Positions 1 to 64,000 of a stretch of DNA of 64,000 bases are shown in pieces. The notes beneath the pieces were generated by a model. The model had not been told where the DNA came from and searched no databases. It worked only from the letters and a program-made list of their open reading frames with translations. Positions within the stretch are counted from its first letter, which is position 1. The number at the start of each line of letters is the position of its first letter. Location of the stretch: assembly GCA_965223865.1 (NCBI GenBank), contig OZ245020.1:256001-320000 (forward strand), given 5' to 3'. A program made the position numbers and the translations under genes. The DNA comes from Nitrosarchaeum sp. (GTDB lineage Archaea > Thermoproteota > Nitrososphaeria > Nitrososphaerales > Nitrosopumilaceae).

Positions 1-113
1 AGAATTCTGATGATTCCACTTGCAGAGTATCCCTTGAGCGCACCTGCAAACAAGGGAATTACTCCCAAAACCACCAAAATTATCACATCAAAAAGAAGAT
101 TACTATCATTCAT
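1..113 (-). CDS. Partial (runs off window) membrane protein, MNDSNLLFDVIILVVLGVIPLFAGALKGYSASGIIRI...
   Basis: Manual translation from ATG at 113. Hydrophobic N-terminal helix. The start overlaps the stop of ORF 106..294 (ATGAATGA), typical of translational coupling. Confidence 0.6.
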   Translation of the reverse strand, partial: MNDSNLLFDVIILVVLGVIPLFAGALKGYSASGIIRI

Positions 114-294
114 CGTATGGCACCTCCTTTTCTTCTTCTTTTGCAGAATCAAGCAATACCCGTCGGACTTTGGCCTGGTGTGCCAGTAATGCATTCCTAA
201 AGGAAGCAATCTCAAAGCCAAGCTCAAGTATTTTTTGCCGTATATTGATTAGATCACTTTGCATTATGGTCATCGTCATGACTGGCTTTTTCAT
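106..294 (-). CDS. Small hypothetical coiled-coil protein (62 aa)
   Basis: ORF with heptad-like helix; coupled to the downstream ORF; divergent from 363..1550. Confidence 0.55.
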   Translation of the reverse strand: MKKPVMTMTIMQSDLINIRQKILELGFEIASFRNALLAHQAKVRRVLLDSAKEEEKEVPYDE

Positions 295-362
295 GACATA
301 CTATAGTGAGCGTTTTATAAGAAAAAACAGGCACCTAAAATACGAACAGCTAGGAATGATTT

Positions 363-1550
363 ATGCGCATGACCCATGGAAGAAGCAAATCAGCTGCAGG
401 AGGTGGAAAGACACGGTTAAACTTTAGCATTGATGCAGATCTTTCAGTAATTTTGGATATATTCGCAAAAGAGACCCAAATGAACAAGAGCCAGATTCTC
501 AACAATATAATCAGGCCAATGCTTGCGATGTTTGCCAAGACTCCAGCTGTGGAAGTTGAAGGGGTAATCACAAACAGGATTGAGGCAGAACACAAAAACC
601 AAGAAAAGAAAAACGTCAGAATCCTACGTGAACTTCGTACGATAGTGAAGGAAGCAAAAAATTTGCAAGAGATTTCTTCCCCAGACATAGAAAATAACAC
701 AGCATTACAACAAAAAGAAAAGTCATTTTCACGGATGGCAACAATAAATGCACAGATTGCCTCAGATGCACAAACTGCAGTAAGAATGTTGCAGAACGTA
801 CTGTATGTCTTGGATACAATAGCAGACATGACACGACATACTGCGTTTGTGGCAAGTACAGAGACAAGATGTCATGCATACATTGCAGAACTGCAAAAAA
901 CACTGGAAAATCATAGACCGACAGAACCCAAAACAGACAATTGGTTTATGCAAGCGATAAACAGGAAAAGAAAAGAAGCAAGCATTTACAACAGTCAACA
1001 ACAACTCAGACCAATCCCTCTTTTTGAGTTTAGAGAGGAATTCTCAGATATAGTACTTGACATGAGAAACAGATGTCTGGAAATGTGCAACAGAATGCAA
1101 CAAAAGAGAACATACGAGGAAGATGCAATATTTGAATGCTGCAGATATGCCTCTGCGTCAATCAACGAGATATGCAGAAAAGACACAGATCTGGTCATTG
1201 ATTCATACAAATATAATGAATCTGCTGGAATCCTAAATGTGGATGTATCAGAGCTGAAGATGCTTCAAAAATATAGCATTGACAAGGTATACTGTGATGG
1301 AGAACCGTGTAAATTTAACATCATAGAACGAGAACAGAATGAATCTGTCCATCCTACCTCCGATTTTATGATTCAATTCAAACCTTGCAACAAATTTCCT
1401 GAAAATGATGACAATACAAAACACACTATAACAATAATGCTGTCCGGATGCATGGAATTCTCCTATGATATTATATACAAAAGACAATCTGAGAAAAACG
1501 CTTCATTTATTGACTATCATGTAAATGTAATACCTGATTTTGAATTATAA
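363..1550 (+). CDS. Hypothetical protein with N-terminal ribbon-helix-helix (CopG-like) DNA-binding domain
   Basis: KTRLNFSIDADLSVILDIFAKETQMNKSQILNNII fits the RHH beta-alpha-alpha pattern; followed by a helical/coiled-coil region and a beta-rich C-terminus. Confidence 0.65.
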   Translation: MRMTHGRSKSAAGGGKTRLNFSIDADLSVILDIFAKETQMNKSQILNNIIRPMLAMFAKTPAVEVEGVITNRIEAEHKNQEKKNVRILRELRTIVKEAKNLQEISSPDIENNTALQQKEKSFSRMATINAQIASDAQTAVRMLQNVLYVLDTIADMTRHTAFVASTETRCHAYIAELQKTLENHRPTEPKTDNWFMQAINRKRKEASIYNSQQQLRPIPLFEFREEFSDIVLDMRNRCLEMCNRMQQKRTYEEDAIFECCRYASASINEICRKDTDLVIDSYKYNESAGILNVDVSELKMLQKYSIDKVYCDGEPCKFNIIEREQNESVHPTSDFMIQFKPCNKFPENDDNTKHTITIMLSGCMEFSYDIIYKRQSEKNASFIDYHVNVIPDFEL

Positions 1551-1810
1551 TGTTAAGATGATATTTTCTAGATTTCACACAATATCTTATCTAAAACGTC
1601 AGATTAATTTAACGTGACTTTAATTATTTTTTAATAATAAATCTACTTATGACCGATTTAAAAAAGGAAACAATGTTTAAAGAAATTACGGATCTTGAAC
1701 AAATAATTTACTTTAAGCAAGAATTAGATAATAACAATAACGACAATTTGGGATTTAAATAAAGAAACAACAGAATATAATATATTTACTTCGTAGTTTA
1801 TAGCCATAAC

Positions 1811-3007
1811 ATGCTAAAAGCTAGACATAGCAACGAATTTGGTGGTAAACCAATTGATAATACATTGAATGTTTTAGTGGTTGACAATAATACACTTTTA
1901 ATCAATTTATTAGAAAAATCACTAATTCAAGATAGTGTCAATATTTCTGCAGTTACAAACATAGACGATGCAATACAGTTGCTAAAAGAGAAAATTTTTG
2001 ATGCAGTATTGTGTGATGGTCCTATTGACAACTATTCCAAAGAAACAATTCTGGAGATATTTGAACAGAACAATTTTCTTCGAGATCAAAGAATTGTACT
2101 TTTTAGTGGGTTTACACAACCTGATTTCATTGAAAAATGGAAAAGAAAAGGATTATACAGTCATATAAAAAAACCAACATCTAGAAAAAAAATATTAGAA
2201 TTTTTACAAGCAACAAAAAATGATCCCAACTTAAAAAAAGTCAATTCTCAAACTATTCATGAACAAATTAAGGAGGAAGCTACACCAGAACAGCTAGCTA
2301 AAGTAGAGGAATTAACAAAACAAATTGAAGAATTAGAATCACAATCGACAAAACCAACTCCAAGTATAGAAAGTACACACAAAGCAGAGATTGATTTAGA
2401 ATCAGCTGAACAAACTATAGAAGATGAAACGGAGGAGGAAGCTACACCAGAACAGCTAGCTAAAGTAGAGGAATTAACAAAACAAATTGAAGAATTAGAA
2501 TCACAATCGACAAAACCAACTCCAAGTATAGAAAGTACACACAAAGCAGAGATTGATTTAGAATCAGCTGAACAAACTATAGAAGATGAAACGGAGGAGG
2601 AAGCTACACCAGAACAGCTAGCTAAAGTAGAGGAATTAACAAAACAAATTGAAGAATTAGAATCACAATCGACAAAACCAACTCCAAGTATAGAAAGTAC
2701 ACACAAAGCAGAGATTGATTTAGAATCAGCTGAACAAACTACGTTTGAAACTCAATCTAATAGTGAATTTAAAAATATTTTATCTAAATTAGCTTCTATA
2801 AAAAATCAATTTCTATATAACACATCAGATACATCAGATATAGGCCACACACAAATTATTGAAGAGTTATTTAATCTTAAGAAAGAGATAGGTAAAATAA
2901 GAAGAAAAGTTTACAGATCGCATACAAAACAAAAACGTAGTAAATCTACATCAACACAAAACAAGAAAACAAAAAAACAACATTTATCTAAAAAGAAACA
3001 TAAGTAG
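1811..3007 (+). CDS. Response regulator receiver-domain protein with three 54-aa acidic repeats and a basic tail
   Basis: VLVVDNN, FDAVLCD (phosphoacceptor), LFSG and IKKP receiver motifs; EEATPEQLAK... repeats; K/R-rich C-terminus. Confidence 0.85.
   Translation: MLKARHSNEFGGKPIDNTLNVLVVDNNTLLINLLEKSLIQDSVNISAVTNIDDAIQLLKEKIFDAVLCDGPIDNYSKETILEIFEQNNFLRDQRIVLFSGFTQPDFIEKWKRKGLYSHIKKPTSRKKILEFLQATKNDPNLKKVNSQTIHEQIKEEATPEQLAKVEELTKQIEELESQSTKPTPSIESTHKAEIDLESAEQTIEDETEEEATPEQLAKVEELTKQIEELESQSTKPTPSIESTHKAEIDLESAEQTIEDETEEEATPEQLAKVEELTKQIEELESQSTKPTPSIESTHKAEIDLESAEQTTFETQSNSEFKNILSKLASIKNQFLYNTSDTSDIGHTQIIEELFNLKKEIGKIRRKVYRSHTKQKRSKSTSTQNKKTKKQHLSKKKHK
2272..2741 (+). repeat. Intragenic tandem repeat, 162-bp unit, about 2.9 apparently identical copies
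   Basis: tacaccagaacagc recurs at 2281, 2443 and 2605 (period 162, in frame). Confidence 0.95.
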
Positions 3008-3380
3008 TTTTTATCATATGCAAGATTTGATTACACTATAAAGAAAATTTTTGCTAACAACTCTTAAATTACTTTTTATATGTAGAATGAAATGCCAATA
3101 AATCTACAATTGTTTACCAGTAGACTTTGGTTAATGTTCAATCATATCTTTTACGATTACTTCATTTTTTGAGTTTTCATTGTAATATTTTGATTATGAT
3201 GAAACGTATTTGTTAATTATAAATAGATTTAACATACGATAAAACGTCAGAAAAAGTTTTTTTGAGAATATACAAAAGATTTTGAGAAAAGAGTTTCCCA
3301 AAGATTTGAAGTTAGATAAATGTGGAAAATGAATTTTAACAGTTACTGATGTTAGATTACTAACATTTATTTTATAAAAT

Positions 3381-3794
3381 ATGTATATAATTGGAATAAT
3401 GAGTAAAGGTTATGATGACATATCACTTCCTACAGAAAACATAATAATCAATAAAAAATTGATGGTTTATGGTGCAATTGGTATATCAATAATAATTTTA
3501 ACAATTATTATGATTCCTCTACTTCCAAAAAGCTTGGATGATAAAATCAATATTCTTTATGATGATGCGCAAAATTATCTAAATGATGGAAATTTGTTAC
3601 AAGCTAAATTAATTTATTCAAAAATAATCGAACTAAAACCAAATGAAGAAAAGGCATGGCATGAAAAAGGAAAGATACTTGTGAGAACAAATTCCTGTAC
3701 TGAAGCAGTGAATCACTACGAGAATTATATAATAAACTTCCCAGATTCATCACGTGGCGCAGAAGGATTTGAACTTGCTAAATTGTGTAAATAG
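3381..3794 (+). CDS. Membrane-anchored TPR protein
   Basis: N-terminal TM helix; TPR patterns AKLIYSKIIELKPNEEKAWHEKG and EAVNHYENYIINFPDS. Confidence 0.8.
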   Translation: MYIIGIMSKGYDDISLPTENIIINKKLMVYGAIGISIIILTIIMIPLLPKSLDDKINILYDDAQNYLNDGNLLQAKLIYSKIIELKPNEEKAWHEKGKILVRTNSCTEAVNHYENYIINFPDSSRGAEGFELAKLCK

Positions 3795-3962
3795 AATATT
3801 AAGTATGGAGAATTTTGTACTAAATATCACTAGTGGCACAAAATCAATAACCAATTAAGTTTTACAAAAGATGTACATTCTATTAGAGTTATTCAAAACA
3901 ATTGATGTCGTACCGTTGTATAACATTCATTATTACACATTGGTGTTACTAAAAGTTAAAAA

Positions 3963-4727
3963 CTATGCGGGAGTCATTTCTTCATATTCAACACTGTTAC
4001 CATTATCATCGTTATTATTTTCTAGGGGTTCAGCAGATATGGATGAGTTTAAGACATTTTTTGATATCTCAACTAAATCTTTGAATGATGTGAGGATGTG
4101 GTTTATGCTAGTAGTTAAATTAACACTATAGTTATTGACTAATGTCAATTTTGTATTATATGATTTTTCGACTTGTGAAAAGTCTTTATCTATCTTTTCT
4201 TTTTTACTAAGACAAAAACTTGTAAATTCTTCTGCTGCTTTTAGTTCAGATTCTAATCGTTCTACTGTGGTAGTCTTTCTAATTAGAGCAGGTTTTAGAG
4301 CTTCTATAGCAATTTCTGCCTCATTTGTATCAAGATTTGAAGCAATATTTGTGATATTCTCTATAGCTTGTTTTATTATATTCAGATCACTTTTTGCCAT
4401 TTCAGCTTTTTTCTGTAAATCTCTTTTTTCTATTACTGCTTTTTCTGATTCAATTGATGCTTTTCTTTTTTCATAACTTTTTTCTTGTAAGATTGATTGT
4501 AATTCATCAACTTCAGTTTTATTTTTTAATACAATATTTCTGGATTTGGTAATAGCCTGTAGTACATCATCAATACTAGCCTTAAAATAAATCTCCAATC
4601 GTTTTTCATCTGAAATTAACTGTATTTCTTTAAGGGTATTTTCAATTTCAGATAGTTGAAAATCATTAAAACGTCTATTCTCTCCTATATCATTTGATTT
4701 TGTCTCACTTACTGTATACAATTCCAC
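3963..4727 (-). CDS. Hypothetical long coiled-coil protein
   Basis: 254-aa E/K/L-rich all-helical ORF, co-oriented with the upstream regulator and GT2. Confidence 0.7.
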   Translation of the reverse strand: MELYTVSETKSNDIGENRRFNDFQLSEIENTLKEIQLISDEKRLEIYFKASIDDVLQAITKSRNIVLKNKTEVDELQSILQEKSYEKRKASIESEKAVIEKRDLQKKAEMAKSDLNIIKQAIENITNIASNLDTNEAEIAIEALKPALIRKTTTVERLESELKAAEEFTSFCLSKKEKIDKDFSQVEKSYNTKLTLVNNYSVNLTTSINHILTSFKDLVEISKNVLNSSISAEPLENNNDDNGNSVEYEEMTPA

Positions 4728-4888
4728 ATGTCTATCAATTTAACATTAATATTCTTTATTATTGTGCTCAACACGATAAGAACATTTATGTGCAACAAAA
4801 CATTTGGTTTTATCATATTCACATTTGCATCCACAATTTCTTTATGTTCAAAAGTAAAATATTATCTATTGAAACAAAATGTTGGGCT

Positions 4889-5911
4889 TTATATCTTGTA
4901 TAATCTACTTTCTGCCCAATTTGCTTGATTAACTTCAAATCTACTGCTACAGGAATTACATTCCAGTTTATGATCTAGAGTAGAGAATTTATCATTACAA
5001 TTATTGCACACATAATAATTTTCTAGCCTTTGGTAATCAACTCCAAGTATTTTTAGTTCTTTACTGCACTTAGAACATTTACCATTTACATAGTTTTTAG
5101 CAGGTTCTACGTTGCCACATTCATGATGTTCAATTAATGGTTCTTTAGAAAAAATTTTACTACTACAGGTAGGACAAGAAAAAGTAGATACTAGATTAGA
5201 AGACGAACATCGATTACATATAGGTTCATTACATGTTCCAATATTCTTTATAGTACTTGAGGTTTCCAATTCTCTTATATTTTTGTCAATGATATTTTTT
5301 TCAATTTTTAACATATCTGAAATACGATTATTACTTAGCAATCCATATGTCAATAATGAAATTATTTTTTCTTTGGTATCAGGTTGTTGTTGAGGTTTGT
5401 TAGTGATGATATTCTTTTCTTGTTTTATTTTTTCAATTACTTCTTTTAGTCTATCTAAGTTTAGTGGTTTCTGAACATAATCATAAATTCCCATGTTAAG
5501 TAGTTCTATTATCCTTTTGTCTGATTTTTCTAATGCAGATAGCAATATTATTATCGCTCGTGGATATATTTCAAAAAGCTTTGATACCATCTTCTTTGGT
5601 TGAATATCACCTAAGCTGTCACCTAACACTATAGATACAATTTTTTGTTCTTCTTTTATCAAATTTTCATAATATGCCAATCCACCATTTCCGGTACTTG
5701 CCAGATGTATCTCTTTAAAACCCAGAGTAGAAAAATACTTTTGAAGGGTAGATGAAACTGAAATACTATCCTCAATTATTAAAATCGAGTCAATACTAAA
5801 AATATTATCTTCAAGTGCATTAAGCTGAGCAATATCAATACTCTTTTTTTTTAACTGCTCAACAATGTCGATATCTTCTTGTTGTCTTTTAATAGGTGGT
5901 ATGCTTTCCAT
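4889..5911 (-). CDS. Response regulator: receiver + wHTH + TackOD1-like multi-CxxC output domain
   Basis: ILIIED, IILLSA and YVQKP receiver motifs; C-terminal CxxC clusters with EHHECG and C..C.KELKILGVDY, resembling thaumarchaeal output domain 1. Confidence 0.8.
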   Translation of the reverse strand: MESIPPIKRQQEDIDIVEQLKKKSIDIAQLNALEDNIFSIDSILIIEDSISVSSTLQKYFSTLGFKEIHLASTGNGGLAYYENLIKEEQKIVSIVLGDSLGDIQPKKMVSKLFEIYPRAIIILLSALEKSDKRIIELLNMGIYDYVQKPLNLDRLKEVIEKIKQEKNIITNKPQQQPDTKEKIISLLTYGLLSNNRISDMLKIEKNIIDKNIRELETSSTIKNIGTCNEPICNRCSSSNLVSTFSCPTCSSKIFSKEPLIEHHECGNVEPAKNYVNGKCSKCSKELKILGVDYQRLENYYVCNNCNDKFSTLDHKLECNSCSSRFEVNQANWAESRLYKI

Positions 5912-6016
5912 GATAATTCATTATTTCCTAATTTTTTTATGTTGTGTTACTCATTATCTTCACTCTTTTAATGTTTTATATGCATTGTCAGTAATAGCAA
6001 AAAATTTTGCAAAAAA

Positions 6017-8407
6017 CTAGCTCCATTTAATGCCCTTTTTGAATACTGCTTTTAGATTAGCCTTAAATATTATAAATTTCAGTAATGGCCTATAACATAA
6101 TGCCATTATTGGCACCAACCAAACAAGATGATAATTTTTCTTAGCTGAAAGAATATTTGAGAAGAAAAATGTAGCAAATTCCATCATAATGAACAAAAGT
6201 GAAGTTAAGATTATAACATTAGACAAGCTATGAACATCAATAACACCAAATATTGAGAAGAATACCAGTCCAATGACGTACGCAACAAAGAGGATGTTCA
6301 AAACAAAATCAAACACAAACATGCTTAGTTTAGTAGGACGAGTTCTGGGTGAATTTCTTTTTGTTATGCCATGTTTTCTTAAGGTAGTATACTCTCCAAA
6401 GGCCCATCTTTCTCGTTGTTTAATCCATGCGCTTAGATTACTTGGACAATAAGTCCATGCTATTGCATCACCTAAAAATTGGATATTATTTTTACCACTA
6501 TCTTTGCGTTTAAGCATTTTTAGTGTCAGATCAAAGTCCTCAGTTATTGTATCTTTATCATACTTTCCTACACTTTCAAAGACATTTCTTCTAAAAACTC
6601 CAAAGGCTCCAGATATGATTGCAACTATAGTTGTAAATCCTAAAGTAGAGAATCTTCGCCCCAACTCCATTGCAACAAGGTATTCGTAGGATTGAAGTTT
6701 TGTAAGTAAATTATGAACAGGTCTTCCATCAGAGCCAGGATCCCCCCCAGCTATTCTTACATTTCCAGCAACAGCCATAACAGCATCGTCCTTAAAACGA
6801 TTAACAATTCGATGAAGTGACTGTGGTTCTATTACAGTGTCTCCATCCATACATAAGATAAGATCTCCTGTGGCATATACAGAACCATAATTCAGTGCTG
6901 TTGCCTTTGAACCACTAGCTTGATTGCGATGGATTAGTTTTATTAAGCCTTGATCACTAAATTTTTTAGCAATAAGATACGTATTATCTGTAGATCCATC
7001 GTCAATCACAATAATTTCTTTGTTGCTATATTCTGTTCCCAGTACAGAATTAATAGAATTTTCTAATCCTGCCTCCTCATTATGAGCAGGAATCATAATT
7101 GTAATTTTTGGGTGATAAAAAGAATCATGTAATATTTGATGTTTTGTTCTAGACGCAAAGGTTACAATAATTTTTGATATCAAAATGATATAATCAAGAG
7201 TAAGTGGAAATATCAACATTAAAATTAAGATCAGTGGGTCCCATATGAAAAATAGTTGCAACCAATCAACAAATAGTTCTGGTGATGTGTCAACAAATTG
7301 ATAAGGAATCCTCAAATTTGTGGTTGCTAAAACAGCTCCATTGTTTTTGTCTTCTATATGTAGTGTATTATAATCTGAAAGAGGTTGTTGTAAGGTATCA
7401 GTATTGATCTCCACACATAAAGTTCGGTTTCCTCTTTTGTCATTAAGCTGACCTACCTCAATTCTGTCTGAAAAATTATTTCCACTTAGAAAAATATATG
7501 GATCAGGGTTGGACACCATCTTAGTTGAACCATCAAGTCCTTCAGTCAGTTTTATGTAATCATTTTTGTCATATGATAGATTAAATGTAGATACTCTTAC
7601 CTGAAGAAAGTTTTCAAATACGGCAGTTTCAACTCGCCCTGTAGATATTCCTTTTTGACCTTCTATGTATCCAATCTTACGTGATTTATCATAGAAATCC
7701 ACAGAACAAATATCCATACCAGGTGACATATTAGACAAAGTTATACGTCCTGATGTGATGGGTGAAGCATCAGTGAAAGGTATTGCATAAAATAATTGTT
7801 CAGGAAAGATTGAAAGCCACTCATTAAATAAATTTGGATTTTGGAGTTTAATTTTTACAATTGTTTTTTGATTATCATCTCTAATTTCAATTAATCTAAT
7901 CTCATTTAGAGAAATATTGTTTGGAATTTTATGTTCACTATAATCGGAATGTGTTCTTAGTTTTCCTTCGAGTGGGATTTCTCGATAATCATTAGTGATG
8001 ATAAAGGTTGAAAGATTACTTGATTCATTTATCTGGTTATCTGAAATTATAAACTGTTCTAGTTTTAAAAACAGTTTTCCATTATCTGATAAAATTTTAG
8101 CTATACCACTTGCTTGATTATTATCTACACCTTTAAGAAATCCTAGTCTATGAATATTTTCATTGTAAGTAAATTCAGACAATTCATCTTTGTATTTATT
8201 TTCATAGTATATTCTAGAACTTTCATCCATATTTCCAAAAATTTCATATTGTTCTCTAGCTGATTTTTCAATTATTTTTGAGAAAGATAGTATATCATTA
8301 CTGTTATTACTTAGTGTTTGAGCTACACTGTTTTGTAATGGGTAAATTGCTAAAACAATCAACATGCACACAAATCCTGTAAAAGTTATTTTGACAAATA
8401 AATTCAA
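6017..8407 (-). CDS. Processive GT2 glycosyltransferase (PgaC/IcaA/cellulose-synthase-like) with large N-terminal extracytoplasmic region
   Basis: IPAHNEE, DDGSTD, MDGD (DxD), TED and QRERW (QxxRW) motifs; signal peptide, one TM before the catalytic domain, TM helices after it. Confidence 0.9.
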   Translation of the reverse strand: MNLFVKITFTGFVCMLIVLAIYPLQNSVAQTLSNNSNDILSFSKIIEKSAREQYEIFGNMDESSRIYYENKYKDELSEFTYNENIHRLGFLKGVDNNQASGIAKILSDNGKLFLKLEQFIISDNQINESSNLSTFIITNDYREIPLEGKLRTHSDYSEHKIPNNISLNEIRLIEIRDDNQKTIVKIKLQNPNLFNEWLSIFPEQLFYAIPFTDASPITSGRITLSNMSPGMDICSVDFYDKSRKIGYIEGQKGISTGRVETAVFENFLQVRVSTFNLSYDKNDYIKLTEGLDGSTKMVSNPDPYIFLSGNNFSDRIEVGQLNDKRGNRTLCVEINTDTLQQPLSDYNTLHIEDKNNGAVLATTNLRIPYQFVDTSPELFVDWLQLFFIWDPLILILMLIFPLTLDYIILISKIIVTFASRTKHQILHDSFYHPKITIMIPAHNEEAGLENSINSVLGTEYSNKEIIVIDDGSTDNTYLIAKKFSDQGLIKLIHRNQASGSKATALNYGSVYATGDLILCMDGDTVIEPQSLHRIVNRFKDDAVMAVAGNVRIAGGDPGSDGRPVHNLLTKLQSYEYLVAMELGRRFSTLGFTTIVAIISGAFGVFRRNVFESVGKYDKDTITEDFDLTLKMLKRKDSGKNNIQFLGDAIAWTYCPSNLSAWIKQRERWAFGEYTTLRKHGITKRNSPRTRPTKLSMFVFDFVLNILFVAYVIGLVFFSIFGVIDVHSLSNVIILTSLLFIMMEFATFFFSNILSAKKNYHLVWLVPIMALCYRPLLKFIIFKANLKAVFKKGIKWS

Positions 8408-8539
8408 TATTTGTGGTTCAAAAAGCTTGTTTATTAATTAATTAGGAAATATATAGGTAGTTCTATTTGAAAGTAATAATTTTACTTAACTATAGGTCAA
8501 TAATATTTTTAAGGCGATATTAGGGACTAAAACTAACGA

Positions 8540-9622
8540 TTGAAATTTTTAAAAGAATTTGTATTTTTGATTATGATAGTAGGTTTAGCAACTCCTGCGG
8601 GGGATGTATCTGCATTTATGTTAGGTGATGCAGATCCTTTCCTCAATAACATATGGTTGGAGCCAAGATATTTAGTACCGGGAGACATAGTTAGCATAAA
8701 CTCTTCAATATACAACCTAGGTACACAATCAACAAATTCTGTAACGGATGTAGTTACAATTGGTTATTTTTTGGATGGAGATTTAATTAAAATTGATATA
8801 CTCCCAGATATTGTTCCCGGAGAAAATAACGGAGTAAAGATTACAACAGGTCCCATATGGACTGCAATTGATGGAATTCACACTGTTACCGTAATTTTAA
8901 ATTATCATGATACTTTATCACACTTAACTGACAATCTTGAAAATAACATAATGCAAAAAGTATACTATATTGGTGATTGGGAGAATCCAAATCCACGTAT
9001 ATCAGCTGAATTATTTCAAGAATATAACCGAGATAGAGATAAGCAAAACATACAGATTACCGGTAAAGTTGATTTGCCACTAGATGTACTAAAATCAAAT
9101 CCTAAAGTCATCATACAATTTGGGGATGACGACAGTTATAATAATATAGATAACTTCAAACAACATTATACCGTTCCAATAGATCTAGATACGAGATCTT
9201 TTTATTTCAAAGAAACTCATCAATATTTTCAAACCACAATCCCCATTACTATATCCTATTCTACTGACAGAGGTGAAAGTTATGAATACAAATTACAAAC
9301 ATACCCAATCAAACTAAACGAGAATAACTCAGCTTGGATCTTACAGGAATCTACAGATAGTTTTAGATCTCAGAAATTTCTTGTGGTCATATATGATGAA
9401 TCTTATAATTTGATCAAGAAGGTTGAGACATATAATATACCTGACATAACAACAGAAAATACTGTCAATAGTTATGTTTCTGTAATACTACCAGGGGATC
9501 AACTGTATAATATGGAAGTGTATTCAGAAAGAGGAGATTTGATTTATGCATCATCAAAGTTCTTACAGGCGAATAATATAGTGATAGATGATCTAAATCA
9601 AAAATGGAGAGAATCTAATTGA
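8540..9622 (+). CDS. Secreted protein with CARDB/Ig-like N-terminal domain
   Basis: Signal peptide; PGDIVSINSSIYNLG...GIHTVTVILN...DNLENN pattern of CARDB. Confidence 0.7.
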   Translation: MKFLKEFVFLIMIVGLATPAGDVSAFMLGDADPFLNNIWLEPRYLVPGDIVSINSSIYNLGTQSTNSVTDVVTIGYFLDGDLIKIDILPDIVPGENNGVKITTGPIWTAIDGIHTVTVILNYHDTLSHLTDNLENNIMQKVYYIGDWENPNPRISAELFQEYNRDRDKQNIQITGKVDLPLDVLKSNPKVIIQFGDDDSYNNIDNFKQHYTVPIDLDTRSFYFKETHQYFQTTIPITISYSTDRGESYEYKLQTYPIKLNENNSAWILQESTDSFRSQKFLVVIYDESYNLIKKVETYNIPDITTENTVNSYVSVILPGDQLYNMEVYSERGDLIYASSKFLQANNIVIDDLNQKWRESN

Positions 9623-10626
9623 GGACATCTGCTGTATTATCATCATCATTGTTGATGGTCATTATGCTTATTATGATTACACCGATTATTTCAACAGACA
9701 TTAAAAGCGCTTATGGTAGTATAACGGCTAGTAAAAATTTTTGTGGGCAATTTTCAACCCATCCTGAGTGTACAGGATGGAGAAAGATTCCTGTTATGGA
9801 TAATTTTTGGTTTTGTGAATATATAGATCTGCCATCAGTATGTAAAAATCCACCAAACCCTCAAAAAGAAATATCCCCATTAGAAGCAGACTATTGTTGC
9901 CGAATTTACGAAGATAATGATGAGACATTAAATGACCTATCTTCGCTTTATTATGATCTTGTTTTTGAGGATACAAGCAAAAAAGGAAGAGAGTTACCAG
10001 AAGCATATCCAATTAATGAGTTAGTAGTATGGACTGAAAAGGATCATTACAAGTTTAGAGATAGGGTTAATGTATATGGCAAATTTGATTTTGGAGATCC
10101 TGTTATTCAGAAAGCAAACAGGTCAGTAGATATTTTATTTAATGGAAACAAAGTAGTACCAAACTTAACTGTAGAACCAAATGGATGGTTTTCAGGATAT
10201 TTTTATATATCTGATCCTCGCTTTTATTACACCGGGATAAGTAGAATTGATGTTACATATTTTCATTCACCAACAGTGTATGATCAAGATATACGTGCAG
10301 TAGCTTCATACAAATTTACCACAGGTGGAATTCAGGAACCAAAAGATCCATTCTCAATTAAAATCAGTTTAGATAGTGAATCTGGTTTAAAAAAAAGAAT
10401 ATCCTATGAGATAGATTCTAAAAGTGCATTATCACTGCACCAAAAAACTAACAGTGTAACAAGGTTAATTAATCCTGACGGAATTGTTTTTGCGATGCCT
10501 TATATTTCAATGGATAATTTAGAACACTACATAGATGAAATTTCTAATTTTCAGACTGGAACTTACACTATTACAATGACATTAGGTGACTTTAACATTA
10601 GTAAAAGCTTTGAGAAGAAAAATTAA
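9619..10626 (+). CDS. Secreted hypothetical protein, Cys-rich N-terminus plus Ig-like region
   Basis: Signal peptide; six Cys near the N-terminus; VWTEKDHYKFRDRVNVYG Ig-like start; overlaps the upstream stop by 4 bp. Confidence 0.7.
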   Translation: MRTSAVLSSSLLMVIMLIMITPIISTDIKSAYGSITASKNFCGQFSTHPECTGWRKIPVMDNFWFCEYIDLPSVCKNPPNPQKEISPLEADYCCRIYEDNDETLNDLSSLYYDLVFEDTSKKGRELPEAYPINELVVWTEKDHYKFRDRVNVYGKFDFGDPVIQKANRSVDILFNGNKVVPNLTVEPNGWFSGYFYISDPRFYYTGISRIDVTYFHSPTVYDQDIRAVASYKFTTGGIQEPKDPFSIKISLDSESGLKKRISYEIDSKSALSLHQKTNSVTRLINPDGIVFAMPYISMDNLEHYIDEISNFQTGTYTITMTLGDFNISKSFEKKN

Positions 10627-10707
10627 AAATAGATAAACGATTATCACTTGTAAATATTTTCCAACATTTGTAAAGAACGTTATCATCAAAAAAGCTGAGG
10701 TAGAACA

Positions 10708-10980
10708 CTAGTTTTTTAGCACCTCTACTATTACCTCGTACGTAATTTCATCATCTGTGATGTGATGTTTTGCAATAGAATTTTCCTTAAATTTTTTATT
10801 TGTATGAACAATTCTGTATTTTAAACCGTTTAAAAGAATTGTTTGGTTTTCAAGTTTGTCAGGTAATACGTTATTTGTTTTGTCTTTGATTATTTGTATC
10901 TCATTTAGGGATCTAATCTTTGCCAGAGGTTTTCTTTTTGGGTTTTTGTCCCAAAAATCATAAAATATAATTCTAGACAT
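10708..10980 (-). CDS. Small hypothetical protein (90 aa)
   Basis: ATG-started ORF with plausible composition; no recognised motif. Confidence 0.55.
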   Translation of the reverse strand: MSRIIFYDFWDKNPKRKPLAKIRSLNEIQIIKDKTNNVLPDKLENQTILLNGLKYRIVHTNKKFKENSIAKHHITDDEITYEVIVEVLKN

Positions 10981-11582
10981 GGATTTCTTAATTTATTATT
11001 TGGTTTATATGATTTCAAGTTTATTGTGCTATTTAAATAATCAATTGCTTTTTCATCTGTTTATTTTTTAGTTTTCCTGAGTGTATGTTTCTTCATTTTA
11101 TTTTTGTTAAATCTTAATTGGTTGATCAATTTTTTCTACATGTTATGCTGATGCCGGTCTCTGTTCTCTTCTTTTTCATCAAAATAGTCCATTATCTGCC
11201 ATGATCATAACCTGTACCCTATGCAAAAAGCACTACCACTAGACGTTTGCAGGTTATGGATGATGATTCTTGGCATCATAGAAAGTAATGCTAGCAGGTC
11301 AAGGAAATAAGAATTGACGAAAAAGATTGGAATTAGACTAGACAACCAATTGTTGTTATTTCATGAAATTAGTTTTAATTTACTTGTCTGATTTGATAAT
11401 TATAGTATATAAATGGACTATTTTTTGAAAATAACGGCGATGACTTGTTCATTAAATTCAACTTGGCTTGCTAAGCCATAATTTAAACAGTTTTTTTAAA
11501 ATGATAATTTCCAGTTACAATAAAGATCATTTGAGAGGGCTTCATAAAATATCTTAAATTCTACTGTTTCCAATCAGTTTCT

Positions 11583-12902
11583 GTGAGAAAGGAGATCTTT
11601 TCTGTTTTGGTTATTACGATTTTACTTTCATCTGCAATCACTCCGTTGAATATTTTGCCTGATGCCGAGGCCTTAAAATCTCAGGGCGTGGCAAGTGGCA
11701 ACTATGGTTCAGCCACAAGAGACAAGGTTTGTGGGGATAGATTATGTTCTGAAATTGAGAAGGAAGAAAAAGAATCCAAATCTGAAAAAACATCCAAAGG
11801 AACCAATAAGGATAAAGAAAAGAAAAAGAAAATTCCGCAAGAACCACAACCACAAGTTGGCCAAGTATGCACATTAGAGCACATGCCAGTATGCGGTGTT
11901 GACAACAAGACCTATGGGAATATGTGCATGCTAGAGGTTTCAGGTACAGAACTTGCATATGAGGGAGAATGCAAAAAAACAATTTCTTCTCCAATCTCTG
12001 AAGAAGTTTTACAATATACGAAAGAACCACCAATTATTGACACTCAAAAAGGATATTTTGTTACAGAGATTGCAGATGGTCTTTATTGGTTGATGGATGG
12101 AACCTACCAGACAATGTTTATGACTACGGGACAAGGAGTCATTGCAGTTGATGCCCCACAATCATTAGGTAAAAAATATCTTCAAGCAATTTCAGATGTT
12201 ACTGATGAACCTGTCACCCATGTGATATACAGTCATCCTCACACAGATCATATCGGTGCAGCTGGAATGATATTTCCTGAAGATGCCACAGTAATTGCAC
12301 AAAAACAGGCAGCAGGCCATTTAGTGATGAAAAACGATCCAAATAGACCTGCTCCAACCATATCCTTTGATGAACAGTACACACTGAAAGTTGGAAACCA
12401 GACCCTTGAGCTATACCATATAGGCAACTTTCACTCCAAGGGAGATATCATAATTTATGCACCAGAACAAAAGATTGCAATGATTGTAGACTTTTTCCAT
12501 CCCGAAGCAGCACCATTCAAAAACTTTGGGATAACTCAAGACATGGGAGTACATCTTGCAACACATGATGTTCTGTTAGAGATGTTTGATGATGACGTGT
12601 TGTTTGTTTCAGGGCATGAGTCAATACTTGGAACAAAACAACACATTCAAGAGTACAAGCAGTTTACAAATGACGTTCTAAACAATGCGTATGCGGCATT
12701 TGGCAAGGTCAACTTTGATGAGATTGTAGAGAAATATGGTTCTAACGGAAGCAGTTATGTTGTATTTAATGGGTATATGGATGCACTCTCAAATTCCTGT
12801 GTGAGTGATACGGTTGAGCAGTGGAGCGGAAAGATAGATGGCTTGGAGGTCTTTTTAGAAGACAATTGTATGACCATGGTAATTTATGCAATGGTTGACT
12901 AG
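11583..12902 (+). CDS. Secreted Kazal-domain plus metallo-beta-lactamase-fold hydrolase
   Basis: Signal peptide; Kazal-like CTLEHMPVCGVDNKTYGNMC...YEGEC; MBL HPHTDH, H(SKGD), D and GH metal ligands. Confidence 0.85.
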   Translation: MRKEIFSVLVITILLSSAITPLNILPDAEALKSQGVASGNYGSATRDKVCGDRLCSEIEKEEKESKSEKTSKGTNKDKEKKKKIPQEPQPQVGQVCTLEHMPVCGVDNKTYGNMCMLEVSGTELAYEGECKKTISSPISEEVLQYTKEPPIIDTQKGYFVTEIADGLYWLMDGTYQTMFMTTGQGVIAVDAPQSLGKKYLQAISDVTDEPVTHVIYSHPHTDHIGAAGMIFPEDATVIAQKQAAGHLVMKNDPNRPAPTISFDEQYTLKVGNQTLELYHIGNFHSKGDIIIYAPEQKIAMIVDFFHPEAAPFKNFGITQDMGVHLATHDVLLEMFDDDVLFVSGHESILGTKQHIQEYKQFTNDVLNNAYAAFGKVNFDEIVEKYGSNGSSYVVFNGYMDALSNSCVSDTVEQWSGKIDGLEVFLEDNCMTMVIYAMVD

Positions 12903-12904
12903 AC

Positions 12905-12961
12905 AATAGTTCACATTAGATAGAATAAAATAGTTCACATTAGATAGAATAAAACAGTTCA
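12905..12961 (+). repeat. Intergenic 24-bp tandem repeat (aatagttcacattagatagaataa), about 2.3 copies
   Basis: Exact copies at 12905-12928 and 12929-12952 plus a partial third. Confidence 0.9.
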
Positions 12962-13079
12962 ATTCAGATATTCTTAACAAATACTTGGTAGTGGTCTAAT
13001 TTGTTAGAAACACTAGAAAAGAGATTTACTTTTTTGATCTGGATAAAATCTTTTAAATTGAGAACCATGCCTCTTAGCA

Positions 13080-14411
13080 ATGAATAGAACTCTAAAATAC
13101 TTGGCAATACTGGCTTTAGTACCACTGTTTACTGCAGGTATGACTTCAAACTACTTTACTGAGGCAGATGCTACCACCAAAAGTCAAGGCTCCAATGCGC
13201 CTGGGCGGGTGGGAGCTAATTCATACGGTTCTGCAAATAACGGAATAGTCTGCGGAGATGTTCTGTGTAAAGACTATCCTGGTGGCAGGGCAGGTTGGGA
13301 AGAAGATCAAAAGGCTCAATCTAGTACCGTAACACCACGACCTGTTCCACAAGAACGTGAGGTACCTGTAACACAAGAAACTGAAGAAGAAAAAACAGTT
13401 GCAAGTACAACAACAGTACGAGATACTTCAGAATCTAAGGATATGGGCTCAGTGCTCAAGATGTCAAGAGCAAACATTCCTGCCGAAATTCCTATGCACA
13501 TGGGATACTACAATGGTGGTGAGGTTTACTATATCATCACCGATTCCAGTGATCCAACACACGCAGATCTAATCACTGAAAATCAGGGTTGGAAAGTAGA
13601 GTTAGCTCCCCTGTTAGCAAATGCTCCGGCAGAGGCGCTATCAAAAACATACATGTTTACAAACGGCATTGAAGGCGACGGAGTACATGGATTCCAAGGA
13701 GAGGTGTTTACTAGCACACCTGCACAACCAGAAATCTACAGTGCATTGACTTCTCATGTTCACGTCACATGGAATGAGGGCAAACAACCAAGATTACTTG
13801 ATTCTGAAGAGATGGTAATGGCAGCTGCAGACAATGGCAATGTCACACTTACTGATCTTAAAGTAGTTTTGAACATGCCACAAATTGTTTGGCCAGAAGG
13901 TCAGATGATTGTAAAAGAAGACAAGACATTAACTGACGAAACACCCTATGGAGGAGGACAAGTACTTGATATCAATACGGAAGAAAAGACGGTAACTTTC
14001 ATTGCACATAGAGGCTGGGGTCCAGACGGTAGAACCATCTACTATATCGTAACTGATGCAACACCAAGCGGTCCAGCTGGAATGATGGGAGTAGTGGACG
14101 CGCCAACATCTGCCAGTCTGATTGCAAATTCAGCAGCGGTTGATCTGTTTCAGTTCAAAGATGGCCTTGCAGGCACGGGTCCTTTGGGATTTCAACCAGG
14201 CATTGCAGCTGGAGCACCAGGTGATGAAAACTATAGTCCAATGTGGAGAATCTTCATGATAGGATGGGCTGATCCTGCAAATGCTCAACTGCTTGAAACC
14301 ATAGATGACATCAATGCATACAAAGAAGCTGGTCTAATAGACATAGGTATTGCAAGGCCAATGGATAGCGATCATATCGTAAACTGTCCATTCATCGATC
14401 CGTTCCAATAA
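13080..14411 (+). CDS. Secreted protein with two tandem copies of an uncharacterised domain (DUF7482-like)
   Basis: Signal peptide; duplicated G..G..YYI.TD / F.NG..G.G..GFQ / P....YS motifs; terminal IVNCP. Confidence 0.75.
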   Translation: MNRTLKYLAILALVPLFTAGMTSNYFTEADATTKSQGSNAPGRVGANSYGSANNGIVCGDVLCKDYPGGRAGWEEDQKAQSSTVTPRPVPQEREVPVTQETEEEKTVASTTTVRDTSESKDMGSVLKMSRANIPAEIPMHMGYYNGGEVYYIITDSSDPTHADLITENQGWKVELAPLLANAPAEALSKTYMFTNGIEGDGVHGFQGEVFTSTPAQPEIYSALTSHVHVTWNEGKQPRLLDSEEMVMAAADNGNVTLTDLKVVLNMPQIVWPEGQMIVKEDKTLTDETPYGGGQVLDINTEEKTVTFIAHRGWGPDGRTIYYIVTDATPSGPAGMMGVVDAPTSASLIANSAAVDLFQFKDGLAGTGPLGFQPGIAAGAPGDENYSPMWRIFMIGWADPANAQLLETIDDINAYKEAGLIDIGIARPMDSDHIVNCPFIDPFQ

Positions 14412-14427
14412 GCAGGAACACAAATCA

Positions 14428-14450
14428 TTTTTTTATTTTTTAGGTTTTTT
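14428..14450 (+). terminator. Oligo-T archaeal terminator after 13080..14411
   Basis: T-runs (tttttttattttttaggtttttt) 17 nt after the stop codon. Confidence 0.55.
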
Positions 14451-14653
14451 AAATTAACTACGTGTATGCGTGTTATGACTTCACAACACATACACGAATG
14501 AACAATTGTCTAGACAACATTAGAAGCAATCTAGCAAGATGCATGACAGACTATACAATTTAAGTAAATCTCCAAAATCAATCTCAATAATGTTCAGAAA
14601 GAAATAGAAGAAGAACTAGAAATATTCAACACATGATATTTTCCTAAAACCTG

Positions 14654-15298
14654 TCAATATTCAGTTGAATACATTGACTTGCCTGCACTTGCTGGAACAG
14701 AAGGGAACTTGTCACCTATCTGTGTCTCTGCAACCGCCGCCGCCTCACTTAATATAGCATCAGTCTCCTGTGATGACATTCCAGAATCCCCAAAGGAGTA
14801 ATCATCACCTAGTGTACCAGGCATCATGTCTCCAAGCATGTTTCCCATAGATTCTAGCTCTTGGCTTGCCTGAGGCATTATGCTGTTCATTGCAGGAACG
14901 ACTGCCTTCATCGTGTGTACTGCCGGTTGCATAGACACAATCGCATCTCCTATAGTGCTTACAGTAGATAGTCTTAACTGTGTCCTGTCTACTGCAGTTC
15001 TCATGTTTCCTACCATCTTGTTTGTCTTTCTTATTTGTGCCAGCTCGTTTGCCAGGATTTTGCTGGTACGCATATCCTTGTTTTTTTGAGCTTCTACAAT
15101 TCTATGAAATAATTTGTCATCCTTTTGATTTAACTGACTAGAAGTACTGTCTAATTTTGATATTGGTCTGTTCAGACCTCTTATTGCATGCTCCACACGT
15201 GGTTTGAGTGGTGCCTCTTTTTTGAACATGCCTGAAATCTTATCTCCAAGTCCTTCTGTGGGAGGTCTATTCCATGCTTGTCCAAAATTGGCCATCAT
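14654..15298 (-). CDS. cdvB: ESCRT-III/Snf7 (CdvB-family) paralog A; start likely MMANFGQAW
   Basis: Aligns over its whole length with 62777..63427 (LKPR, LANELAQIRK, QLRLSTV..GDA.V, AVAE.QIGDKFPSVP). Confidence 0.9.
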   Translation of the reverse strand: MMANFGQAWNRPPTEGLGDKISGMFKKEAPLKPRVEHAIRGLNRPISKLDSTSSQLNQKDDKLFHRIVEAQKNKDMRTSKILANELAQIRKTNKMVGNMRTAVDRTQLRLSTVSTIGDAIVSMQPAVHTMKAVVPAMNSIMPQASQELESMGNMLGDMMPGTLGDDYSFGDSGMSSQETDAILSEAAAVAETQIGDKFPSVPASAGKSMYSTEY

Positions 15299-15389
15299 AA
15301 TATGATATGGAAAATTCTGATTTAGCAAACCAAGTTGAATTTAATGGACAAGTTTGATCGTTTTTCTAACTAAATTCTATCTGGTTTGC

Positions 15390-16058
15390 TCAGTCATATA
15401 CTGCCGTAGTTTTGGCATTGTTGTCTGATTCTGTATTTACTTCAGAGGGCACATCTGGAAGTCTCTCTTCTAGGTCTTTTCCTAGCATGGCATTTGCCTC
15501 TTGCAGTATGGAATCCATCTCTACTCCTGACAATGCATTTACATCAAACTGATCTGTGTTGCTTTCACCTAACGTACCAGTCATCATCTCACCTAACATT
15601 TCACTCATTTGATTTAGTTCTCCGTCTGACTCAGGCATAATTCTATCAAGGGATGGTTTTAGTGAACTTACAATGGATGCCGCAGGTTCCATAGCTATCA
15701 TTGCCTCACCAAAGTCTTCCACGGTTGTCAGTCTTAGCTTGATCTTCTCCAGTGCAAGCCTTGCGTTTTCTATCATCTTTTCTTGCTTGCGCATCTCTGC
15801 AAGTTCGGTGGCAAGGATTGATGCCTTTTGCATCTCATTATTTTTTTGTGCATCTATAATCTTCTCAAATACTGACTGGTTTTGCTGTTGCATCTTTTGG
15901 TACATGGAATCTAGTTTGGTCAAAGGTATATTTAGCTGCTTTATTGCCTCTATGATTCTTGGCTTTAGTGGGGCTTCCTTGCGCATCAGATGACGCAGTT
16001 TTTGGCTTGTAGAGTGTGATGAGGAACGTTGCCAGTTCTTTTCAAAAAAATGCCCCAT
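15390..16058 (-). CDS. cdvB: ESCRT-III/Snf7 (CdvB-family) paralog B
   Basis: APLKPRI, LATELAEMRK, ARLALEKIKLRLTTV.DFGEAM and C-terminal LPDVPSE. Confidence 0.9.
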   Translation of the reverse strand: MGHFFEKNWQRSSSHSTSQKLRHLMRKEAPLKPRIIEAIKQLNIPLTKLDSMYQKMQQQNQSVFEKIIDAQKNNEMQKASILATELAEMRKQEKMIENARLALEKIKLRLTTVEDFGEAMIAMEPAASIVSSLKPSLDRIMPESDGELNQMSEMLGEMMTGTLGESNTDQFDVNALSGVEMDSILQEANAMLGKDLEERLPDVPSEVNTESDNNAKTTAVYD

Positions 16059-16366
16059 GTCATGCGTCAGAGATTATCTTTTAAGTCACGCAAGTAAACC
16101 AAATTTGATTTAGTTGATCGTTATGTTGATTTTCAGTATCCAGAAATTTAGTATTCTCGTAATCGTCAATTTTATATCCTCATATGTCCCTCATGGTGTG
16201 AGTTTCAATACATGCATGCAACAAGTACTATCCTACTATCTTCTTAGCCACATTCTATTTTGACCAGGTGTTCTTTTCGATCCTGTTGTCTTTTGTGACT
16301 TTTTCTTATTTAATTGTAGATAATTTTCATTATGTATTGATTTATTCATGGATTCAATTGGGAATC

Positions 16367-16618
16367 ATGGGATTTAGAACCCATAATTCATAGAAAACCA
16401 AAATCTAGAACTACGTCAAAAACAAAAACTGTATCAAAATCAGCTTCGCCTACAAAAAAGTGATTAAAACAAGGAAAAAATCAACTGCTTCAAAAACAAA
16501 AAATCCAGCTGCTACCAGAAAAAAATCAACAACTAGCGACAAAAGACGTGCTACTTCAAAAACAAAACCAAAGACAACAAGCAGAAAAACCAATTCTAAG
16601 AACACAAGACGAAGATAG
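16367..16618 (+). pseudogene. Frameshifted Lys/Arg/Ser/Thr-rich histone-H1-like basic protein (intact 52-aa GTG frame 16460..16618)
   Basis: RKPKSRTTSKTKTVSKSASPTKK continues in another frame at an A-run as VIKTRKKSTASKTKNPAATRKKSTTSDKRRATSKTKPKTTSRKTNSKNTRRR*. Confidence 0.6.
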
Positions 16619-16849
16619 ATTCTGGTTAAATCTATTTTTTCTATATGTGTCTGAAACTCATTCAGATCAATATTACTCAGTTAATACTTGAATAAGATTG
16701 GACAGTGGCATGTCAAAAGCAAACAAATCCACAACGTTAGTTGTCAAAACCACTGCCCTAGGCATCTATTATGTCATTTAAAGATCGATCTGAATTTCAG
16801 GTATAGGTCATGCTTAGATTCATAACATGCTGATTTTGCTTTCTGTCAT

Positions 16850-17068
16850 ATGGTCTGTAAGGGAACCTGCACTAGGTACAAGGCAGAAAAACCTGGCCAA
16901 TTTGGCAGTAGGTATGAACACGGGCAGAAACGATGCTCAATATGCGATGTCTTTGTGAATTGGGATGGAAAAAAGTGCCCATGTTGTGGAATGACCTTGA
17001 GAACAAGACCAAAAGGGACCCAAACAAGGGCATATCTTGCAGAGATAAGAAATGTCAAGAGAATCTAA
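16850..17068 (+). CDS. Small Cys-rich zinc-binding protein (thaumarchaeal family)
   Basis: CKGTC...RY..GQKRCSIC...CPCCG..LRTRP pattern. Confidence 0.8.
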   Translation: MVCKGTCTRYKAEKPGQFGSRYEHGQKRCSICDVFVNWDGKKCPCCGMTLRTRPKGTQTRAYLAEIRNVKRI

Positions 17069-17532
17069 TGTAATGCTTAAATGCAAATTTTGCAAATCAA
17101 ATCACTAAAATGAAGTTTGGTTGTTAACCAGTCGATTGGTCAAGGTGGAATTGACGCCATTGATGTATTTGATCTTTGTATTTACCATGTTCTTTAGTTG
17201 CTCATGTGGAATGCTTGTACCAAAACATCATAGATTCCTAGAACATGTATTACAACTGAAATATACGGTTGCTTTTGAGCTCTTTTATTACACCATTTCT
17301 TTTTGTCTCATTACATGTTAACAAAACAAACAATATGTTATCATTTTTTTGACTTTGATGAGCCTGTACTATGTTTCTAAACAGTTAAGAGATTTTCTAC
17401 ATACTATCATTGGATTACTTATATGCTGTACAACATAAATTGTGATAAAATTACTTTTTGCATTTTTCGTTTGAAATTAATAGATACTTAAAACCTATGA
17501 ATTATTAATTATGGCATAAGACTTGACGATTT

Positions 17533-17720
17533 GTGAATGAATCTATTATCAGAGATTTGGAAGAAAAAGACCTTGAAAATGGCTTTCTTGAATCCTTAAA
17601 ATCATTGACAACGGTCGGAGACATTGACCCTTCTGATGCAATACAGAGATTCAGGGAAATCAGTTCAGACTCAAACTATGTAATCAAAGTAGCCGAAGTT
17701 GACGGAAAAATTGTAGGTGC
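17533..17720 (+). pseudogene. 5' fragment of GNAT acetyltransferase (glucosamine-6-phosphate N-acetyltransferase-like)
   Basis: IIRDLEEKDLENGFLESL...VAEVDGKIVG, after which similarity stops; the rest of the ORF is antisense integrase. Confidence 0.8.
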
Positions 17721-18081
17721 CCTGTCACTGCCAGTCTTTTTTGCATGTGGGATTATCTTGGATATCTTTGACCAGTTTATTCCATCTTCAACGTCATTCA
17801 TCTCAAAAAAGTGCTTTAGTGCAGCTCTTGTCTGCTGTAGGGTAGAACCGCTAACCTTGGACTTGCGCTCCTCAATGTAATCTATAATCATGTGCTGAAC
17901 AGCCTCTTGGGATTCTTTTTTGCCTTTTGAAGTAACTTGTCAGCTGTCATGTCATTGTGAAATTCCAAGAACTGCACAAGCTTTTTACAGTACGACTCTT
18001 TTGTGATTCTGAATGAAATCCCTTTAGGAAGTTCCTGACTGACTTGCTGTTGATGTTTTCTTGGATCTCTTGTGGAATCAT
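17712..18081 (-). pseudogene. Truncated, doubly frameshifted tyrosine integrase (N-terminal part only)
   Basis: Stitched frames give SVRNFLKG..TKESYCKKLVQFLEF..MTADKLL..AVQHMIIDYIEE..ALKHFFEMND...INWSKISK...DRAPT; no catalytic domain; 57 bp downstream of tRNA-Leu. Confidence 0.8.
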
Positions 18082-18138
18082 TTTAGAACAATATTTCTCC
18101 ACATGTCAAAATATTAAGTATTTCCACTCTATATGTAG

Positions 18139-18223
18139 TGCGGGAGGTGGGATTTGAACCCACGAACTCCTAGAAGATAAGGATCTGAACCTTACGCCGT
18201 TGACCAGGCTGGGCGACTCCCGC
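18139..18223 (-). tRNA. tRNA-Leu (CAG)
   Basis: GCGGGAG/CTCCCGC acceptor stem, TAAGG-TTCAGAT-CCTTA anticodon arm, long variable arm, GGTTCAAATCC T-arm; CCA not encoded. Confidence 0.97.
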
Positions 18224-18306
18224 AATCTGGAATTTTGAAATCTAGAATAAGTTTCTTTATTATACTGTTTTAGTGTCAAACTAACAAAAAGGTAAATGTT
18301 TGAAAA

Positions 18307-18468
18307 ATGGAATTTAGCGAAGTATATTGTAATAATTGCAAAAAAGTTCTTGGAAGATACAACATAAAATTTTACACAGAAGATAAAATCAGTGAGTTGA
18401 TGAAAACAAGTCATGTAACTCATGTTAGAAATGGGCATCATGTAATAATTCGAAAAATCGAAAAATAA
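18307..18468 (+). CDS. 53-aa CxxC/His zinc-binding microprotein
   Basis: Manual translation MEFSEVYCNNCKKVLGRYN...SHVTHVRNGHHVIIRK. Confidence 0.75.
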   Translation: MEFSEVYCNNCKKVLGRYNIKFYTEDKISELMKTSHVTHVRNGHHVIIRKIEK

Positions 18469-18528
18469 CGATCTTAAGAGCATTTAATTGGTTTCTTCAA
18501 ATAATTTACAAATATTTTTTTAATTTAT

Positions 18529-19608
18529 TTAATCAAGTGATTTTTGAAATTCATCTAAGAGACTTTTTTGATGTTTATTGAGTTTTTTTGGTATATTTAC
18601 AACAATTCGAACATATTGGTCGCCTCTTCCTCTAGAATTTAGATGAGGAACGCCTTTTCCTTTTAGTTTTATTATAGTATTAGGTTGGCTTCCAGATTCC
18701 ACCTTGATTTTTTCAGTACCATCTAGAGTTGGAACTACAATCTCACGTCCTAAAGCAGCATCAACCATGGAGACATCTTGATCATAAAAGATGTCCCTCT
18801 CATCTCTCTTGAATTGAGGATGAGGCTGAACTCTAATTCTTACAATTAAATCTCCATTTACTCCTCCAGGGATTTCATTTCCTTCATTTGGAATTGTGTA
18901 ATCTCCTGAATCTACACCTGCTGGAATATCAAATGATATTTTTTTAGTGCCTTTTTTCTTTGTTTTTCCTTTACATTCACTGCAAGGAGTCTCTATAATA
19001 GAGCCTTGGCCTTGACAAGTTGAACAAGGCTCAACTGTAACAAAAGATGCAAATCCCATACTTCGGCTTTTACGAACTTGACCTTGGCCATTACAAGCTG
19101 AACAAGTATTCTTGTTTGTGCCTGGTTTACATCCTGAACCATTACATCCATCACACTTGATCTCTTTTTGTAGTTCAATTTCCATTTTTTTGCCATGTAA
19201 AACATCTTCAAGGGTAATTGAGGTTTCATAAAGAATATCAGAACCACGTTGTTGTCTGGAACTAAATCCTCCTCGTCCAAAAATTGATTCAAAAATGGAG
19301 TCAAATCCGCCACCACCTCTTCCAAATAAATCACTAAAGTCACCTCTTGCTCCCTGGAAAATATCATCACTGCTGTATCTTCCGTCTACTCCTTGATGAC
19401 CATATTGATCATACACTTTACGTTTTTCAGGATCAGATAGAACACCATATGCTTCAGAAATTTCTTTGAAATGCTCACCTGCCTCAGCTGATTGATTACG
19501 ATCTGGATGAAATTTTAAAGCTAGTTTTCTGTATTGTTTTTTGATTTCATCCGAAGAGCTTGTTTTTGAAACTCCTAAAACTTCATAGTAATCACGTTTT
19601 GCTGACAT
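18529..19608 (-). CDS. dnaJ: Chaperone DnaJ
   Basis: J-domain with HPD, G/F region, CxxCxGxG repeats. Confidence 0.98.
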
Positions 19609-19652
19609 TGATATCCCTTAATTATAATTGAAATAACGAGCTATTTGTAGAC

Positions 19653-21494
19653 TTAGTTACTTTTTGTTTCATCACTAGATGATTGAGAGGTGTTTTGTTG
19701 TCCTTCTCCTGCACTTTGTTGTCCTTCAGCTCCTGGTGGAGGAGCAGCATTTTTGTAAAGTTCAGTTGTAACTTCATTGACAATTGCCTTTAGAGAATCA
19801 AGTTTTGATTTTAATTCTTCAGGTTCCTTGTCTAGAAACTCTTTGACTTCTTTTACTGAATCAGTGATTTTGATTCCTTGTTCTTGGGAAATTTTATCTT
19901 TAAGGTTGTGATTTACTAATTTCTCAGTTGTGTAGATGTAGCTTTCAGCTTCATTTCTAAGATCAATTTTTTCCTTCTTCTTTTTATCCTCCTCAGAGAA
20001 TTTTTCTGCATCTTCTTTTAGTTTTTCAATTTCATCTTTAGATAATTTTGAGGTCGACTCTATGGTAATTTTTGCTTCTTTTTGTGTACCAAGATCCTTT
20101 GCAGTTACATTGATAATTCCATTTGCATCAATATCGAATTTAACTTCAATTTGAGGAATTCCTCGTGGTGCTGGTGGTAAATCAGTGAGGTTAAAGCTTC
20201 CTAGAGAAACATTGTCTGTAGCCATTGGTCGTTCACCTTGAACAACATGTATGGTTACTGCCGTTTGATTATCAGCAGCAGTTGTGAACACCTTACTTTT
20301 TGAAGTTGGAATAGTAGTATTTCTTTCAATTAATGGCTCCCTTACGCCACCTAGGGTTTCTATTCCTAAAGTTAATGGTGTTACATCTAATAATACAATA
20401 TCACTAGCAACATCTCCGGCAATAATTCCTGCCTGAATTGCTGCACCCATTGCTACTGCTTCCATAGGATCGACTCCAGATTCTGGTTCTTTTCCTACAA
20501 CTTCACCAACAAATTTTTTGACTAGTGGAATTCTTGTTGGACCACCAACCATGACAATTTTATTAATATCCGATGTTGATAGTTTTGCATCTTGTATGGC
20601 TTTGTCAATTGAGGATCTACATTTCTCTACAATTGGTCCAATAAGTTCATCTAATTTTGCTCGAGTAACTCTTAATTCAAGATTCTTTGCACCTGAAGAA
20701 TCCTGAGCAATGAATGGAAGGTTAATGTCAGTTTCCATTACTGTTGATAGTTCAATTTTTGCTTTTTCTGCTGCTTCTCTAATTCTTGTCATAGCTGTGT
20801 TATCTTGTGAAAGGTCAATTCCTTCCTTTTTCTTGAATTCGTCATTAATGTAATCAATTACAGCTTTATCCATATCAGTTCCACCCAATTGTGTATCACC
20901 AGAAGTACTCATTACTTCAAAGACACCACCACCCATTTCCATAATAGTAACATCTAATGTTCCACCACCAAAATCAAAGACAAGAATTTTCATATCTTGT
21001 TTTGCCTTGTCTAATCCAAATGCAAGTGATGCTGCAGTTGGTTCATTGATTATTCTTACTACATCAAGTCCGGCAATAGTACCAGCATCTTTTGTTGCTT
21101 GACGTTGGTTATCATCAAAATATGCAGGAACAGTAATCACTGCTTTTTCTACAGTTTCGCCTACGAAAGCTTCTGCATCTTTCTTTATTTTCTGAAGAAT
21201 AAAAGCAGAAATTTGTTGAGGTTTGTATTCTTTATCTTGAATTTTGAATGTATGTTCAGAGCCCATCTTTCGTTTTGCAGCTACAATTGTATTATCAGGA
21301 TTAGTTACTGCTTGTCTTCGGGCAGGCTCACCAACTAAAAGATCGCCATCTTTTGAGAATGCTACAACTGAAGGAAATGCCTTTCCTCCTACTGTTGCGC
21401 CTTCAGCTGCAGGAATTATGGTTGGTTTACCACCCATCATTACTGCAGCAGCCGAGTTACTCGTTCCTAAATCGATTCCTATTACTTTAGCCAT
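19653..21494 (-). CDS. dnaK: Chaperone DnaK (Hsp70)
   Basis: [15 protein letters not shown] and DFGGGTLD signatures. Confidence 0.99.
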
Positions 21495-21500
21495 ATTATT

Positions 21501-22013
21501 TCATCCTTTTTTTGTAATTTCTACTAGCGTCGGTCTAATCACCCTCTCATGAGAAATATATCCTTTCCTGATTTCTTTGGTTATGGTATTTTCATCAAGA
21601 TCAGTATCATTAACAATTGAAATAGCCTCATGAAGATTTGGATCAAAGATCTCTCCTATCGCATCAATTGGAGTTACATTATATTTTGATAAAAGAGAAT
21701 CCATATTTTTCAAAATAGAATCTAATCCTACTGTATCAATCTTATTTTTAGAAAATGCCTCTTTAGCTCTAACAAAATCATCATGAATTTTTAAAAATTC
21801 TAACATAAACTCGTCGAGTTTTGAATTTATACCTCTTTCAATGTCCGACTCTACTTTTTTGGTAAGATTTTGGTAATCAGCTAAGATATGTTTAATTTTT
21901 TCTTCAGAATCAATGACTTTTTGTTTTTCTAATTCTAGTAGATTCTCCAATTCTTCAATAGATGATTCATCTGGATTTTCTAAACTGGATTCTGAATTGT
22001 TTTCATTAGACAT
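21501..22013 (-). CDS. grpE: Nucleotide exchange factor GrpE
   Basis: FDPNLHEAI and KGY...RVIRP; lies upstream of dnaK. Confidence 0.96.
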   Translation of the reverse strand: MSNENNSESSLENPDESSIEELENLLELEKQKVIDSEEKIKHILADYQNLTKKVESDIERGINSKLDEFMLEFLKIHDDFVRAKEAFSKNKIDTVGLDSILKNMDSLLSKYNVTPIDAIGEIFDPNLHEAISIVNDTDLDENTITKEIRKGYISHERVIRPTLVEITKKG

Positions 22014-22048
22014 TTTAACCAGAATATTTGTTAAGCTAATTTATACTC

Positions 22049-23188
22049 TTATTGGATAGTTTCGCATAAGGGGTTTGCCTTTACAATAATTAGATCTGAA
22101 TCTTGTTTAGTTTTTTGAATATTTTCAAAATCCGATTTTGAGCAAGTTACAACTATTGTGGTTTTATCGCTATGAAACAAATCAAAGTTTGGATCTTCAT
22201 AAGCTTCAACATCGCCAATATAATCACGTAGTTTAGAAGTTAAATTTTGAAGCATTTCAATTTTATCTCCACGCATTTCATGTTGATCAAGTGTCCAAGA
22301 AAGAGCAATTTTTGTTCTACTTGCTTTAAGATCATTTTTCTTTAGTGTAGATCGAATTTCATCAATTAGTCGTTTGATATATCCATCAATTCCCTTGACA
22401 CTTCCATTGATAAGATACATGAGCGTGTTTGTACCCTCAAATGATGAGCCTAGTGATTTTAAATCAAATAGTCCGCTGACCATGTTGTCTAGGTAAATTT
22501 CTTGGAATTCATCTGAGGAAAGATCTCTTTTTGTAATCTCATCTTTTGTAAATTTGCATACCTCAAGAATACTACACAAACTTGAAAATCTAGATAATAC
22601 GTCAATTGCGTGAAAATGTTCAGACGATGAGATTGCTACAAATTTTTTTTCTTTTTTTGATGTGGTTAAGAGTTCTGCTAATTTTGGATCTTCTTTACCG
22701 TTGTAGGATCCAATAATTTTTGGTTGCTCGTTAATATCTTGTAATGGATAATAAAAATAAGATATTTGTTTTCCAACTTCTAATCCTGTTATATGTTCTA
22801 AAAGTGAGATGTTTTCATTATTTCCACCAAATCCTGTTGGAAGTGTATAAACTACAGAGCTATTTTTTTTAAGAGAACTCGTAGCATCCTTGAATTTTGA
22901 ATGTATCTCAGTTTTGATATCTTGTCCTGTCTTTCGAATTCTAGGAGTAAAGAAGAGATATTGTGCCTTTGAAATTGCTACATTAATTGGCTCCATTGCC
23001 AGGAGAGGTTCATCTTCTTTGAGTGAGGAGACATTTGGATATGTTTTTGCTATTTCGGCTTTGAGAGATATTGCTGATGGTGTTGATTCATCAATAATAT
23101 GCACATCTGCACCCTTGATTGCCATTTGAGATGCAATGGAATATCCTTCGGTGCTAAGTCCATAAACAACAACTTTTGCTCCCCCCAT
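22049..23188 (-). CDS. Divergent UDP-glucose/GDP-mannose dehydrogenase-family protein
   Basis: N-terminal Rossmann-like KVVVYGLSTEG; overall layout of nucleotide-sugar dehydrogenases; catalytic motifs degenerate. Confidence 0.55.
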   Translation of the reverse strand: MGGAKVVVYGLSTEGYSIASQMAIKGADVHIIDESTPSAISLKAEIAKTYPNVSSLKEDEPLLAMEPINVAISKAQYLFFTPRIRKTGQDIKTEIHSKFKDATSSLKKNSSVVYTLPTGFGGNNENISLLEHITGLEVGKQISYFYYPLQDINEQPKIIGSYNGKEDPKLAELLTTSKKEKKFVAISSSEHFHAIDVLSRFSSLCSILEVCKFTKDEITKRDLSSDEFQEIYLDNMVSGLFDLKSLGSSFEGTNTLMYLINGSVKGIDGYIKRLIDEIRSTLKKNDLKASRTKIALSWTLDQHEMRGDKIEMLQNLTSKLRDYIGDVEAYEDPNFDLFHSDKTTIVVTCSKSDFENIQKTKQDSDLIIVKANPLCETIQ

Positions 23189-23251
23189 TGCAGTTGGCTA
23201 GGTAATAGAGTAAGAAAAACTTATTGAACTTGCAAAAATGATGAAAAATGT

Positions 23252-24265
23252 TTGAAAATTTGGATTGATATTCTTACTCCAAAACAATTACTATTTGCAG
23301 AGTCAATAATTGAGAAACTATCCAAAAAGCATCGCATTTTGTGTACCTCTAGATCGTATGAAGAAGTGTCAAATTTGGCAAAAATCAGGAAATTTAGTCT
23401 AATTTATGCAGGAAAACATGGTGGAATTGAAAGATCTAAGAAGTTAAAGGCAAGTAATCTTCGTGTGAAAAAACTGATTCCTATAATTGAGAAATTTGGG
23501 CCAGAGTTGACAATCAGTTTCTGCTCCCCAGAAGCAGCTAGAATTTCATTTGGGTTAGGAATTAGACATATTGCATTTTGTGATAGTCCACATGCAGAGG
23601 CAGTTATGAGATTGACTGTTCCTTTAATTCAAAAGATGCTAATACTATGGATAATTCCCAAAAAAGAGTTTTCAAAGTATGGAATCGATCAAAAAAATAT
23701 AATTTCATACAAAGCAATTGATGCACATATCACCATCAAAAGGAAAATTGTTCAAAAATCCAATTTGTTTAAAAAAAATAAAAAAAATATTTTGATTAGA
23801 GTTGAAGAAGAAGAAGCCGCATATGCCTCAAAACAAAACAAGAGCATTCCAATAATTAATGCAATTATAAGAAATTTTGATGAAGATATTGTGATTTTAG
23901 CTAGATACAAAAACCAAAGAGAAAATCTCAAGAGAAAATTTGGAGATAAAGTTACAGTTTTGAAAATGGCATATGATGGTAAAACGTTACTAGAAAATAC
24001 AGATGTGTTTATTGGATCTGGTGGAACTATGACTGGAGAATCTGCAATACTTGGAATACCTACAATTTCATACAATGCCGTACCAAATATAATTGAGAAA
24101 TATCTGGTGAAAAATAATCTTGTTAAAAGAGAAACAGATCATCAAAAAATTGTCAAAATTCTAGAGAAAATTTTCAAATCATCAAAAAAAGAATACAAAC
24201 TCAAAGCAGCAAGATTTTCAAATTCTATGGAAGATCCTATTGAAAAGTTAATCAAGATAATTTGA
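23252..24265 (+). CDS. DUF354 family GT-B fold protein
   Basis: MKIWIDILTPKQ, GKHGG and IGSGGTM..E.A.LGIP motifs. Confidence 0.85.
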   Translation: MKIWIDILTPKQLLFAESIIEKLSKKHRILCTSRSYEEVSNLAKIRKFSLIYAGKHGGIERSKKLKASNLRVKKLIPIIEKFGPELTISFCSPEAARISFGLGIRHIAFCDSPHAEAVMRLTVPLIQKMLILWIIPKKEFSKYGIDQKNIISYKAIDAHITIKRKIVQKSNLFKKNKKNILIRVEEEEAAYASKQNKSIPIINAIIRNFDEDIVILARYKNQRENLKRKFGDKVTVLKMAYDGKTLLENTDVFIGSGGTMTGESAILGIPTISYNAVPNIIEKYLVKNNLVKRETDHQKIVKILEKIFKSSKKEYKLKAARFSNSMEDPIEKLIKII

Positions 24266-24338
24266 GAAGATGTGAAATTATCAACCAGAATTTTCTAAAT
24301 AAAAAGTTCATTAAGGGAAATACAGTGCTCGATTTAGC

Positions 24339-24411
24339 AGCCCGGTAGTGTAGCGGTCAAGCATAGGGGCCTTTGGAGCCCTTGACCCCAGTTCGAGTCT
24401 GGGCCGGGCTA
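24339..24411 (+). tRNA. tRNA-Gln (TTG)
   Basis: AGCCCGG/CCGGGCT acceptor stem, GGGGC-CTTTGGA-GCCCT anticodon arm, GTTCGAGT T-loop. Confidence 0.97.
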
Positions 24412-24454
24412 CTACTTTTGAAATTCTCAACATGAATAAAGTGGTAAATTCATC

Positions 24455-25207
24455 TTGAAATTGAATCAAATGACAGATATTATTCTAGGAATGGGAGAGG
24501 TAGGCTCTACCCTATTTGAGTTGCTAACAGAGAGAGGTTTTGATTGCGTAGGAATTGATATCGACAAATCAAAGGAAAAAAATTTAGAATTAAACAAAAA
24601 TCCTCAAATTTTGCATATTTGTTTGCCAGGAGAATCAGATGAATTTGAAAATATGGTATTAGAAAAGATCAAAGAAAATCAAAGCTTACAAGCTGTAATT
24701 ATTCATTCAACTGTTAAACCCGGAACAACAAAAAGTATTCAAGACAAAACTGACATTCCTGTATTTTATTCTCCAGTAAGAGGAGTACACACAAGATTCC
24801 TAGAAGATTTCAAAAGATATACAAAATTTGTTGCATGTGATTGTAAAGTTAATGAGAATATCAGATCAGAAATTGAGAAAAGATTTCAAAAAGTTCAATG
24901 GATGTCAAATACAAAGACTGTAGAACTTGCAAAAATTCTAGTGGATACTAGCTACTATGGTTGGCTAATTAATTATGCTCAAATAACTAAAATGATTTGT
25001 GAAAAAGAAGGAGTAGATTTTGATGAGATGTGGAAATTTTCAGATGAGATTCAAGAGTTTTTAGGAAATAGACCAAAACTGATTCCTGGAATTATTGGGG
25101 GACATTGCGTAATTCCAAATTTAGATTTGATAGACTATGATGAATTAAAGACAATAAAAGATCTAAATGATATTTTTAAAAAATTCAAAGAAAAATCAAA
25201 AGTCTAA
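24455..25207 (+). CDS. Nucleotide-sugar (GDP-mannose/UDP-glucose) dehydrogenase family protein
   Basis: ILGMGEVG, HSTVKPGTT, SP.R, ELAK and GGHCV motifs. Confidence 0.85.
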   Translation: MKLNQMTDIILGMGEVGSTLFELLTERGFDCVGIDIDKSKEKNLELNKNPQILHICLPGESDEFENMVLEKIKENQSLQAVIIHSTVKPGTTKSIQDKTDIPVFYSPVRGVHTRFLEDFKRYTKFVACDCKVNENIRSEIEKRFQKVQWMSNTKTVELAKILVDTSYYGWLINYAQITKMICEKEGVDFDEMWKFSDEIQEFLGNRPKLIPGIIGGHCVIPNLDLIDYDELKTIKDLNDIFKKFKEKSKV

Positions 25208-25957
25208 TCGTGTTAATAATTTAGTTGCAACAAGAAATAGAATGGTAGTAAGAACAACTAAAACTCCCATCTCAATAATTACAAATTCAGTGATATTACC
25301 AAAAATTCCTCCTCTAATTACATCGACAAGATAAGTTAATGGATTTACATAAAAAGCAGTAGAGAGTGGTTCAGGTGTTCCTTCTACAGGATAAAATGCT
25401 GTACTAACAAAAGCAAAAAAAAGAAATGCAGTATTAATAATTACATTAAAGCCCTCACTTGAGCGCAATCTAGTTGAAATTATCGAAGCTAAAGAACCAA
25501 AAAGAATCGAGCCTGTAATGGCGGCAAAAATAATCATTGGAATTGTATAAATAGAAAATTCTAATGAATCAAAAAATACGGGATATCCTACTAGTGCAAT
25601 TAGTGTAGCACTGATCAATCCAACAATTCCAATGGTGCAGATATTACTGAACACATAATGAGCCCGAGTAAATGGTCCAGACATTATTTGTTCAAACATT
25701 CCGTGCCTACGATCATTCCAAATTATTATTCCAGATACTAAAGTACTGTTCATAATGTTAAATCCAATCATTCCTGAGGCAAGAAAAGCAGGATATGCAA
25801 TGTCTTTGGTTCCAAATGGAACCTCTTTGATTAATGAAGTATATGCAAAACCTGCCACAAAAATATAGATTAATGGAAACATTATCTGCCAAATCAGAAA
25901 ACCAGGATTTAGTGAAATTGTTAGATTTCGATTTACTAGTCTAATGATTGGATGCAT
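25196..25957 (-). CDS. ABC-2 type exporter permease
   Basis: Six TM helices; FYP...NPLTYLVD motif. Confidence 0.92.
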   Translation of the reverse strand: MHPIIRLVNRNLTISLNPGFLIWQIMFPLIYIFVAGFAYTSLIKEVPFGTKDIAYPAFLASGMIGFNIMNSTLVSGIIIWNDRRHGMFEQIMSGPFTRAHYVFSNICTIGIVGLISATLIALVGYPVFFDSLEFSIYTIPMIIFAAITGSILFGSLASIISTRLRSSEGFNVIINTAFLFFAFVSTAFYPVEGTPEPLSTAFYVNPLTYLVDVIRGGIFGNITEFVIIEMGVLVVLTTILFLVATKLLTRLDF

Positions 25958-26882
25958 TATCCTCCACCATTTTTAGAAATATTTCTTCAAGATTTGTTGG
26001 AACTGCAGAAAGGTCTTCAATTTCAATCTGGTTTTCATTTAGAGCCTTGAGGACTTGAAGCAACACTAGTTCTGACTCATGTGAATGAATTGTAATGTTT
26101 GTTCCATTGTTAAAGTCTATTTGACAATCTTTGATACCTGAAAGAATTTCAGAAATTTGATCTTCTTTTGTAGAGATGTGAATCTTGATTGTTCTTTCTT
26201 TGCCAAATTTATTTTTTAGAGATTCTGGAGAGTCTACTGTGAGTATTTTTCCTTTATCAATTATTGCAATCTCATCGCATAGATATTCTGCTTCAGTCAA
26301 AACATGAGTGGTGTAAAAAATTGTTAGTCCACCTGTTTTTACTTTATTTTTTATATAATCCATTAACTTTCTTCTTGCACTAGGATCCAAACCTACTGTT
26401 GGTTCATCTAAAAATAATAATTCCATATCATGCATAAATTCACGTGCAACCTGAACTCGTCTTCTCTGACCAATTGAGAGATCTTCGTTTCTTTTTTTTC
26501 GAATTTCACTTAGATCAAAGTCTTTGATTAGCTGTTCCATCCTTTCTTTTCTTTTTTCTTTTGGTACATCCCACATCATACCATATTTTTCAAGAGATTT
26601 TTCAACAGAAAGAGTAGGCTCGTAGCTTGGTTGCTGTAAGACAACTCCTATTTTGTGGCGTACATCTAATGGATTTTTGATAGCATCAACTCCTAAAATG
26701 TCAAGTGAACCCTCAGAAGGTGGAATTAAAGTTGTTAGTAATTTTATTGTAGTTGATTTTCCGGCTCCGTTTGGGCCTAAGAAGCCAAAGACTTGGCCAG
26801 ATTTTACTGATAAACTAATGTTATTTACTGCTCTAACTGAACCATATGATTTTTTTAGGTTTTTAGCTGAAATACAACTCAC
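25941..26882 (-). CDS. ABC exporter ATP-binding protein (DrrA-like)
   Basis: GPNGAGKST, LSIGQ and FLDEPT. Confidence 0.95.
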   Translation of the reverse strand: MSCISAKNLKKSYGSVRAVNNISLSVKSGQVFGFLGPNGAGKSTTIKLLTTLIPPSEGSLDILGVDAIKNPLDVRHKIGVVLQQPSYEPTLSVEKSLEKYGMMWDVPKEKRKERMEQLIKDFDLSEIRKKRNEDLSIGQRRRVQVAREFMHDMELLFLDEPTVGLDPSARRKLMDYIKNKVKTGGLTIFYTTHVLTEAEYLCDEIAIIDKGKILTVDSPESLKNKFGKERTIKIHISTKEDQISEILSGIKDCQIDFNNGTNITIHSHESELVLLQVLKALNENQIEIEDLSAVPTNLEEIFLKMVEDNASNH

Positions 26883-27154
26883 GAAGCGTTTTCCAGTCTT
26901 CTTACTAAAGTAGTTAATGTGTTCAATCTGGGTAATGCTAATTTAGAACCAGAAATTCAGGTGTTAATGAATTCATTGACAAAGAGTAAAAATAGAAATC
27001 TCCCCGATTTATGCCTGATGATACGACGTTTCTCGTAAAGGTTAAGATGTAAAATTGTTCAATATTTGGTTCAAATTTGAATAGGAGCACAACGTGCATG
27101 GGGATATAGTTAGATGTGTAGTTTTAAGACCCACGTGGAAAATTCAAAAATAGG

Positions 27155-28252
27155 TCAACTCGTTGTGTAATATTCTGCTTTTTTTCGTCCACTCTCGGTA
27201 AGAAGCAAGTTTTCTTGATCTTTCTTTTCTATCAGTTTTTTCTCTAGTGCAAATTCACATACTTTTTTCGAATATTCAGTCGTCCATCCCAAAGCATTAG
27301 ACACGCTTGAAGGAGTCACATTACGATGTGATTCAATTTCGTCATTTACATGAGTTAACATGATCCCAACATCTATTTCGAATCGCTGTTTTGAAATACG
27401 TCTCCATCTGCTTATCAAACCTCTGTGTGGTGCCAATACCCAGATTAATCCAAACATAATGCCTGCCATCGTTGCCATTGATCCTGCTATGGACACATCA
27501 GCTAAAATTGCAAACAGATATCCTGTAACAGCACTAATAATTCCCAAACTAACTGAAAGTATGATCATACGAGATAATCTATCTGTTAACAGATATGCTG
27601 CAGCTGCTGGGACTATGAAAAATGCAATTACTAAAATGGCACCAACAGATTCAAAAGCAACAACCGCTGTTGTAGCTACCATTATCATCAGCAAATAATG
27701 AATCAATACAGGCATCAACCCAACACCTACCGCAAGCGATGCATCAAACGTACTAATCTTTAGTTCCTTGTATAGAATCGCAATGAAGGAAATATTTGCA
27801 ATTGCCAAGCTGCCAAGAACCCAGAGGGATTTAGAACCTATGTTAATTTCATCCACATACAACGTATCAAATGGCACGAACTCAATCGAACCATACAGGA
27901 CATGTTGTGCATCTATGTGTACGTTGCCAGCTTGTGTGACGAGTATTACACCAATGGCAAAAAGGAACGGAAATACTATTCCAATTGAGCTGTCCTGTCT
28001 TAGTTTACCTGTACGATATAGCAATTCTACCAATGAAACTGTAAGTATACCTGATAATACTCCTCCAACAATTACTGGTACAGTCTCCCTTCCTCCAACT
28101 GCAAACACAGCAATAACAATTCCCAACAACACGGCATGACTTATTGCGTCAGACATCATTGCCATCTGCCTTAACACTAAAAATACTCCAATTGAAGCGC
28201 AATTTGCTGCAACCAACACAGCGGTTCCAATTATGATTAGATCACTGGACAC
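27155..28252 (-). CDS. troD: Mn/Zn/Fe ABC permease with C-terminal wHTH-like extension (TroD-like)
   Basis: DAISHAVL ABC-3 motif; C-terminal LLLTESGRKKAE. Confidence 0.88.
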   Translation of the reverse strand: MSSDLIIIGTAVLVAANCASIGVFLVLRQMAMMSDAISHAVLLGIVIAVFAVGGRETVPVIVGGVLSGILTVSLVELLYRTGKLRQDSSIGIVFPFLFAIGVILVTQAGNVHIDAQHVLYGSIEFVPFDTLYVDEINIGSKSLWVLGSLAIANISFIAILYKELKISTFDASLAVGVGLMPVLIHYLLMIMVATTAVVAFESVGAILVIAFFIVPAAAAYLLTDRLSRMIILSVSLGIISAVTGYLFAILADVSIAGSMATMAGIMFGLIWVLAPHRGLISRWRRISKQRFEIDVGIMLTHVNDEIESHRNVTPSSVSNALGWTTEYSKKVCEFALEKKLIEKKDQENLLLTESGRKKAEYYTTS

Positions 28253-28258
28253 TTCTTA

Positions 28259-29209
28259 TCAACTCCTTGACTTTTTCTTCTCCGAAATGTTGGTAATTTT
28301 GTCTGAGTTGTTTTGATATTGTCTTTTCTTACGAATATACTGGAATAGATAACCTTGTTTAGGGGAAAACATCAATGAAATGCCCAATATGGCAGTAATC
28401 GTAATTACAATAACCGGCCCTGTTGACATTCCCTCTGTTGTGCTACTTATCATAGAACCAATAATTCCGCTTATGCCTCCAAATATTGCAGAAAGAACCA
28501 ACATGCTTTTCAGGCTAGAAATCCATTGTCTTGCTGCGGCTGCAGGTGCTATGAGCATTGCCACCATTAGAACCACGCCAACTGTGTGCAGACCAATGAC
28601 AACTGCTACAACTATTACTGATGTCAGTAAGGCACTAAGGTATTTGGTTGGAAACCCCAAACTCTGTCCAAATGCACTATCAAATGTTGCAATTTTGAAC
28701 TCTTTGAAGAATACTATCAGAACTACAAAACATCCTGCAGCTAAAATTCCTAGGTTTATAACGTCTGTCTCTATCAATGCAGCTGCTTGTCCAAAAAGAA
28801 ATCTATCCAATCCTCCCTGACTTGCCCCTCCAATACTCTGCAGATATGTAAGAAGAATGATACCTAAACCAAAGAAAACAGAAAGTGTTATCCCAAGTGC
28901 TGCATCTTGCTTTATTCTTGTTGTGCTTGTGATTCCTAATGTAACAATCCCACCAAACCATGCAAACACTGCAGCACCCAACATCAAGAGCAGAGAGTCT
29001 TTTGTTCCGACAAAAAGATATGCAATTCCGATTCCTGGCAAAGCAGCATGAGATAAAGCATCACCAAACAAGCTCTGTTTTCTCAGAACAGTAAAACACC
29101 CTAGCGCCCCACTAGTTATTCCCAAAATAGCTGAGCCAAGGGCTACGTATCTGAGAGTGTAATCAGTGAAGATTCCAATGAAGATAGAAAATATTTCTTC
29201 AAGAACCAT
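28259..29209 (-). CDS. troC: Mn/Zn/Fe ABC permease (TroC-like)
   Basis: GDALSHAALPG, FLFGQ and LIAPAAAARQW. Confidence 0.88.
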   Translation of the reverse strand: MVLEEIFSIFIGIFTDYTLRYVALGSAILGITSGALGCFTVLRKQSLFGDALSHAALPGIGIAYLFVGTKDSLLLMLGAAVFAWFGGIVTLGITSTTRIKQDAALGITLSVFFGLGIILLTYLQSIGGASQGGLDRFLFGQAAALIETDVINLGILAAGCFVVLIVFFKEFKIATFDSAFGQSLGFPTKYLSALLTSVIVVAVVIGLHTVGVVLMVAMLIAPAAAARQWISSLKSMLVLSAIFGGISGIIGSMISSTTEGMSTGPVIVITITAILGISLMFSPKQGYLFQYIRKKRQYQNNSDKITNISEKKKSRS

Positions 29210-29229
29210 TTTAACATCTATTTTACATG

Positions 29230-30000
29230 TTATCGAAGAGACACACGTTGTTTTTCCTGATAAGCCCTATCCAAGTTTTCCTTGGTAAACACTTCCTTTA
29301 TTGGACCTGTGGCCACCAAACTCCTGTTTAGCATTACAACCCAGTCAAAATACTTGTCCACTGTTTGAAGATCGTGATGAACCATTACAATGGTTTTTCC
29401 TTCCTTTCTGATGTTCTCAAGTATTGAGAGTATGGTCTCCTCTGTTATGGCATCAACTCCGTTTAATGGTTCGTCCATAAGGTAGATTTGAGGATCCTGT
29501 GCCAAAGCTCTTGCAACAAACACTCTTTGCTGCTGGCCACCAGATAACTGTCCAATCTGTCGGTCTGCATAATCTTCTAATCCTACCTTTGTTAGGCACT
29601 CTCTTGCCTTCTCTCTTGTTTGGGAATTGGGGCGTCGTAACCATCCAAGTTTCCCATAAAGTCCCATTTCTACAACATCTAATGCATCAGTTGGAAAATC
29701 CCAATCAACAGAACCTCTCTGCGGAACATAAGCCACTTTGCTTCTCTGTCTTGAATATGGTTTACCGTAAACGTTTACTTTGCCCGCAGTAATTGGAACT
29801 AAATTCATAACTGCTTTAATCAGAGTTGACTTGCCTGCTCCGTTAGGACCCACAATTGCAATCATCTTTCCCTCTGGAAAATTAAGATCTATATTCCACA
29901 ATGCAGGTTCGGTACGATATGTGACCGACAGATTCCTTATCTTAATTGGATGTGTTTTTCCTTCTGTCGAGTTTTTTTGGTCTGATTTCTGTTCCATCAT
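29230..30000 (-). CDS. troB: Metal ABC ATP-binding subunit (TroB-like)
   Basis: GPNGAGKST, AYVPQR..VDWDFP and LSGGQQQR. Confidence 0.92.
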   Translation of the reverse strand: MMEQKSDQKNSTEGKTHPIKIRNLSVTYRTEPALWNIDLNFPEGKMIAIVGPNGAGKSTLIKAVMNLVPITAGKVNVYGKPYSRQRSKVAYVPQRGSVDWDFPTDALDVVEMGLYGKLGWLRRPNSQTREKARECLTKVGLEDYADRQIGQLSGGQQQRVFVARALAQDPQIYLMDEPLNGVDAITEETILSILENIRKEGKTIVMVHHDLQTVDKYFDWVVMLNRSLVATGPIKEVFTKENLDRAYQEKQRVSLR

Positions 30001-30971
30001 TTTAATGCCTGCACAATTGTATCTACGTTGTGTGTGAATGCTCCAATGTAGGTTCCTTCATGAGTTCCTTTTTCTCCTATTGCATCTGAAAATAGTTCTC
30101 CACCAATTATGACATCATGTCCTTTATCTTGGACGGCTGCTTTTAGAGCCTCTATCGTTGCAGGAGAAATTGAGGTTTCAACAAACACAGCTTTTATCTT
30201 TCTCTTAGTTATTTCGTCAGCTAAATTCTGAATCTCTCTTATTCCGGCTTCACTATCGGTGCTCCAACCTTGTATTGCCATTTCCTCCAAACCATAGGTA
30301 TGACCAAAATACTGAAATGCATCATGAGCAGTTACAAGGACTCTTTGTTCTTTTGGAATGGTATTCATCTTCTCCAAACTGTCCTCGTTAAGCTCACGTA
30401 AGTAAGTTAGATATTCTTCAAGATTCTCCTCATACATTTGAGAATTTTCAGGATCGTATTCACTCAATCCCGTTGCTACGACCTTAGCTGCTTCCATCCA
30501 CAATTCAGCATTCCACCAAATATGAGGATCAAAATGACCTGCGGTATCTAGACTAAGTAGTGATTCATTCGAAATATTTTCAGAAACTGCCCACACTGCA
30601 GTTCCTTCTCTTCCTATTTTGACAAAGATGTCCCCCATCTTGCCTTCCAAGTCTAGGCCGTTGTAAAATACAATATCTGCCTCCTGAAGTTTCTTTACGT
30701 CACTTGCGCTAGGACGATATAAGTGAGGATCCACTCCAGGTCCCATTAGTCCCGTAACCAACACACGGTCTCCTCCAATATTTTCCACGAGATCCGTTAT
30801 CACGTTAGTTGTTGTTGTAACAATAACTTTCTCAGAATCGTTTGCAGAATGTTCTACATCTGCAACATTCATTTCACTAGCATCATTGTTGTTTTGAACA
30901 AAAACAGTTGAAGAAATTCCTGCTATTATGACCACAATTGCAATAGATAATATCAAAATTGATTTTTTCAT
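29997..30971 (-). CDS. troA: Metal ABC solute-binding protein (TroA-like)
   Basis: GPGVDPHLY, DPHIW, TAHDAF.YF and FSD metal ligands. Confidence 0.93.
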   Translation of the reverse strand: MKKSILILSIAIVVIIAGISSTVFVQNNNDASEMNVADVEHSANDSEKVIVTTTTNVITDLVENIGGDRVLVTGLMGPGVDPHLYRPSASDVKKLQEADIVFYNGLDLEGKMGDIFVKIGREGTAVWAVSENISNESLLSLDTAGHFDPHIWWNAELWMEAAKVVATGLSEYDPENSQMYEENLEEYLTYLRELNEDSLEKMNTIPKEQRVLVTAHDAFQYFGHTYGLEEMAIQGWSTDSEAGIREIQNLADEITKRKIKAVFVETSISPATIEALKAAVQDKGHDVIIGGELFSDAIGEKGTHEGTYIGAFTHNVDTIVQALK

Positions 30972-31000
30972 AATTGAATAAGCAACGAATTAGGTTTATT

Positions 31001-31024
31001 TAAATTTAGCCTAGGCTAAATTTA
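31001..31024. promoter_or_regulatory. DtxR/MntR-type operator, perfect 24-bp palindrome TAAATTTAGCCTAGGCTAAATTTA
   Basis: Self-complementary; 30 bp upstream of the troA start, overlapping a TTTAAATA TATA-like box; the adjacent gene is DtxR family. Confidence 0.8.
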
Positions 31025-31073
31025 TTAGCCTGACGCAAATCTATAAAAAATACATAGTGTAGATTTGTTATAC

Positions 31074-31565
31074 TCAAAAGTTGGATTTTTGAAATTCTGA
31101 GACAAGTCCAGGTTTTGATTTTAGAAACAGAATGAATTTTTTTAGCTGTTTTGTTGTTTTTGGATTAAGATGATGCTCTATTCCCTCAACATCTTGGTTT
31201 GCAGTATGACTATCTACTCCAAGCATCTCAAAGAATTCCAAGAGATCGCTGTGTTTTTGTCTTATCTCATTTGCTATGTTTTTTCCTAATTTAGTAAGAT
31301 GCAATCCTTGATATTTTTCATATTCAATATACTCTAACTCATCTAATCTGCGCAGCATCTTGGTAACACTAGGAGGACTGACATCCATGTAGTTTGATAT
31401 GTCCATTGGGATGGCATATCCTTTTAATTCAATCAATTCGGAGATTACTTCCAAATAATCTTCCATTCTAGAGGTGAATTTTGAGTCTTCATGAACTCTC
31501 ACTTTTTTTATTGACTCTAATCGCTCTCCTTTTTTACTGCTTTTTTTATTTAGTGAGTTCATCAT
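31074..31565 (-). CDS. DtxR/MntR-family metal-dependent repressor
   Basis: EDYLEVI, VSPPSVTKM and ANQDVEGIEHH. Confidence 0.93.
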   Translation of the reverse strand: MMNSLNKKSSKKGERLESIKKVRVHEDSKFTSRMEDYLEVISELIELKGYAIPMDISNYMDVSPPSVTKMLRRLDELEYIEYEKYQGLHLTKLGKNIANEIRQKHSDLLEFFEMLGVDSHTANQDVEGIEHHLNPKTTKQLKKFILFLKSKPGLVSEFQKSNF

Positions 31566-31841
31566 TAGGATATGATTTGCTTAGATTTTTAATTTATCTG
31601 TCCAAAACGTCTTTTCTTACAAAAAAATCAAAAATCTTGTTATCTTTTGGAAGGATGTTCAATTAGTCGGTTAGAAAAATTTTGAAAATAAATGGATTTA
31701 CACTCGTAATGAGATTCTAGATTTTTATTTCAAGATGATACATCAAGTATTTGGTTTGATACATTTTGATGTTTTAAAAAAATAAAATAAGATTATAGAC
31801 TCTTCTGTATTTTTAATATCATCTTTAGCAATTATGGTTTT

Positions 31842-32156
31842 ATGAGCAACCAACAACTACAAGAAACAAGACCTTGGGTCATAATCACGGTGTTTAAAGA
31901 AAACACAACTACAAGAGACCTTCAGAGAATTTCCCCAGAGATTCAAAATCTAATAGACGAATGGCAAAGTAATGGAAAGATAATGTGGTCTGGTGCATTT
32001 AATGACAATGCTACGGGCATGGCAGTCTTTGAGGCAACAGAGCAAGAAGCAAACGAGTTTTACAACAAGTATGACAAAATTTGTTCTGGCATACTGGAAT
32101 ATTCAATGTATCAGTGGGATGCAATGCCTATTCTATCTGTTCTGTCGAAAAAATAA
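31842..32156 (+). CDS. YCII-like dimeric alpha/beta barrel protein
   Basis: GKIMWSGAF...GMAVFEA..QEA pattern. Confidence 0.7.
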   Translation: MSNQQLQETRPWVIITVFKENTTTRDLQRISPEIQNLIDEWQSNGKIMWSGAFNDNATGMAVFEATEQEANEFYNKYDKICSGILEYSMYQWDAMPILSVLSKK

Positions 32157-32180
32157 TCTCAGGAATTCTTCTTTTTTAAA

Positions 32181-32318
32181 ATGCTAAAAAATGAATTATG
32201 TAGAATCTGTGGCTGTGGATTATGTCAATACAAGAAGTGCACAGAATGTAGTATGACAATATCTACAAAATGCCAGTGCTGCGATAACATTGAAGACATC
32301 CAATTGCATCGACATTAA
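32181..32318 (+). CDS. 45-aa Cys-rich zinc-finger microprotein
   Basis: Manual translation MLKNELCRICGCGLCQYKKCTECSMTISTKCQCCDNIEDIQLHRH; similar layout to 34073..34276. Confidence 0.7.
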   Translation: MLKNELCRICGCGLCQYKKCTECSMTISTKCQCCDNIEDIQLHRH

Positions 32319-32498
32319 GAAAATGACAGTCTCAAATCATAGAACAAGATACAGGATTAACATTATGCAATAATGATTCTGTTTTAATTTCATTATGTTC
32401 TTGTATTAAAAAAGACAAACATCGGGTAAAGATTATACTAAATCTTGTAAAGGATTGTTTTTAGATAATCAAATATTGTATTATCTTAATGTGGATTT

Positions 32499-32948
32499 AT
32501 GGATAAAATTGATATAGAAATCTTATGGACTTTGAAAAACTCGCCATCTCCTTTAAGAATTCAAGACATGGTGAAGAATAATAAAAAATTATCAATCAAC
32601 GACAAACTAAAAGAAAAACTTCAATCTTTGGAAGAAGATGGAATGATTGAATCAAACAATGGAATTGGTGATGATATTGGTTATACAATCACAAAAGATG
32701 GTGATGATTTAATCTGGAAGGGGGAAACATGGAAGCCGATTTTTAATTTGATCAAATTAGTTAATCCTGAAAAATATACTAGTAATGAAATACGTCGAAT
32801 CACTAACAAATCACTGATAGAGTGTGTAAGAGATATAGAGTATTTGAGAAAAGAGCTCAAGCTCATAGATGGACAATCTCGAGGTTTCAAACTATACTTC
32901 ATCCTATCAGAAAAAGGAAAATCATATAATAGTGAAATTGACTCCTAG
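32499..32948 (+). CDS. Tandem winged-helix protein
   Basis: Two wHTH-like units ending YTITKDG and FILSEKG. Confidence 0.65.
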   Translation: MDKIDIEILWTLKNSPSPLRIQDMVKNNKKLSINDKLKEKLQSLEEDGMIESNNGIGDDIGYTITKDGDDLIWKGETWKPIFNLIKLVNPEKYTSNEIRRITNKSLIECVRDIEYLRKELKLIDGQSRGFKLYFILSEKGKSYNSEIDS

Positions 32949-33097
32949 AGACATCATTAGATAAAATTCATCAAAATTGGCATTGAATTAATTATTCCAG
33001 TATAATATAGAATATTTTTTTGAAATGTTAGTGTATTCAAGTTAAGTTGCAAGTTGTGAGTAGTATTCTTTATGAGTAATATATTCAATAAAAAATT

Positions 33098-33948
33098 ATG
33101 AATTATTTTACGATTTCAGTTTTATCAGTTTTTGTAATTTCTTTTTTTCTATTGTATATGACTCAGGCCGAAGCTTTATGTGCACCAAATGAAGACTGGC
33201 CACAAGCTCCTTGTCTTGATGTGCTGATAAATGGTTGTTATGATTCTAAAGATGTCAAAACTTGGATGAATTACTATGATTACAAAGGAGAATCACTCAT
33301 GGAATCAAAAAAAATAGAGATGAATAATGCAGTTGAAGAAAACAGGTTAAGAGAATGGGAATCTCTCACACAGGAAAATTACAATGTTTGGATGTATTAC
33401 TATCTCAAAGGAGAAGTTCTAGGTTTTACTGGAACCTACTATCAGTGTGTTGAAAAATCAAATTTAGATAAACCGTTAAAAATACAGACGAATCAAAGTG
33501 TATTCTTTGATGACTATGAAATAAAATTTTCAGAAATTCTGGAGGACTCTAGATGCCCATCTGATGTTACATGTGTTTGGGAGGGACGTGCTGCTATCAA
33601 GTTAGATATAAAAAATAAAGACGATCAGAGTATATCCTTGTAACTCCAGACAGGACAATTGCATTTTTTGATTCATACAAAATCAATCTAATAGAGATCG
33701 TACCATATCCTGCAAGCTCAAAAATCATACTTCATGAAGAATATTCAGCTACTCTTGATATTTCAAGGATGAATGAAATTATTCCTCTAATAAAACAATT
33801 ATCTCAAGGGATTGAACCGACTGCAGTGATTTGTAAGAAAGGATTTATTTTAATTCTAAAATATAATGATGGATCTCCTGCATGTGTAAAATTTGAGACT
33901 GCATTAATTCTTGAGGAACGTGGATGGGGAAGTATGTTACAAGTATGA
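33098..33948 (+). pseudogene. Secreted protein split by a frameshift near 33633
   Basis: The ORF with DSRCPSDVTCVWEG stops at 33643; the shifted frame continues ILVTPDR...PYP...GSPACVKFETALILEERGWG to TGA at 33948. Confidence 0.75.
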
Positions 33949-34072
33949 AAATTAAAAACAAATTAGAAACGGCAGACTATTGCTATTATTTTCTTGTTCT
34001 CATTATCTAGAATCAGAATTAATAGTCCAAACTAATTAGCTCTTTCTAATTTTAGAATTATTTTTATGCGAA

Positions 34073-34276
34073 TTGATAGTGATGGTATCTATGCAAAACA
34101 AATTCTGTAAAATTTGCAATTCTAATCTAGAGATAGAGAAAAGATGTAAATTCTGTAACGAACCAACGAGACTGTTTTGTCACACTTGTGGAGTCGTAAC
34201 AGAAAAGATGAGTCATCCAGCATGCATGGTAATTGATGTCAATTCAATGCTAATAGAGACTACAAACAAAAACTAA
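34073..34276 (+). CDS. Small triple-CxxC zinc-finger protein
   Basis: CKIC, CKFC, CHTC and H..C. Confidence 0.75.
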   Translation: MIVMVSMQNKFCKICNSNLEIEKRCKFCNEPTRLFCHTCGVVTEKMSHPACMVIDVNSMLIETTNKN

Positions 34277-34306
34277 TTTTTTATTTTATATCAAAATTAT
34301 TTTGAA

Positions 34307-35062
34307 TTAAGGTTCTGTGTTTACAAAGACATGTCCTAGTGTATGTGGTGTGTCATCTATTAAGACATCAATTGGAATTGGTTCTATGTTTGTTTGGAGT
34401 AATTCTTTTAATTCTTTTTTTGTAAACCACTGGCTGCGATATCCCAAACTATTCTTAAATACAATGTTTTTTTCATCAAAAGAATCTTCATCAATCTGTT
34501 TTACCATTTCTTTCATTGGCAAATACAGTTTTGGTGCTGCAAAGCCAAAATTATCACCATTAAAGGCAGAAATTATAGCTAGACCATCTGTTCTGGCTAA
34601 TCTTAACATGTTTTCAATAAACGTGGCTCTCTTATCTAGAGGTATGACTCCAATAGTGTTGTACATGCACATCACAATATTTGTTGTGTCTTGTTCAAAC
34701 AATTCACAAAGATTCGGATCTGTCAAGTCGTGTCTAAGAAATTTCATATTATGATTTTTGGAATTATTCAGTAATATTTTCTGGTTTGCCCTATTGATCA
34801 TTTGCTCAGAGTTATCAATGCCATAAAACATTATAGAATTGTCTTTCAATGTTTTATCAAGTGAGAACAAGACCCTTCCAGTTCCACTTCCCATATCAAT
34901 GATAGAGCATTTCTTTTTGTTGTTTTTCTTTCTAATGATTTTGCACAAATAGCTAACAATATCAATCTCTTTTTGAAGATAACCTGCTATTATGGGATCT
35001 TTATTTTCTTCAACATTTCTGTCATATTCTGAGGAAATATCATCCCAACTTTTTTTGTTCAT
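34307..35062 (-). CDS. Class I SAM-dependent methyltransferase
   Basis: IIDMGSGTGR and GIDNSEQMI. Confidence 0.9.
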   Translation of the reverse strand: MNKKSWDDISSEYDRNVEENKDPIIAGYLQKEIDIVSYLCKIIRKKNNKKKCSIIDMGSGTGRVLFSLDKTLKDNSIMFYGIDNSEQMINRANQKILLNNSKNHNMKFLRHDLTDPNLCELFEQDTTNIVMCMYNTIGVIPLDKRATFIENMLRLARTDGLAIISAFNGDNFGFAAPKLYLPMKEMVKQIDEDSFDEKNIVFKNSLGYRSQWFTKKELKELLQTNIEPIPIDVLIDDTPHTLGHVFVNTEP

Positions 35063-35244
35063 TAGTCATTTCACAAAATTCCAATTAATATCATAATCGT
35101 AACTTATTGTATGGGTCATTTAATAGCCAAATTCTAGTTAAGGAGAACAGTTTGGTAAATTCTCATATTTGAATTAGGATTTCTCTAAATTAAGTAATTA
35201 GTTGATGAAATTTTTATAAATCCACCTAGTTTACCCACATTGAA

Positions 35245-36642
35245 TTGAGTGAATTTGATGAGCTTTTTCAAAAATTATTAGATCAAAAACCAGAACTAAC
35301 TCGTTCTGATGTTGAAGAACAAATTAAACTAAAGAAAGAAAAGATTGGTGCAGGGTACCTAACAGATCAAGGAGCACTATTTTTGATCGCATCTGATTAT
35401 GGAGTTTCATTATCAGAGCCACTAAAAGTTGAGATGGGATTAAAGGACCTTTATGCTGGTGCTAAAGAAATTTCTCTAGAAACTAGGGTTCTCAGTGTTT
35501 CTCCTGCAAAGCAATTCTCTAGAAAAGATGGCTCTCCTTTCTATCTTAGAACCATGACAGTTTATGATGCAAACTCTACTGCAAGTGTAAAGTTATGGGA
35601 TGAAAAAGCAAACATGCCAGGAATTGAAAATCTAAAACCAGGTGATTTAATTAAAATCATCAAAGCTTATGTAAAATCAGATCTTAATGGTTCTCCTACC
35701 ATCAATATTGGTTCAGGCTCTAATATTGAATCAGTAGATAACAGTAGTGAAATTCCTACAATTGAAAATATTACCAAAGATATCAGCGAGCTACAAGAAG
35801 GCCAAAAAGATTTGGTAACCTCAGGTGTTCTTGATGGAGTGATAAACAGTATGGAGTTTACAAATTCCAGAGGTCAGCCTGGAAAAGCACTAAGAATGAG
35901 GCTAAAAGGAAAAGATGGGAATGCCATGAGAGTGGTACTTTGGGGAAAAGATGAATCAAATATTCCAAATATGATATCCCAAGGAGCAAAGGTACGATTA
36001 CTGGGAGTTAAAGTAAGATCTGGAAACCAAGGAACAGAGATTCATGGTAATGATTCTACACAAATTCAGATAGAAGGGGCAAAAGAAGCAGAACCAATCA
36101 TAGCAAGAGTTCTATCTATATCACCAACTGAAACCGGGAAGAGTTTGATTTTAGCTGTTGATGATAAGAAAAATCTGTATAACATTACTGATAATTCCAA
36201 TTCAACTAGTATCTGTAATGAAGGAGATGTGATAGAGTGTATGCCATCAAAAGTTTATGGCAATGCCATTAATCTTGATGATAATTCATTTGTGAGAAAG
36301 CTAGAAAATGATGTATCAATTCCATCACTATCACAACTTAGAACAAGAATCAGTGATGTTAAAGTTGATGGAAACTATTGTATTGAATCTATAATTTTAA
36401 AAATTCCTGAAAGACGTGAAGTTCAAACAAAGTCAGGAGAATCTATTTCATTATCTGAAATGTTTGTTGAAGACGATACTGGTCAAATTTGGATCAAAGG
36501 TTGGAGAAACCAAGCTAGACTAATTGACAAATGTGAGCTAGGTGAAATTATTTCCGTAACTGGTTTGAATGCAAGAGCTGGTTTGGAAGGAAGAATAGAG
36601 TTATTTCTCACACCATTTTCAAAAATTACAAAGAAAAACTAG
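35245..36642 (+). CDS. rpa: Replication protein A / multi-OB-fold ssDNA-binding protein
   Basis: Repeated OB folds (VKLWDE, VVLWGK, DDTGQIWIKGW). Confidence 0.88.
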   Translation: MSEFDELFQKLLDQKPELTRSDVEEQIKLKKEKIGAGYLTDQGALFLIASDYGVSLSEPLKVEMGLKDLYAGAKEISLETRVLSVSPAKQFSRKDGSPFYLRTMTVYDANSTASVKLWDEKANMPGIENLKPGDLIKIIKAYVKSDLNGSPTINIGSGSNIESVDNSSEIPTIENITKDISELQEGQKDLVTSGVLDGVINSMEFTNSRGQPGKALRMRLKGKDGNAMRVVLWGKDESNIPNMISQGAKVRLLGVKVRSGNQGTEIHGNDSTQIQIEGAKEAEPIIARVLSISPTETGKSLILAVDDKKNLYNITDNSNSTSICNEGDVIECMPSKVYGNAINLDDNSFVRKLENDVSIPSLSQLRTRISDVKVDGNYCIESIILKIPERREVQTKSGESISLSEMFVEDDTGQIWIKGWRNQARLIDKCELGEIISVTGLNARAGLEGRIELFLTPFSKITKKN

Positions 36643-39386
36643 GAGTCCCAAAATCCTCTAGTTACAACATATTGTCTTTCTGCTTCATAGATTTGCTTGA
36701 AGAGATGTTCTTCATCAACCATGTTACGTAAAATTCTAGCAGCAGTATCTGCACCTACCCCGTATCCAGACATTACAGTTATTGCAGTTTTTCCAAAATT
36801 TTCTATCAAAGATGATACTTTCCAGGCACGATCAAACTTGTGTTTTTCATCTGAAGTTAGCTTTTTTCCTTCATGTTTTTTTCGAATAATTTTTGATAAA
36901 TCATAGTCAGAGTAAAATGTTGCAGTTATTTGTCGGCCCTTACAATATGGACAAATTAAGATATTTTTGACATCATTTGTCTCAACTACTCGTTCCCATT
37001 TACCACATCTTGCACAAACAAGTCGATGTTTAGTCTTTGCTAGTCTGGATTTTACAAGATCTAAAATTCCTTTATCAAGATTTGCAGGAGCAGAATAATA
37101 TTTTGTGGTATGGTCTAAGATTGGTTCGGCAAGTTTAGAAAATTTATCAACTTCTATCCATTTTACAGATATTTCATCTTCTCTAATTTTTTTTAGAATT
37201 TTATCTGTGTTTGGTAAATCGTATTTGTCATGGAATAATTCCCTTAAAGCTTCTTTAACTAAAGATGTTTTTGAATATCGCTCATACAAAAATCGCGCAG
37301 ATTTTTTTTCATATATTGCACCTCTTTCAACAACACCAAATTTTTTTGCAACACACCAAGTTCTCCAGTTTACATTATGAGTTCCTGCCAAAGAAGCAGT
37401 AACCATAGAATAAAGATCATAATCATCTGTTAAAACTTCGAAAAAGAGTTTTTCAGATATTCTAGATCGGGAGGATAAAACAATTCTATATCCATCGCCT
37501 CGTGAGTCTACCATACTCCCTAACATTGAAGATAGCATTGAAGATAGCAAAGTTGATAGAGTTGTGTTTATTTTTGTTCCAAAACAAGAGTGAATTACAA
37601 TTGAACCCTGTGTCTTACTTGATTCAATTATAACATGACTTTGATTTGGTATTTCAAAATTTAGATTATCTATGGTTTTGTTGATTAGCTTTAATGAACC
37701 GCTTTTTACTTTGGTACGAAAAAGACCAACTTTTTTAGCAGTATTGTAGTCAATTGGAATGCTTTCACCTTCCCAGTATGGTACTGTAATGCCACCACCT
37801 CTGAATGGTTCAACATTGACTGATAATGACTTTTCATCTACATTGAGAATTCTCCATTGAGAACCTTTTAGAACAAAGATATTTCCTGAATCACCAAAAT
37901 CACCCACAAATCTTTGATCCAAAGTCCCAATGATTTTCTTTCCTACACTATCAAAAACCTTGAATTTTAAAATGTCGGGTATTGTTGAAAGATTTTCAAA
38001 ATAATATTTGAAGGAACGACCTTTTTTCCAAAAAGACATTTTGTTTCTATCAAAGAAAATCAGATAGTTAGAGTCTAGTAAATCTAAAACCCCGATTAAT
38101 TCATCTAGCTGCAAATTTCTAAAAGGATACGCATGATTTATTGTCTCTAGAGCAAAATCAACAGGAATTTCACCCATCTGCATTGTCATTCCCACTAGAT
38201 GGTGTGCAAGAACATCCAAAGAACCATCATGAATTTTTTGCTCTTCTATAGAGCCTTCCTTAATTCTATCAAGAATTGCTTTTGCTTCAAATTCATCATC
38301 AGAGTTATTTGTAATAATTAAGCCCTGAGCAGATGCATCTCTGTTATGTTTACTTCTTCCTATTCTTTGAACAAGTTTTGATACTTGACGCGGTGATCCA
38401 TAATGAATTACCAATTCAATAGAGCCAATATCCAAACCTAATTCCAGAGAAGAAGTACATACAACAATTCCATGTTTTCCTTCTCTTAGTGAAAGCTCTG
38501 TGTCTTCTCTTACTTCTTTTGATAATGAACCGTGATGAAGTTCTATAGGTATAGAAGATTTTTCTTTAAGAATTGATGCTAGAAATTCAGCCTCTCCTCT
38601 TGTATTTGTAAATAAAAGTACAGGAGAATCCAAATTTTGTTCTTGCACATGCTCAATTATTTTGTCTGCAACATCTGAAATTGTGCCATCCACAAACTTT
38701 ACCTCAACATCATATCTTCGAACAGATGTATCTCTGATGATTTGACATTTTCTCTTAGAACCCACTACAAACTTTCCTGCTTCTTCAAAATTTCCAACTG
38801 TTGCAGATAATCCAATTTTTGTAAGAGGAAATTTTGAGGCTATTTGTAGTCTTTCCATGCTAAGAGATAGTTGAGCCCCTCTTTCACTTCCTAGTAATTC
38901 GTGAACTTCATCAATTACAATCCATTCTAGTTCTGAAAATGCATTGAGCATCTTTGGTTGGGTAAGAAGAATCACTAGAGTTTCAGGAGTCGTAATTAAA
39001 ACATCTGGAGGATTTTCAGTGATTTTTCTTCTGGCAGTTTGTGTTGTATCGCCATGCCTGATTTCTAGGGACAGATCATTTGAATGCGCATATTTTGTTA
39101 TTCTTCTAAATACGTCACGGTTTAATGCTCGAAGTGGAGTTATGTAAAGAACTTTGATTTTACCTAGTTTTTTTGAATTTTTTACAAGAGAAAAAATTGG
39201 AATTACCGAACACTCGGTTTTACCTGATCCTGTAGGAGCAATAATCAAAGAATCTTTTTTTTGTAATACCATAGGTGATGCCTTTTTTTGAATTTCCGTA
39301 AGATTAACAAATCCAAATTTTTCAAATAAGGAATTGATCTTCGAATCAGAAAAATTATTTTTCTGAATTTGATCGTGTTTTTTCAT
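36639..39386 (-). CDS. lhr: Lhr-family DEAD/DEAH helicase
   Basis: APTGSGKT, TTPETL, DEVH, SAT, HHGSLS and QRIGRS; C-terminal Zn ribbon. Confidence 0.93.
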   Translation of the reverse strand: MKKHDQIQKNNFSDSKINSLFEKFGFVNLTEIQKKASPMVLQKKDSLIIAPTGSGKTECSVIPIFSLVKNSKKLGKIKVLYITPLRALNRDVFRRITKYAHSNDLSLEIRHGDTTQTARRKITENPPDVLITTPETLVILLTQPKMLNAFSELEWIVIDEVHELLGSERGAQLSLSMERLQIASKFPLTKIGLSATVGNFEEAGKFVVGSKRKCQIIRDTSVRRYDVEVKFVDGTISDVADKIIEHVQEQNLDSPVLLFTNTRGEAEFLASILKEKSSIPIELHHGSLSKEVREDTELSLREGKHGIVVCTSSLELGLDIGSIELVIHYGSPRQVSKLVQRIGRSKHNRDASAQGLIITNNSDDEFEAKAILDRIKEGSIEEQKIHDGSLDVLAHHLVGMTMQMGEIPVDFALETINHAYPFRNLQLDELIGVLDLLDSNYLIFFDRNKMSFWKKGRSFKYYFENLSTIPDILKFKVFDSVGKKIIGTLDQRFVGDFGDSGNIFVLKGSQWRILNVDEKSLSVNVEPFRGGGITVPYWEGESIPIDYNTAKKVGLFRTKVKSGSLKLINKTIDNLNFEIPNQSHVIIESSKTQGSIVIHSCFGTKINTTLSTLLSSMLSSMLGSMVDSRGDGYRIVLSSRSRISEKLFFEVLTDDYDLYSMVTASLAGTHNVNWRTWCVAKKFGVVERGAIYEKKSARFLYERYSKTSLVKEALRELFHDKYDLPNTDKILKKIREDEISVKWIEVDKFSKLAEPILDHTTKYYSAPANLDKGILDLVKSRLAKTKHRLVCARCGKWERVVETNDVKNILICPYCKGRQITATFYSDYDLSKIIRKKHEGKKLTSDEKHKFDRAWKVSSLIENFGKTAITVMSGYGVGADTAARILRNMVDEEHLFKQIYEAERQYVVTRGFWDS

Positions 39387-39462
39387 AAACCATTACTCCA
39401 ACTATACCAAGTACAAATAAAACAACAATAATCATTGGGATGGAATCAAAAATTTCTACCAT
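39355..39462 (-). CDS. 35-aa single-TM microprotein
   Basis: Manual translation MVEIFDSIPMIIVVLFVLGIVGVMVYEKTRSNSEK. Confidence 0.55.
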   Translation of the reverse strand: MVEIFDSIPMIIVVLFVLGIVGVMVYEKTRSNSEK

Positions 39463-39494
39463 TTTTTAACATACTCAATGAGCATTAAAAATCT

Positions 39495-40143
39495 TCAGGA
39501 TTGAATTAATCCGGACGATGTAATTGTATAAGAAAAATAATTTTTATGAATTAACCAGTTTATTTCACCTTTGAATTTTGAAGAAATTTTTGAGAGTCTA
39601 ATTTTAACATGTGTAAATGGATCAATTGCAGATTTCATGTTTTCTACTTCTTTGTTCTCAATATTTCTAATCATATTTGTTATGACAACTGGAATTTTCT
39701 TATTAATTGCAACACATGAAAGTTGATGCATGAATTTCATAAAGGTGGAATTTTTCTGGAATGTAGAATCCTCACTCTGATATTCATAAGAAAATAAATC
39801 AGTAACATTATCAATTACAATAAGAGAAAAAATTTTTTCATTCATAATTTTGATAGAATTGATTTGTTCTGAAGTATTAGTTATTCGTAAAACCGTAATT
39901 TTGTCAAGTAAATTATATTGTAAATTTTGACTAGTTTGCATTCCAATAATTCGTTCAGGCCTAAAACCCCCTGTAGTATCTAGATAGAGAACATTGCCGC
40001 TGTTTTTGATAGAGTTTATGCAAATTTGTAATAAGAGTTGAGTTTTTCCAGTTCCGTTAGCGCCATAAATATCGGTAATAACACCATTTTGAATTCCTCC
40101 TAAAAGAAATTCATCTAATTTTTCTAGTCCGGTTGAGATCATT
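39495..40143 (-). CDS. RadB/RadA-like RecA-family ATPase (start likely MISTGLEKLD)
   Basis: ISTG...LD.FL.GG, Walker A GANGTGKT, LIVID and VVITN. Confidence 0.85.
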
Positions 40144-40251
40144 TGATTAATTATCAGAAAATGGAGAAAAAATTTAAGGAATTTCATCATTTACAAAGGA
40201 GGTAAGGCTTTTATTCTAGAGAACAACGTATGCAAAACAAGTGAATAATTA

Positions 40252-40494
40252 GTGTCGCAAACGAGTGCAAAAAGACCATTAACAACACTTCAGAAAAGTA
40301 CGAAAAAGAAAGTTACAGTTAGACTGAAGAATGAAGTTGAATACAAAGGTAAAATGGATAATGTTGATTCTTACATGAATTTGATTATGACTGATGCTGA
40401 AGAACTTCATGATGGTAAGGTTATTGCAAATTATGGCAGAGTAATAGTTAGAGGCAATAATGTATTGTTTATCAAACTAGAAAATGAACTCTAG
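40252..40494 (+). CDS. Sm-like archaeal protein (Lsm)
   Basis: D.YMNL...DAEE and IVRGNNV. Confidence 0.95.
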   Translation: MSQTSAKRPLTTLQKSTKKKVTVRLKNEVEYKGKMDNVDSYMNLIMTDAEELHDGKVIANYGRVIVRGNNVLFIKLENEL

Positions 40495-40497
40495 TTA

Positions 40498-41673
40498 GTG
40501 GTTCTCATGACTAATAATTTTATATTTTCTTCTGAATCCGTAACTGAAGGTCATCCAGATAAAATCTGCGATCAAATTTCAGATGCATTTTTAGATGAAT
40601 TTCTCCGACAAGATCCTGAAGCCAGAGTAGCTGTTGAGACTTTGGTTACAACTGATTTTGTGGCAGTTGCAGGTGAAGTTACATCAAAGGCAAATTTTGA
40701 TAAAAAAGCCCAGGAAGAACTTGTAAGAAAAACAATCAGAGATATTGGATATGATAATAAAGATTTGATGTTTGATACAGAATTTTGTGAAGTAACCTTA
40801 AGACTACATGCTCAAAGTCCAGATATCAGTCAAGGTGTAACTGCTACTGAAGACCATGAACAAGGAGCAGGAGACCAGGGATTGATGTTTGGATATGCCT
40901 CAAATGAAACAGAAGAGCTTATGCCTATGCCTGCTTTATTAGCACAAAAACTTGCACAAAAATTATCAGAAGTAAGAAAAAACAAAGTACTTCCTTGGGC
41001 AAGACCAGATGGAAAAACCCAAGTTTCAGTTAGATATGAAGATAACAAGCCAATAGGAATTGAAACTGTGGTTGTTTCCACACAACATGCACCTGAAATT
41101 TCTCAAGAAGAAATATCCAAACAAGTAATTGATAAAGTAATCAAACCAGTTTTAGGCGACTTGTGGAATGATCAAATTACAGTTCACATAAACCCAACTG
41201 GAAAATTTGTAATTGGTGGACCTCATGGAGATGCAGGACTGACAGGAAGAAAAATTATTGTTGATACATATGGTGGATTTGGAAGGCATGGAGGTGGTGC
41301 ATTCTCTGGAAAAGATCCTTCCAAAGTTGACAGATCTGCATGTTATATGTGCAGATATATTGCAAAAAATTTAGTTGCTGCAGGTTTGGCAGACAGATGT
41401 GAAGTTCAACTAGCATATGCAATTGGAGTAGCAGAACCAGTTTCACTTTATGTCAATACCTTTGGAACTCATAAGATTGCAGAACATGAAATTGAGGAAT
41501 TGGTTAGAAAGAATTTTGATATGAAACCTTCAGGAATTATCTCACAGTTAGACCTGAAAAGACCAATCTACAGAAAAACTGCAGCTTATGGTCACTTTGG
41601 AAGAAATGAGCCTGAATTTAATTGGGAAAAAACTGACAAAGCAGATGCACTAAAGCAAGCTGCCGGACTTTAA
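40498..41673 (+). CDS. metK: S-adenosylmethionine synthetase (bacterial/eukaryotic type)
   Basis: [17 protein letters not shown] and GGGAFSGKD. Confidence 0.98.
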
Positions 41674-42516
41674 CAATTCCATCACAGATTGAAATTTAAT
41701 TTGAGAGATGTTTTCTAATTTTTTGTGATTTCCCTTAAAATTACCAACTAGAAGATTTAGATCATCTACGCCAAAATCGTTTTTTGGATTCGTAATTGCT
41801 TGGTGATATACAGTTTCTAAGTTAATTTTTTTGATTTTTGTTCCTGTTCCATGTGAGAATTCTCTAACATATTTTTCAAAAGTTATTGATTCCGTACCAA
41901 CAAGATCTAAAATTTTGTTTGAAAATTTCTTATTCTGAGTAGATTTTAAAATTATTTTTGAGACATCATTGATGAATATTGGTTGAATTGTATATTTTCC
42001 AGATCCGGGAATTTGAATTATACCTCTTTTAATTTGTGATTTTAGGTATTTTGTAAATAGATCATCTTTTCCTACAATGTATGAGGGTCGAAAAATAGTA
42101 AAATCTAGGTTTGAGTTGATAATTTGTTGTTCAGCCTTGAATTTAGAAATAAAATATCCTAATGTAGTATTTTTTGAAACTCCTAAACCACTTGTATACA
42201 CAATTTTTTTGATGCTTGCTTTTTTGCACAAATCAATAATTTTTTTTGTAAATTCCAGGTTGATTAAAGAGTAATCGTTATCAACTGTTTGTTTTCCAAT
42301 ACCAACTAAATGAATTAAAGCATTAGAATTTTTTATTTTTGGTAAGATAATTTTTTCATCATAGTTTTTTGAAACAATTTTGGTTTCATTTTTAAATTTT
42401 TGAAAATTCTTCCTAGAGATTGATACTGTTTTTATATTATTTTCAAATAGAAATTTTCTAACATTTTTTGCTACAAAACCACTAGCACCTGTAACTACAA
42501 ATTGAAGATCAGACAA
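41650..42516 (-). CDS. NAD-dependent epimerase/dehydratase (atypical SDR)
   Basis: VTGASGFV and YFISK (YxxxK). Confidence 0.88.
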
Positions 42517-42634
42517 ATTGGTATTCTTTATTTTAATTCAAATATAATCTAAAGATTTCTTTACAAATTTCATTGTAAATTTTTTAGTGAATTCTAAGAC
42601 AAAACCAAACAAGAGTTAATACATCAAAATAATC

Positions 42635-43732
42635 ATGATATCTGTGGAAGAAGTAAAAAGAGAAAAACTCAGGACAGGTTTTACAACAGGTACTTCAGCT
42701 GCTGCAGCATCAAAGGCTGCCTTATTATCAATTATTCATCAAAAGAAAATAGATGAGGTAGATGTAAAATTACCAAAAGGTAATTTTATTAAAATTCCAA
42801 TCCATTCTTGTAATTTTGATGAAAATAGTGCGCAATGTTCTGTGATAAAAGATGGGGGTGATGATCCTGATGTTACACATGGTGCAGAGATTATTGTGAA
42901 TTTATCATTTACAGATAAAATCGAGGAAATAGAGATTGATGGCGGAGAAGGTGTTGGAATTGTTACAAAGCCGGGATTAGGTCTTGAAATAAACAAACCA
43001 GCAATCAATCCAGTTCCAAAAAAAATGATTAATGAAAATATTAGAGAAAATGCCGAATCAATTCTTTTAGAAAAGGGGATCAAAGTAATTATTTCAGTTC
43101 CAAAGGGGAAAGAATTAGGTCCAAAGACAGATAATCCCAGAATTGGAATTTTAAATGGGATTTCTATTTTAGGTACTAGTGGTATTGTAATTCCATTTTC
43201 AACTGCATCATTTGCAGCCTCCATCAGACAAAATCTTGATGTATCTATAGCAATGGGAAACGACAGTGTTGTTCTTACAACCGGTGGTAGAAGTGAAGAT
43301 TTTGCAAAGAAGATCATAGACTTGCCAGAGCATTGTTTTGTTCAAATGGGAGATTTTTCTGGATATACAATTCAACAATGTGGAAAAAAGGGGATCAAGA
43401 AAGCCTTTGTTGTAGGATTTATTGGCAAATTAGCCAAGATGGCAGCTGGGGTAAAACAGACTCATGTTAAAGGCTCCAAAGTAGACATGAATTTCTTGTC
43501 TGAAATTGCAAAAAAATGTAAAGCAAGTGAAGATGTAATTGAAAAGATCAAAAAAGCAAATACTGCAAGACATGTATCAGAAATAATCAAAGAAAATAAG
43601 ATTGAAGGTTTTTTTGATGAAATCTGTACAGAAACATTCATGCATATGAGAAAGCATTCTGAACAAAAAGTTCCCTTGGAGGTAATTTTGTTTGATTTTG
43701 ATGGAGAAATTCTTGCTCGAAAATCATTGTAG
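42635..43732 (+). CDS. cbiD: Cobalt-precorrin-5B C1-methyltransferase
   Basis: LRTGFTTGT, KDGGDDPDVTHG and GISILGTSG. Confidence 0.97.
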   Translation: MISVEEVKREKLRTGFTTGTSAAAASKAALLSIIHQKKIDEVDVKLPKGNFIKIPIHSCNFDENSAQCSVIKDGGDDPDVTHGAEIIVNLSFTDKIEEIEIDGGEGVGIVTKPGLGLEINKPAINPVPKKMINENIRENAESILLEKGIKVIISVPKGKELGPKTDNPRIGILNGISILGTSGIVIPFSTASFAASIRQNLDVSIAMGNDSVVLTTGGRSEDFAKKIIDLPEHCFVQMGDFSGYTIQQCGKKGIKKAFVVGFIGKLAKMAAGVKQTHVKGSKVDMNFLSEIAKKCKASEDVIEKIKKANTARHVSEIIKENKIEGFFDEICTETFMHMRKHSEQKVPLEVILFDFDGEILARKSL

Positions 43733-43760
43733 TAAGGTATTTTATTTAATCTAGAAAGTT

Positions 43761-44819
43761 TTGATTATGGATAAGATTTCAGTTCTTGCTATAACAAAAA
43801 ATGGTGTAAATATAGGCACAAAATTAAAAAAAGTATTTCCGTCTTGGAGTATTTTTGCACCAGCTAAATTTGAAAATGATAATGATGACATATCATGGTA
43901 CTCTGAGTCTACAACAGAAAAGATTGTAGATCTCTTCAAAAATAATGAAGCCTTGATTTGTTTATTTTCATTAGGAGCAGTTATACGATTAATTGCACCT
44001 TACTTGAAAGATAAGAAAACTGATCCTGCAGTAATTGTAATTGATGATAAAACTAACTTTGTGATTAGTGTATTATCAGGACATATTGGAGGTGCAAATG
44101 AATTAACAAATAAAATTGCTGAAAAACTAGATGCAACCCCTATAATTACTACAGCTGCTGATGTAAACAAGACAATTGCAGTTGACCTTTTGGGACGAAA
44201 CCTTGGATGGAAAATAGATGATGATTCTACAGTTACAAAAGTGAGTGCATATATGGTAAATGACGAAAAAATAGGAGTTTTTCAAGATGCCGGAAATAAA
44301 AATTGGTATAAAGAATTACCAAAAAATGTGAAAAATTTTGCAAGTTTGGAAGAATTGAAAAATTCTGATTCAAAAGGGTTTCTAATAATTACAGATAAAA
44401 GAATTGATGGAGAATTTCTAAAAGATTCAGTTGTGTATAATCCACCTAGTCTAGTAGTAGGAGTAGGTCTTCATTGGAATACGACCAAAGAAAAAATCAT
44501 GGATGGCATCGATTTTTGTATGAAAAAATTTAATCTTAATCCAAAATCAATATCTCAGCTAGTTTCAATAAAAAAACCGGAAGATGTTCAGGGATTAATT
44601 GATGTTGGAAAAGAAATGAGAATACCTGTAGAATATGTAAATCGAGAAGATTTGGCTGAAATTTCTGCGCCAAATCCATCAGAAACTGTAAGATCATTTG
44701 AAGGGACAGCCAGTGTTTCTGAGGCTGCTGCAATCAAAGTGTCTGAAGGAAGGTTAATCGTGGAAAAACAGAAATTTCCTCCAGATTTGACTATAGCAAT
44801 AGCGAGGAGATTAGATTGA
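43761..44819 (+). CDS. cbiG: Cobalt-precorrin-5A hydrolase
   Basis: DKKTDPAV, LSGHIGGAN and SVSEAAA. Confidence 0.95.
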   Translation: MIMDKISVLAITKNGVNIGTKLKKVFPSWSIFAPAKFENDNDDISWYSESTTEKIVDLFKNNEALICLFSLGAVIRLIAPYLKDKKTDPAVIVIDDKTNFVISVLSGHIGGANELTNKIAEKLDATPIITTAADVNKTIAVDLLGRNLGWKIDDDSTVTKVSAYMVNDEKIGVFQDAGNKNWYKELPKNVKNFASLEELKNSDSKGFLIITDKRIDGEFLKDSVVYNPPSLVVGVGLHWNTTKEKIMDGIDFCMKKFNLNPKSISQLVSIKKPEDVQGLIDVGKEMRIPVEYVNREDLAEISAPNPSETVRSFEGTASVSEAAAIKVSEGRLIVEKQKFPPDLTIAIARRLD

Positions 44820-45568
44820 AACGTGGATTATTATTAATTGATAGGGGTAGCCGTGAAAGAGAAGCATCTGAAGAACTAGAGATAATTTGTGATGGCATCA
44901 AAAACAAAGGTGATTATGTCTTTACTGATTTTTGCTTTCTTGAGGTAGAGCCTCCCTATATTGAGGATGGTATTGAAAAATGCCTAAAACAAGATATTGA
45001 TGCATTAACGATAGTCCCCTATTTTCTTTATCCCGGTAAAAAAGTAAAGATTGCCGTTACAGATGTAATGAAATTTCAAAAAGATACCAATGTAAAATTT
45101 GTTGTAACAAAACCTATGAGTATGCATAAAACTTTGATAGATCTTGTACAAAATAGAATTTCTTCAACACTTAAAGAAAATAATGTAACTCTTGCTGAAA
45201 AAAATGTTGATGTTTTAATTATTGGCCATGGTAGTAAAGACTCCAACGCACAAATGTCATTAAACTATGTAGTAGATGGACTAAAAGAAAATTATCGAAA
45301 TGTAGATAGATGTTGGTTGGAAATTGAACAGCCTGATATTTTTGAAGGTATTAAAACATGTGAAGAAAACAAACCTGAAGTGCTTGTAATAGTTTTTTAT
45401 TTTTTGCACGAAGGAGCACATGTTAAAACTGATATCAATAATGATCTTTTACCTGCTCTGGAAAAATCAAATTTGAAAAATGTTTACATTACTAAACATT
45501 TGGGAACAGATGAAAAAATGATTGATTTGATTGTTGAACGAGCAAAAGAGGTAGAAGATGCAAACTAG
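44816..45568 (+). CDS. cbiX: Sirohydrochlorin cobaltochelatase (two-domain CbiX)
   Basis: FLE..P, PYFL.PG, GHGS and FL..GAHV. Confidence 0.9.
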   Translation: MKRGLLLIDRGSREREASEELEIICDGIKNKGDYVFTDFCFLEVEPPYIEDGIEKCLKQDIDALTIVPYFLYPGKKVKIAVTDVMKFQKDTNVKFVVTKPMSMHKTLIDLVQNRISSTLKENNVTLAEKNVDVLIIGHGSKDSNAQMSLNYVVDGLKENYRNVDRCWLEIEQPDIFEGIKTCEENKPEVLVIVFYFLHEGAHVKTDINNDLLPALEKSNLKNVYITKHLGTDEKMIDLIVERAKEVEDAN

Positions 45569-46199
45569 AAAAGGTCAATCAATTGAAGATGCAAGTATGC
45601 AGATGATTGAAGAGGAAGTAGGAGAGCACAATTATAGTAATAAAGAATGGCCAATTGTTAGACGAATAATTCATTCAACAGCCGACTTTGATTTTGTTGG
45701 AAAGAACAAACTAATTTTTCATAAAGATGCAGTAGAAAGTGGAATAAATGCTATCAGGAATGGATGCAGTATTGTGGTTGATGTTAATGGTGTAATTGGT
45801 TTATTGAATAAACAAAATCCAAAAGATTTTGGAAACAAGATAGTTTGTAAAATTTCAGATCCTGAAATAATGAAATTGGCAAAAAAAGAGGATAAAACTC
45901 GTTCTCAAGTATGTATGAGGGCAGCAAGGTCAGAAATTGAAGGAGGAATTGTGGCGATTGGGAATGCTCCAACTGCACTCTTAGAGGTGATTCAAATGAT
46001 CAAAGAAGGGATTGTGAAACCTGCTTTAATTATTGGAATTCCAGTAGGCTTTATCTGCGCCTCAGAATCGAAGGAAAAATTAAGTAAATTAGAAGAAATT
46101 CCATTCATTACAAATATTGGAAGAAAAGGAGGAAGCTCTTCAGCAGCTGCAATAATTAATGCATTATACAAGCTTGTAAGGGCTGAATTATCTTCTTGA
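45558..46199 (+). CDS. cbiC: Cobalt-precorrin-8 methylmutase
   Basis: RRIIHSTAD, IGNAPTAL and GRKGGS. Confidence 0.96.
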   Translation: MQTRKGQSIEDASMQMIEEEVGEHNYSNKEWPIVRRIIHSTADFDFVGKNKLIFHKDAVESGINAIRNGCSIVVDVNGVIGLLNKQNPKDFGNKIVCKISDPEIMKLAKKEDKTRSQVCMRAARSEIEGGIVAIGNAPTALLEVIQMIKEGIVKPALIIGIPVGFICASESKEKLSKLEEIPFITNIGRKGGSSSAAAIINALYKLVRAELSS

Positions 46200-47543
46200 A
46201 TATTTTACACAGTTTTTTACAAAAATTTTTGAATAATCAGAACTATCAAAATAGAGGTGTCCATAAGATGCAAGTGTATTGTATAGAATCATTCCATCTT
46301 TATGATTTTTAATTCCGTCACCAATTTCTAATTGATATGCAAATTTAGAATCAGAAGAAACTGAAATCAGTTCTGAATAATGAAATTCATGTCCACGCAA
46401 TAAATGAGATTTATATGAAATGATATTTTTTGTAATTATTTTTCCTTTGGTGTAATTAAGTTTCATTCTCTTGGTCATTTTTGTTTCGGCATCAAAGAGA
46501 CCTATCATTTTGTATTTTTTATCACCATAATCAATTGATTTGGTTAGATACATCAATCCTCCACATTCTGCATAAATGGGCATACTTTGTTCTGATAATT
46601 TTTTTATGGATTGTCTCATAAAAGAATTTTTTTCTAGTGAATTTCCTAAAATTTCTGGAAATCCACCACCGATGTAAATTCCATCACAACTTGGAAGTTT
46701 CTTATCTTTTATTGGACTAAAAAATTTCAGATTTGCTCCTTGTTCCCTTAATGATTTAAGATTATCATGGTAATAGAAGTTAAATGAATTATCAAGAGCA
46801 ACTGCTATTGTAACATTAGTTTTTTTGTTTATTGATTGTGATTTCTTTTTAAGTAAAGTTGGATTTTTGGTCAATTCAATTATTTTTTCAATGTCTAATG
46901 ACCCTGCAATAATTCTCGAAATTTTTTTTATTTTTTTCTGAAGATTTCTTTCATTCATTGTAGATATCAGACCAAGATGTCGCGATTGTAAAGATAGATC
47001 AGGATTCTTTGGAATTATACCAATAATGGGGAGGTGTGTTTTTTCCAGTGCTTGCCTGCATAAAATTTCATGTTTTTGACTACCAATTTTATTTAGAATA
47101 ATACCTGAAATTCTTGAATTTTTATGGAATTTCTGAAAACCTAATGCTGTTGCAGCAATGGATCTTGCTGTCTTACTAGCATCTAAAACCAATATTACAG
47201 GAGATTTGGTCAATTCGGCCACATGATGAGTACTTGCAAAATTAGAATCACCTCCAAATCCATCATAATAACCCATTACACCTTCAATTACTGAAATATC
47301 AGAATTGGAATTTTCAATGAAACTTTCTAAGAGTTGGTTTTTCCCCATTAACCAAACATCTAGATTGAAAGTCTTTGAATTTGAAATGCTAGAAAGATAA
47401 CTAGGATCTATGTAATCAGGACCTACTTTGAATGGTTGTACTGAAAATCCTTTTTTCTTTAGTGCATATATTATTGCACAAGTTATGGAGGTTTTTCCAA
47501 CTCCACTAGTAGCTCCTGCTAGGACTATTCTTGGAATTTTCAA
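46188..47543 (-). CDS. cbiA: Cobyrinate a,c-diamide synthase
   Basis: SGVGKT, FKVGPDYID, EGVMG, YAECGGLMYL and GHEFHYS. Confidence 0.96.
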   Translation of the reverse strand: MKIPRIVLAGATSGVGKTSITCAIIYALKKKGFSVQPFKVGPDYIDPSYLSSISNSKTFNLDVWLMGKNQLLESFIENSNSDISVIEGVMGYYDGFGGDSNFASTHHVAELTKSPVILVLDASKTARSIAATALGFQKFHKNSRISGIILNKIGSQKHEILCRQALEKTHLPIIGIIPKNPDLSLQSRHLGLISTMNERNLQKKIKKISRIIAGSLDIEKIIELTKNPTLLKKKSQSINKKTNVTIAVALDNSFNFYYHDNLKSLREQGANLKFFSPIKDKKLPSCDGIYIGGGFPEILGNSLEKNSFMRQSIKKLSEQSMPIYAECGGLMYLTKSIDYGDKKYKMIGLFDAETKMTKRMKLNYTKGKIITKNIISYKSHLLRGHEFHYSELISVSSDSKFAYQLEIGDGIKNHKDGMILYNTLASYGHLYFDSSDYSKIFVKNCVKYSRR

Positions 47544-47616
47544 TTCGCATGTCTAGAACTATTTTTTATTTAAATTGATACATTAGTCCAAGATAGTACT
47601 GAATGTTTTTACTTGG

Positions 47617-48168
47617 ATGATTTCCAAAATATTCATGGAAAAAGAGGGTTTAACCATTGTATATACTGGAAAAGGTAAAGGAAAGACCACAGCAGCATTG
47701 GGAATTGTGTTAAGAGCGGTAGGTTATGAAAAAAAAATTTGTATGATTCAGTTTATCAAAAGTTCCTGGCATTATGGAGAGATGTATTCATCAAAAAGAT
47801 TGGAACCTGAATTTGAAATAGTTGCAATTGGCAAAGGATTTGTTGGAATTATTGATGATAAAAGTCCAAAAGAAGATCATGAAAAAATTGCAAAGGAAGC
47901 AATCAAAATTAGTGGAGAAAAAATTCAATCGGGAAAATATGATATTGTAATATTAGATGAGATAAACTACGCAATCAATTTAGGATTAGTAAGTTTAGAA
48001 GAAGTAATAGATTTGATAAAATCTAAACCTCATAAATTAGATCTTATTTTAACTGGAAACTATGCCAAAAAAGAAATCATTGATTTGGCAGATTTGGTAA
48101 CTGAGATGACTCAGATAAAACATCCATTTCAGAGTGGTATCAAAGCAAGAAAAGGAATTGATTTCTAA
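47617..48168 (+). CDS. cobO: Cob(I)yrinic acid a,c-diamide adenosyltransferase
   Basis: YTG.GKGKTTAA.G, LDE and KHPF..G..A..GIDF. Confidence 0.95.
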   Translation: MISKIFMEKEGLTIVYTGKGKGKTTAALGIVLRAVGYEKKICMIQFIKSSWHYGEMYSSKRLEPEFEIVAIGKGFVGIIDDKSPKEDHEKIAKEAIKISGEKIQSGKYDIVILDEINYAINLGLVSLEEVIDLIKSKPHKLDLILTGNYAKKEIIDLADLVTEMTQIKHPFQSGIKARKGIDF

Positions 48169-48208
48169 CTAGCAACATTAAATTACGCAAGAATTAGTTT
48201 TAGAAGAA

Positions 48209-49006
48209 ATGTCTACTGAAATTCAAGAATTACCTGAACAGGGGGAAATTGTTCTAGCCACAGTAACCAAAATAATGGATCATGGTGTGTATGTTTCATT
48301 AGATGAATATGATGAAATTCAGGGATTTTTACATATTTCAGAAATTGCTCCAGGATGGATACGCTCCGTCAGTAGATTTGTGAGGGAAGGAGAGAAAAAA
48401 GTACTACTTGTAAAAAAAGTAAATCCCAAGAGAGGAGATATAGATCTTTCCTTAAAACAAGTATCTAACGATCAAAAAAAGCAGAAACTCAAAGAAGTTA
48501 AAAAATATGAAAAAGGAAAAACCCTCTTACAAAGCGTACAAGAAAAAGCAAAACTATCAGATAATGAAATTGAAAAATTAGAAGATAGTATTTATTCAAA
48601 ATTTGATTCAGTATATGATGCTTTTATTGAAATAGGAAGAAATGGAATTAATTCAATAAAGGAGCTCAAATTAAACAAAAAAATACTATCAGCTATTGAA
48701 GAAGTTTGTTCAAAGATCAAATTACCCTCAGTAGAAATTCGTGGTATAATGGAAATAACAAATACAAAATCAAATGGTGTGGAAATTATTAGAAAGAACT
48801 TGCTTGATGCAATGAAAAAAAATTCGAACATTGACATTACCTATTTGGGTGCACCAAAGTATAGACTGTCAATAAAAGCAGAAGATTTCAAAATAGCTGA
48901 AAAATCTTTAAAACCAATTATTGAAGAAATTCAAAAAAGTATGGAAAAGAAGAATGGATCATTCAAATTTACTAGAGAAGAATCTAAGAAAACCAGAGAC
49001 GGTTAA
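48209..49006 (+). CDS. eif2a: Translation initiation factor 2 alpha
   Basis: S1 domain (LHISE, IDLSLK) and GAPKYR. Confidence 0.96.
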
Positions 49007-49007
49007 G

Positions 49008-49163
49008 ATGAGATTTCAATTAAGAAAATGTATCAAATGTAATCAGTATACTCTAAAAGAAAAATGTACAAAATGTAACGAAGGAACTATATCAGCTCAT
49101 CCTGCTAAATTTTCTCCTGATGATAAATACATGAGATATAGATTAGCTGAAAGATACGACTAA
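49008..49163 (+). CDS. nop10: H/ACA RNP protein Nop10
   Basis: KC..C..YTLK..C..C...[11 protein letters not shown]; conserved position after aIF2 alpha. Confidence 0.94.
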
Positions 49164-49322
49164 TCTAAAATCCATTCAAAACAAATTCTTTGGTTGTTCT
49201 CTAATAGACAATTTGGTATCAGAGAAATTCTATAAATGAAAATAATTTCTCAGACTAAACATCTCACAAAATAAGAGCTAAATCAAGTAAATTTTGATGT
49301 AATCATTTTAAAAATTCAGGTA

Positions 49323-49778
49323 TTATGGTGCGTATTTACCTTCTAGTTTTGCCTCAGTGACAATATGATTTTTCATGGCGTTTTCCACGTCTGCTTTTGA
49401 GGATCCTTTTTCCAGGTCAAGTTCAGTATCTAAAGCATATAATTTGAAAACGTAGGTATGCTCTTTGTCAGGTGGTGCAGGTCCACCATAACCAATTTCA
49501 CCAAAATCAGTTTTACCTTCAATAGAATTTGTAGGAATAGAATTTTCAGTAATTTCATTTGTGTTTGGAGGTATATTCCATAAAACCCAATGGACCCAAA
49601 CTTTTCCGACTGCACCCATCGCATCAGGATCATCCATTATCAAAGCTAAAGATTTTGTTCCATCAGGAATCTCACTTATTTTTAGAGTAGGACTAAGATT
49701 TTCATTTTTATATCCATATTTTCTTGAGATAATTCCTCCATTTTCAAAATCAGTACTTGTTAAGATCAATCTAATCAC
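49323..49778 (-). CDS. YbhB/YbcL (PEBP/Raf kinase inhibitor-like) protein
   Basis: DDPDA, WVHW, YGGPAPP and H.Y.F.LYALD. Confidence 0.94.
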   Translation of the reverse strand: MIRLILTSTDFENGGIISRKYGYKNENLSPTLKISEIPDGTKSLALIMDDPDAMGAVGKVWVHWVLWNIPPNTNEITENSIPTNSIEGKTDFGEIGYGGPAPPDKEHTYVFKLYALDTELDLEKGSSKADVENAMKNHIVTEAKLEGKYAP

Positions 49779-49810
49779 AAGAATTTGTATATTCTATAAG
49801 TTAAATTTTT

Positions 49811-50179
49811 CTAAGATTCTAAGACAAGTCTATCATTTGAAAAAGAGATTACAGAGCCTCCTGCTTGCTTGAGCTGTTTTTTTAATTCTTTATCCATCGT
49901 TCCAATAATAGATCTGTGATTTTTTGCATAATCTAACAGTTCTTTATCTGCAAAATTTCCAGAAATAGGAATTGTTTTAAAAGATTTTATAAAATTTGAA
50001 GTTGCAGTTATATCTTGTTTTTTTTCAGGTATGTTTTCTAATTTAGATAATTCATTTTTTACAACTTCAGGAACAACAAAAGAAATTGAACCTATCTCAA
50101 CATCTATTTTATCCATATTTTTTATTCGTTTAGTAGCTAAATGGATTAAAAAACTAGTATCACAGATTACTTCAACCAA
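49811..50179 (-). CDS. PIN-domain protein (Fcf1/Utp24-like)
   Basis: ICDTSFL, V..EL, AD and TMDKEL; conserved neighbour of aIF2 gamma. Confidence 0.88.
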   Translation of the reverse strand: MVEVICDTSFLIHLATKRIKNMDKIDVEIGSISFVVPEVVKNELSKLENIPEKKQDITATSNFIKSFKTIPISGNFADKELLDYAKNHRSIIGTMDKELKKQLKQAGGSVISFSNDRLVLES

Positions 50180-51434
50180 GTATTCCTGCTCCGATTAGTC
50201 TCCATCTATCTGCAATTCTTCTACTGATTGCAACATTTCCACCTTCAAAAAGACATGCAGGTCTTCGGAGTTTAATTTCAGCAGTTGTTGATTTAATTTT
50301 AGAAACTTGACCCAAAACAGGCGCAGTACCAATGTTTAATCTTAGGAGTTCTCCAGATTGAATAGGCATAACCTTGGTATCTTCAGTAGTGCCAACAGCA
50401 GAATCAAAAAGATTTACTTCAAGTTTAATGTCTGTAGAGTTTTCAGGAAGAGTTCCAGGTTTACCAATGACAGAACCAATAAAAGAATCACTTCTGGTCA
50501 TTGCTGGATCTAATTTGGTTCCAATGGCAACTAATCCACCAGGTTTTACAGATTCTACTATTCCAGCTGCTGTTCCTAAGGAAGTAATTTCAGTTACTAG
50601 TGGTTCATATTTTTTCTTTTTTTCATTCATTATCCCGGGTTTGATTTCAATTTCATCATCTACATTGAATATTCCTTGTGTCAAGCTTCCTCCGATTACA
50701 CCACCCTTGATATTTTTCAGCTTGGTACCTGGTTTGTTTACATCAAAAGAACGTAAGACATGCATTACTGTATCTTTAGATTCATCTCGTTCTGGAGTTT
50801 TGATAGTATTTTCAATTGAGCCAATTAATGCATCAATGTTTAATCCAGATTGAGCAGATATTGGAATGATTGGTGCTTTTGCTGCATGTGTTCCTTTAAC
50901 AAATTGTGTAATGTCTTGATAATTCTGAAGAGCTTCCTTGTAAGAGAGTAAATCAACTTTATTTTGAACTACAACAATTTGTTGAATCCCAAGAGTTTGT
51001 AAAGCTAATAGATGTTCTTTTGTTTGTGGTTTGGGTACTTTTTCATTTGCTGCAACCAATAATAATGCACCATCCATCAAAGCCGAACCAGAAAGCATAT
51101 TTGCCATTAAACTTTCGTGTCCAGGACTATCTACAAAACTTACAACTCTAGATAATTCACTATCTTTTCCACAATTATTACATTTTGGAGTAGTAGAGTA
51201 TCCTAACGGTTCTTCACAATTTTTACATTTGTAAAATGCTGCATCAGAGTATCCAACACGAATTGTAATTCCTCGTTTTAATTCTTGACTGTGAACACTA
51301 GTCCATGATCCTGTTAGTGCCTGAATAAGAGTAGTTTTTCCATGGTCAACATGACCTGCAGTTCCAATGTTTACACATGGTTGATAACCATATTTTTTGA
51401 TATACCATTCTGGAAGAGTTTCTCTCCAATGCAT
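50172..51434 (-). CDS. eif2g: Translation initiation factor 2 gamma
   Basis: GHVDHGKTT, RGITI, DSPGH and NKVD. Confidence 0.98.
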   Translation of the reverse strand: MHWRETLPEWYIKKYGYQPCVNIGTAGHVDHGKTTLIQALTGSWTSVHSQELKRGITIRVGYSDAAFYKCKNCEEPLGYSTTPKCNNCGKDSELSRVVSFVDSPGHESLMANMLSGSALMDGALLLVAANEKVPKPQTKEHLLALQTLGIQQIVVVQNKVDLLSYKEALQNYQDITQFVKGTHAAKAPIIPISAQSGLNIDALIGSIENTIKTPERDESKDTVMHVLRSFDVNKPGTKLKNIKGGVIGGSLTQGIFNVDDEIEIKPGIMNEKKKKYEPLVTEITSLGTAAGIVESVKPGGLVAIGTKLDPAMTRSDSFIGSVIGKPGTLPENSTDIKLEVNLFDSAVGTTEDTKVMPIQSGELLRLNIGTAPVLGQVSKIKSTTAEIKLRRPACLFEGGNVAISRRIADRWRLIGAGILG

Positions 51435-51465
51435 AAGTCAAAATGTAAAACTGGTATATGTTAAG

Positions 51466-51876
51466 CTATTCTTTTTTATTTTTGTCTGAAGATTCAGTAG
51501 ACTCTTCTGTTGGAGCTTCTACTGGTAATTCTCCATCATACTTGCAATTAATTTGGTAAATTTCTTCAGAGACAGTATTTCCTCTCATAAGCTTTCTTAC
51601 TCTTTGTCCAGTTTCGGTATCTTGTAATCCAACTCCTTTGGATAGAAGAACATATTTTCTTGCTGCTCCGTGAACATCATTTCTCATAGGAACTCCAGAT
51701 TTGTCACTACCACCTGTAAGCTTTAGTTTGCCATTCAAACCTACAATTGCAGCATCAGTTTCATTTCCTAATTGCAAACCTAATAATGGATTTGCATCAC
51801 TATCTTTCAATTCTTTAGTGACAGACTTTCCTTTTATATCTGATACCGTTAACTTGAAATTTGCCAAGTATTCCAA
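51466..51876 (-). CDS. rps6e: 30S ribosomal protein S6e
   Basis: LTGGSDKSGVPMR and RK..RGN. Confidence 0.96.
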   Translation of the reverse strand: MEYLANFKLTVSDIKGKSVTKELKDSDANPLLGLQLGNETDAAIVGLNGKLKLTGGSDKSGVPMRNDVHGAARKYVLLSKGVGLQDTETGQRVRKLMRGNTVSEEIYQINCKYDGELPVEAPTEESTESSDKNKKE

Positions 51877-51943
51877 AAAAATGTCAAACGACTAATTAAC
51901 CTTTGGACATTATTTTTAAATCAAGATTACTAAAGTTAGACAT

Positions 51944-52066
51944 ATGGCTGAAGAGATAACGTGTCCTCGATGTGATAATAAGATGGTAGATATGCAAGTA
52001 TGTCATTTGTTTTGTCCTAATTGTGGAGCTCACTTAGATTGTTCAGATAAAGGGAATTTTTGGTAA
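51944..52066 (+). CDS. 40-aa CPxCG-type zinc-finger microprotein
   Basis: Manual translation MAEEITCPRCDNKMVDMQVCHLFCPNCGAHLDCSDKGNFW. Confidence 0.8.
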   Translation: MAEEITCPRCDNKMVDMQVCHLFCPNCGAHLDCSDKGNFW

Positions 52067-52240
52067 TCAGAGACCAGGCCTTTTTGGAATATATTCAGAT
52101 GTCATATTGATTGCTTGATCTTTCATAATTTCAAGATAAGTATCATAATCTGCTTCAAAATTACAATGAGGACATTTTACATTTGTAATATTACTATCTA
52201 ATATTGCAATATTTTCACATTCTGGACATCTTGCATCCAT
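52067..52240 (-). CDS. 57-aa zinc-ribbon microprotein
   Basis: Manual translation MDARCPECENIA...VKCPHCNFEADYDTYLEIMKDQAINM... Confidence 0.8.
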   Translation of the reverse strand: MDARCPECENIAILDSNITNVKCPHCNFEADYDTYLEIMKDQAINMTSEYIPKRPGL

Positions 52241-52293
52241 AGTTTAATTGAACAATTAAGGTATTTAATTATAATCAGTATTTTTTGAGTTAG

Positions 52294-52367
52294 GCGGAAT
52301 TAGTCTAGATCGGTATGACGTCAGCTTCCCAAGCTGAAGGCCGCGGGTTCAAATCCCGCATTCCGCA
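52294..52367 (+). tRNA. tRNA-Gly (CCC)
   Basis: GCGGAAT/ATTCCGC acceptor stem, TCAGC-TTCCCAA-GCTGA anticodon arm, GGTTCAAATCC T-arm. Confidence 0.97.
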
Positions 52368-53363
52368 TTATAATTCTCGAATTGCTTGTTCTATAATTCC
52401 TCTGTCAGTGGCTCTAGGAAATAATTTCAGATATGTTTTAAGATCATCTATTGCCCCAGAATTTTTGTTTAGCTTTTCTCTTATGTATGCTCGATTCTTG
52501 TAAATTTTTGCAGATCTTTTTGGATTAAGTCTTATTGCTTTATTGTAAGAATCTTCGGCTTTTTCAAATTGATTAGATTTAAGATAAAAATTCCCCATTC
52601 CATTGTAGGATAGATACGATTTGTCATTGAGTTTAAGGGATTTTTCATAAAAGTTTAGGCAATCAGGGGAATTTTGTTCATTTAGCATTGCGCCCATTAG
52701 ATTCATTGCCGTTGAATTGTTTTGATCAATTTCAATTGCTTTTTCTAGAGATTTAATTGCTTCATCATTATTTTTTTGAATATTAAATTTCTCAGAAAGT
52801 AAACATAGTCTATTTGATTTTTCAAATGATTCATTTTCCAATTTGATAGAAGATAAAATTTCAGAAGGTGCTAATATGATCAATAATTTTCCTTCCTCAG
52901 ACCACTCTTTTTCAAATAAATTCTGGGGAATAGCTCCTTCTTGCTGTTCGCCTTCTTTATTTCCCTTCTGAACATAATGAAGAATAGTCTTGTCTTCATC
53001 ATTGTAACCAGTAATTACTGATGCGTGCTGTGTAATTTCTGGGATTCCTGGAAGAAGAACAATTGGAGGAATTCCTGAATCAATAATTTTTTTTAGTTCA
53101 GTTAAATTAGAACGAATTATCTTACATTCAAGACCCTGTCTCTCAGCAGATTCAATTCCTTCAATCAAGATACTTCCAGTATAACCCGAATATTGCTTTG
53201 CAATTTCCTCAGCTTCTGCCATTGACAATTCAACATTCCAATATTTTGAGACAACATTGATAGGAAGAGGAAGACAGATATTTTCTTCATCAACTAGAGG
53301 TAACAAAAGTTCATGATCAGACTGTTCCATGAAAAATAAAATTTTTAGAGTTATTAAAACCAA
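52368..53363 (-). CDS. Peptidase C39-like domain plus TPR protein
   Basis: NICLP..INVV..YW, GIPPIV and HASVITGY; C-terminal TPRs. True start is probably MEQSD (53330). Confidence 0.75.
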   Translation of the reverse strand: MVLITLKILFFMEQSDHELLLPLVDEENICLPLPINVVSKYWNVELSMAEAEEIAKQYSGYTGSILIEGIESAERQGLECKIIRSNLTELKKIIDSGIPPIVLLPGIPEITQHASVITGYNDEDKTILHYVQKGNKEGEQQEGAIPQNLFEKEWSEEGKLLIILAPSEILSSIKLENESFEKSNRLCLLSEKFNIQKNNDEAIKSLEKAIEIDQNNSTAMNLMGAMLNEQNSPDCLNFYEKSLKLNDKSYLSYNGMGNFYLKSNQFEKAEDSYNKAIRLNPKRSAKIYKNRAYIREKLNKNSGAIDDLKTYLKLFPRATDRGIIEQAIREL

Positions 53364-53906
53364 TCAGAGAGAACAGAATTTTTCAATTAAATGATAGCCA
53401 TCGTTACTCATTTCAGGATGAAATTGAGTTCCAAATATTGGCTTTTTTTTATATTGAATAATTTCATACTTGCAGTTATCAGATTCTCCTATGGATATTA
53501 TTGGATCCGGTAGTTTTGAAATCTCAAAACTATGACTTTCAAAAACTTGTAAATTATTATTGCAAATCATATTTTCTTTGACAATTTTTACATTTTCGTT
53601 ACCTTTTTGAGGTAAATGAGTTTTTTTTATTGTACCACCTAAAGTGAGAGCTAAAATTTCAGCACCATAACAAATTCCTAATAATTTTTTTCCATGTTTT
53701 ATTGAATGTAAAACTATTTTGGAATTTATTTTATTTGTCTTTTGTTCATTTTTTCTTCTTCCTGATAAAATAAAAGAGTCATATTTTTCAAGATTTTCTA
53801 AGTTTAAATAATCAGGAGTTTGTTTTTCAAATTGGATATTTTTTTTGTTTAGAAAATTTATAAGATTTTTTGTATAAACAGAACCATTATCAACTACTAG
53901 TAACAT
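53364..53906 (-). CDS. Class I glutamine amidotransferase
   Basis: VDNGS, LGICYG, ESH and QFHPE. Confidence 0.92.
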   Translation of the reverse strand: MLLVVDNGSVYTKNLINFLNKKNIQFEKQTPDYLNLENLEKYDSFILSGRRKNEQKTNKINSKIVLHSIKHGKKLLGICYGAEILALTLGGTIKKTHLPQKGNENVKIVKENMICNNNLQVFESHSFEISKLPDPIISIGESDNCKYEIIQYKKKPIFGTQFHPEMSNDGYHLIEKFCSL

Positions 53907-53966
53907 GATTGTTATCTAAAAAATAGATAATTTAGTATTTTTTAAAGTAAAAAAAGGATAGTGTTG

Positions 53967-56828
53967 TTAGCTACCCACTTCGATGGAGACGTAATGTATC
54001 TCAGGTATACTGTCTTTTACAACAATTGTACCTATGTTGAGATTATTTTCCTCTTGCCACATGAAAACTCTATCACTTCTTGGTTTGACAAAGTCATCAA
54101 TGAAGTTATTCAAGAATTCTTCAGTTTCTGATTTATCATTTTCAGTAAAGAAGAAAATCTCTCCTTCATTGAAAGACAATGGAACCTGAATTGATGTGGG
54201 TTCTGAAATAGTAATTCCTTCTTCAGTAAATATCAATTTTATTATATCGACTCTATCGTCTTTATCTAATTCAATATAGTCTGAATCAACTGTAGTCGAA
54301 GAAGGTGCAACACCTGATACTTTTTTCAGATATGCCTCAAATGCTTCTTCTTGAGTATCTCCCAATCCTACATAATATTCTCCAGTAAATGCAGCACCAA
54401 CTGCTGCAATAGTTCCTAATTGAGCAACAACTCCTCCTGCACCTGCAGTATAAACAGGAATAAAGTAAACATCATGGTCACCTACACGATATAGTATGTT
54501 ATCTCCGATTCTTGGATTTCTCAAAAGTGTCTTTAGTTGAGCAAACTCTGGGTCTCTATCTAGTGCTTCTCTAACTGCTGTTGGGCCAATTAATTTTGTA
54601 GTAGAGTTTAGTGGAACTTCATAGAATTGCAAGTTACCTAGATTTGTTAGGTCATTTTGGACTACCATATATCCTGCTAAGTTTCGTCCTTGAGAACCTC
54701 TTAATTCCAATGATAAAAGACCTAGGAAGTTAGTTTCTTCAAAACCAGGTGGTTTTGCTTCAACATAATATGTGTCTAGTCCGGTAGGAATTTCATAGAA
54801 TTGATTAGCCTGAATAAAGGTCTCTACATCAGTTACATGGTAAATATTGTACATTTCTGTTTTCCAATTAAATAATTCAACTGGATATCTGATTTGTTCC
54901 TCAAGCCATGTTGGCATAGGTTGGAATTGTTCAGAGTATTGACTGGAAAACATTTCAGTAAAGAAATCATCACCAGTTTTTAACAATTGAATTTCTCCGT
55001 TATACGAATCAATCAAGGCATATCCTACTAATCTCAAATATGGATTTCCGACAGACCATGGAACATCTTGCGTGTCAAATCCAATAATTAATGGAACCAA
55101 CCAGTAAGAATTATTGCCATTAGTTACAGGAAGAGAATCAAGTTCTCTACCAAAAAGATCATAGAGGAAATAAGGGTACAAAGTTTCCATTCTGTCATTG
55201 ACATCCTTGTATCTCATAATATGGACAGCATCTCCTGGAAATGATAGCAAGAAGTTAGGCTCAAATATCCAGCTAAGAGGTGGGGGAACATCCAAGCCGC
55301 CAGCTCCTGAATAAAATGCTTCACCTAATTCGGCACTTGTGTCACCACGAGAAGTTGGATATGCAGACCATGTTTGTTCAAACAATCCACCTTCGCCATA
55401 ATAGATCTCTCTTTGTTTGAAAAATGTACTACTATCTACAATCTGGCCATCAGTGGCTTCTAATGTCAAAAATGCATTTGGTACATGAGTGTACACCAAA
55501 TGTTCATTATACCATCTATTTTCAAGGCTGACAGTTGTAGGCAAGATTGGTTTCATAGATGCCGTCCAGTATAGTGTATTATTAAAACGAAGAATATCAT
55601 TGTCCTCAAAATCTACATATGGAATCAAGCCAATTTCTGGCTTTAGTTTAGCAAATGCTGCTTGCCAGTCCCATACCCTGATAACATCTAGAACATCGCT
55701 GTTTTTATCAACATAATTATTAATATTATTTGGAGATACTGATTGTAATTTAACATCATGAATGTTTTCCTCAATGTTGTTTAACTCACCCAGATAACGA
55801 TTGACGCCAATCTGCTGGGCGGTATATGGTCCCAAAAATTCAATCTTTCTGGCATCAGCAATGCTGTTATTTACTCCTACAACACTTGCAATGATTAAAG
55901 CAATTGCAAAAATTGTTGCCAAGCGAATAATAACATCACGTTTGAACATGTGAGTTAAAACACGAGCTCTGATTTTGTCAATTACTGAAAATGCAATTAA
56001 TGCAAATCCGATTACTAAAATCCCACCTATAACATATCTAGTATTGTAATCAATTTGATCAGTAAAGAAAAGATTGAAGCCTGCCCATAAAACACCAATT
56101 CCTAAAATGGCTTCAATAGTTGAGACATAGTTAAGGTATCTTGGCTTTCCTTCGTTAGAGTCTTTGATGAAAGAAGTAAATACATCGATTATTCTATGAA
56201 TTCCAACATACAAAACAAGTCTAAGTCCTATTGCTGCTAATATTGGTGGAATTAGAATTACAAGAGCAGGAATCATTGGAACAACTTTTTCAGCTGCATA
56301 GTTTGGATCAGTATCAGGTGTAACAAATGGTAACGAGAATAAGTTAGGTAAGTTTTCTATTCCTAAATCATTTCCATCAAGAAATGCCATAGCTGCAAAA
56401 CCAAACATGATATTTGCAAAGAATGCACCAAAAAGGAAGATCTTGGTAATTTGCCAAATTACAAATTGGGGTGGACTAAGTTTGTAATCTCTAAAACTTT
56501 GTATGCTTGCAGAGATGTTTTGCTGGGAACCACGTCTGAGAAAGCCTATTGCAGAGTTTATACCATACCAAAATATTGAAGATCTAGATCCAATGTTTAC
56601 TCTAACCAAAGCAATTGCTGATAAAATTACAGTTGAAACTAGTGTGTAAAAGAGAGGTTTTGTGAATCGATCACCGAATTCTGTAAAATTCATCGATAAA
56701 ATTACAGCCTGGTTACCTACAATAGCAAAAATTGCAATACCGATTACAGCAACTATTCCTAATCTTATGTATTTTCCAGCATCAGGAGGTGGAGCTTGCT
56801 TATCAGTAGAGGCGCTATACAAAATCAA
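53967..56828 (-). CDS. UPF0182 family membrane protein
   Basis: Multi-TM N-half; W.NEHLVYTH, IYYGE and QIRYP motifs. Confidence 0.88.
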   Translation of the reverse strand: MILYSASTDKQAPPPDAGKYIRLGIVAVIGIAIFAIVGNQAVILSMNFTEFGDRFTKPLFYTLVSTVILSAIALVRVNIGSRSSIFWYGINSAIGFLRRGSQQNISASIQSFRDYKLSPPQFVIWQITKIFLFGAFFANIMFGFAAMAFLDGNDLGIENLPNLFSLPFVTPDTDPNYAAEKVVPMIPALVILIPPILAAIGLRLVLYVGIHRIIDVFTSFIKDSNEGKPRYLNYVSTIEAILGIGVLWAGFNLFFTDQIDYNTRYVIGGILVIGFALIAFSVIDKIRARVLTHMFKRDVIIRLATIFAIALIIASVVGVNNSIADARKIEFLGPYTAQQIGVNRYLGELNNIEENIHDVKLQSVSPNNINNYVDKNSDVLDVIRVWDWQAAFAKLKPEIGLIPYVDFEDNDILRFNNTLYWTASMKPILPTTVSLENRWYNEHLVYTHVPNAFLTLEATDGQIVDSSTFFKQREIYYGEGGLFEQTWSAYPTSRGDTSAELGEAFYSGAGGLDVPPPLSWIFEPNFLLSFPGDAVHIMRYKDVNDRMETLYPYFLYDLFGRELDSLPVTNGNNSYWLVPLIIGFDTQDVPWSVGNPYLRLVGYALIDSYNGEIQLLKTGDDFFTEMFSSQYSEQFQPMPTWLEEQIRYPVELFNWKTEMYNIYHVTDVETFIQANQFYEIPTGLDTYYVEAKPPGFEETNFLGLLSLELRGSQGRNLAGYMVVQNDLTNLGNLQFYEVPLNSTTKLIGPTAVREALDRDPEFAQLKTLLRNPRIGDNILYRVGDHDVYFIPVYTAGAGGVVAQLGTIAAVGAAFTGEYYVGLGDTQEEAFEAYLKKVSGVAPSSTTVDSDYIELDKDDRVDIIKLIFTEEGITISEPTSIQVPLSFNEGEIFFFTENDKSETEEFLNNFIDDFVKPRSDRVFMWQEENNLNIGTIVVKDSIPEIHYVSIEVGS

Positions 56829-56915
56829 GGTTCGTTATGGCTTGGTAAATTAATGTCTTACCAGTAAAAAAGAAGTTTCAGCATTACATTTTAGTAATAT
56901 AACTCTACAAAAAAT

Positions 56916-58037
56916 TCAGGAAATTGTAGCCAGATTTTTACAAATCATGTATGCTGCTGCATAGGTTGGAATGTGGACTTTGTCATTTTCATAGGGACCA
57001 AATTTTCTATTTTTTAGCTTAAATTCAATCGGACAATTTGCAATTATTTCTATGGTTTCTTCACTAAGAAAAGAGGCTTGCACATATGGGTCAAATTTTG
57101 AAATATCTTTACAATAAATTTTTGTCAAACCACTCTTACTGTTAAGAGATCCTGGAAGTCTAAAGATTCTGTGAATGTCCATTGTAACATTAGGATCAAT
57201 TCTTACACCAATTCTAGAAGAAAGATCTTTCAAATTTTGTTGAAAAGACGGATATCCATTTACTAGGAGTTCTGTAATAATTTTTGAGCGCCTTGATTTT
57301 GAACCAAAAATTTCTTTTGAAAATCTTTTTCTCCATCCTTTTTCATCAAAATCTGGAAATGAAGATCTGTTTGGTTTGAATTTTTTCATTCCAAAAGTTT
57401 CAGGAATTGCTCCATTGAATAAAAAATAGTCAACAAGCTCTGATCTTTCCCTAGAGCCAAGATCTTGAAATTGTGAGTTGTAAACATATACATGAAAACC
57501 CTCATTTCCTGAAAAGTAAACATCGATGTTTTTCTTGTCAATAGCAAAATCTTCAATTAAAATATCTGATAATTTTTTGACTTCAATTTTAGAACCTTCA
57601 ATACAGTTTTTACATGGAAGAGATTTTTTTTCAAATTTTGTTGAATTACATTTTGAACATTGGATGCTATTTTTTGAAATTGTATTACAATTATTGCATA
57701 TAGATACAGTATGATTTATTCTACACTCAAGATTAAGATCTTTTGAATCAATATCAAATATCAGATCTGCTTCCTTCCAATCTTTTTCATTCATTGGAAG
57801 ATTTGGAAAAGAATAGTATGCATTAGAACAATAAACATCTGAAGGAGTATTTTTCATCAATAATAGATGGAGTTCTTTATCATCTTTCAAAGATATGTGT
57901 CGAGTCATTCCTGAGCTAAATTTTTGATAACCGAATTCTCTTTCGGATGTTCTTTTAGGAACATGTATTTGTTCAAAATGCTCAAAATAGTATTTTTTGA
58001 AGATGCCTTCAAGAAATTTTACATCATTTTCATTCAT
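56916..58037 (-). CDS. priS: DNA primase small (catalytic) subunit
   Basis: REFG, LIFDID, FSGNEGFH and D..VT.D..R..RLPGSL. Confidence 0.95.
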   Translation of the reverse strand: MNENDVKFLEGIFKKYYFEHFEQIHVPKRTSEREFGYQKFSSGMTRHISLKDDKELHLLLMKNTPSDVYCSNAYYSFPNLPMNEKDWKEADLIFDIDSKDLNLECRINHTVSICNNCNTISKNSIQCSKCNSTKFEKKSLPCKNCIEGSKIEVKKLSDILIEDFAIDKKNIDVYFSGNEGFHVYVYNSQFQDLGSRERSELVDYFLFNGAIPETFGMKKFKPNRSSFPDFDEKGWRKRFSKEIFGSKSRRSKIITELLVNGYPSFQQNLKDLSSRIGVRIDPNVTMDIHRIFRLPGSLNSKSGLTKIYCKDISKFDPYVQASFLSEETIEIIANCPIEFKLKNRKFGPYENDKVHIPTYAAAYMICKNLATIS

Positions 58038-59063
58038 TTAGTTTCTCTTTTTTCCAAATTGAAGGGGGCTTATGATATTATCACATTCTGGAATCGCAAA
58101 ACAAAGATTTTGTGTTTTTAATTTTTCACAAGAAGGGCATGAATATTGTGTACCACTGCCAGAAGTTCCTGCCAGATGATTTAACTGATAGAGTGTGACT
58201 CTTTCATTGAAATCTGGTGCATTTTTGAATAATGGAGCAATTTGCTGTACAGATTGTCCCTTTGAAAGCAAAAATGTTGCAAGCATGAATCTACCTGAAT
58301 GTGGTAAATTTTCTCCTTTTTCTAGTATTTCTATTGCATGTTTGATACATGGTGGGTATTCTCCTGTAGTAACAGTAAATGTTACAAATTTTTTTGATAA
58401 AGACAATAATTTGTTTACAGGATCTTCAAAACCTGGGATCATTGATGGTGTTTTTGCGTTAATAATTTTAGAGTTGATATATGTTCCAAGCTCTTTTCGA
58501 ATAAGTCTTACAATTTCATGAGAATTAAGAAAAACTTGACCATTTTCAACATGTCTGTTGATTAGTTTCCATTCTCTCTCATGAAAATTAATTGAATGTT
58601 TTAGATAATCTGAAACAGGAATAACAAAGTAATCATCTTGTTTTTTTACCTGAACTGAAAACAAATCATCTATGACTCTAATTGCGAGTTCTTTTTTTGA
58701 TTTATCCGAGATATTAGCTAAATCTTTTTCCAAGTATTTTTCTGCTCGTCTGGCTTCTGCAAGAGCAAATCTTTTGATTAAAGTATTCATCCCACTTAAT
58801 TTTAAAAGAACTATGGCTAAGAGAAAAGAGAAAACTTCTCTAGGAAGTGCAGCTTCTTTTGATACTTGGTCCTCTATTAAATCAGATTTGTATATTTTTC
58901 CATCAGCGGCTACTTGTATTCTATCAAATGCTTTGTCGATTAGAGATTTGAGATCAGGATCGCTTCCAAATTGTTCTAAGGTAAAACCTTTATCTTTTAG
59001 ATATTGACCAGCATCTGCCAGAAAAGGATACTTTGCAACCTCATCCTGACCTAATGCAAGCAT
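58038..59063 (-). CDS. priL: DNA primase large subunit
   Basis: KYPFL, YPPCI...G.NL.H..R and Y..PSC. Confidence 0.95.
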   Translation of the reverse strand: MLALGQDEVAKYPFLADAGQYLKDKGFTLEQFGSDPDLKSLIDKAFDRIQVAADGKIYKSDLIEDQVSKEAALPREVFSFLLAIVLLKLSGMNTLIKRFALAEARRAEKYLEKDLANISDKSKKELAIRVIDDLFSVQVKKQDDYFVIPVSDYLKHSINFHEREWKLINRHVENGQVFLNSHEIVRLIRKELGTYINSKIINAKTPSMIPGFEDPVNKLLSLSKKFVTFTVTTGEYPPCIKHAIEILEKGENLPHSGRFMLATFLLSKGQSVQQIAPLFKNAPDFNERVTLYQLNHLAGTSGSGTQYSCPSCEKLKTQNLCFAIPECDNIISPLQFGKKRN

Positions 59064-59154
59064 ATTACTGATTAACTATATTTACATAAAAATCTGGTTT
59101 CGAGATCCAGATGTAAATGCTGATTTAAATAATGTTTAGATAAATTTTTCATAA

Positions 59155-59994
59155 ATGCGGATTGGTTGTCATGTATCAATTTCGGGCTCTATTGACAAGT
59201 CAGTTGATAATGCAGTAGAAAGAGAATGTTCAGCTTTTCAAATTTTCACAAGGAATCCTAGAGGATGGCATGCAAAGGATCTAACAGAAGAGAATATAAC
59301 AAATTTTCAGACTAAGCTGAAAAATAGCAAAATTGACAGGATGGCCACATGTGCTCACATGCCGTATTTACCAAATTTAGCCACTCCAAAGGAAGATGGA
59401 TTTGAAAAATCGGTCAAGACATTGATTAGTGAAATTGGAAGGTGTGGAAAACTAGGAATTCCATACCTTGTAACTCATTTAGGTAGTCATTTAGGAACTG
59501 GAGAAGAAGAAGGAATTAAACGACTTGTTAAAGGACTTACAAAAGCAGGCCAAACAAAAAATGATGTCATGATTTTACTAGAAAACACAGCTGGTCAGAA
59601 AAATTCTGTTGGTGCTGATTTTGAACAGCTTGCACAGATTTACAACCAATTAAAACCTTCAAAGAAATTTGGAGTTTGCTTTGATACATGTCATGCATTT
59701 GTGTCAGGATATGATTTAAGAACTGAAAAAAATGTGAAAGATACTTTTTCAAAATTTGATGATTCAGTTGGTATGGAAAATTTGAAAATTGTACATCTTA
59801 ATGATGCTAAGGGAGAAATAGGTTGTAATTTAGATAGACATTATCATATCGGACTAGGAAATATTGGAGAAAAAGGTCTGGGAGCGGTGGTTAAAATTGT
59901 AAATAAGAAGAAAATACCAATAATTTTAGAGACTCCAATTGATGATGTCCGAGATGATTTTGGGAATATCAGAGTTGCAAAGGAACTTGCGTAG
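59155..59994 (+). CDS. nfo: Endonuclease IV
   Basis: GCHVS, H.PY..NLA, LENTAG, DTCH, HLND, DRH and LETP. Confidence 0.96.
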   Translation: MRIGCHVSISGSIDKSVDNAVERECSAFQIFTRNPRGWHAKDLTEENITNFQTKLKNSKIDRMATCAHMPYLPNLATPKEDGFEKSVKTLISEIGRCGKLGIPYLVTHLGSHLGTGEEEGIKRLVKGLTKAGQTKNDVMILLENTAGQKNSVGADFEQLAQIYNQLKPSKKFGVCFDTCHAFVSGYDLRTEKNVKDTFSKFDDSVGMENLKIVHLNDAKGEIGCNLDRHYHIGLGNIGEKGLGAVVKIVNKKKIPIILETPIDDVRDDFGNIRVAKELA

Positions 59995-60026
59995 AAATTT
60001 ATTCGGATATTTTAGGGAGTGATTAG

Positions 60027-61484
60027 TTGAATTATGAAGATGTAATGAAATTAGCACTCGAGCGTGGATTTTATTTTCCAAGCTGTGAGGTATATGGTGA
60101 TGCCCAAGCTGGATTTTGGGAATATGGACCATCTGGCGTTAGTTTGAAAAATAAGTTCTTAGAATTATGGAGAAGAGAGTTAATTCGACGAGATGGTATG
60201 CTTGAGATTGATGGTTCTCAAATAATGTCTAAATCAGTCTTTGAAGCATCAGGTCATTTAGGAAGCTTTGCAGATCCCATCATAAAATGTAGAAAATGTA
60301 AATCTACCTTTAGGGCAGACAGAACAATAGCTGAGATTTCAAATATTGGGATTCCTGAAAGTGCAGATTTAGTAGAATTTGATAATGCCATTTCACAAAA
60401 CAATATCAAATGTCCAAAATGTAAAGGAGATTTTGAAAATACTAAAAAATTTAACATGATGTTTAGAGTTGGAATAGGACCGGAAGAAGAAGAGGCATAT
60501 CTAAGGCCAGAAACATGCCAATCGATATTTGTTGATTTTCCAAGATTGTTTAAGACAATGCGTGGGAAATTACCATTGGGTATTGCTCAGATTGGAAAAA
60601 GTTTTAGAAATGAGATTTCACCACGTCAAAGTTTGCTTCGTCTTAGAGAGTTTTATCAGGCAGAAATTGAAGTGTTCTGTAATCCCTCAAAATTAAATGA
60701 TGTGGAAAATTTTTCAGAGATTCAAGACACTGTAATCAGAATCCAAACTGATTCTGAATTAATTGCTATGTCGTGTAAAGAAGCAGTTGAATCAAAAACT
60801 ATTCCAAATAAGTTTGTGGCGTATTATTTGGGAATGTTAACAGAATTTTATGAAAAAACAGGCATTGACATTTCAAAAAGTAGATTCAGAAAGCTTGGTG
60901 ATAAAGAAAAAGCCTTCTACGCTAAAGTTGCATTTGATTTTGAAGTAGATACAACAATTGGTTGGCTTGAGCTTGTCGCATGTAATTATAGATCAGATTA
61001 TGATCTTTCAAGTCATGCTAAGAAAAGTAAAGAAAAATTTGAAGTGATGGATAATGACCAAAAAGTACTTCCACATGTCTTTGAAATTTCAATGGGAATT
61101 GATAGAAGCTTATACACAATTATCGAGCATTGTCTTAATGACGATAAGGAGCATGAAAGAATTGTATTATCTCTAAAGCCATATTTATCTCCAATTCATG
61201 TAGGTGTTTTATCTTTAGTAAAAAAAGATGGATTAAAAGAAAAAACTGATGAAATTTATCTTAAAATTAAAAGAAAGTTTGATGCATTTTTAGACCATTC
61301 TGGAGCAATAGGAAGAAGATATCGTAGATTAGATGAGATTGGATCTCCATTTGCAATAACAATTGATCATCAGACTTTGGAGGATGAAACAGTAACGATT
61401 AGAAAGAGAGATTCTATGGAACAAACCAGGATAAAGATTTCAGAAATTGATTCTGTTTTATCAGAATCTACAACCTACCCATAA
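60027..61484 (+). CDS. glyS: Glycine--tRNA ligase (archaeal/eukaryotic type)
   Basis: YLRPETCQ, FRNEISPR..L.R.REF.QAE and IGRRY.R.DE.G. Confidence 0.97.
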   Translation: MNYEDVMKLALERGFYFPSCEVYGDAQAGFWEYGPSGVSLKNKFLELWRRELIRRDGMLEIDGSQIMSKSVFEASGHLGSFADPIIKCRKCKSTFRADRTIAEISNIGIPESADLVEFDNAISQNNIKCPKCKGDFENTKKFNMMFRVGIGPEEEEAYLRPETCQSIFVDFPRLFKTMRGKLPLGIAQIGKSFRNEISPRQSLLRLREFYQAEIEVFCNPSKLNDVENFSEIQDTVIRIQTDSELIAMSCKEAVESKTIPNKFVAYYLGMLTEFYEKTGIDISKSRFRKLGDKEKAFYAKVAFDFEVDTTIGWLELVACNYRSDYDLSSHAKKSKEKFEVMDNDQKVLPHVFEISMGIDRSLYTIIEHCLNDDKEHERIVLSLKPYLSPIHVGVLSLVKKDGLKEKTDEIYLKIKRKFDAFLDHSGAIGRRYRRLDEIGSPFAITIDHQTLEDETVTIRKRDSMEQTRIKISEIDSVLSESTTYP

Positions 61485-61557
61485 ATAATTTAAAATTTTG
61501 AAAAGTCAAAGATTTTAGTCAGAAGTGAATTTAAAAATTAATATTCTTTTAATCTAG

Positions 61558-62727
61558 GTGAAAATAAGAAGCATGAGAATGGAAAACCCCCAGGTATCAA
61601 TAATTGTTCCAACATATAATGAATCACAAAATATTATTGATATGCTAAAGTCTATAAGAAAATGTATGCCTGATGGTTTTTTTGCAGAGACTATTGTAGT
61701 TGATGACAATTCTCCAGACGGCACTGGCAAAATCGTTGAAGACTATATCTCAAATTTAAAGAAATTTACTGAAAATAAAATTAGTATTATTCATAGAAAA
61801 GCAAAGGATGGATTAGCATCTGCCATTTTAAATGGAATACAAAATGCTAGTGCCGATACAATTGTAGTGATGGATTCTGATTTTTCTCATCCCCCACAAA
61901 TAATACCTAAACTTGTTTCGGCAATTAAACAATATCAATATGATATAGCTATAGCATCTAGATATGTAAAAGGTGGAGCAGTTGAAGGCTGGTCCCTAAA
62001 AAGAAAAATTATTAGTAAAGTTGCCACTCTAATTGCAAGAAAAAGTTTAGGAGTAAAAAGCTATGATCCAATGTCAGGATTTTTCGCATTTAGAAAAAAT
62101 CTCATCAAGGGACTAAGTTTTGATGCTTTAGGTTACAAAATTCTTCTGGAATTATTGGTTAAAACAAAAGGTGTAAAAATACAAGAAATACCTTATACAT
62201 TTCAGGACAGAAAATTTGGTTCAAGTAAACTTGATTCCTCTACTGTGATTGATTATATCAAGTCGGTATTCAAATTATACAAATATGGAAAAATTACCGA
62301 AAAACAAGAAAGAAGACCTTCTGTAAGATTTTTCTCAAAAGCTGCAAGATTTTTTACTGTTGGCGCCTCAGGATTGGGCGTAAATTATCTGGTTTCTTTG
62401 TTATTTGCAGATGGAATTTCAAATTTATGGTATATTCATGCAACTACAATAGGAATTGTTACTTCAATGACTACGAATTTTATTTTAAATAAAGTTTGGA
62501 CCTTTAGTGATAGAGACTTTTCATTACTCAAAACTCTAAAACAATATGGAAAATTTGTCGCATTTAGTTCTCTTGGGGCATTATTACAGTTAGGAATAGT
62601 GTTCTATCTTGTGGATATGCAAAATATTTCATATCCAATTTCTCTTGTTGGAGCAGTAGGACTGGCAGCATTTGGAAACTTTGTTTTAAATAAAAAATGG
62701 ACTTTTAAAGAAAAATTGTGGAGTTAA
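61558..62727 (+). CDS. Polyprenol-phosphate mannosyltransferase (DPM1-like GT2) fused to GtrA domain
   Basis: PTYNE, DDNSPDGT, MDSDFSH and D.MSGFF; C-terminal NF.LNK.WTF repeats. Confidence 0.92.
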   Translation: MKIRSMRMENPQVSIIVPTYNESQNIIDMLKSIRKCMPDGFFAETIVVDDNSPDGTGKIVEDYISNLKKFTENKISIIHRKAKDGLASAILNGIQNASADTIVVMDSDFSHPPQIIPKLVSAIKQYQYDIAIASRYVKGGAVEGWSLKRKIISKVATLIARKSLGVKSYDPMSGFFAFRKNLIKGLSFDALGYKILLELLVKTKGVKIQEIPYTFQDRKFGSSKLDSSTVIDYIKSVFKLYKYGKITEKQERRPSVRFFSKAARFFTVGASGLGVNYLVSLLFADGISNLWYIHATTIGIVTSMTTNFILNKVWTFSDRDFSLLKTLKQYGKFVAFSSLGALLQLGIVFYLVDMQNISYPISLVGAVGLAAFGNFVLNKKWTFKEKLWS

Positions 62728-62776
62728 GAGATTCAGTAATAAAACAAAAATAATGACTGTCGTCTTTCCTAACTAG

Positions 62777-63427
62777 CTACTCAAAGGTAGAAGTAGAGGA
62801 TTGAGACGAAAGTCCTGTTGGTGATGGAACAGATGGGAATTTGTCTCCTATCTGTTGCTCAGCTACTGCAGATGCTTCTTGTAGAATCTTTTCAGTTTCT
62901 TCACTTGAAACATCAGACTCCATGCTAAATGAGTCTCCTGCAAGAGAATCCATCATAAGTCCATTGAGTGTCTGGGTCATGGTATTCAATTCTGAATCTG
63001 CTTCCGGCATGAATCTTCCTAGTGATGACTTTAATCCCTTCATTGTAGACATCGCTGGTCCAATTGCTACCATAGCATCGCCAAGATCGTGAATAGTTGT
63101 CAGTCTAAGTTGGACTTGTTCCAATGACATTCTTGCATTGCCGAGCATCTTTGTAACTTTACGAATTTCAGCTAATTCGTTAGACAAAACTCTACTTGTG
63201 CTAGTATCATGTTGCTGCATTGCTGTCACGACTCTCTGAAAGAGTTGCGCATCTCTTTCGTGCAGTTTACCTAACATAGAGTCCATTTTGGAGATTTGGA
63301 CCTGTAGTTTGTTTACTGCAGTTTGAATTCGTGGTTTTAATGCACCTTGAGGCTTTACTGCTTCACGGAGTTTGCCAGTTACGCTTTGGGTCTCTTGACG
63401 AGCCCAAGTCTTGTCGAAGTTTGGCAT
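62777..63427 (-). CDS. cdvB: ESCRT-III/Snf7 (CdvB-family) protein, core-genome copy
   Basis: Snf7 helical core; C-terminal KFPSVP; no C-terminal winged helix. Confidence 0.92.
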   Translation of the reverse strand: MPNFDKTWARQETQSVTGKLREAVKPQGALKPRIQTAVNKLQVQISKMDSMLGKLHERDAQLFQRVVTAMQQHDTSTSRVLSNELAEIRKVTKMLGNARMSLEQVQLRLTTIHDLGDAMVAIGPAMSTMKGLKSSLGRFMPEADSELNTMTQTLNGLMMDSLAGDSFSMESDVSSEETEKILQEASAVAEQQIGDKFPSVPSPTGLSSQSSTSTFE

Positions 63428-63531
63428 GGTTGTTGATTTAAAAAAAAGCTCTTAATGGACGGTGTATATTTAGATCGACTTTAGACTAAATTTAGCTAAC
63501 AAACTATATTCAAGATTTCCAGAGGTGGATT

Positions 63532-64000
63532 ATGGCTAGAATTGCAGTTTTTGACTCTGGATTGGGCTCATTATCGATTATTAAAGAGATACAAAAAATA
63601 TCTAAAGTAGAAATTATTTACTTTGGAGACCAGGAAAATTTCCCGTATGGAAAAAAATCAAAGTCAGAGCTGAAAAAAATTATTGAAAAATCAATCAAAG
63701 TCATTAATGATAATTTTTCTCCGGATTTGATAGTTGTAGGTTCAAACACTCCTACAATCATCTTAGATATAGAAAGTGAAAAAATTGTTGGAGTTAAACC
63801 TCCATTAAAGGAAGCTAGAAAAATTTCAAAAACAAAAAACATTGGAATACTTGGAACTGAATCTGCAATTCAAAGCAAAGAATTATCAAAATTTATCAAA
63901 GAATCAAATCTTGGTTCAAGTATAAAAATTCATAAAATTAATGGTTCAGGTTTAGTTGAACTTGTCGAATCTGGAAAATTTCTTACAGATAAATTATTGT
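63532..64000 (+). CDS. murI: Glutamate racemase-like protein (partial, runs off window)
   Basis: Manual translation MARIAVFDSGLGSLS...YFGDQENFPYGKKS...VVGSNT...IGILGT. Confidence 0.8.
   Translation, partial: MARIAVFDSGLGSLSIIKEIQKISKVEIIYFGDQENFPYGKKSKSELKKIIEKSIKVINDNFSPDLIVVGSNTPTIILDIESEKIVGVKPPLKEARKISKTKNIGILGTESAIQSKELSKFIKESNLGSSIKIHKINGSGLVELVESGKFLTDKLL

Follow-up and report, generated by a model that had tools for sequence, protein, structure and literature searches.

A probably mobile accessory pair of ESCRT-III genes in a decayed integrated island at tRNA-Leu of a Nitrosarchaeum genome

ESCRT-III paralogs of Sulfolobus have been described as composite polymers that are disassembled by Vps4 (PMC10017037), and together with Vps4 they are reported to drive outward budding besides division (bioRxiv 10.1101/2021.02.09.430445). 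Thaumarchaeal core CdvB proteins, a three-member family in N. maritimus, share the Snf7 core. Cryptic integrated elements have also been described in Thaumarchaeota; according to PMC6563490, they target tRNA 3′ ends, have a median att length of 17 bp, range in size from 2.6 to 98 kb, and have a tyrosine recombinase as their sole hallmark. ESCRT-III cargo is not reported there: the main text and four supplementary files contain no mention of ESCRT, Snf7, CdvB, Vps or "cell division". Our searches of the openly readable literature yielded no description of ESCRT-III genes carried by an island or element in Thaumarchaeota.

Here we describe two CdvB-family genes, A and B, in a 64,000-nucleotide stretch of a Nitrosarchaeum genome (C1:256001-320000), referred to as the window; coordinates without a contig name are positions in it. 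A and B very probably constitute a functional, horizontally mobile accessory ESCRT-III cassette, which in this genome belongs to the cargo of a decayed integrative element located at a tRNA-Leu gene. The genes and the core paralog with which they were compared are:

14654-15295, minus strand: paralog A, accessory ESCRT-III/CdvB-family gene, 213 aa from the ATG at 15295
15390-16058, minus strand: paralog B, accessory ESCRT-III/CdvB-family gene, 222 aa, C-terminus with ERLPDVPSE
14659-16133, no strand assigned: conserved B-to-A cassette of 1.47 kb, comprising both genes, the spacer and some 75 nt of sequence preceding B
62777-63427, minus strand: core paralog P6, one of three universal CdvB paralogs, called the core copy in the original prediction

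A and B had been predicted to be full-length Snf7-family genes in tandem, and they are indeed two intact ORFs on the same strand that both pass Pfam Snf7 (PF03357; gathering score 27.3 bits), A with 44.1 and B with 31.8 bits, covering 167-170 of the 171 profile positions. By the longest-ORF rule A would occupy 14654-15328 (minus strand) from a TTG at 15328; its start is likely the ATG at 15295, which gives a MANFGQ opening as in orthologs. The best-matching NCBIfam model was NF041005, which describes Sulfolobales CdvB1/CdvB2. Its scores for A (132.1 bits), B (129.7 bits) and P6 (166.5 bits) are under the equivalog cut-off of 350 bits, and therefore these proteins are not CdvB1/CdvB2 equivalogs. 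Sulfolobales CdvB1 and CdvB2 (ESCRT-III-1 and -2; CdvB2 filaments 9s97-9s99) are the best-matching solved structures, with full-length alignment including the proline motif discussed below. However, the Sulfolobus genes are core chromosomal division genes, whereas A and B are island cargo and not their orthologs (130-132 versus 350 bits).

A profile of the B clade aligned with solved CdvB2 (9s97) over 209 positions (E 1.1e-33). In an AF2 model, made for B alone, helices span residues 31-72, 76-112, 116-140, 142-163 and 181-199; the hairpin is confident (pLDDT 79-93), with a mean pLDDT of just 59.7 for the model. A Foldseek search with this model had S. islandicus CdvB2 or CdvB as its best 11 matches (E <= 0.001), and B is predicted to have the ESCRT-III fold, an all-helical core with a long alpha1-alpha2 hairpin. 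Eukaryotic copolymer structures stood lower in the same list (E 0.1 or weaker; IST1 alone 9e-3 to 2e-2), with no sign of specific relatedness, and the IST1-CHMP1B copolymer serves as a working analogy alone, for two ESCRT-III subunits in one filament. A PHROGs search with A and B gave a weak, meaningless match and nothing useful. The raised G+C content of A (0.430) and B (0.417) against the genome (0.341) was considered as a sign of foreign origin and ruled out, as core P6 is equally high (0.424).

Two features of the C-termini had been noted. The lack of a winged helix was correctly predicted: A and B score 60 and 78 bits against NF041008 (CdvB proper, with winged helix), below its cut-off of 370 bits, and the tail beyond the proline motif is 12-21 residues long in the proteins compared. 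This lack is uninformative, however, because no thaumarchaeal CdvB described in the literature available to us carries a winged helix. The tail of B had been likened to the MIM2 motif. As defined in PMC8970359, the strict MIM2 core is hydrophobic-P-[RKDE]-hydrophobic-P, which is fitted by B (LPDVP), but also by core paralog P4 (IPDIP); A, P1, P5 and P6 (FPSVP) have a Ser in mid-motif and fit loosely. Both motif prolines are invariant in the six paralogs of this genome and in 18 B-type and 34 A-type proteins. Thus, the likeness of the B tail to MIM2 is real, but the motif is family-wide, given the invariant prolines and the equally strict fit of P4. More generally, core thaumarchaeal CdvB proteins (here P4, P5 and P6) have the same length as A and B (213-222 aa), the same N-terminal aromatic and C-terminal hydrophobic-P-x-hydrophobic-P motifs, and no winged helix.

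Neither cdvA nor cdvC lies near the pair, as had been noted. The genome has a single cdvC (C1:1126988-1128181), located 855 kb away and encoding a protein in which an N-terminal region precedes the AAA domain, and a single cdvA match (C1:1633212-1633880); both are outside the window. The proposal that the pair borrows the CdvC of the host agrees with this arrangement, in that the sole Vps4/CdvC is a distant single-copy host gene, which A and B would be expected to use.

A genome-wide count yielded six canonical CdvB paralogs and a weak seventh adjoining cdvC. The further copy predicted at 62777, P6, is real; it reaches only 19.8 bits with Pfam Snf7, but 166 bits with the CdvB1/CdvB2 model mentioned above. 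P6 is 100% identical in the closest relative, G004, 97.7-99.5% identical in G003, G005, G006 and G018, and 56.6-83.8% identical in six more distant genomes of the family, and its clade has support of 98 and 94 in two trees (131 and 60 rows; quick IQ-TREE runs with SH-aLRT support). Of the 12 relatives compared, 11 have a single gene of each of the P4, P5 and P6 types; in the twelfth, G001, the match lies at a contig end and was left out of the count. In both trees A and B fall outside these universal clades. A groups with P1 (C1:1716918-1717580) with support of 100, as the A subclade of an A/P1 clade, and B forms a separate long-stemmed clade, also with support of 100. The claim that A is close to the copy at 62777 did not hold: its nearest relative in the genome is P1, with 67% identity, against 45% by BLASTP for P6 and, in a separate comparison, 30-43% for the core paralogs P4, P5 and P6. 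B is 33-40% identical to the core paralogs. The view that A and B are additional to the core set was upheld, and they are not the genome's only standard orthologs, merely relocated, because the three universal paralogs are all present elsewhere in the genome. G004 likewise has all three core paralogs and lacks the cassette.

Core CdvB genes occur in essentially all genomes of the family, whereas the A/P1 clade was found in 11 of 401 genomes of the family (two of 27 genera) and B-type genes in three of 401, paired with A and in inserted DNA. A is 92% identical to the island copy of G006 and 81-84% identical to the cassette copies of G352 and G401. Relatives of B form 19 database clusters besides its own, at 66-84% identity. 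A separate scan of genome contigs with B alone returned merely two bacterial fragments, which were judged spurious.

The 1.47-kb cassette is conserved as a unit. In blastn comparisons, 14659-16133 matched G352 at 78% and 14667-16133 matched G401 at 77%; apart from the cassette, 26 kb of the window had no match to these two loci, whose flanks are unrelated. At every inspectable B locus A follows directly downstream, namely in G000, G352 (whose DNA is that of L068), G401, L066/L067, L069 and L070/L071 (the B-type protein P0005, on a 1.83-Mb contig, is outside this tally), and in this respect the predicted two-subunit module does behave as a two-gene unit. Several copies have decayed. G006 has A plus a remnant of B, and in G407 a 936-bp deletion has spared A and no more than the final 35 nt of B; there have thus been at least two secondary losses of B. 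In L066/L067 both genes are broken. The cassette is therefore dispensable, given that copies decay elsewhere. Both ORFs are intact in the present genome, G352, G401, L069 and L071. dN/dS was 0.07-0.18 for A (15 pairs) and 0.08-0.21 for B (10 pairs), at dS of 0.2-2.1, which points to long-term purifying selection. Among 18 B-type proteins, 57 columns are invariant, both motif prolines among them, and mean column identity is 79%.

The genomic setting of the cassette is defined by the following features:

1-18138, no strand assigned: rightmost 18.1 kb of an integrated island that measures 31.6 kb (whole: C1:242502-274138)
11066-17708, no strand assigned: strain-variable 6.6-kb segment with an MBL-Kazal protein, a DUF7482 protein, A, B and small ORFs
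17676-18102, minus strand: remains of a tyrosine-recombinase (integrase) gene, decayed into the fragments 17947-18102 and 17676-17891
18138-18223, minus strand: tRNA-Leu(CAG), the integration target, detected by ARAGORN; att core at 18139-18155

A tRNA-linked island had been predicted, and our analysis both confirmed it and enlarged it to 31.6 kb on the evidence of an att repeat, the remains of an integrase gene and a site that is empty in two congeners. In these congeners, G003 and G005, C1:242501 is joined directly to C1:274133, which sets the insertion at 31.6 kb. The att sites are a 17-nt repeat with one mismatch, at C1:242485-242501 and C1:274139-274155; the distal att variant is also the one found in the tRNA at the empty site of G005, and in G006 the corresponding repeat at this site is 16 nt long. 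The island begins, with its distal att copy, 13.5 kb upstream of the window, and a search for an att repeat within the 64 kb found none because the distal copy is outside. The integrase fragments are 97% identical over 61 aa to an intact 389-aa recombinase of G006 at the same site, which matches Phage_int_SAM_1, Phage_integrase, the archaeal XerA model and a PHROG integrase. Compared with the elements of PMC6563490, the island is alike in its use of a tRNA-Leu 3′ end, its 17-nt att and its size of 31.6 kb; of their hallmark, the recombinase, it has only decayed fragments next to the att site, and it has probably ceased to be self-mobile.

The cassette lies in a part of the island that varies among strains. 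Homology with G004 and G006 stops at 17709. G004, with a DNA identity of about 91%, can be aligned over 1740-11065 and 17709-20000 and has 1.6 kb of other sequence between. In some contigs of run X1, 10981 is followed by 17712 and 11191 by 17709, so that the 6.6-kb segment is missing there as well. Elsewhere the cassette has other surroundings. In G352, an IS4/5 transposase together with B and A forms a 3.5-kb insert that is absent from all five other genomes of the genus. The orientation of the cassette relative to the tRNA and the integrase is inverted between G000 and G006, and G376 has two 2,914-bp copies, 99.97% identical, each carrying an A/P1-type gene. The loci of G401 and G407 had no ORF matching the G006 integrase, and no tRNA was found in the 20-kb stretch of G401 that was scanned; the cassette is therefore not always within a recognizable element. 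Pattern scans of a viral contig collection with B, a B alignment and an A alignment, based on few peptide patterns and of limited sensitivity, found no relative.

With regard to neighboring genes, the island also holds second copies of the host genes for TBP, thermosome and Hsp20, and a ParE-like toxin-antitoxin pair. Its two tagged secreted proteins are likewise second copies of chromosomal genes. The suggestion that neighboring proteins are cargo of the ESCRT-III pair is not supported, as the flanks are unrelated in other genomes with the cassette and the tagged secreted proteins duplicate chromosomal genes. A 72-aa zinc-ribbon gene (16850-17068) recurs near cassettes; it was rejected as an element marker, having 23 tblastn stretches across the genome.

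Upstream of each gene, a common box was observed:

15355-15361, minus strand: ACGATCA box of A, in the B-A spacer, starting 66 nt upstream of the ATG of A
16115-16121, minus strand: ACGATCA box of B, starting 63 nt upstream of the ATG of B and followed by an A/T-rich TATA-like stretch

The box of B is kept upstream of B in G352 and G401, and that of A upstream of A in G352, G401, G006 and G407; it is absent upstream of the A-type gene of G001. Related boxes precede P1 (CTGATCA) and P6 (TCGATCT) at a similar distance. The pattern CGATCANNTTG, in which the spacing was ill-chosen, had 0 matches. The boxes are putative promoter elements, and the presence of one in the B-A spacer implies a separate promoter region for A.

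Overall, the explanation that we prefer, at somewhat better than even probability, is a mobile accessory two-subunit ESCRT-III module that is served by the single host CdvC. For the mechanism we infer co-polymerization, membrane targeting, CdvC use, co-regulation and a cellular role. A and B would together assemble into a heteropolymer at the cytoplasmic side of the membrane, with A, the more widespread partner, as the main filament and B, which is repeatedly lost and was not seen without A, as a nucleating, capping or recruiting partner. The membrane would be reached without CdvA, via the family-wide aromatic N-terminus (F/W in MxNFxxxW; MGHFFxxxW in B). The C-terminal hydrophobic-P-x-hydrophobic-P motif would bring in CdvC/Vps4, of which the host has one, through its MIT domain, and this ATPase would remodel and recycle the polymer. 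Each gene would have its own promoter region with the common ACGATCA box, and A and B would thus probably be switched on together. Taken jointly, heteropolymer, CdvA-free targeting, CdvC recycling and shared switching have about an even chance of being right. The likeliest output, though still rather doubtful, would be outward budding of extracellular vesicles or membrane-wrapped material, apart from the division ring of the core paralogs. Sulfolobus, whose ESCRT-dependent vesicles involve chromosomal paralogs, provides a precedent. We regard as improbable a stronger version, in which the cassette is an element-borne budding machine, a minimal system of two ESCRT-III subunits, and capsid-less, non-conjugative integrated elements of marine ammonia oxidizers export themselves or host DNA in vesicles with the host CdvC as the only further requirement.

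Among other explanations, A and B could have arisen within their lineage by duplication of host division genes and then have specialized, for instance for stress, a different growth phase or a different cell shape; they would act in the division ring alongside P4, P5 and P6, their island position being incidental. The shared length and the N-terminal and C-terminal motifs are consistent with this, as are the related boxes upstream of P1 and P6, the presence of other duplicated host genes in the island (TBP, thermosome, Hsp20 and the two tagged secreted proteins), and the lack of an integrase match in G401/G407 and of a tRNA in the 20-kb G401 stretch; in addition, the roles of the CdvB paralogs in N. 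maritimus are not settled in PMC8970359. Against this reading, the pair is very rare and patchy (3/401 for B, 11/401 for A/P1), the cassette recurs with unrelated flanks, association with IS and integrase genes, inversion and near-identical duplicate copies, and the closest relative retains all three core paralogs while lacking the pair. We therefore consider this reading unlikely, if the least so of the alternatives.

A further possibility is that A and B interfere, poisoning or redirecting host ESCRT-III or CdvC by capping host filaments or titrating the single CdvC, and thereby exclude budding viruses or rival elements or delay host division to the advantage of the element. There is one host CdvC to titrate, the CdvC-type motif is conserved on both proteins, the strict MIM2 core of B is missing from most core paralogs, a ParE-like toxin-antitoxin pair resides in the same island, and patchy distribution with frequent loss is typical of conflict genes. 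On the other hand, A and B have complete polymer-forming cores under purifying selection rather than truncated capping forms, PHROGs gave a weak and meaningless match and nothing that points to a defense family, and scans of viral contigs revealed no virus link. We consider interference quite unlikely. It is very unlikely that the two genes are non-functional hitch-hikers, that is, recent duplicates heading for decay. The broken genes in L066/L067, the B remnant in G006 and the deletion of B in G407 speak for such an origin, but neither ORF is interrupted here or in G352, G401, L069 and L071, dN/dS is 0.07-0.21 at dS of 0.2-2.1, and B-type proteins average 79% column identity. If the pair were a mere duplicated host gene in a flexible island, paralog counts and nomenclature would still be corrected.

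The accessory, mobile nature that we favor for the cassette hints that membrane-cutting proteins can pass between strains as accessory cargo. Genetic manipulation of Thaumarchaeota is difficult, and a strain-variable ESCRT-III add-on offers a comparative handle, with near-isogenic genomes that have or lack elements of the pair (G000 versus G004, G401 versus G407). The pair is also small enough to reconstitute, and it allows accessory roles of ESCRT-III to be told apart from those of the essential division genes; what each thaumarchaeal CdvB paralog does is a question left standing in PMC8970359. If element-borne budding were true, the cassette would be the first mobile-element-encoded ESCRT-III and would represent a vesicle-based gene-transfer route in Thaumarchaeota. 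If such cargo does drive or interfere with budding, ESCRT-III would be among the cell-biology modules traded by archaeal mobile elements, which would bear on vesicle release and non-lytic virus release by abundant marine archaea.

Both Snf7-family genes expected here, and the further copy at 62777, were recovered as follows:

14654-15328, reverse strand, gene A (longest open reading frame)
15390-16058, reverse strand, gene B
62777-63427, reverse strand, core paralog P6

A (44.1 bits) and B (31.8 bits) score above the 27.3-bit gathering cut-off of Pfam Snf7, with the profile covered almost end to end, and they share a strand. Since all A orthologs open with M-[A/T]-x-F-G-Q, the ATG at 15295 is most likely the true start of A, giving a product of 213 aa. 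A profile of the B clade matched solved structures of CdvB2 (9s97; E 1.1e-33, 209 positions aligned) and CdvB (9s9j; E 3e-18). The AF2 model of B has five helices (mean pLDDT 59.7, hairpin 79-93), and its top 11 Foldseek matches were all S. islandicus CdvB2 or CdvB. Because the best NCBIfam model for A and B, CdvB1/B2, gave about 130 bits versus a cut-off of 350, the two are CdvB1/B2-like and not orthologs of CdvB1/B2.

In all six paralogs of the genome, an aromatic motif lies at the N-terminus, LRL-x-T is invariant in helix 2, and the C-terminus carries a hydrophobic-P-x-hydrophobic-P motif whose two prolines do not vary. The tail of B presumably resembles the motif of eukaryotic CHMP6. Under the strict MIM2 core, as defined in PMC8970359, B (LPDVP) and core paralog P4 fit, and the other paralogs have a middle Ser. 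A and B indeed have no winged helix, but this does not distinguish them, as its absence is universal in thaumarchaeal CdvB according to the literature.

The genome (2.01 Mb, Nitrosopumilaceae, 99.98% complete), in which the window spans C1:256001-320000, matched PF03357 at six places. The same six were recovered with E 1e-96 or better by an HMM of the six paralog sequences, in which core paralog P5 was represented by its 96%-identical ortholog from the relative G004 in place of its own sequence. With this HMM, a weak seventh Snf7-like ORF (C1:1125897-1126484, forward strand, of genome contig C1; E 2.7e-7) was found directly upstream of cdvC, a position that fits the extra component described by Makarova et al. 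(PMC10936438). With B as query, all 41 related genomes gave matches, mostly three per genome. P4, P5 and P6 had exactly one best match each in 11 of the 12 relatives whose genes were fetched; the twelfth, G001, had P4, P5 and a contig-end match whose gene lies outside the fetched set.

Two quick IQ-TREE runs with SH-aLRT support, of 131 rows and of 60 rows (the latter without G012, G017, two further long-branch rows and a truncated one), agreed on five clades. Support in the larger and smaller tree was as follows:

P4, 100 and 100
P5, 99 and 99
P6, 98 and 94
B, 100 and 100, with a stem of about 1.0 changes per site
A/P1, 100 and 100

P1 (C1:1716918-1717580) is the closest relative of A in the genome; the A/P1 clade divides into a P1 subclade, with support of 97 and 99, and an A subclade, with 89 and 85. 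Neither tree settles the branching order among the five clades. A and B thus fall outside the three core clades, each present once in nearly all relatives examined, and the pair comes on top of the standard set. The original prediction that A is close to the core copy was wrong in detail because A is 67% identical to P1 and only 43% to P6 (38% to B). The congener G003 has yet another CdvB-like gene (L029, C1:702204-702845), which is 49% identical to P6 and falls in none of the five clades; it suggests that the genus has additional types of accessory ESCRT-III.

Occurrence of the pair was limited. Of 401 family genomes sampled, three had B-type genes (E <= 1e-55), namely G000 (the genome studied here), G352 and G401; the A/P1 clade (E <= 1e-65) was present in 11 of the 401, confined to 2 of 27 genera. 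A set of 5.8 billion proteins held 19 other B clusters, 66-84% identical. An A-type gene directly followed the B-type gene on the same strand at every inspected B locus, a set outside which lies P0005, a B-type protein from the cluster search. These loci were:

G000
G352, identical to metagenome locus L068
G401
L066/L067, both genes broken
L069
L070/L071

A occurred without B in G001, G372, G407 and G006. G006 retains a 5'-truncated and internally deleted B remnant, and G407 has a 936-bp deletion relative to G401 that leaves only the last ~35 nt of B; by these comparisons, B was demonstrably lost in both. The presence of A at each inspected B locus, together with its occurrence elsewhere without B, argues for a one-way dependence, B requiring A and A being independent of B. 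By the Nei-Gojobori method, dN/dS ranged from 0.07 to 0.18 over 15 pairs of A and from 0.08 to 0.21 over 10 pairs of B (dS 0.2-2.1), and 57 columns were invariant among 18 B-type proteins. As judged from their sequences, A and B are working genes, yet dispensable; that they are decaying hitch-hikers is very improbable.

DNA alignment to the G352 (78%) and G401 (77%) loci was restricted to 14659-16133, a block made up of A, B, the spacer between them and some 75 nt of sequence upstream of B; the flanking DNA is unrelated. In G352, an IS4/5-family transposase, B and A form a 3.5-kb insert that was missing from 5/5 other genomes of that genus and adjoins a separate 4.9-kb insert with an integrase fragment, directly after tRNA-Ser. 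The congener G006 carries the cassette in the same tRNA-Leu island as here, inverted relative to the tRNA and integrase. G376 contains two 2,914-bp copies, 99.97% identical and 410 kb apart (L078 9838-12751 and L079 9795-12707), of a unit that carries, besides an A/P1-type ESCRT-III gene, an Lrp-like regulator and two small ORFs, one of 82 aa and a membrane ORF of 73 aa. Judged by eye on their first residues only, ORFs like these two small ones adjoin cassettes in L066 and L070/L071. P1 lies in a 3.9-kb indel beside tRNA-Pro, absent from G003 and G005; an Lrp-like gene adjoins P1 too. In G006, G001 and G407 (L025 10412-16198, L082 10772-16492, L083 3599-9390), an A-type gene adjoins the same block of four genes, for a ~287-aa protein, a response regulator, a 591-aa histidine-kinase-like protein and a ~840-aa secreted protein.

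The tRNA-linked island proposed for the pair was borne out. G003 and G005 join C1:242501 directly to C1:274133, which reveals a 31.6-kb insertion in this genome; its right-hand 18.1 kb lies in the window. The 3' end of tRNA-Leu recurs as a 17-nt repeat, with one mismatch, at both island ends. In G006, whose own island measures 10.4 kb, the counterpart at the far end is 16 nt long, and the uninterrupted tRNA of G005 carries the distal repeat variant. This pattern is, at sequence level, the classic signature of an element giving the tRNA a new 3' end. G006 has an intact 389-aa tyrosine recombinase adjoining the tRNA; here the recombinase is reduced to fragments (17676-18102). Cryptic integrated elements of Thaumarchaeota, as described in PMC6563490, target tRNA 3' ends, have att sites of median 17 bp and have integrase as sole hallmark; the island is alike in target and repeat, but its own integrase survives only as fragments.

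Island cargo includes an aminotransferase, response regulators, a glycosyltransferase and secreted proteins and, left of the window in L076 (C1:240001-256000), an extra TATA-binding protein (TBP), a thermosome subunit, Hsp20, a toxin-antitoxin pair (ParE-like toxin with DUF7557 partner) and a KTI12-like P-loop kinase. One response-regulator ORF (1811-3007) contains three tandem 162-nt repeats (2249-2741; 95-100% identical) encoding three acidic repeats of 54 aa. In the closest relative, G004, a different sequence of 1.6 kb takes the place of segment 11066-17708, A and B included. Contigs of one sample connect 10981 with 17712 and 11191 with 17709 (sides of 34 and 73 letters), so the segment is polymorphic among close strains.

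Just past the signal peptide, an N-terminal tag, SQG..YGS..CGDxLC, occurs in only four ORFs genome-wide: the island's MBL-Kazal and DUF7482 proteins (11583-12902 and 13080-14411) and one chromosomal paralog of each (C1:741139, reverse strand, and C1:1503085, forward strand). Because each has such a paralog, the island proteins are duplicated versions of secreted proteins of the host; the tag is a candidate sorting or maturation motif. A perfect 24-nt tandem duplication (12905-12952) lies immediately 3' of the MBL-Kazal stop codon. A 72-aa zinc-ribbon protein (16850-17068, forward strand) recurs near cassettes in G352, L071, G372, G001 and G004; it has no family match in Pfam, PHROG or NCBIfam and is one of a large family, with 23 tblastn matches scattered over the genome. 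The protein originally read as H1-like is a very basic, Lys/Thr/Ser-rich 52-aa ORF (16409-16618) without a family match, not kept alongside the cassette elsewhere; its stretch contains three imperfect repeats of 17 nt at spacings of 74 and 66 nt.

Upstream of each gene lies a short box, 63-66 nt from the ATG and followed by an A/T-rich stretch:

15355-15361, reverse strand, ACGATCA box upstream of A
16115-16121, reverse strand, ACGATCA box upstream of B

The box is kept in the other cassettes and occurs 84 times in the genome, both strands counted. Related boxes precede P1 and P6, and none was found upstream of cdvA, cdvC, P4 or P5. This suggests separate but co-regulated promoters for A and B, and ACGATCA may act as a regulatory site for some of the ESCRT-III genes. 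As originally noted, neither cdvA nor cdvC is near the pair, because the only genomic matches to Vps4_C (the 397-aa CdvC, C1:1126988-1128181) and CdvA (C1:1633212-1633880) lie far outside the window.

The pair is best read as a mobile, accessory ESCRT-III module of two subunits, in which A would form the main filament and B would be an optional partner; the N-terminal aromatic motif would bring the module to the membrane, and the single host CdvC would recycle it via the proline motif. Its output would most likely be outward budding. In Sulfolobus, the budding of vesicles by ESCRT proteins is established (bioRxiv 10.1101/2021.02.09.430445); for this pair it is a proposed role. An ordinary host paralog pair specialised for division is a possible but rather unlikely alternative, and an interfering or exclusion module is a clearly doubtful one.

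Our searches of the openly accessible literature turned up no description of thaumarchaeal ESCRT-III carried on an island or element, and none appears in the main text and four supplementary files of the thaumarchaeal mobile-element survey (PMC6563490). A and B clearly belong to a known family; the novelty lies in a pair that is rare, linked and mobile and makes two clades beyond the universal three.
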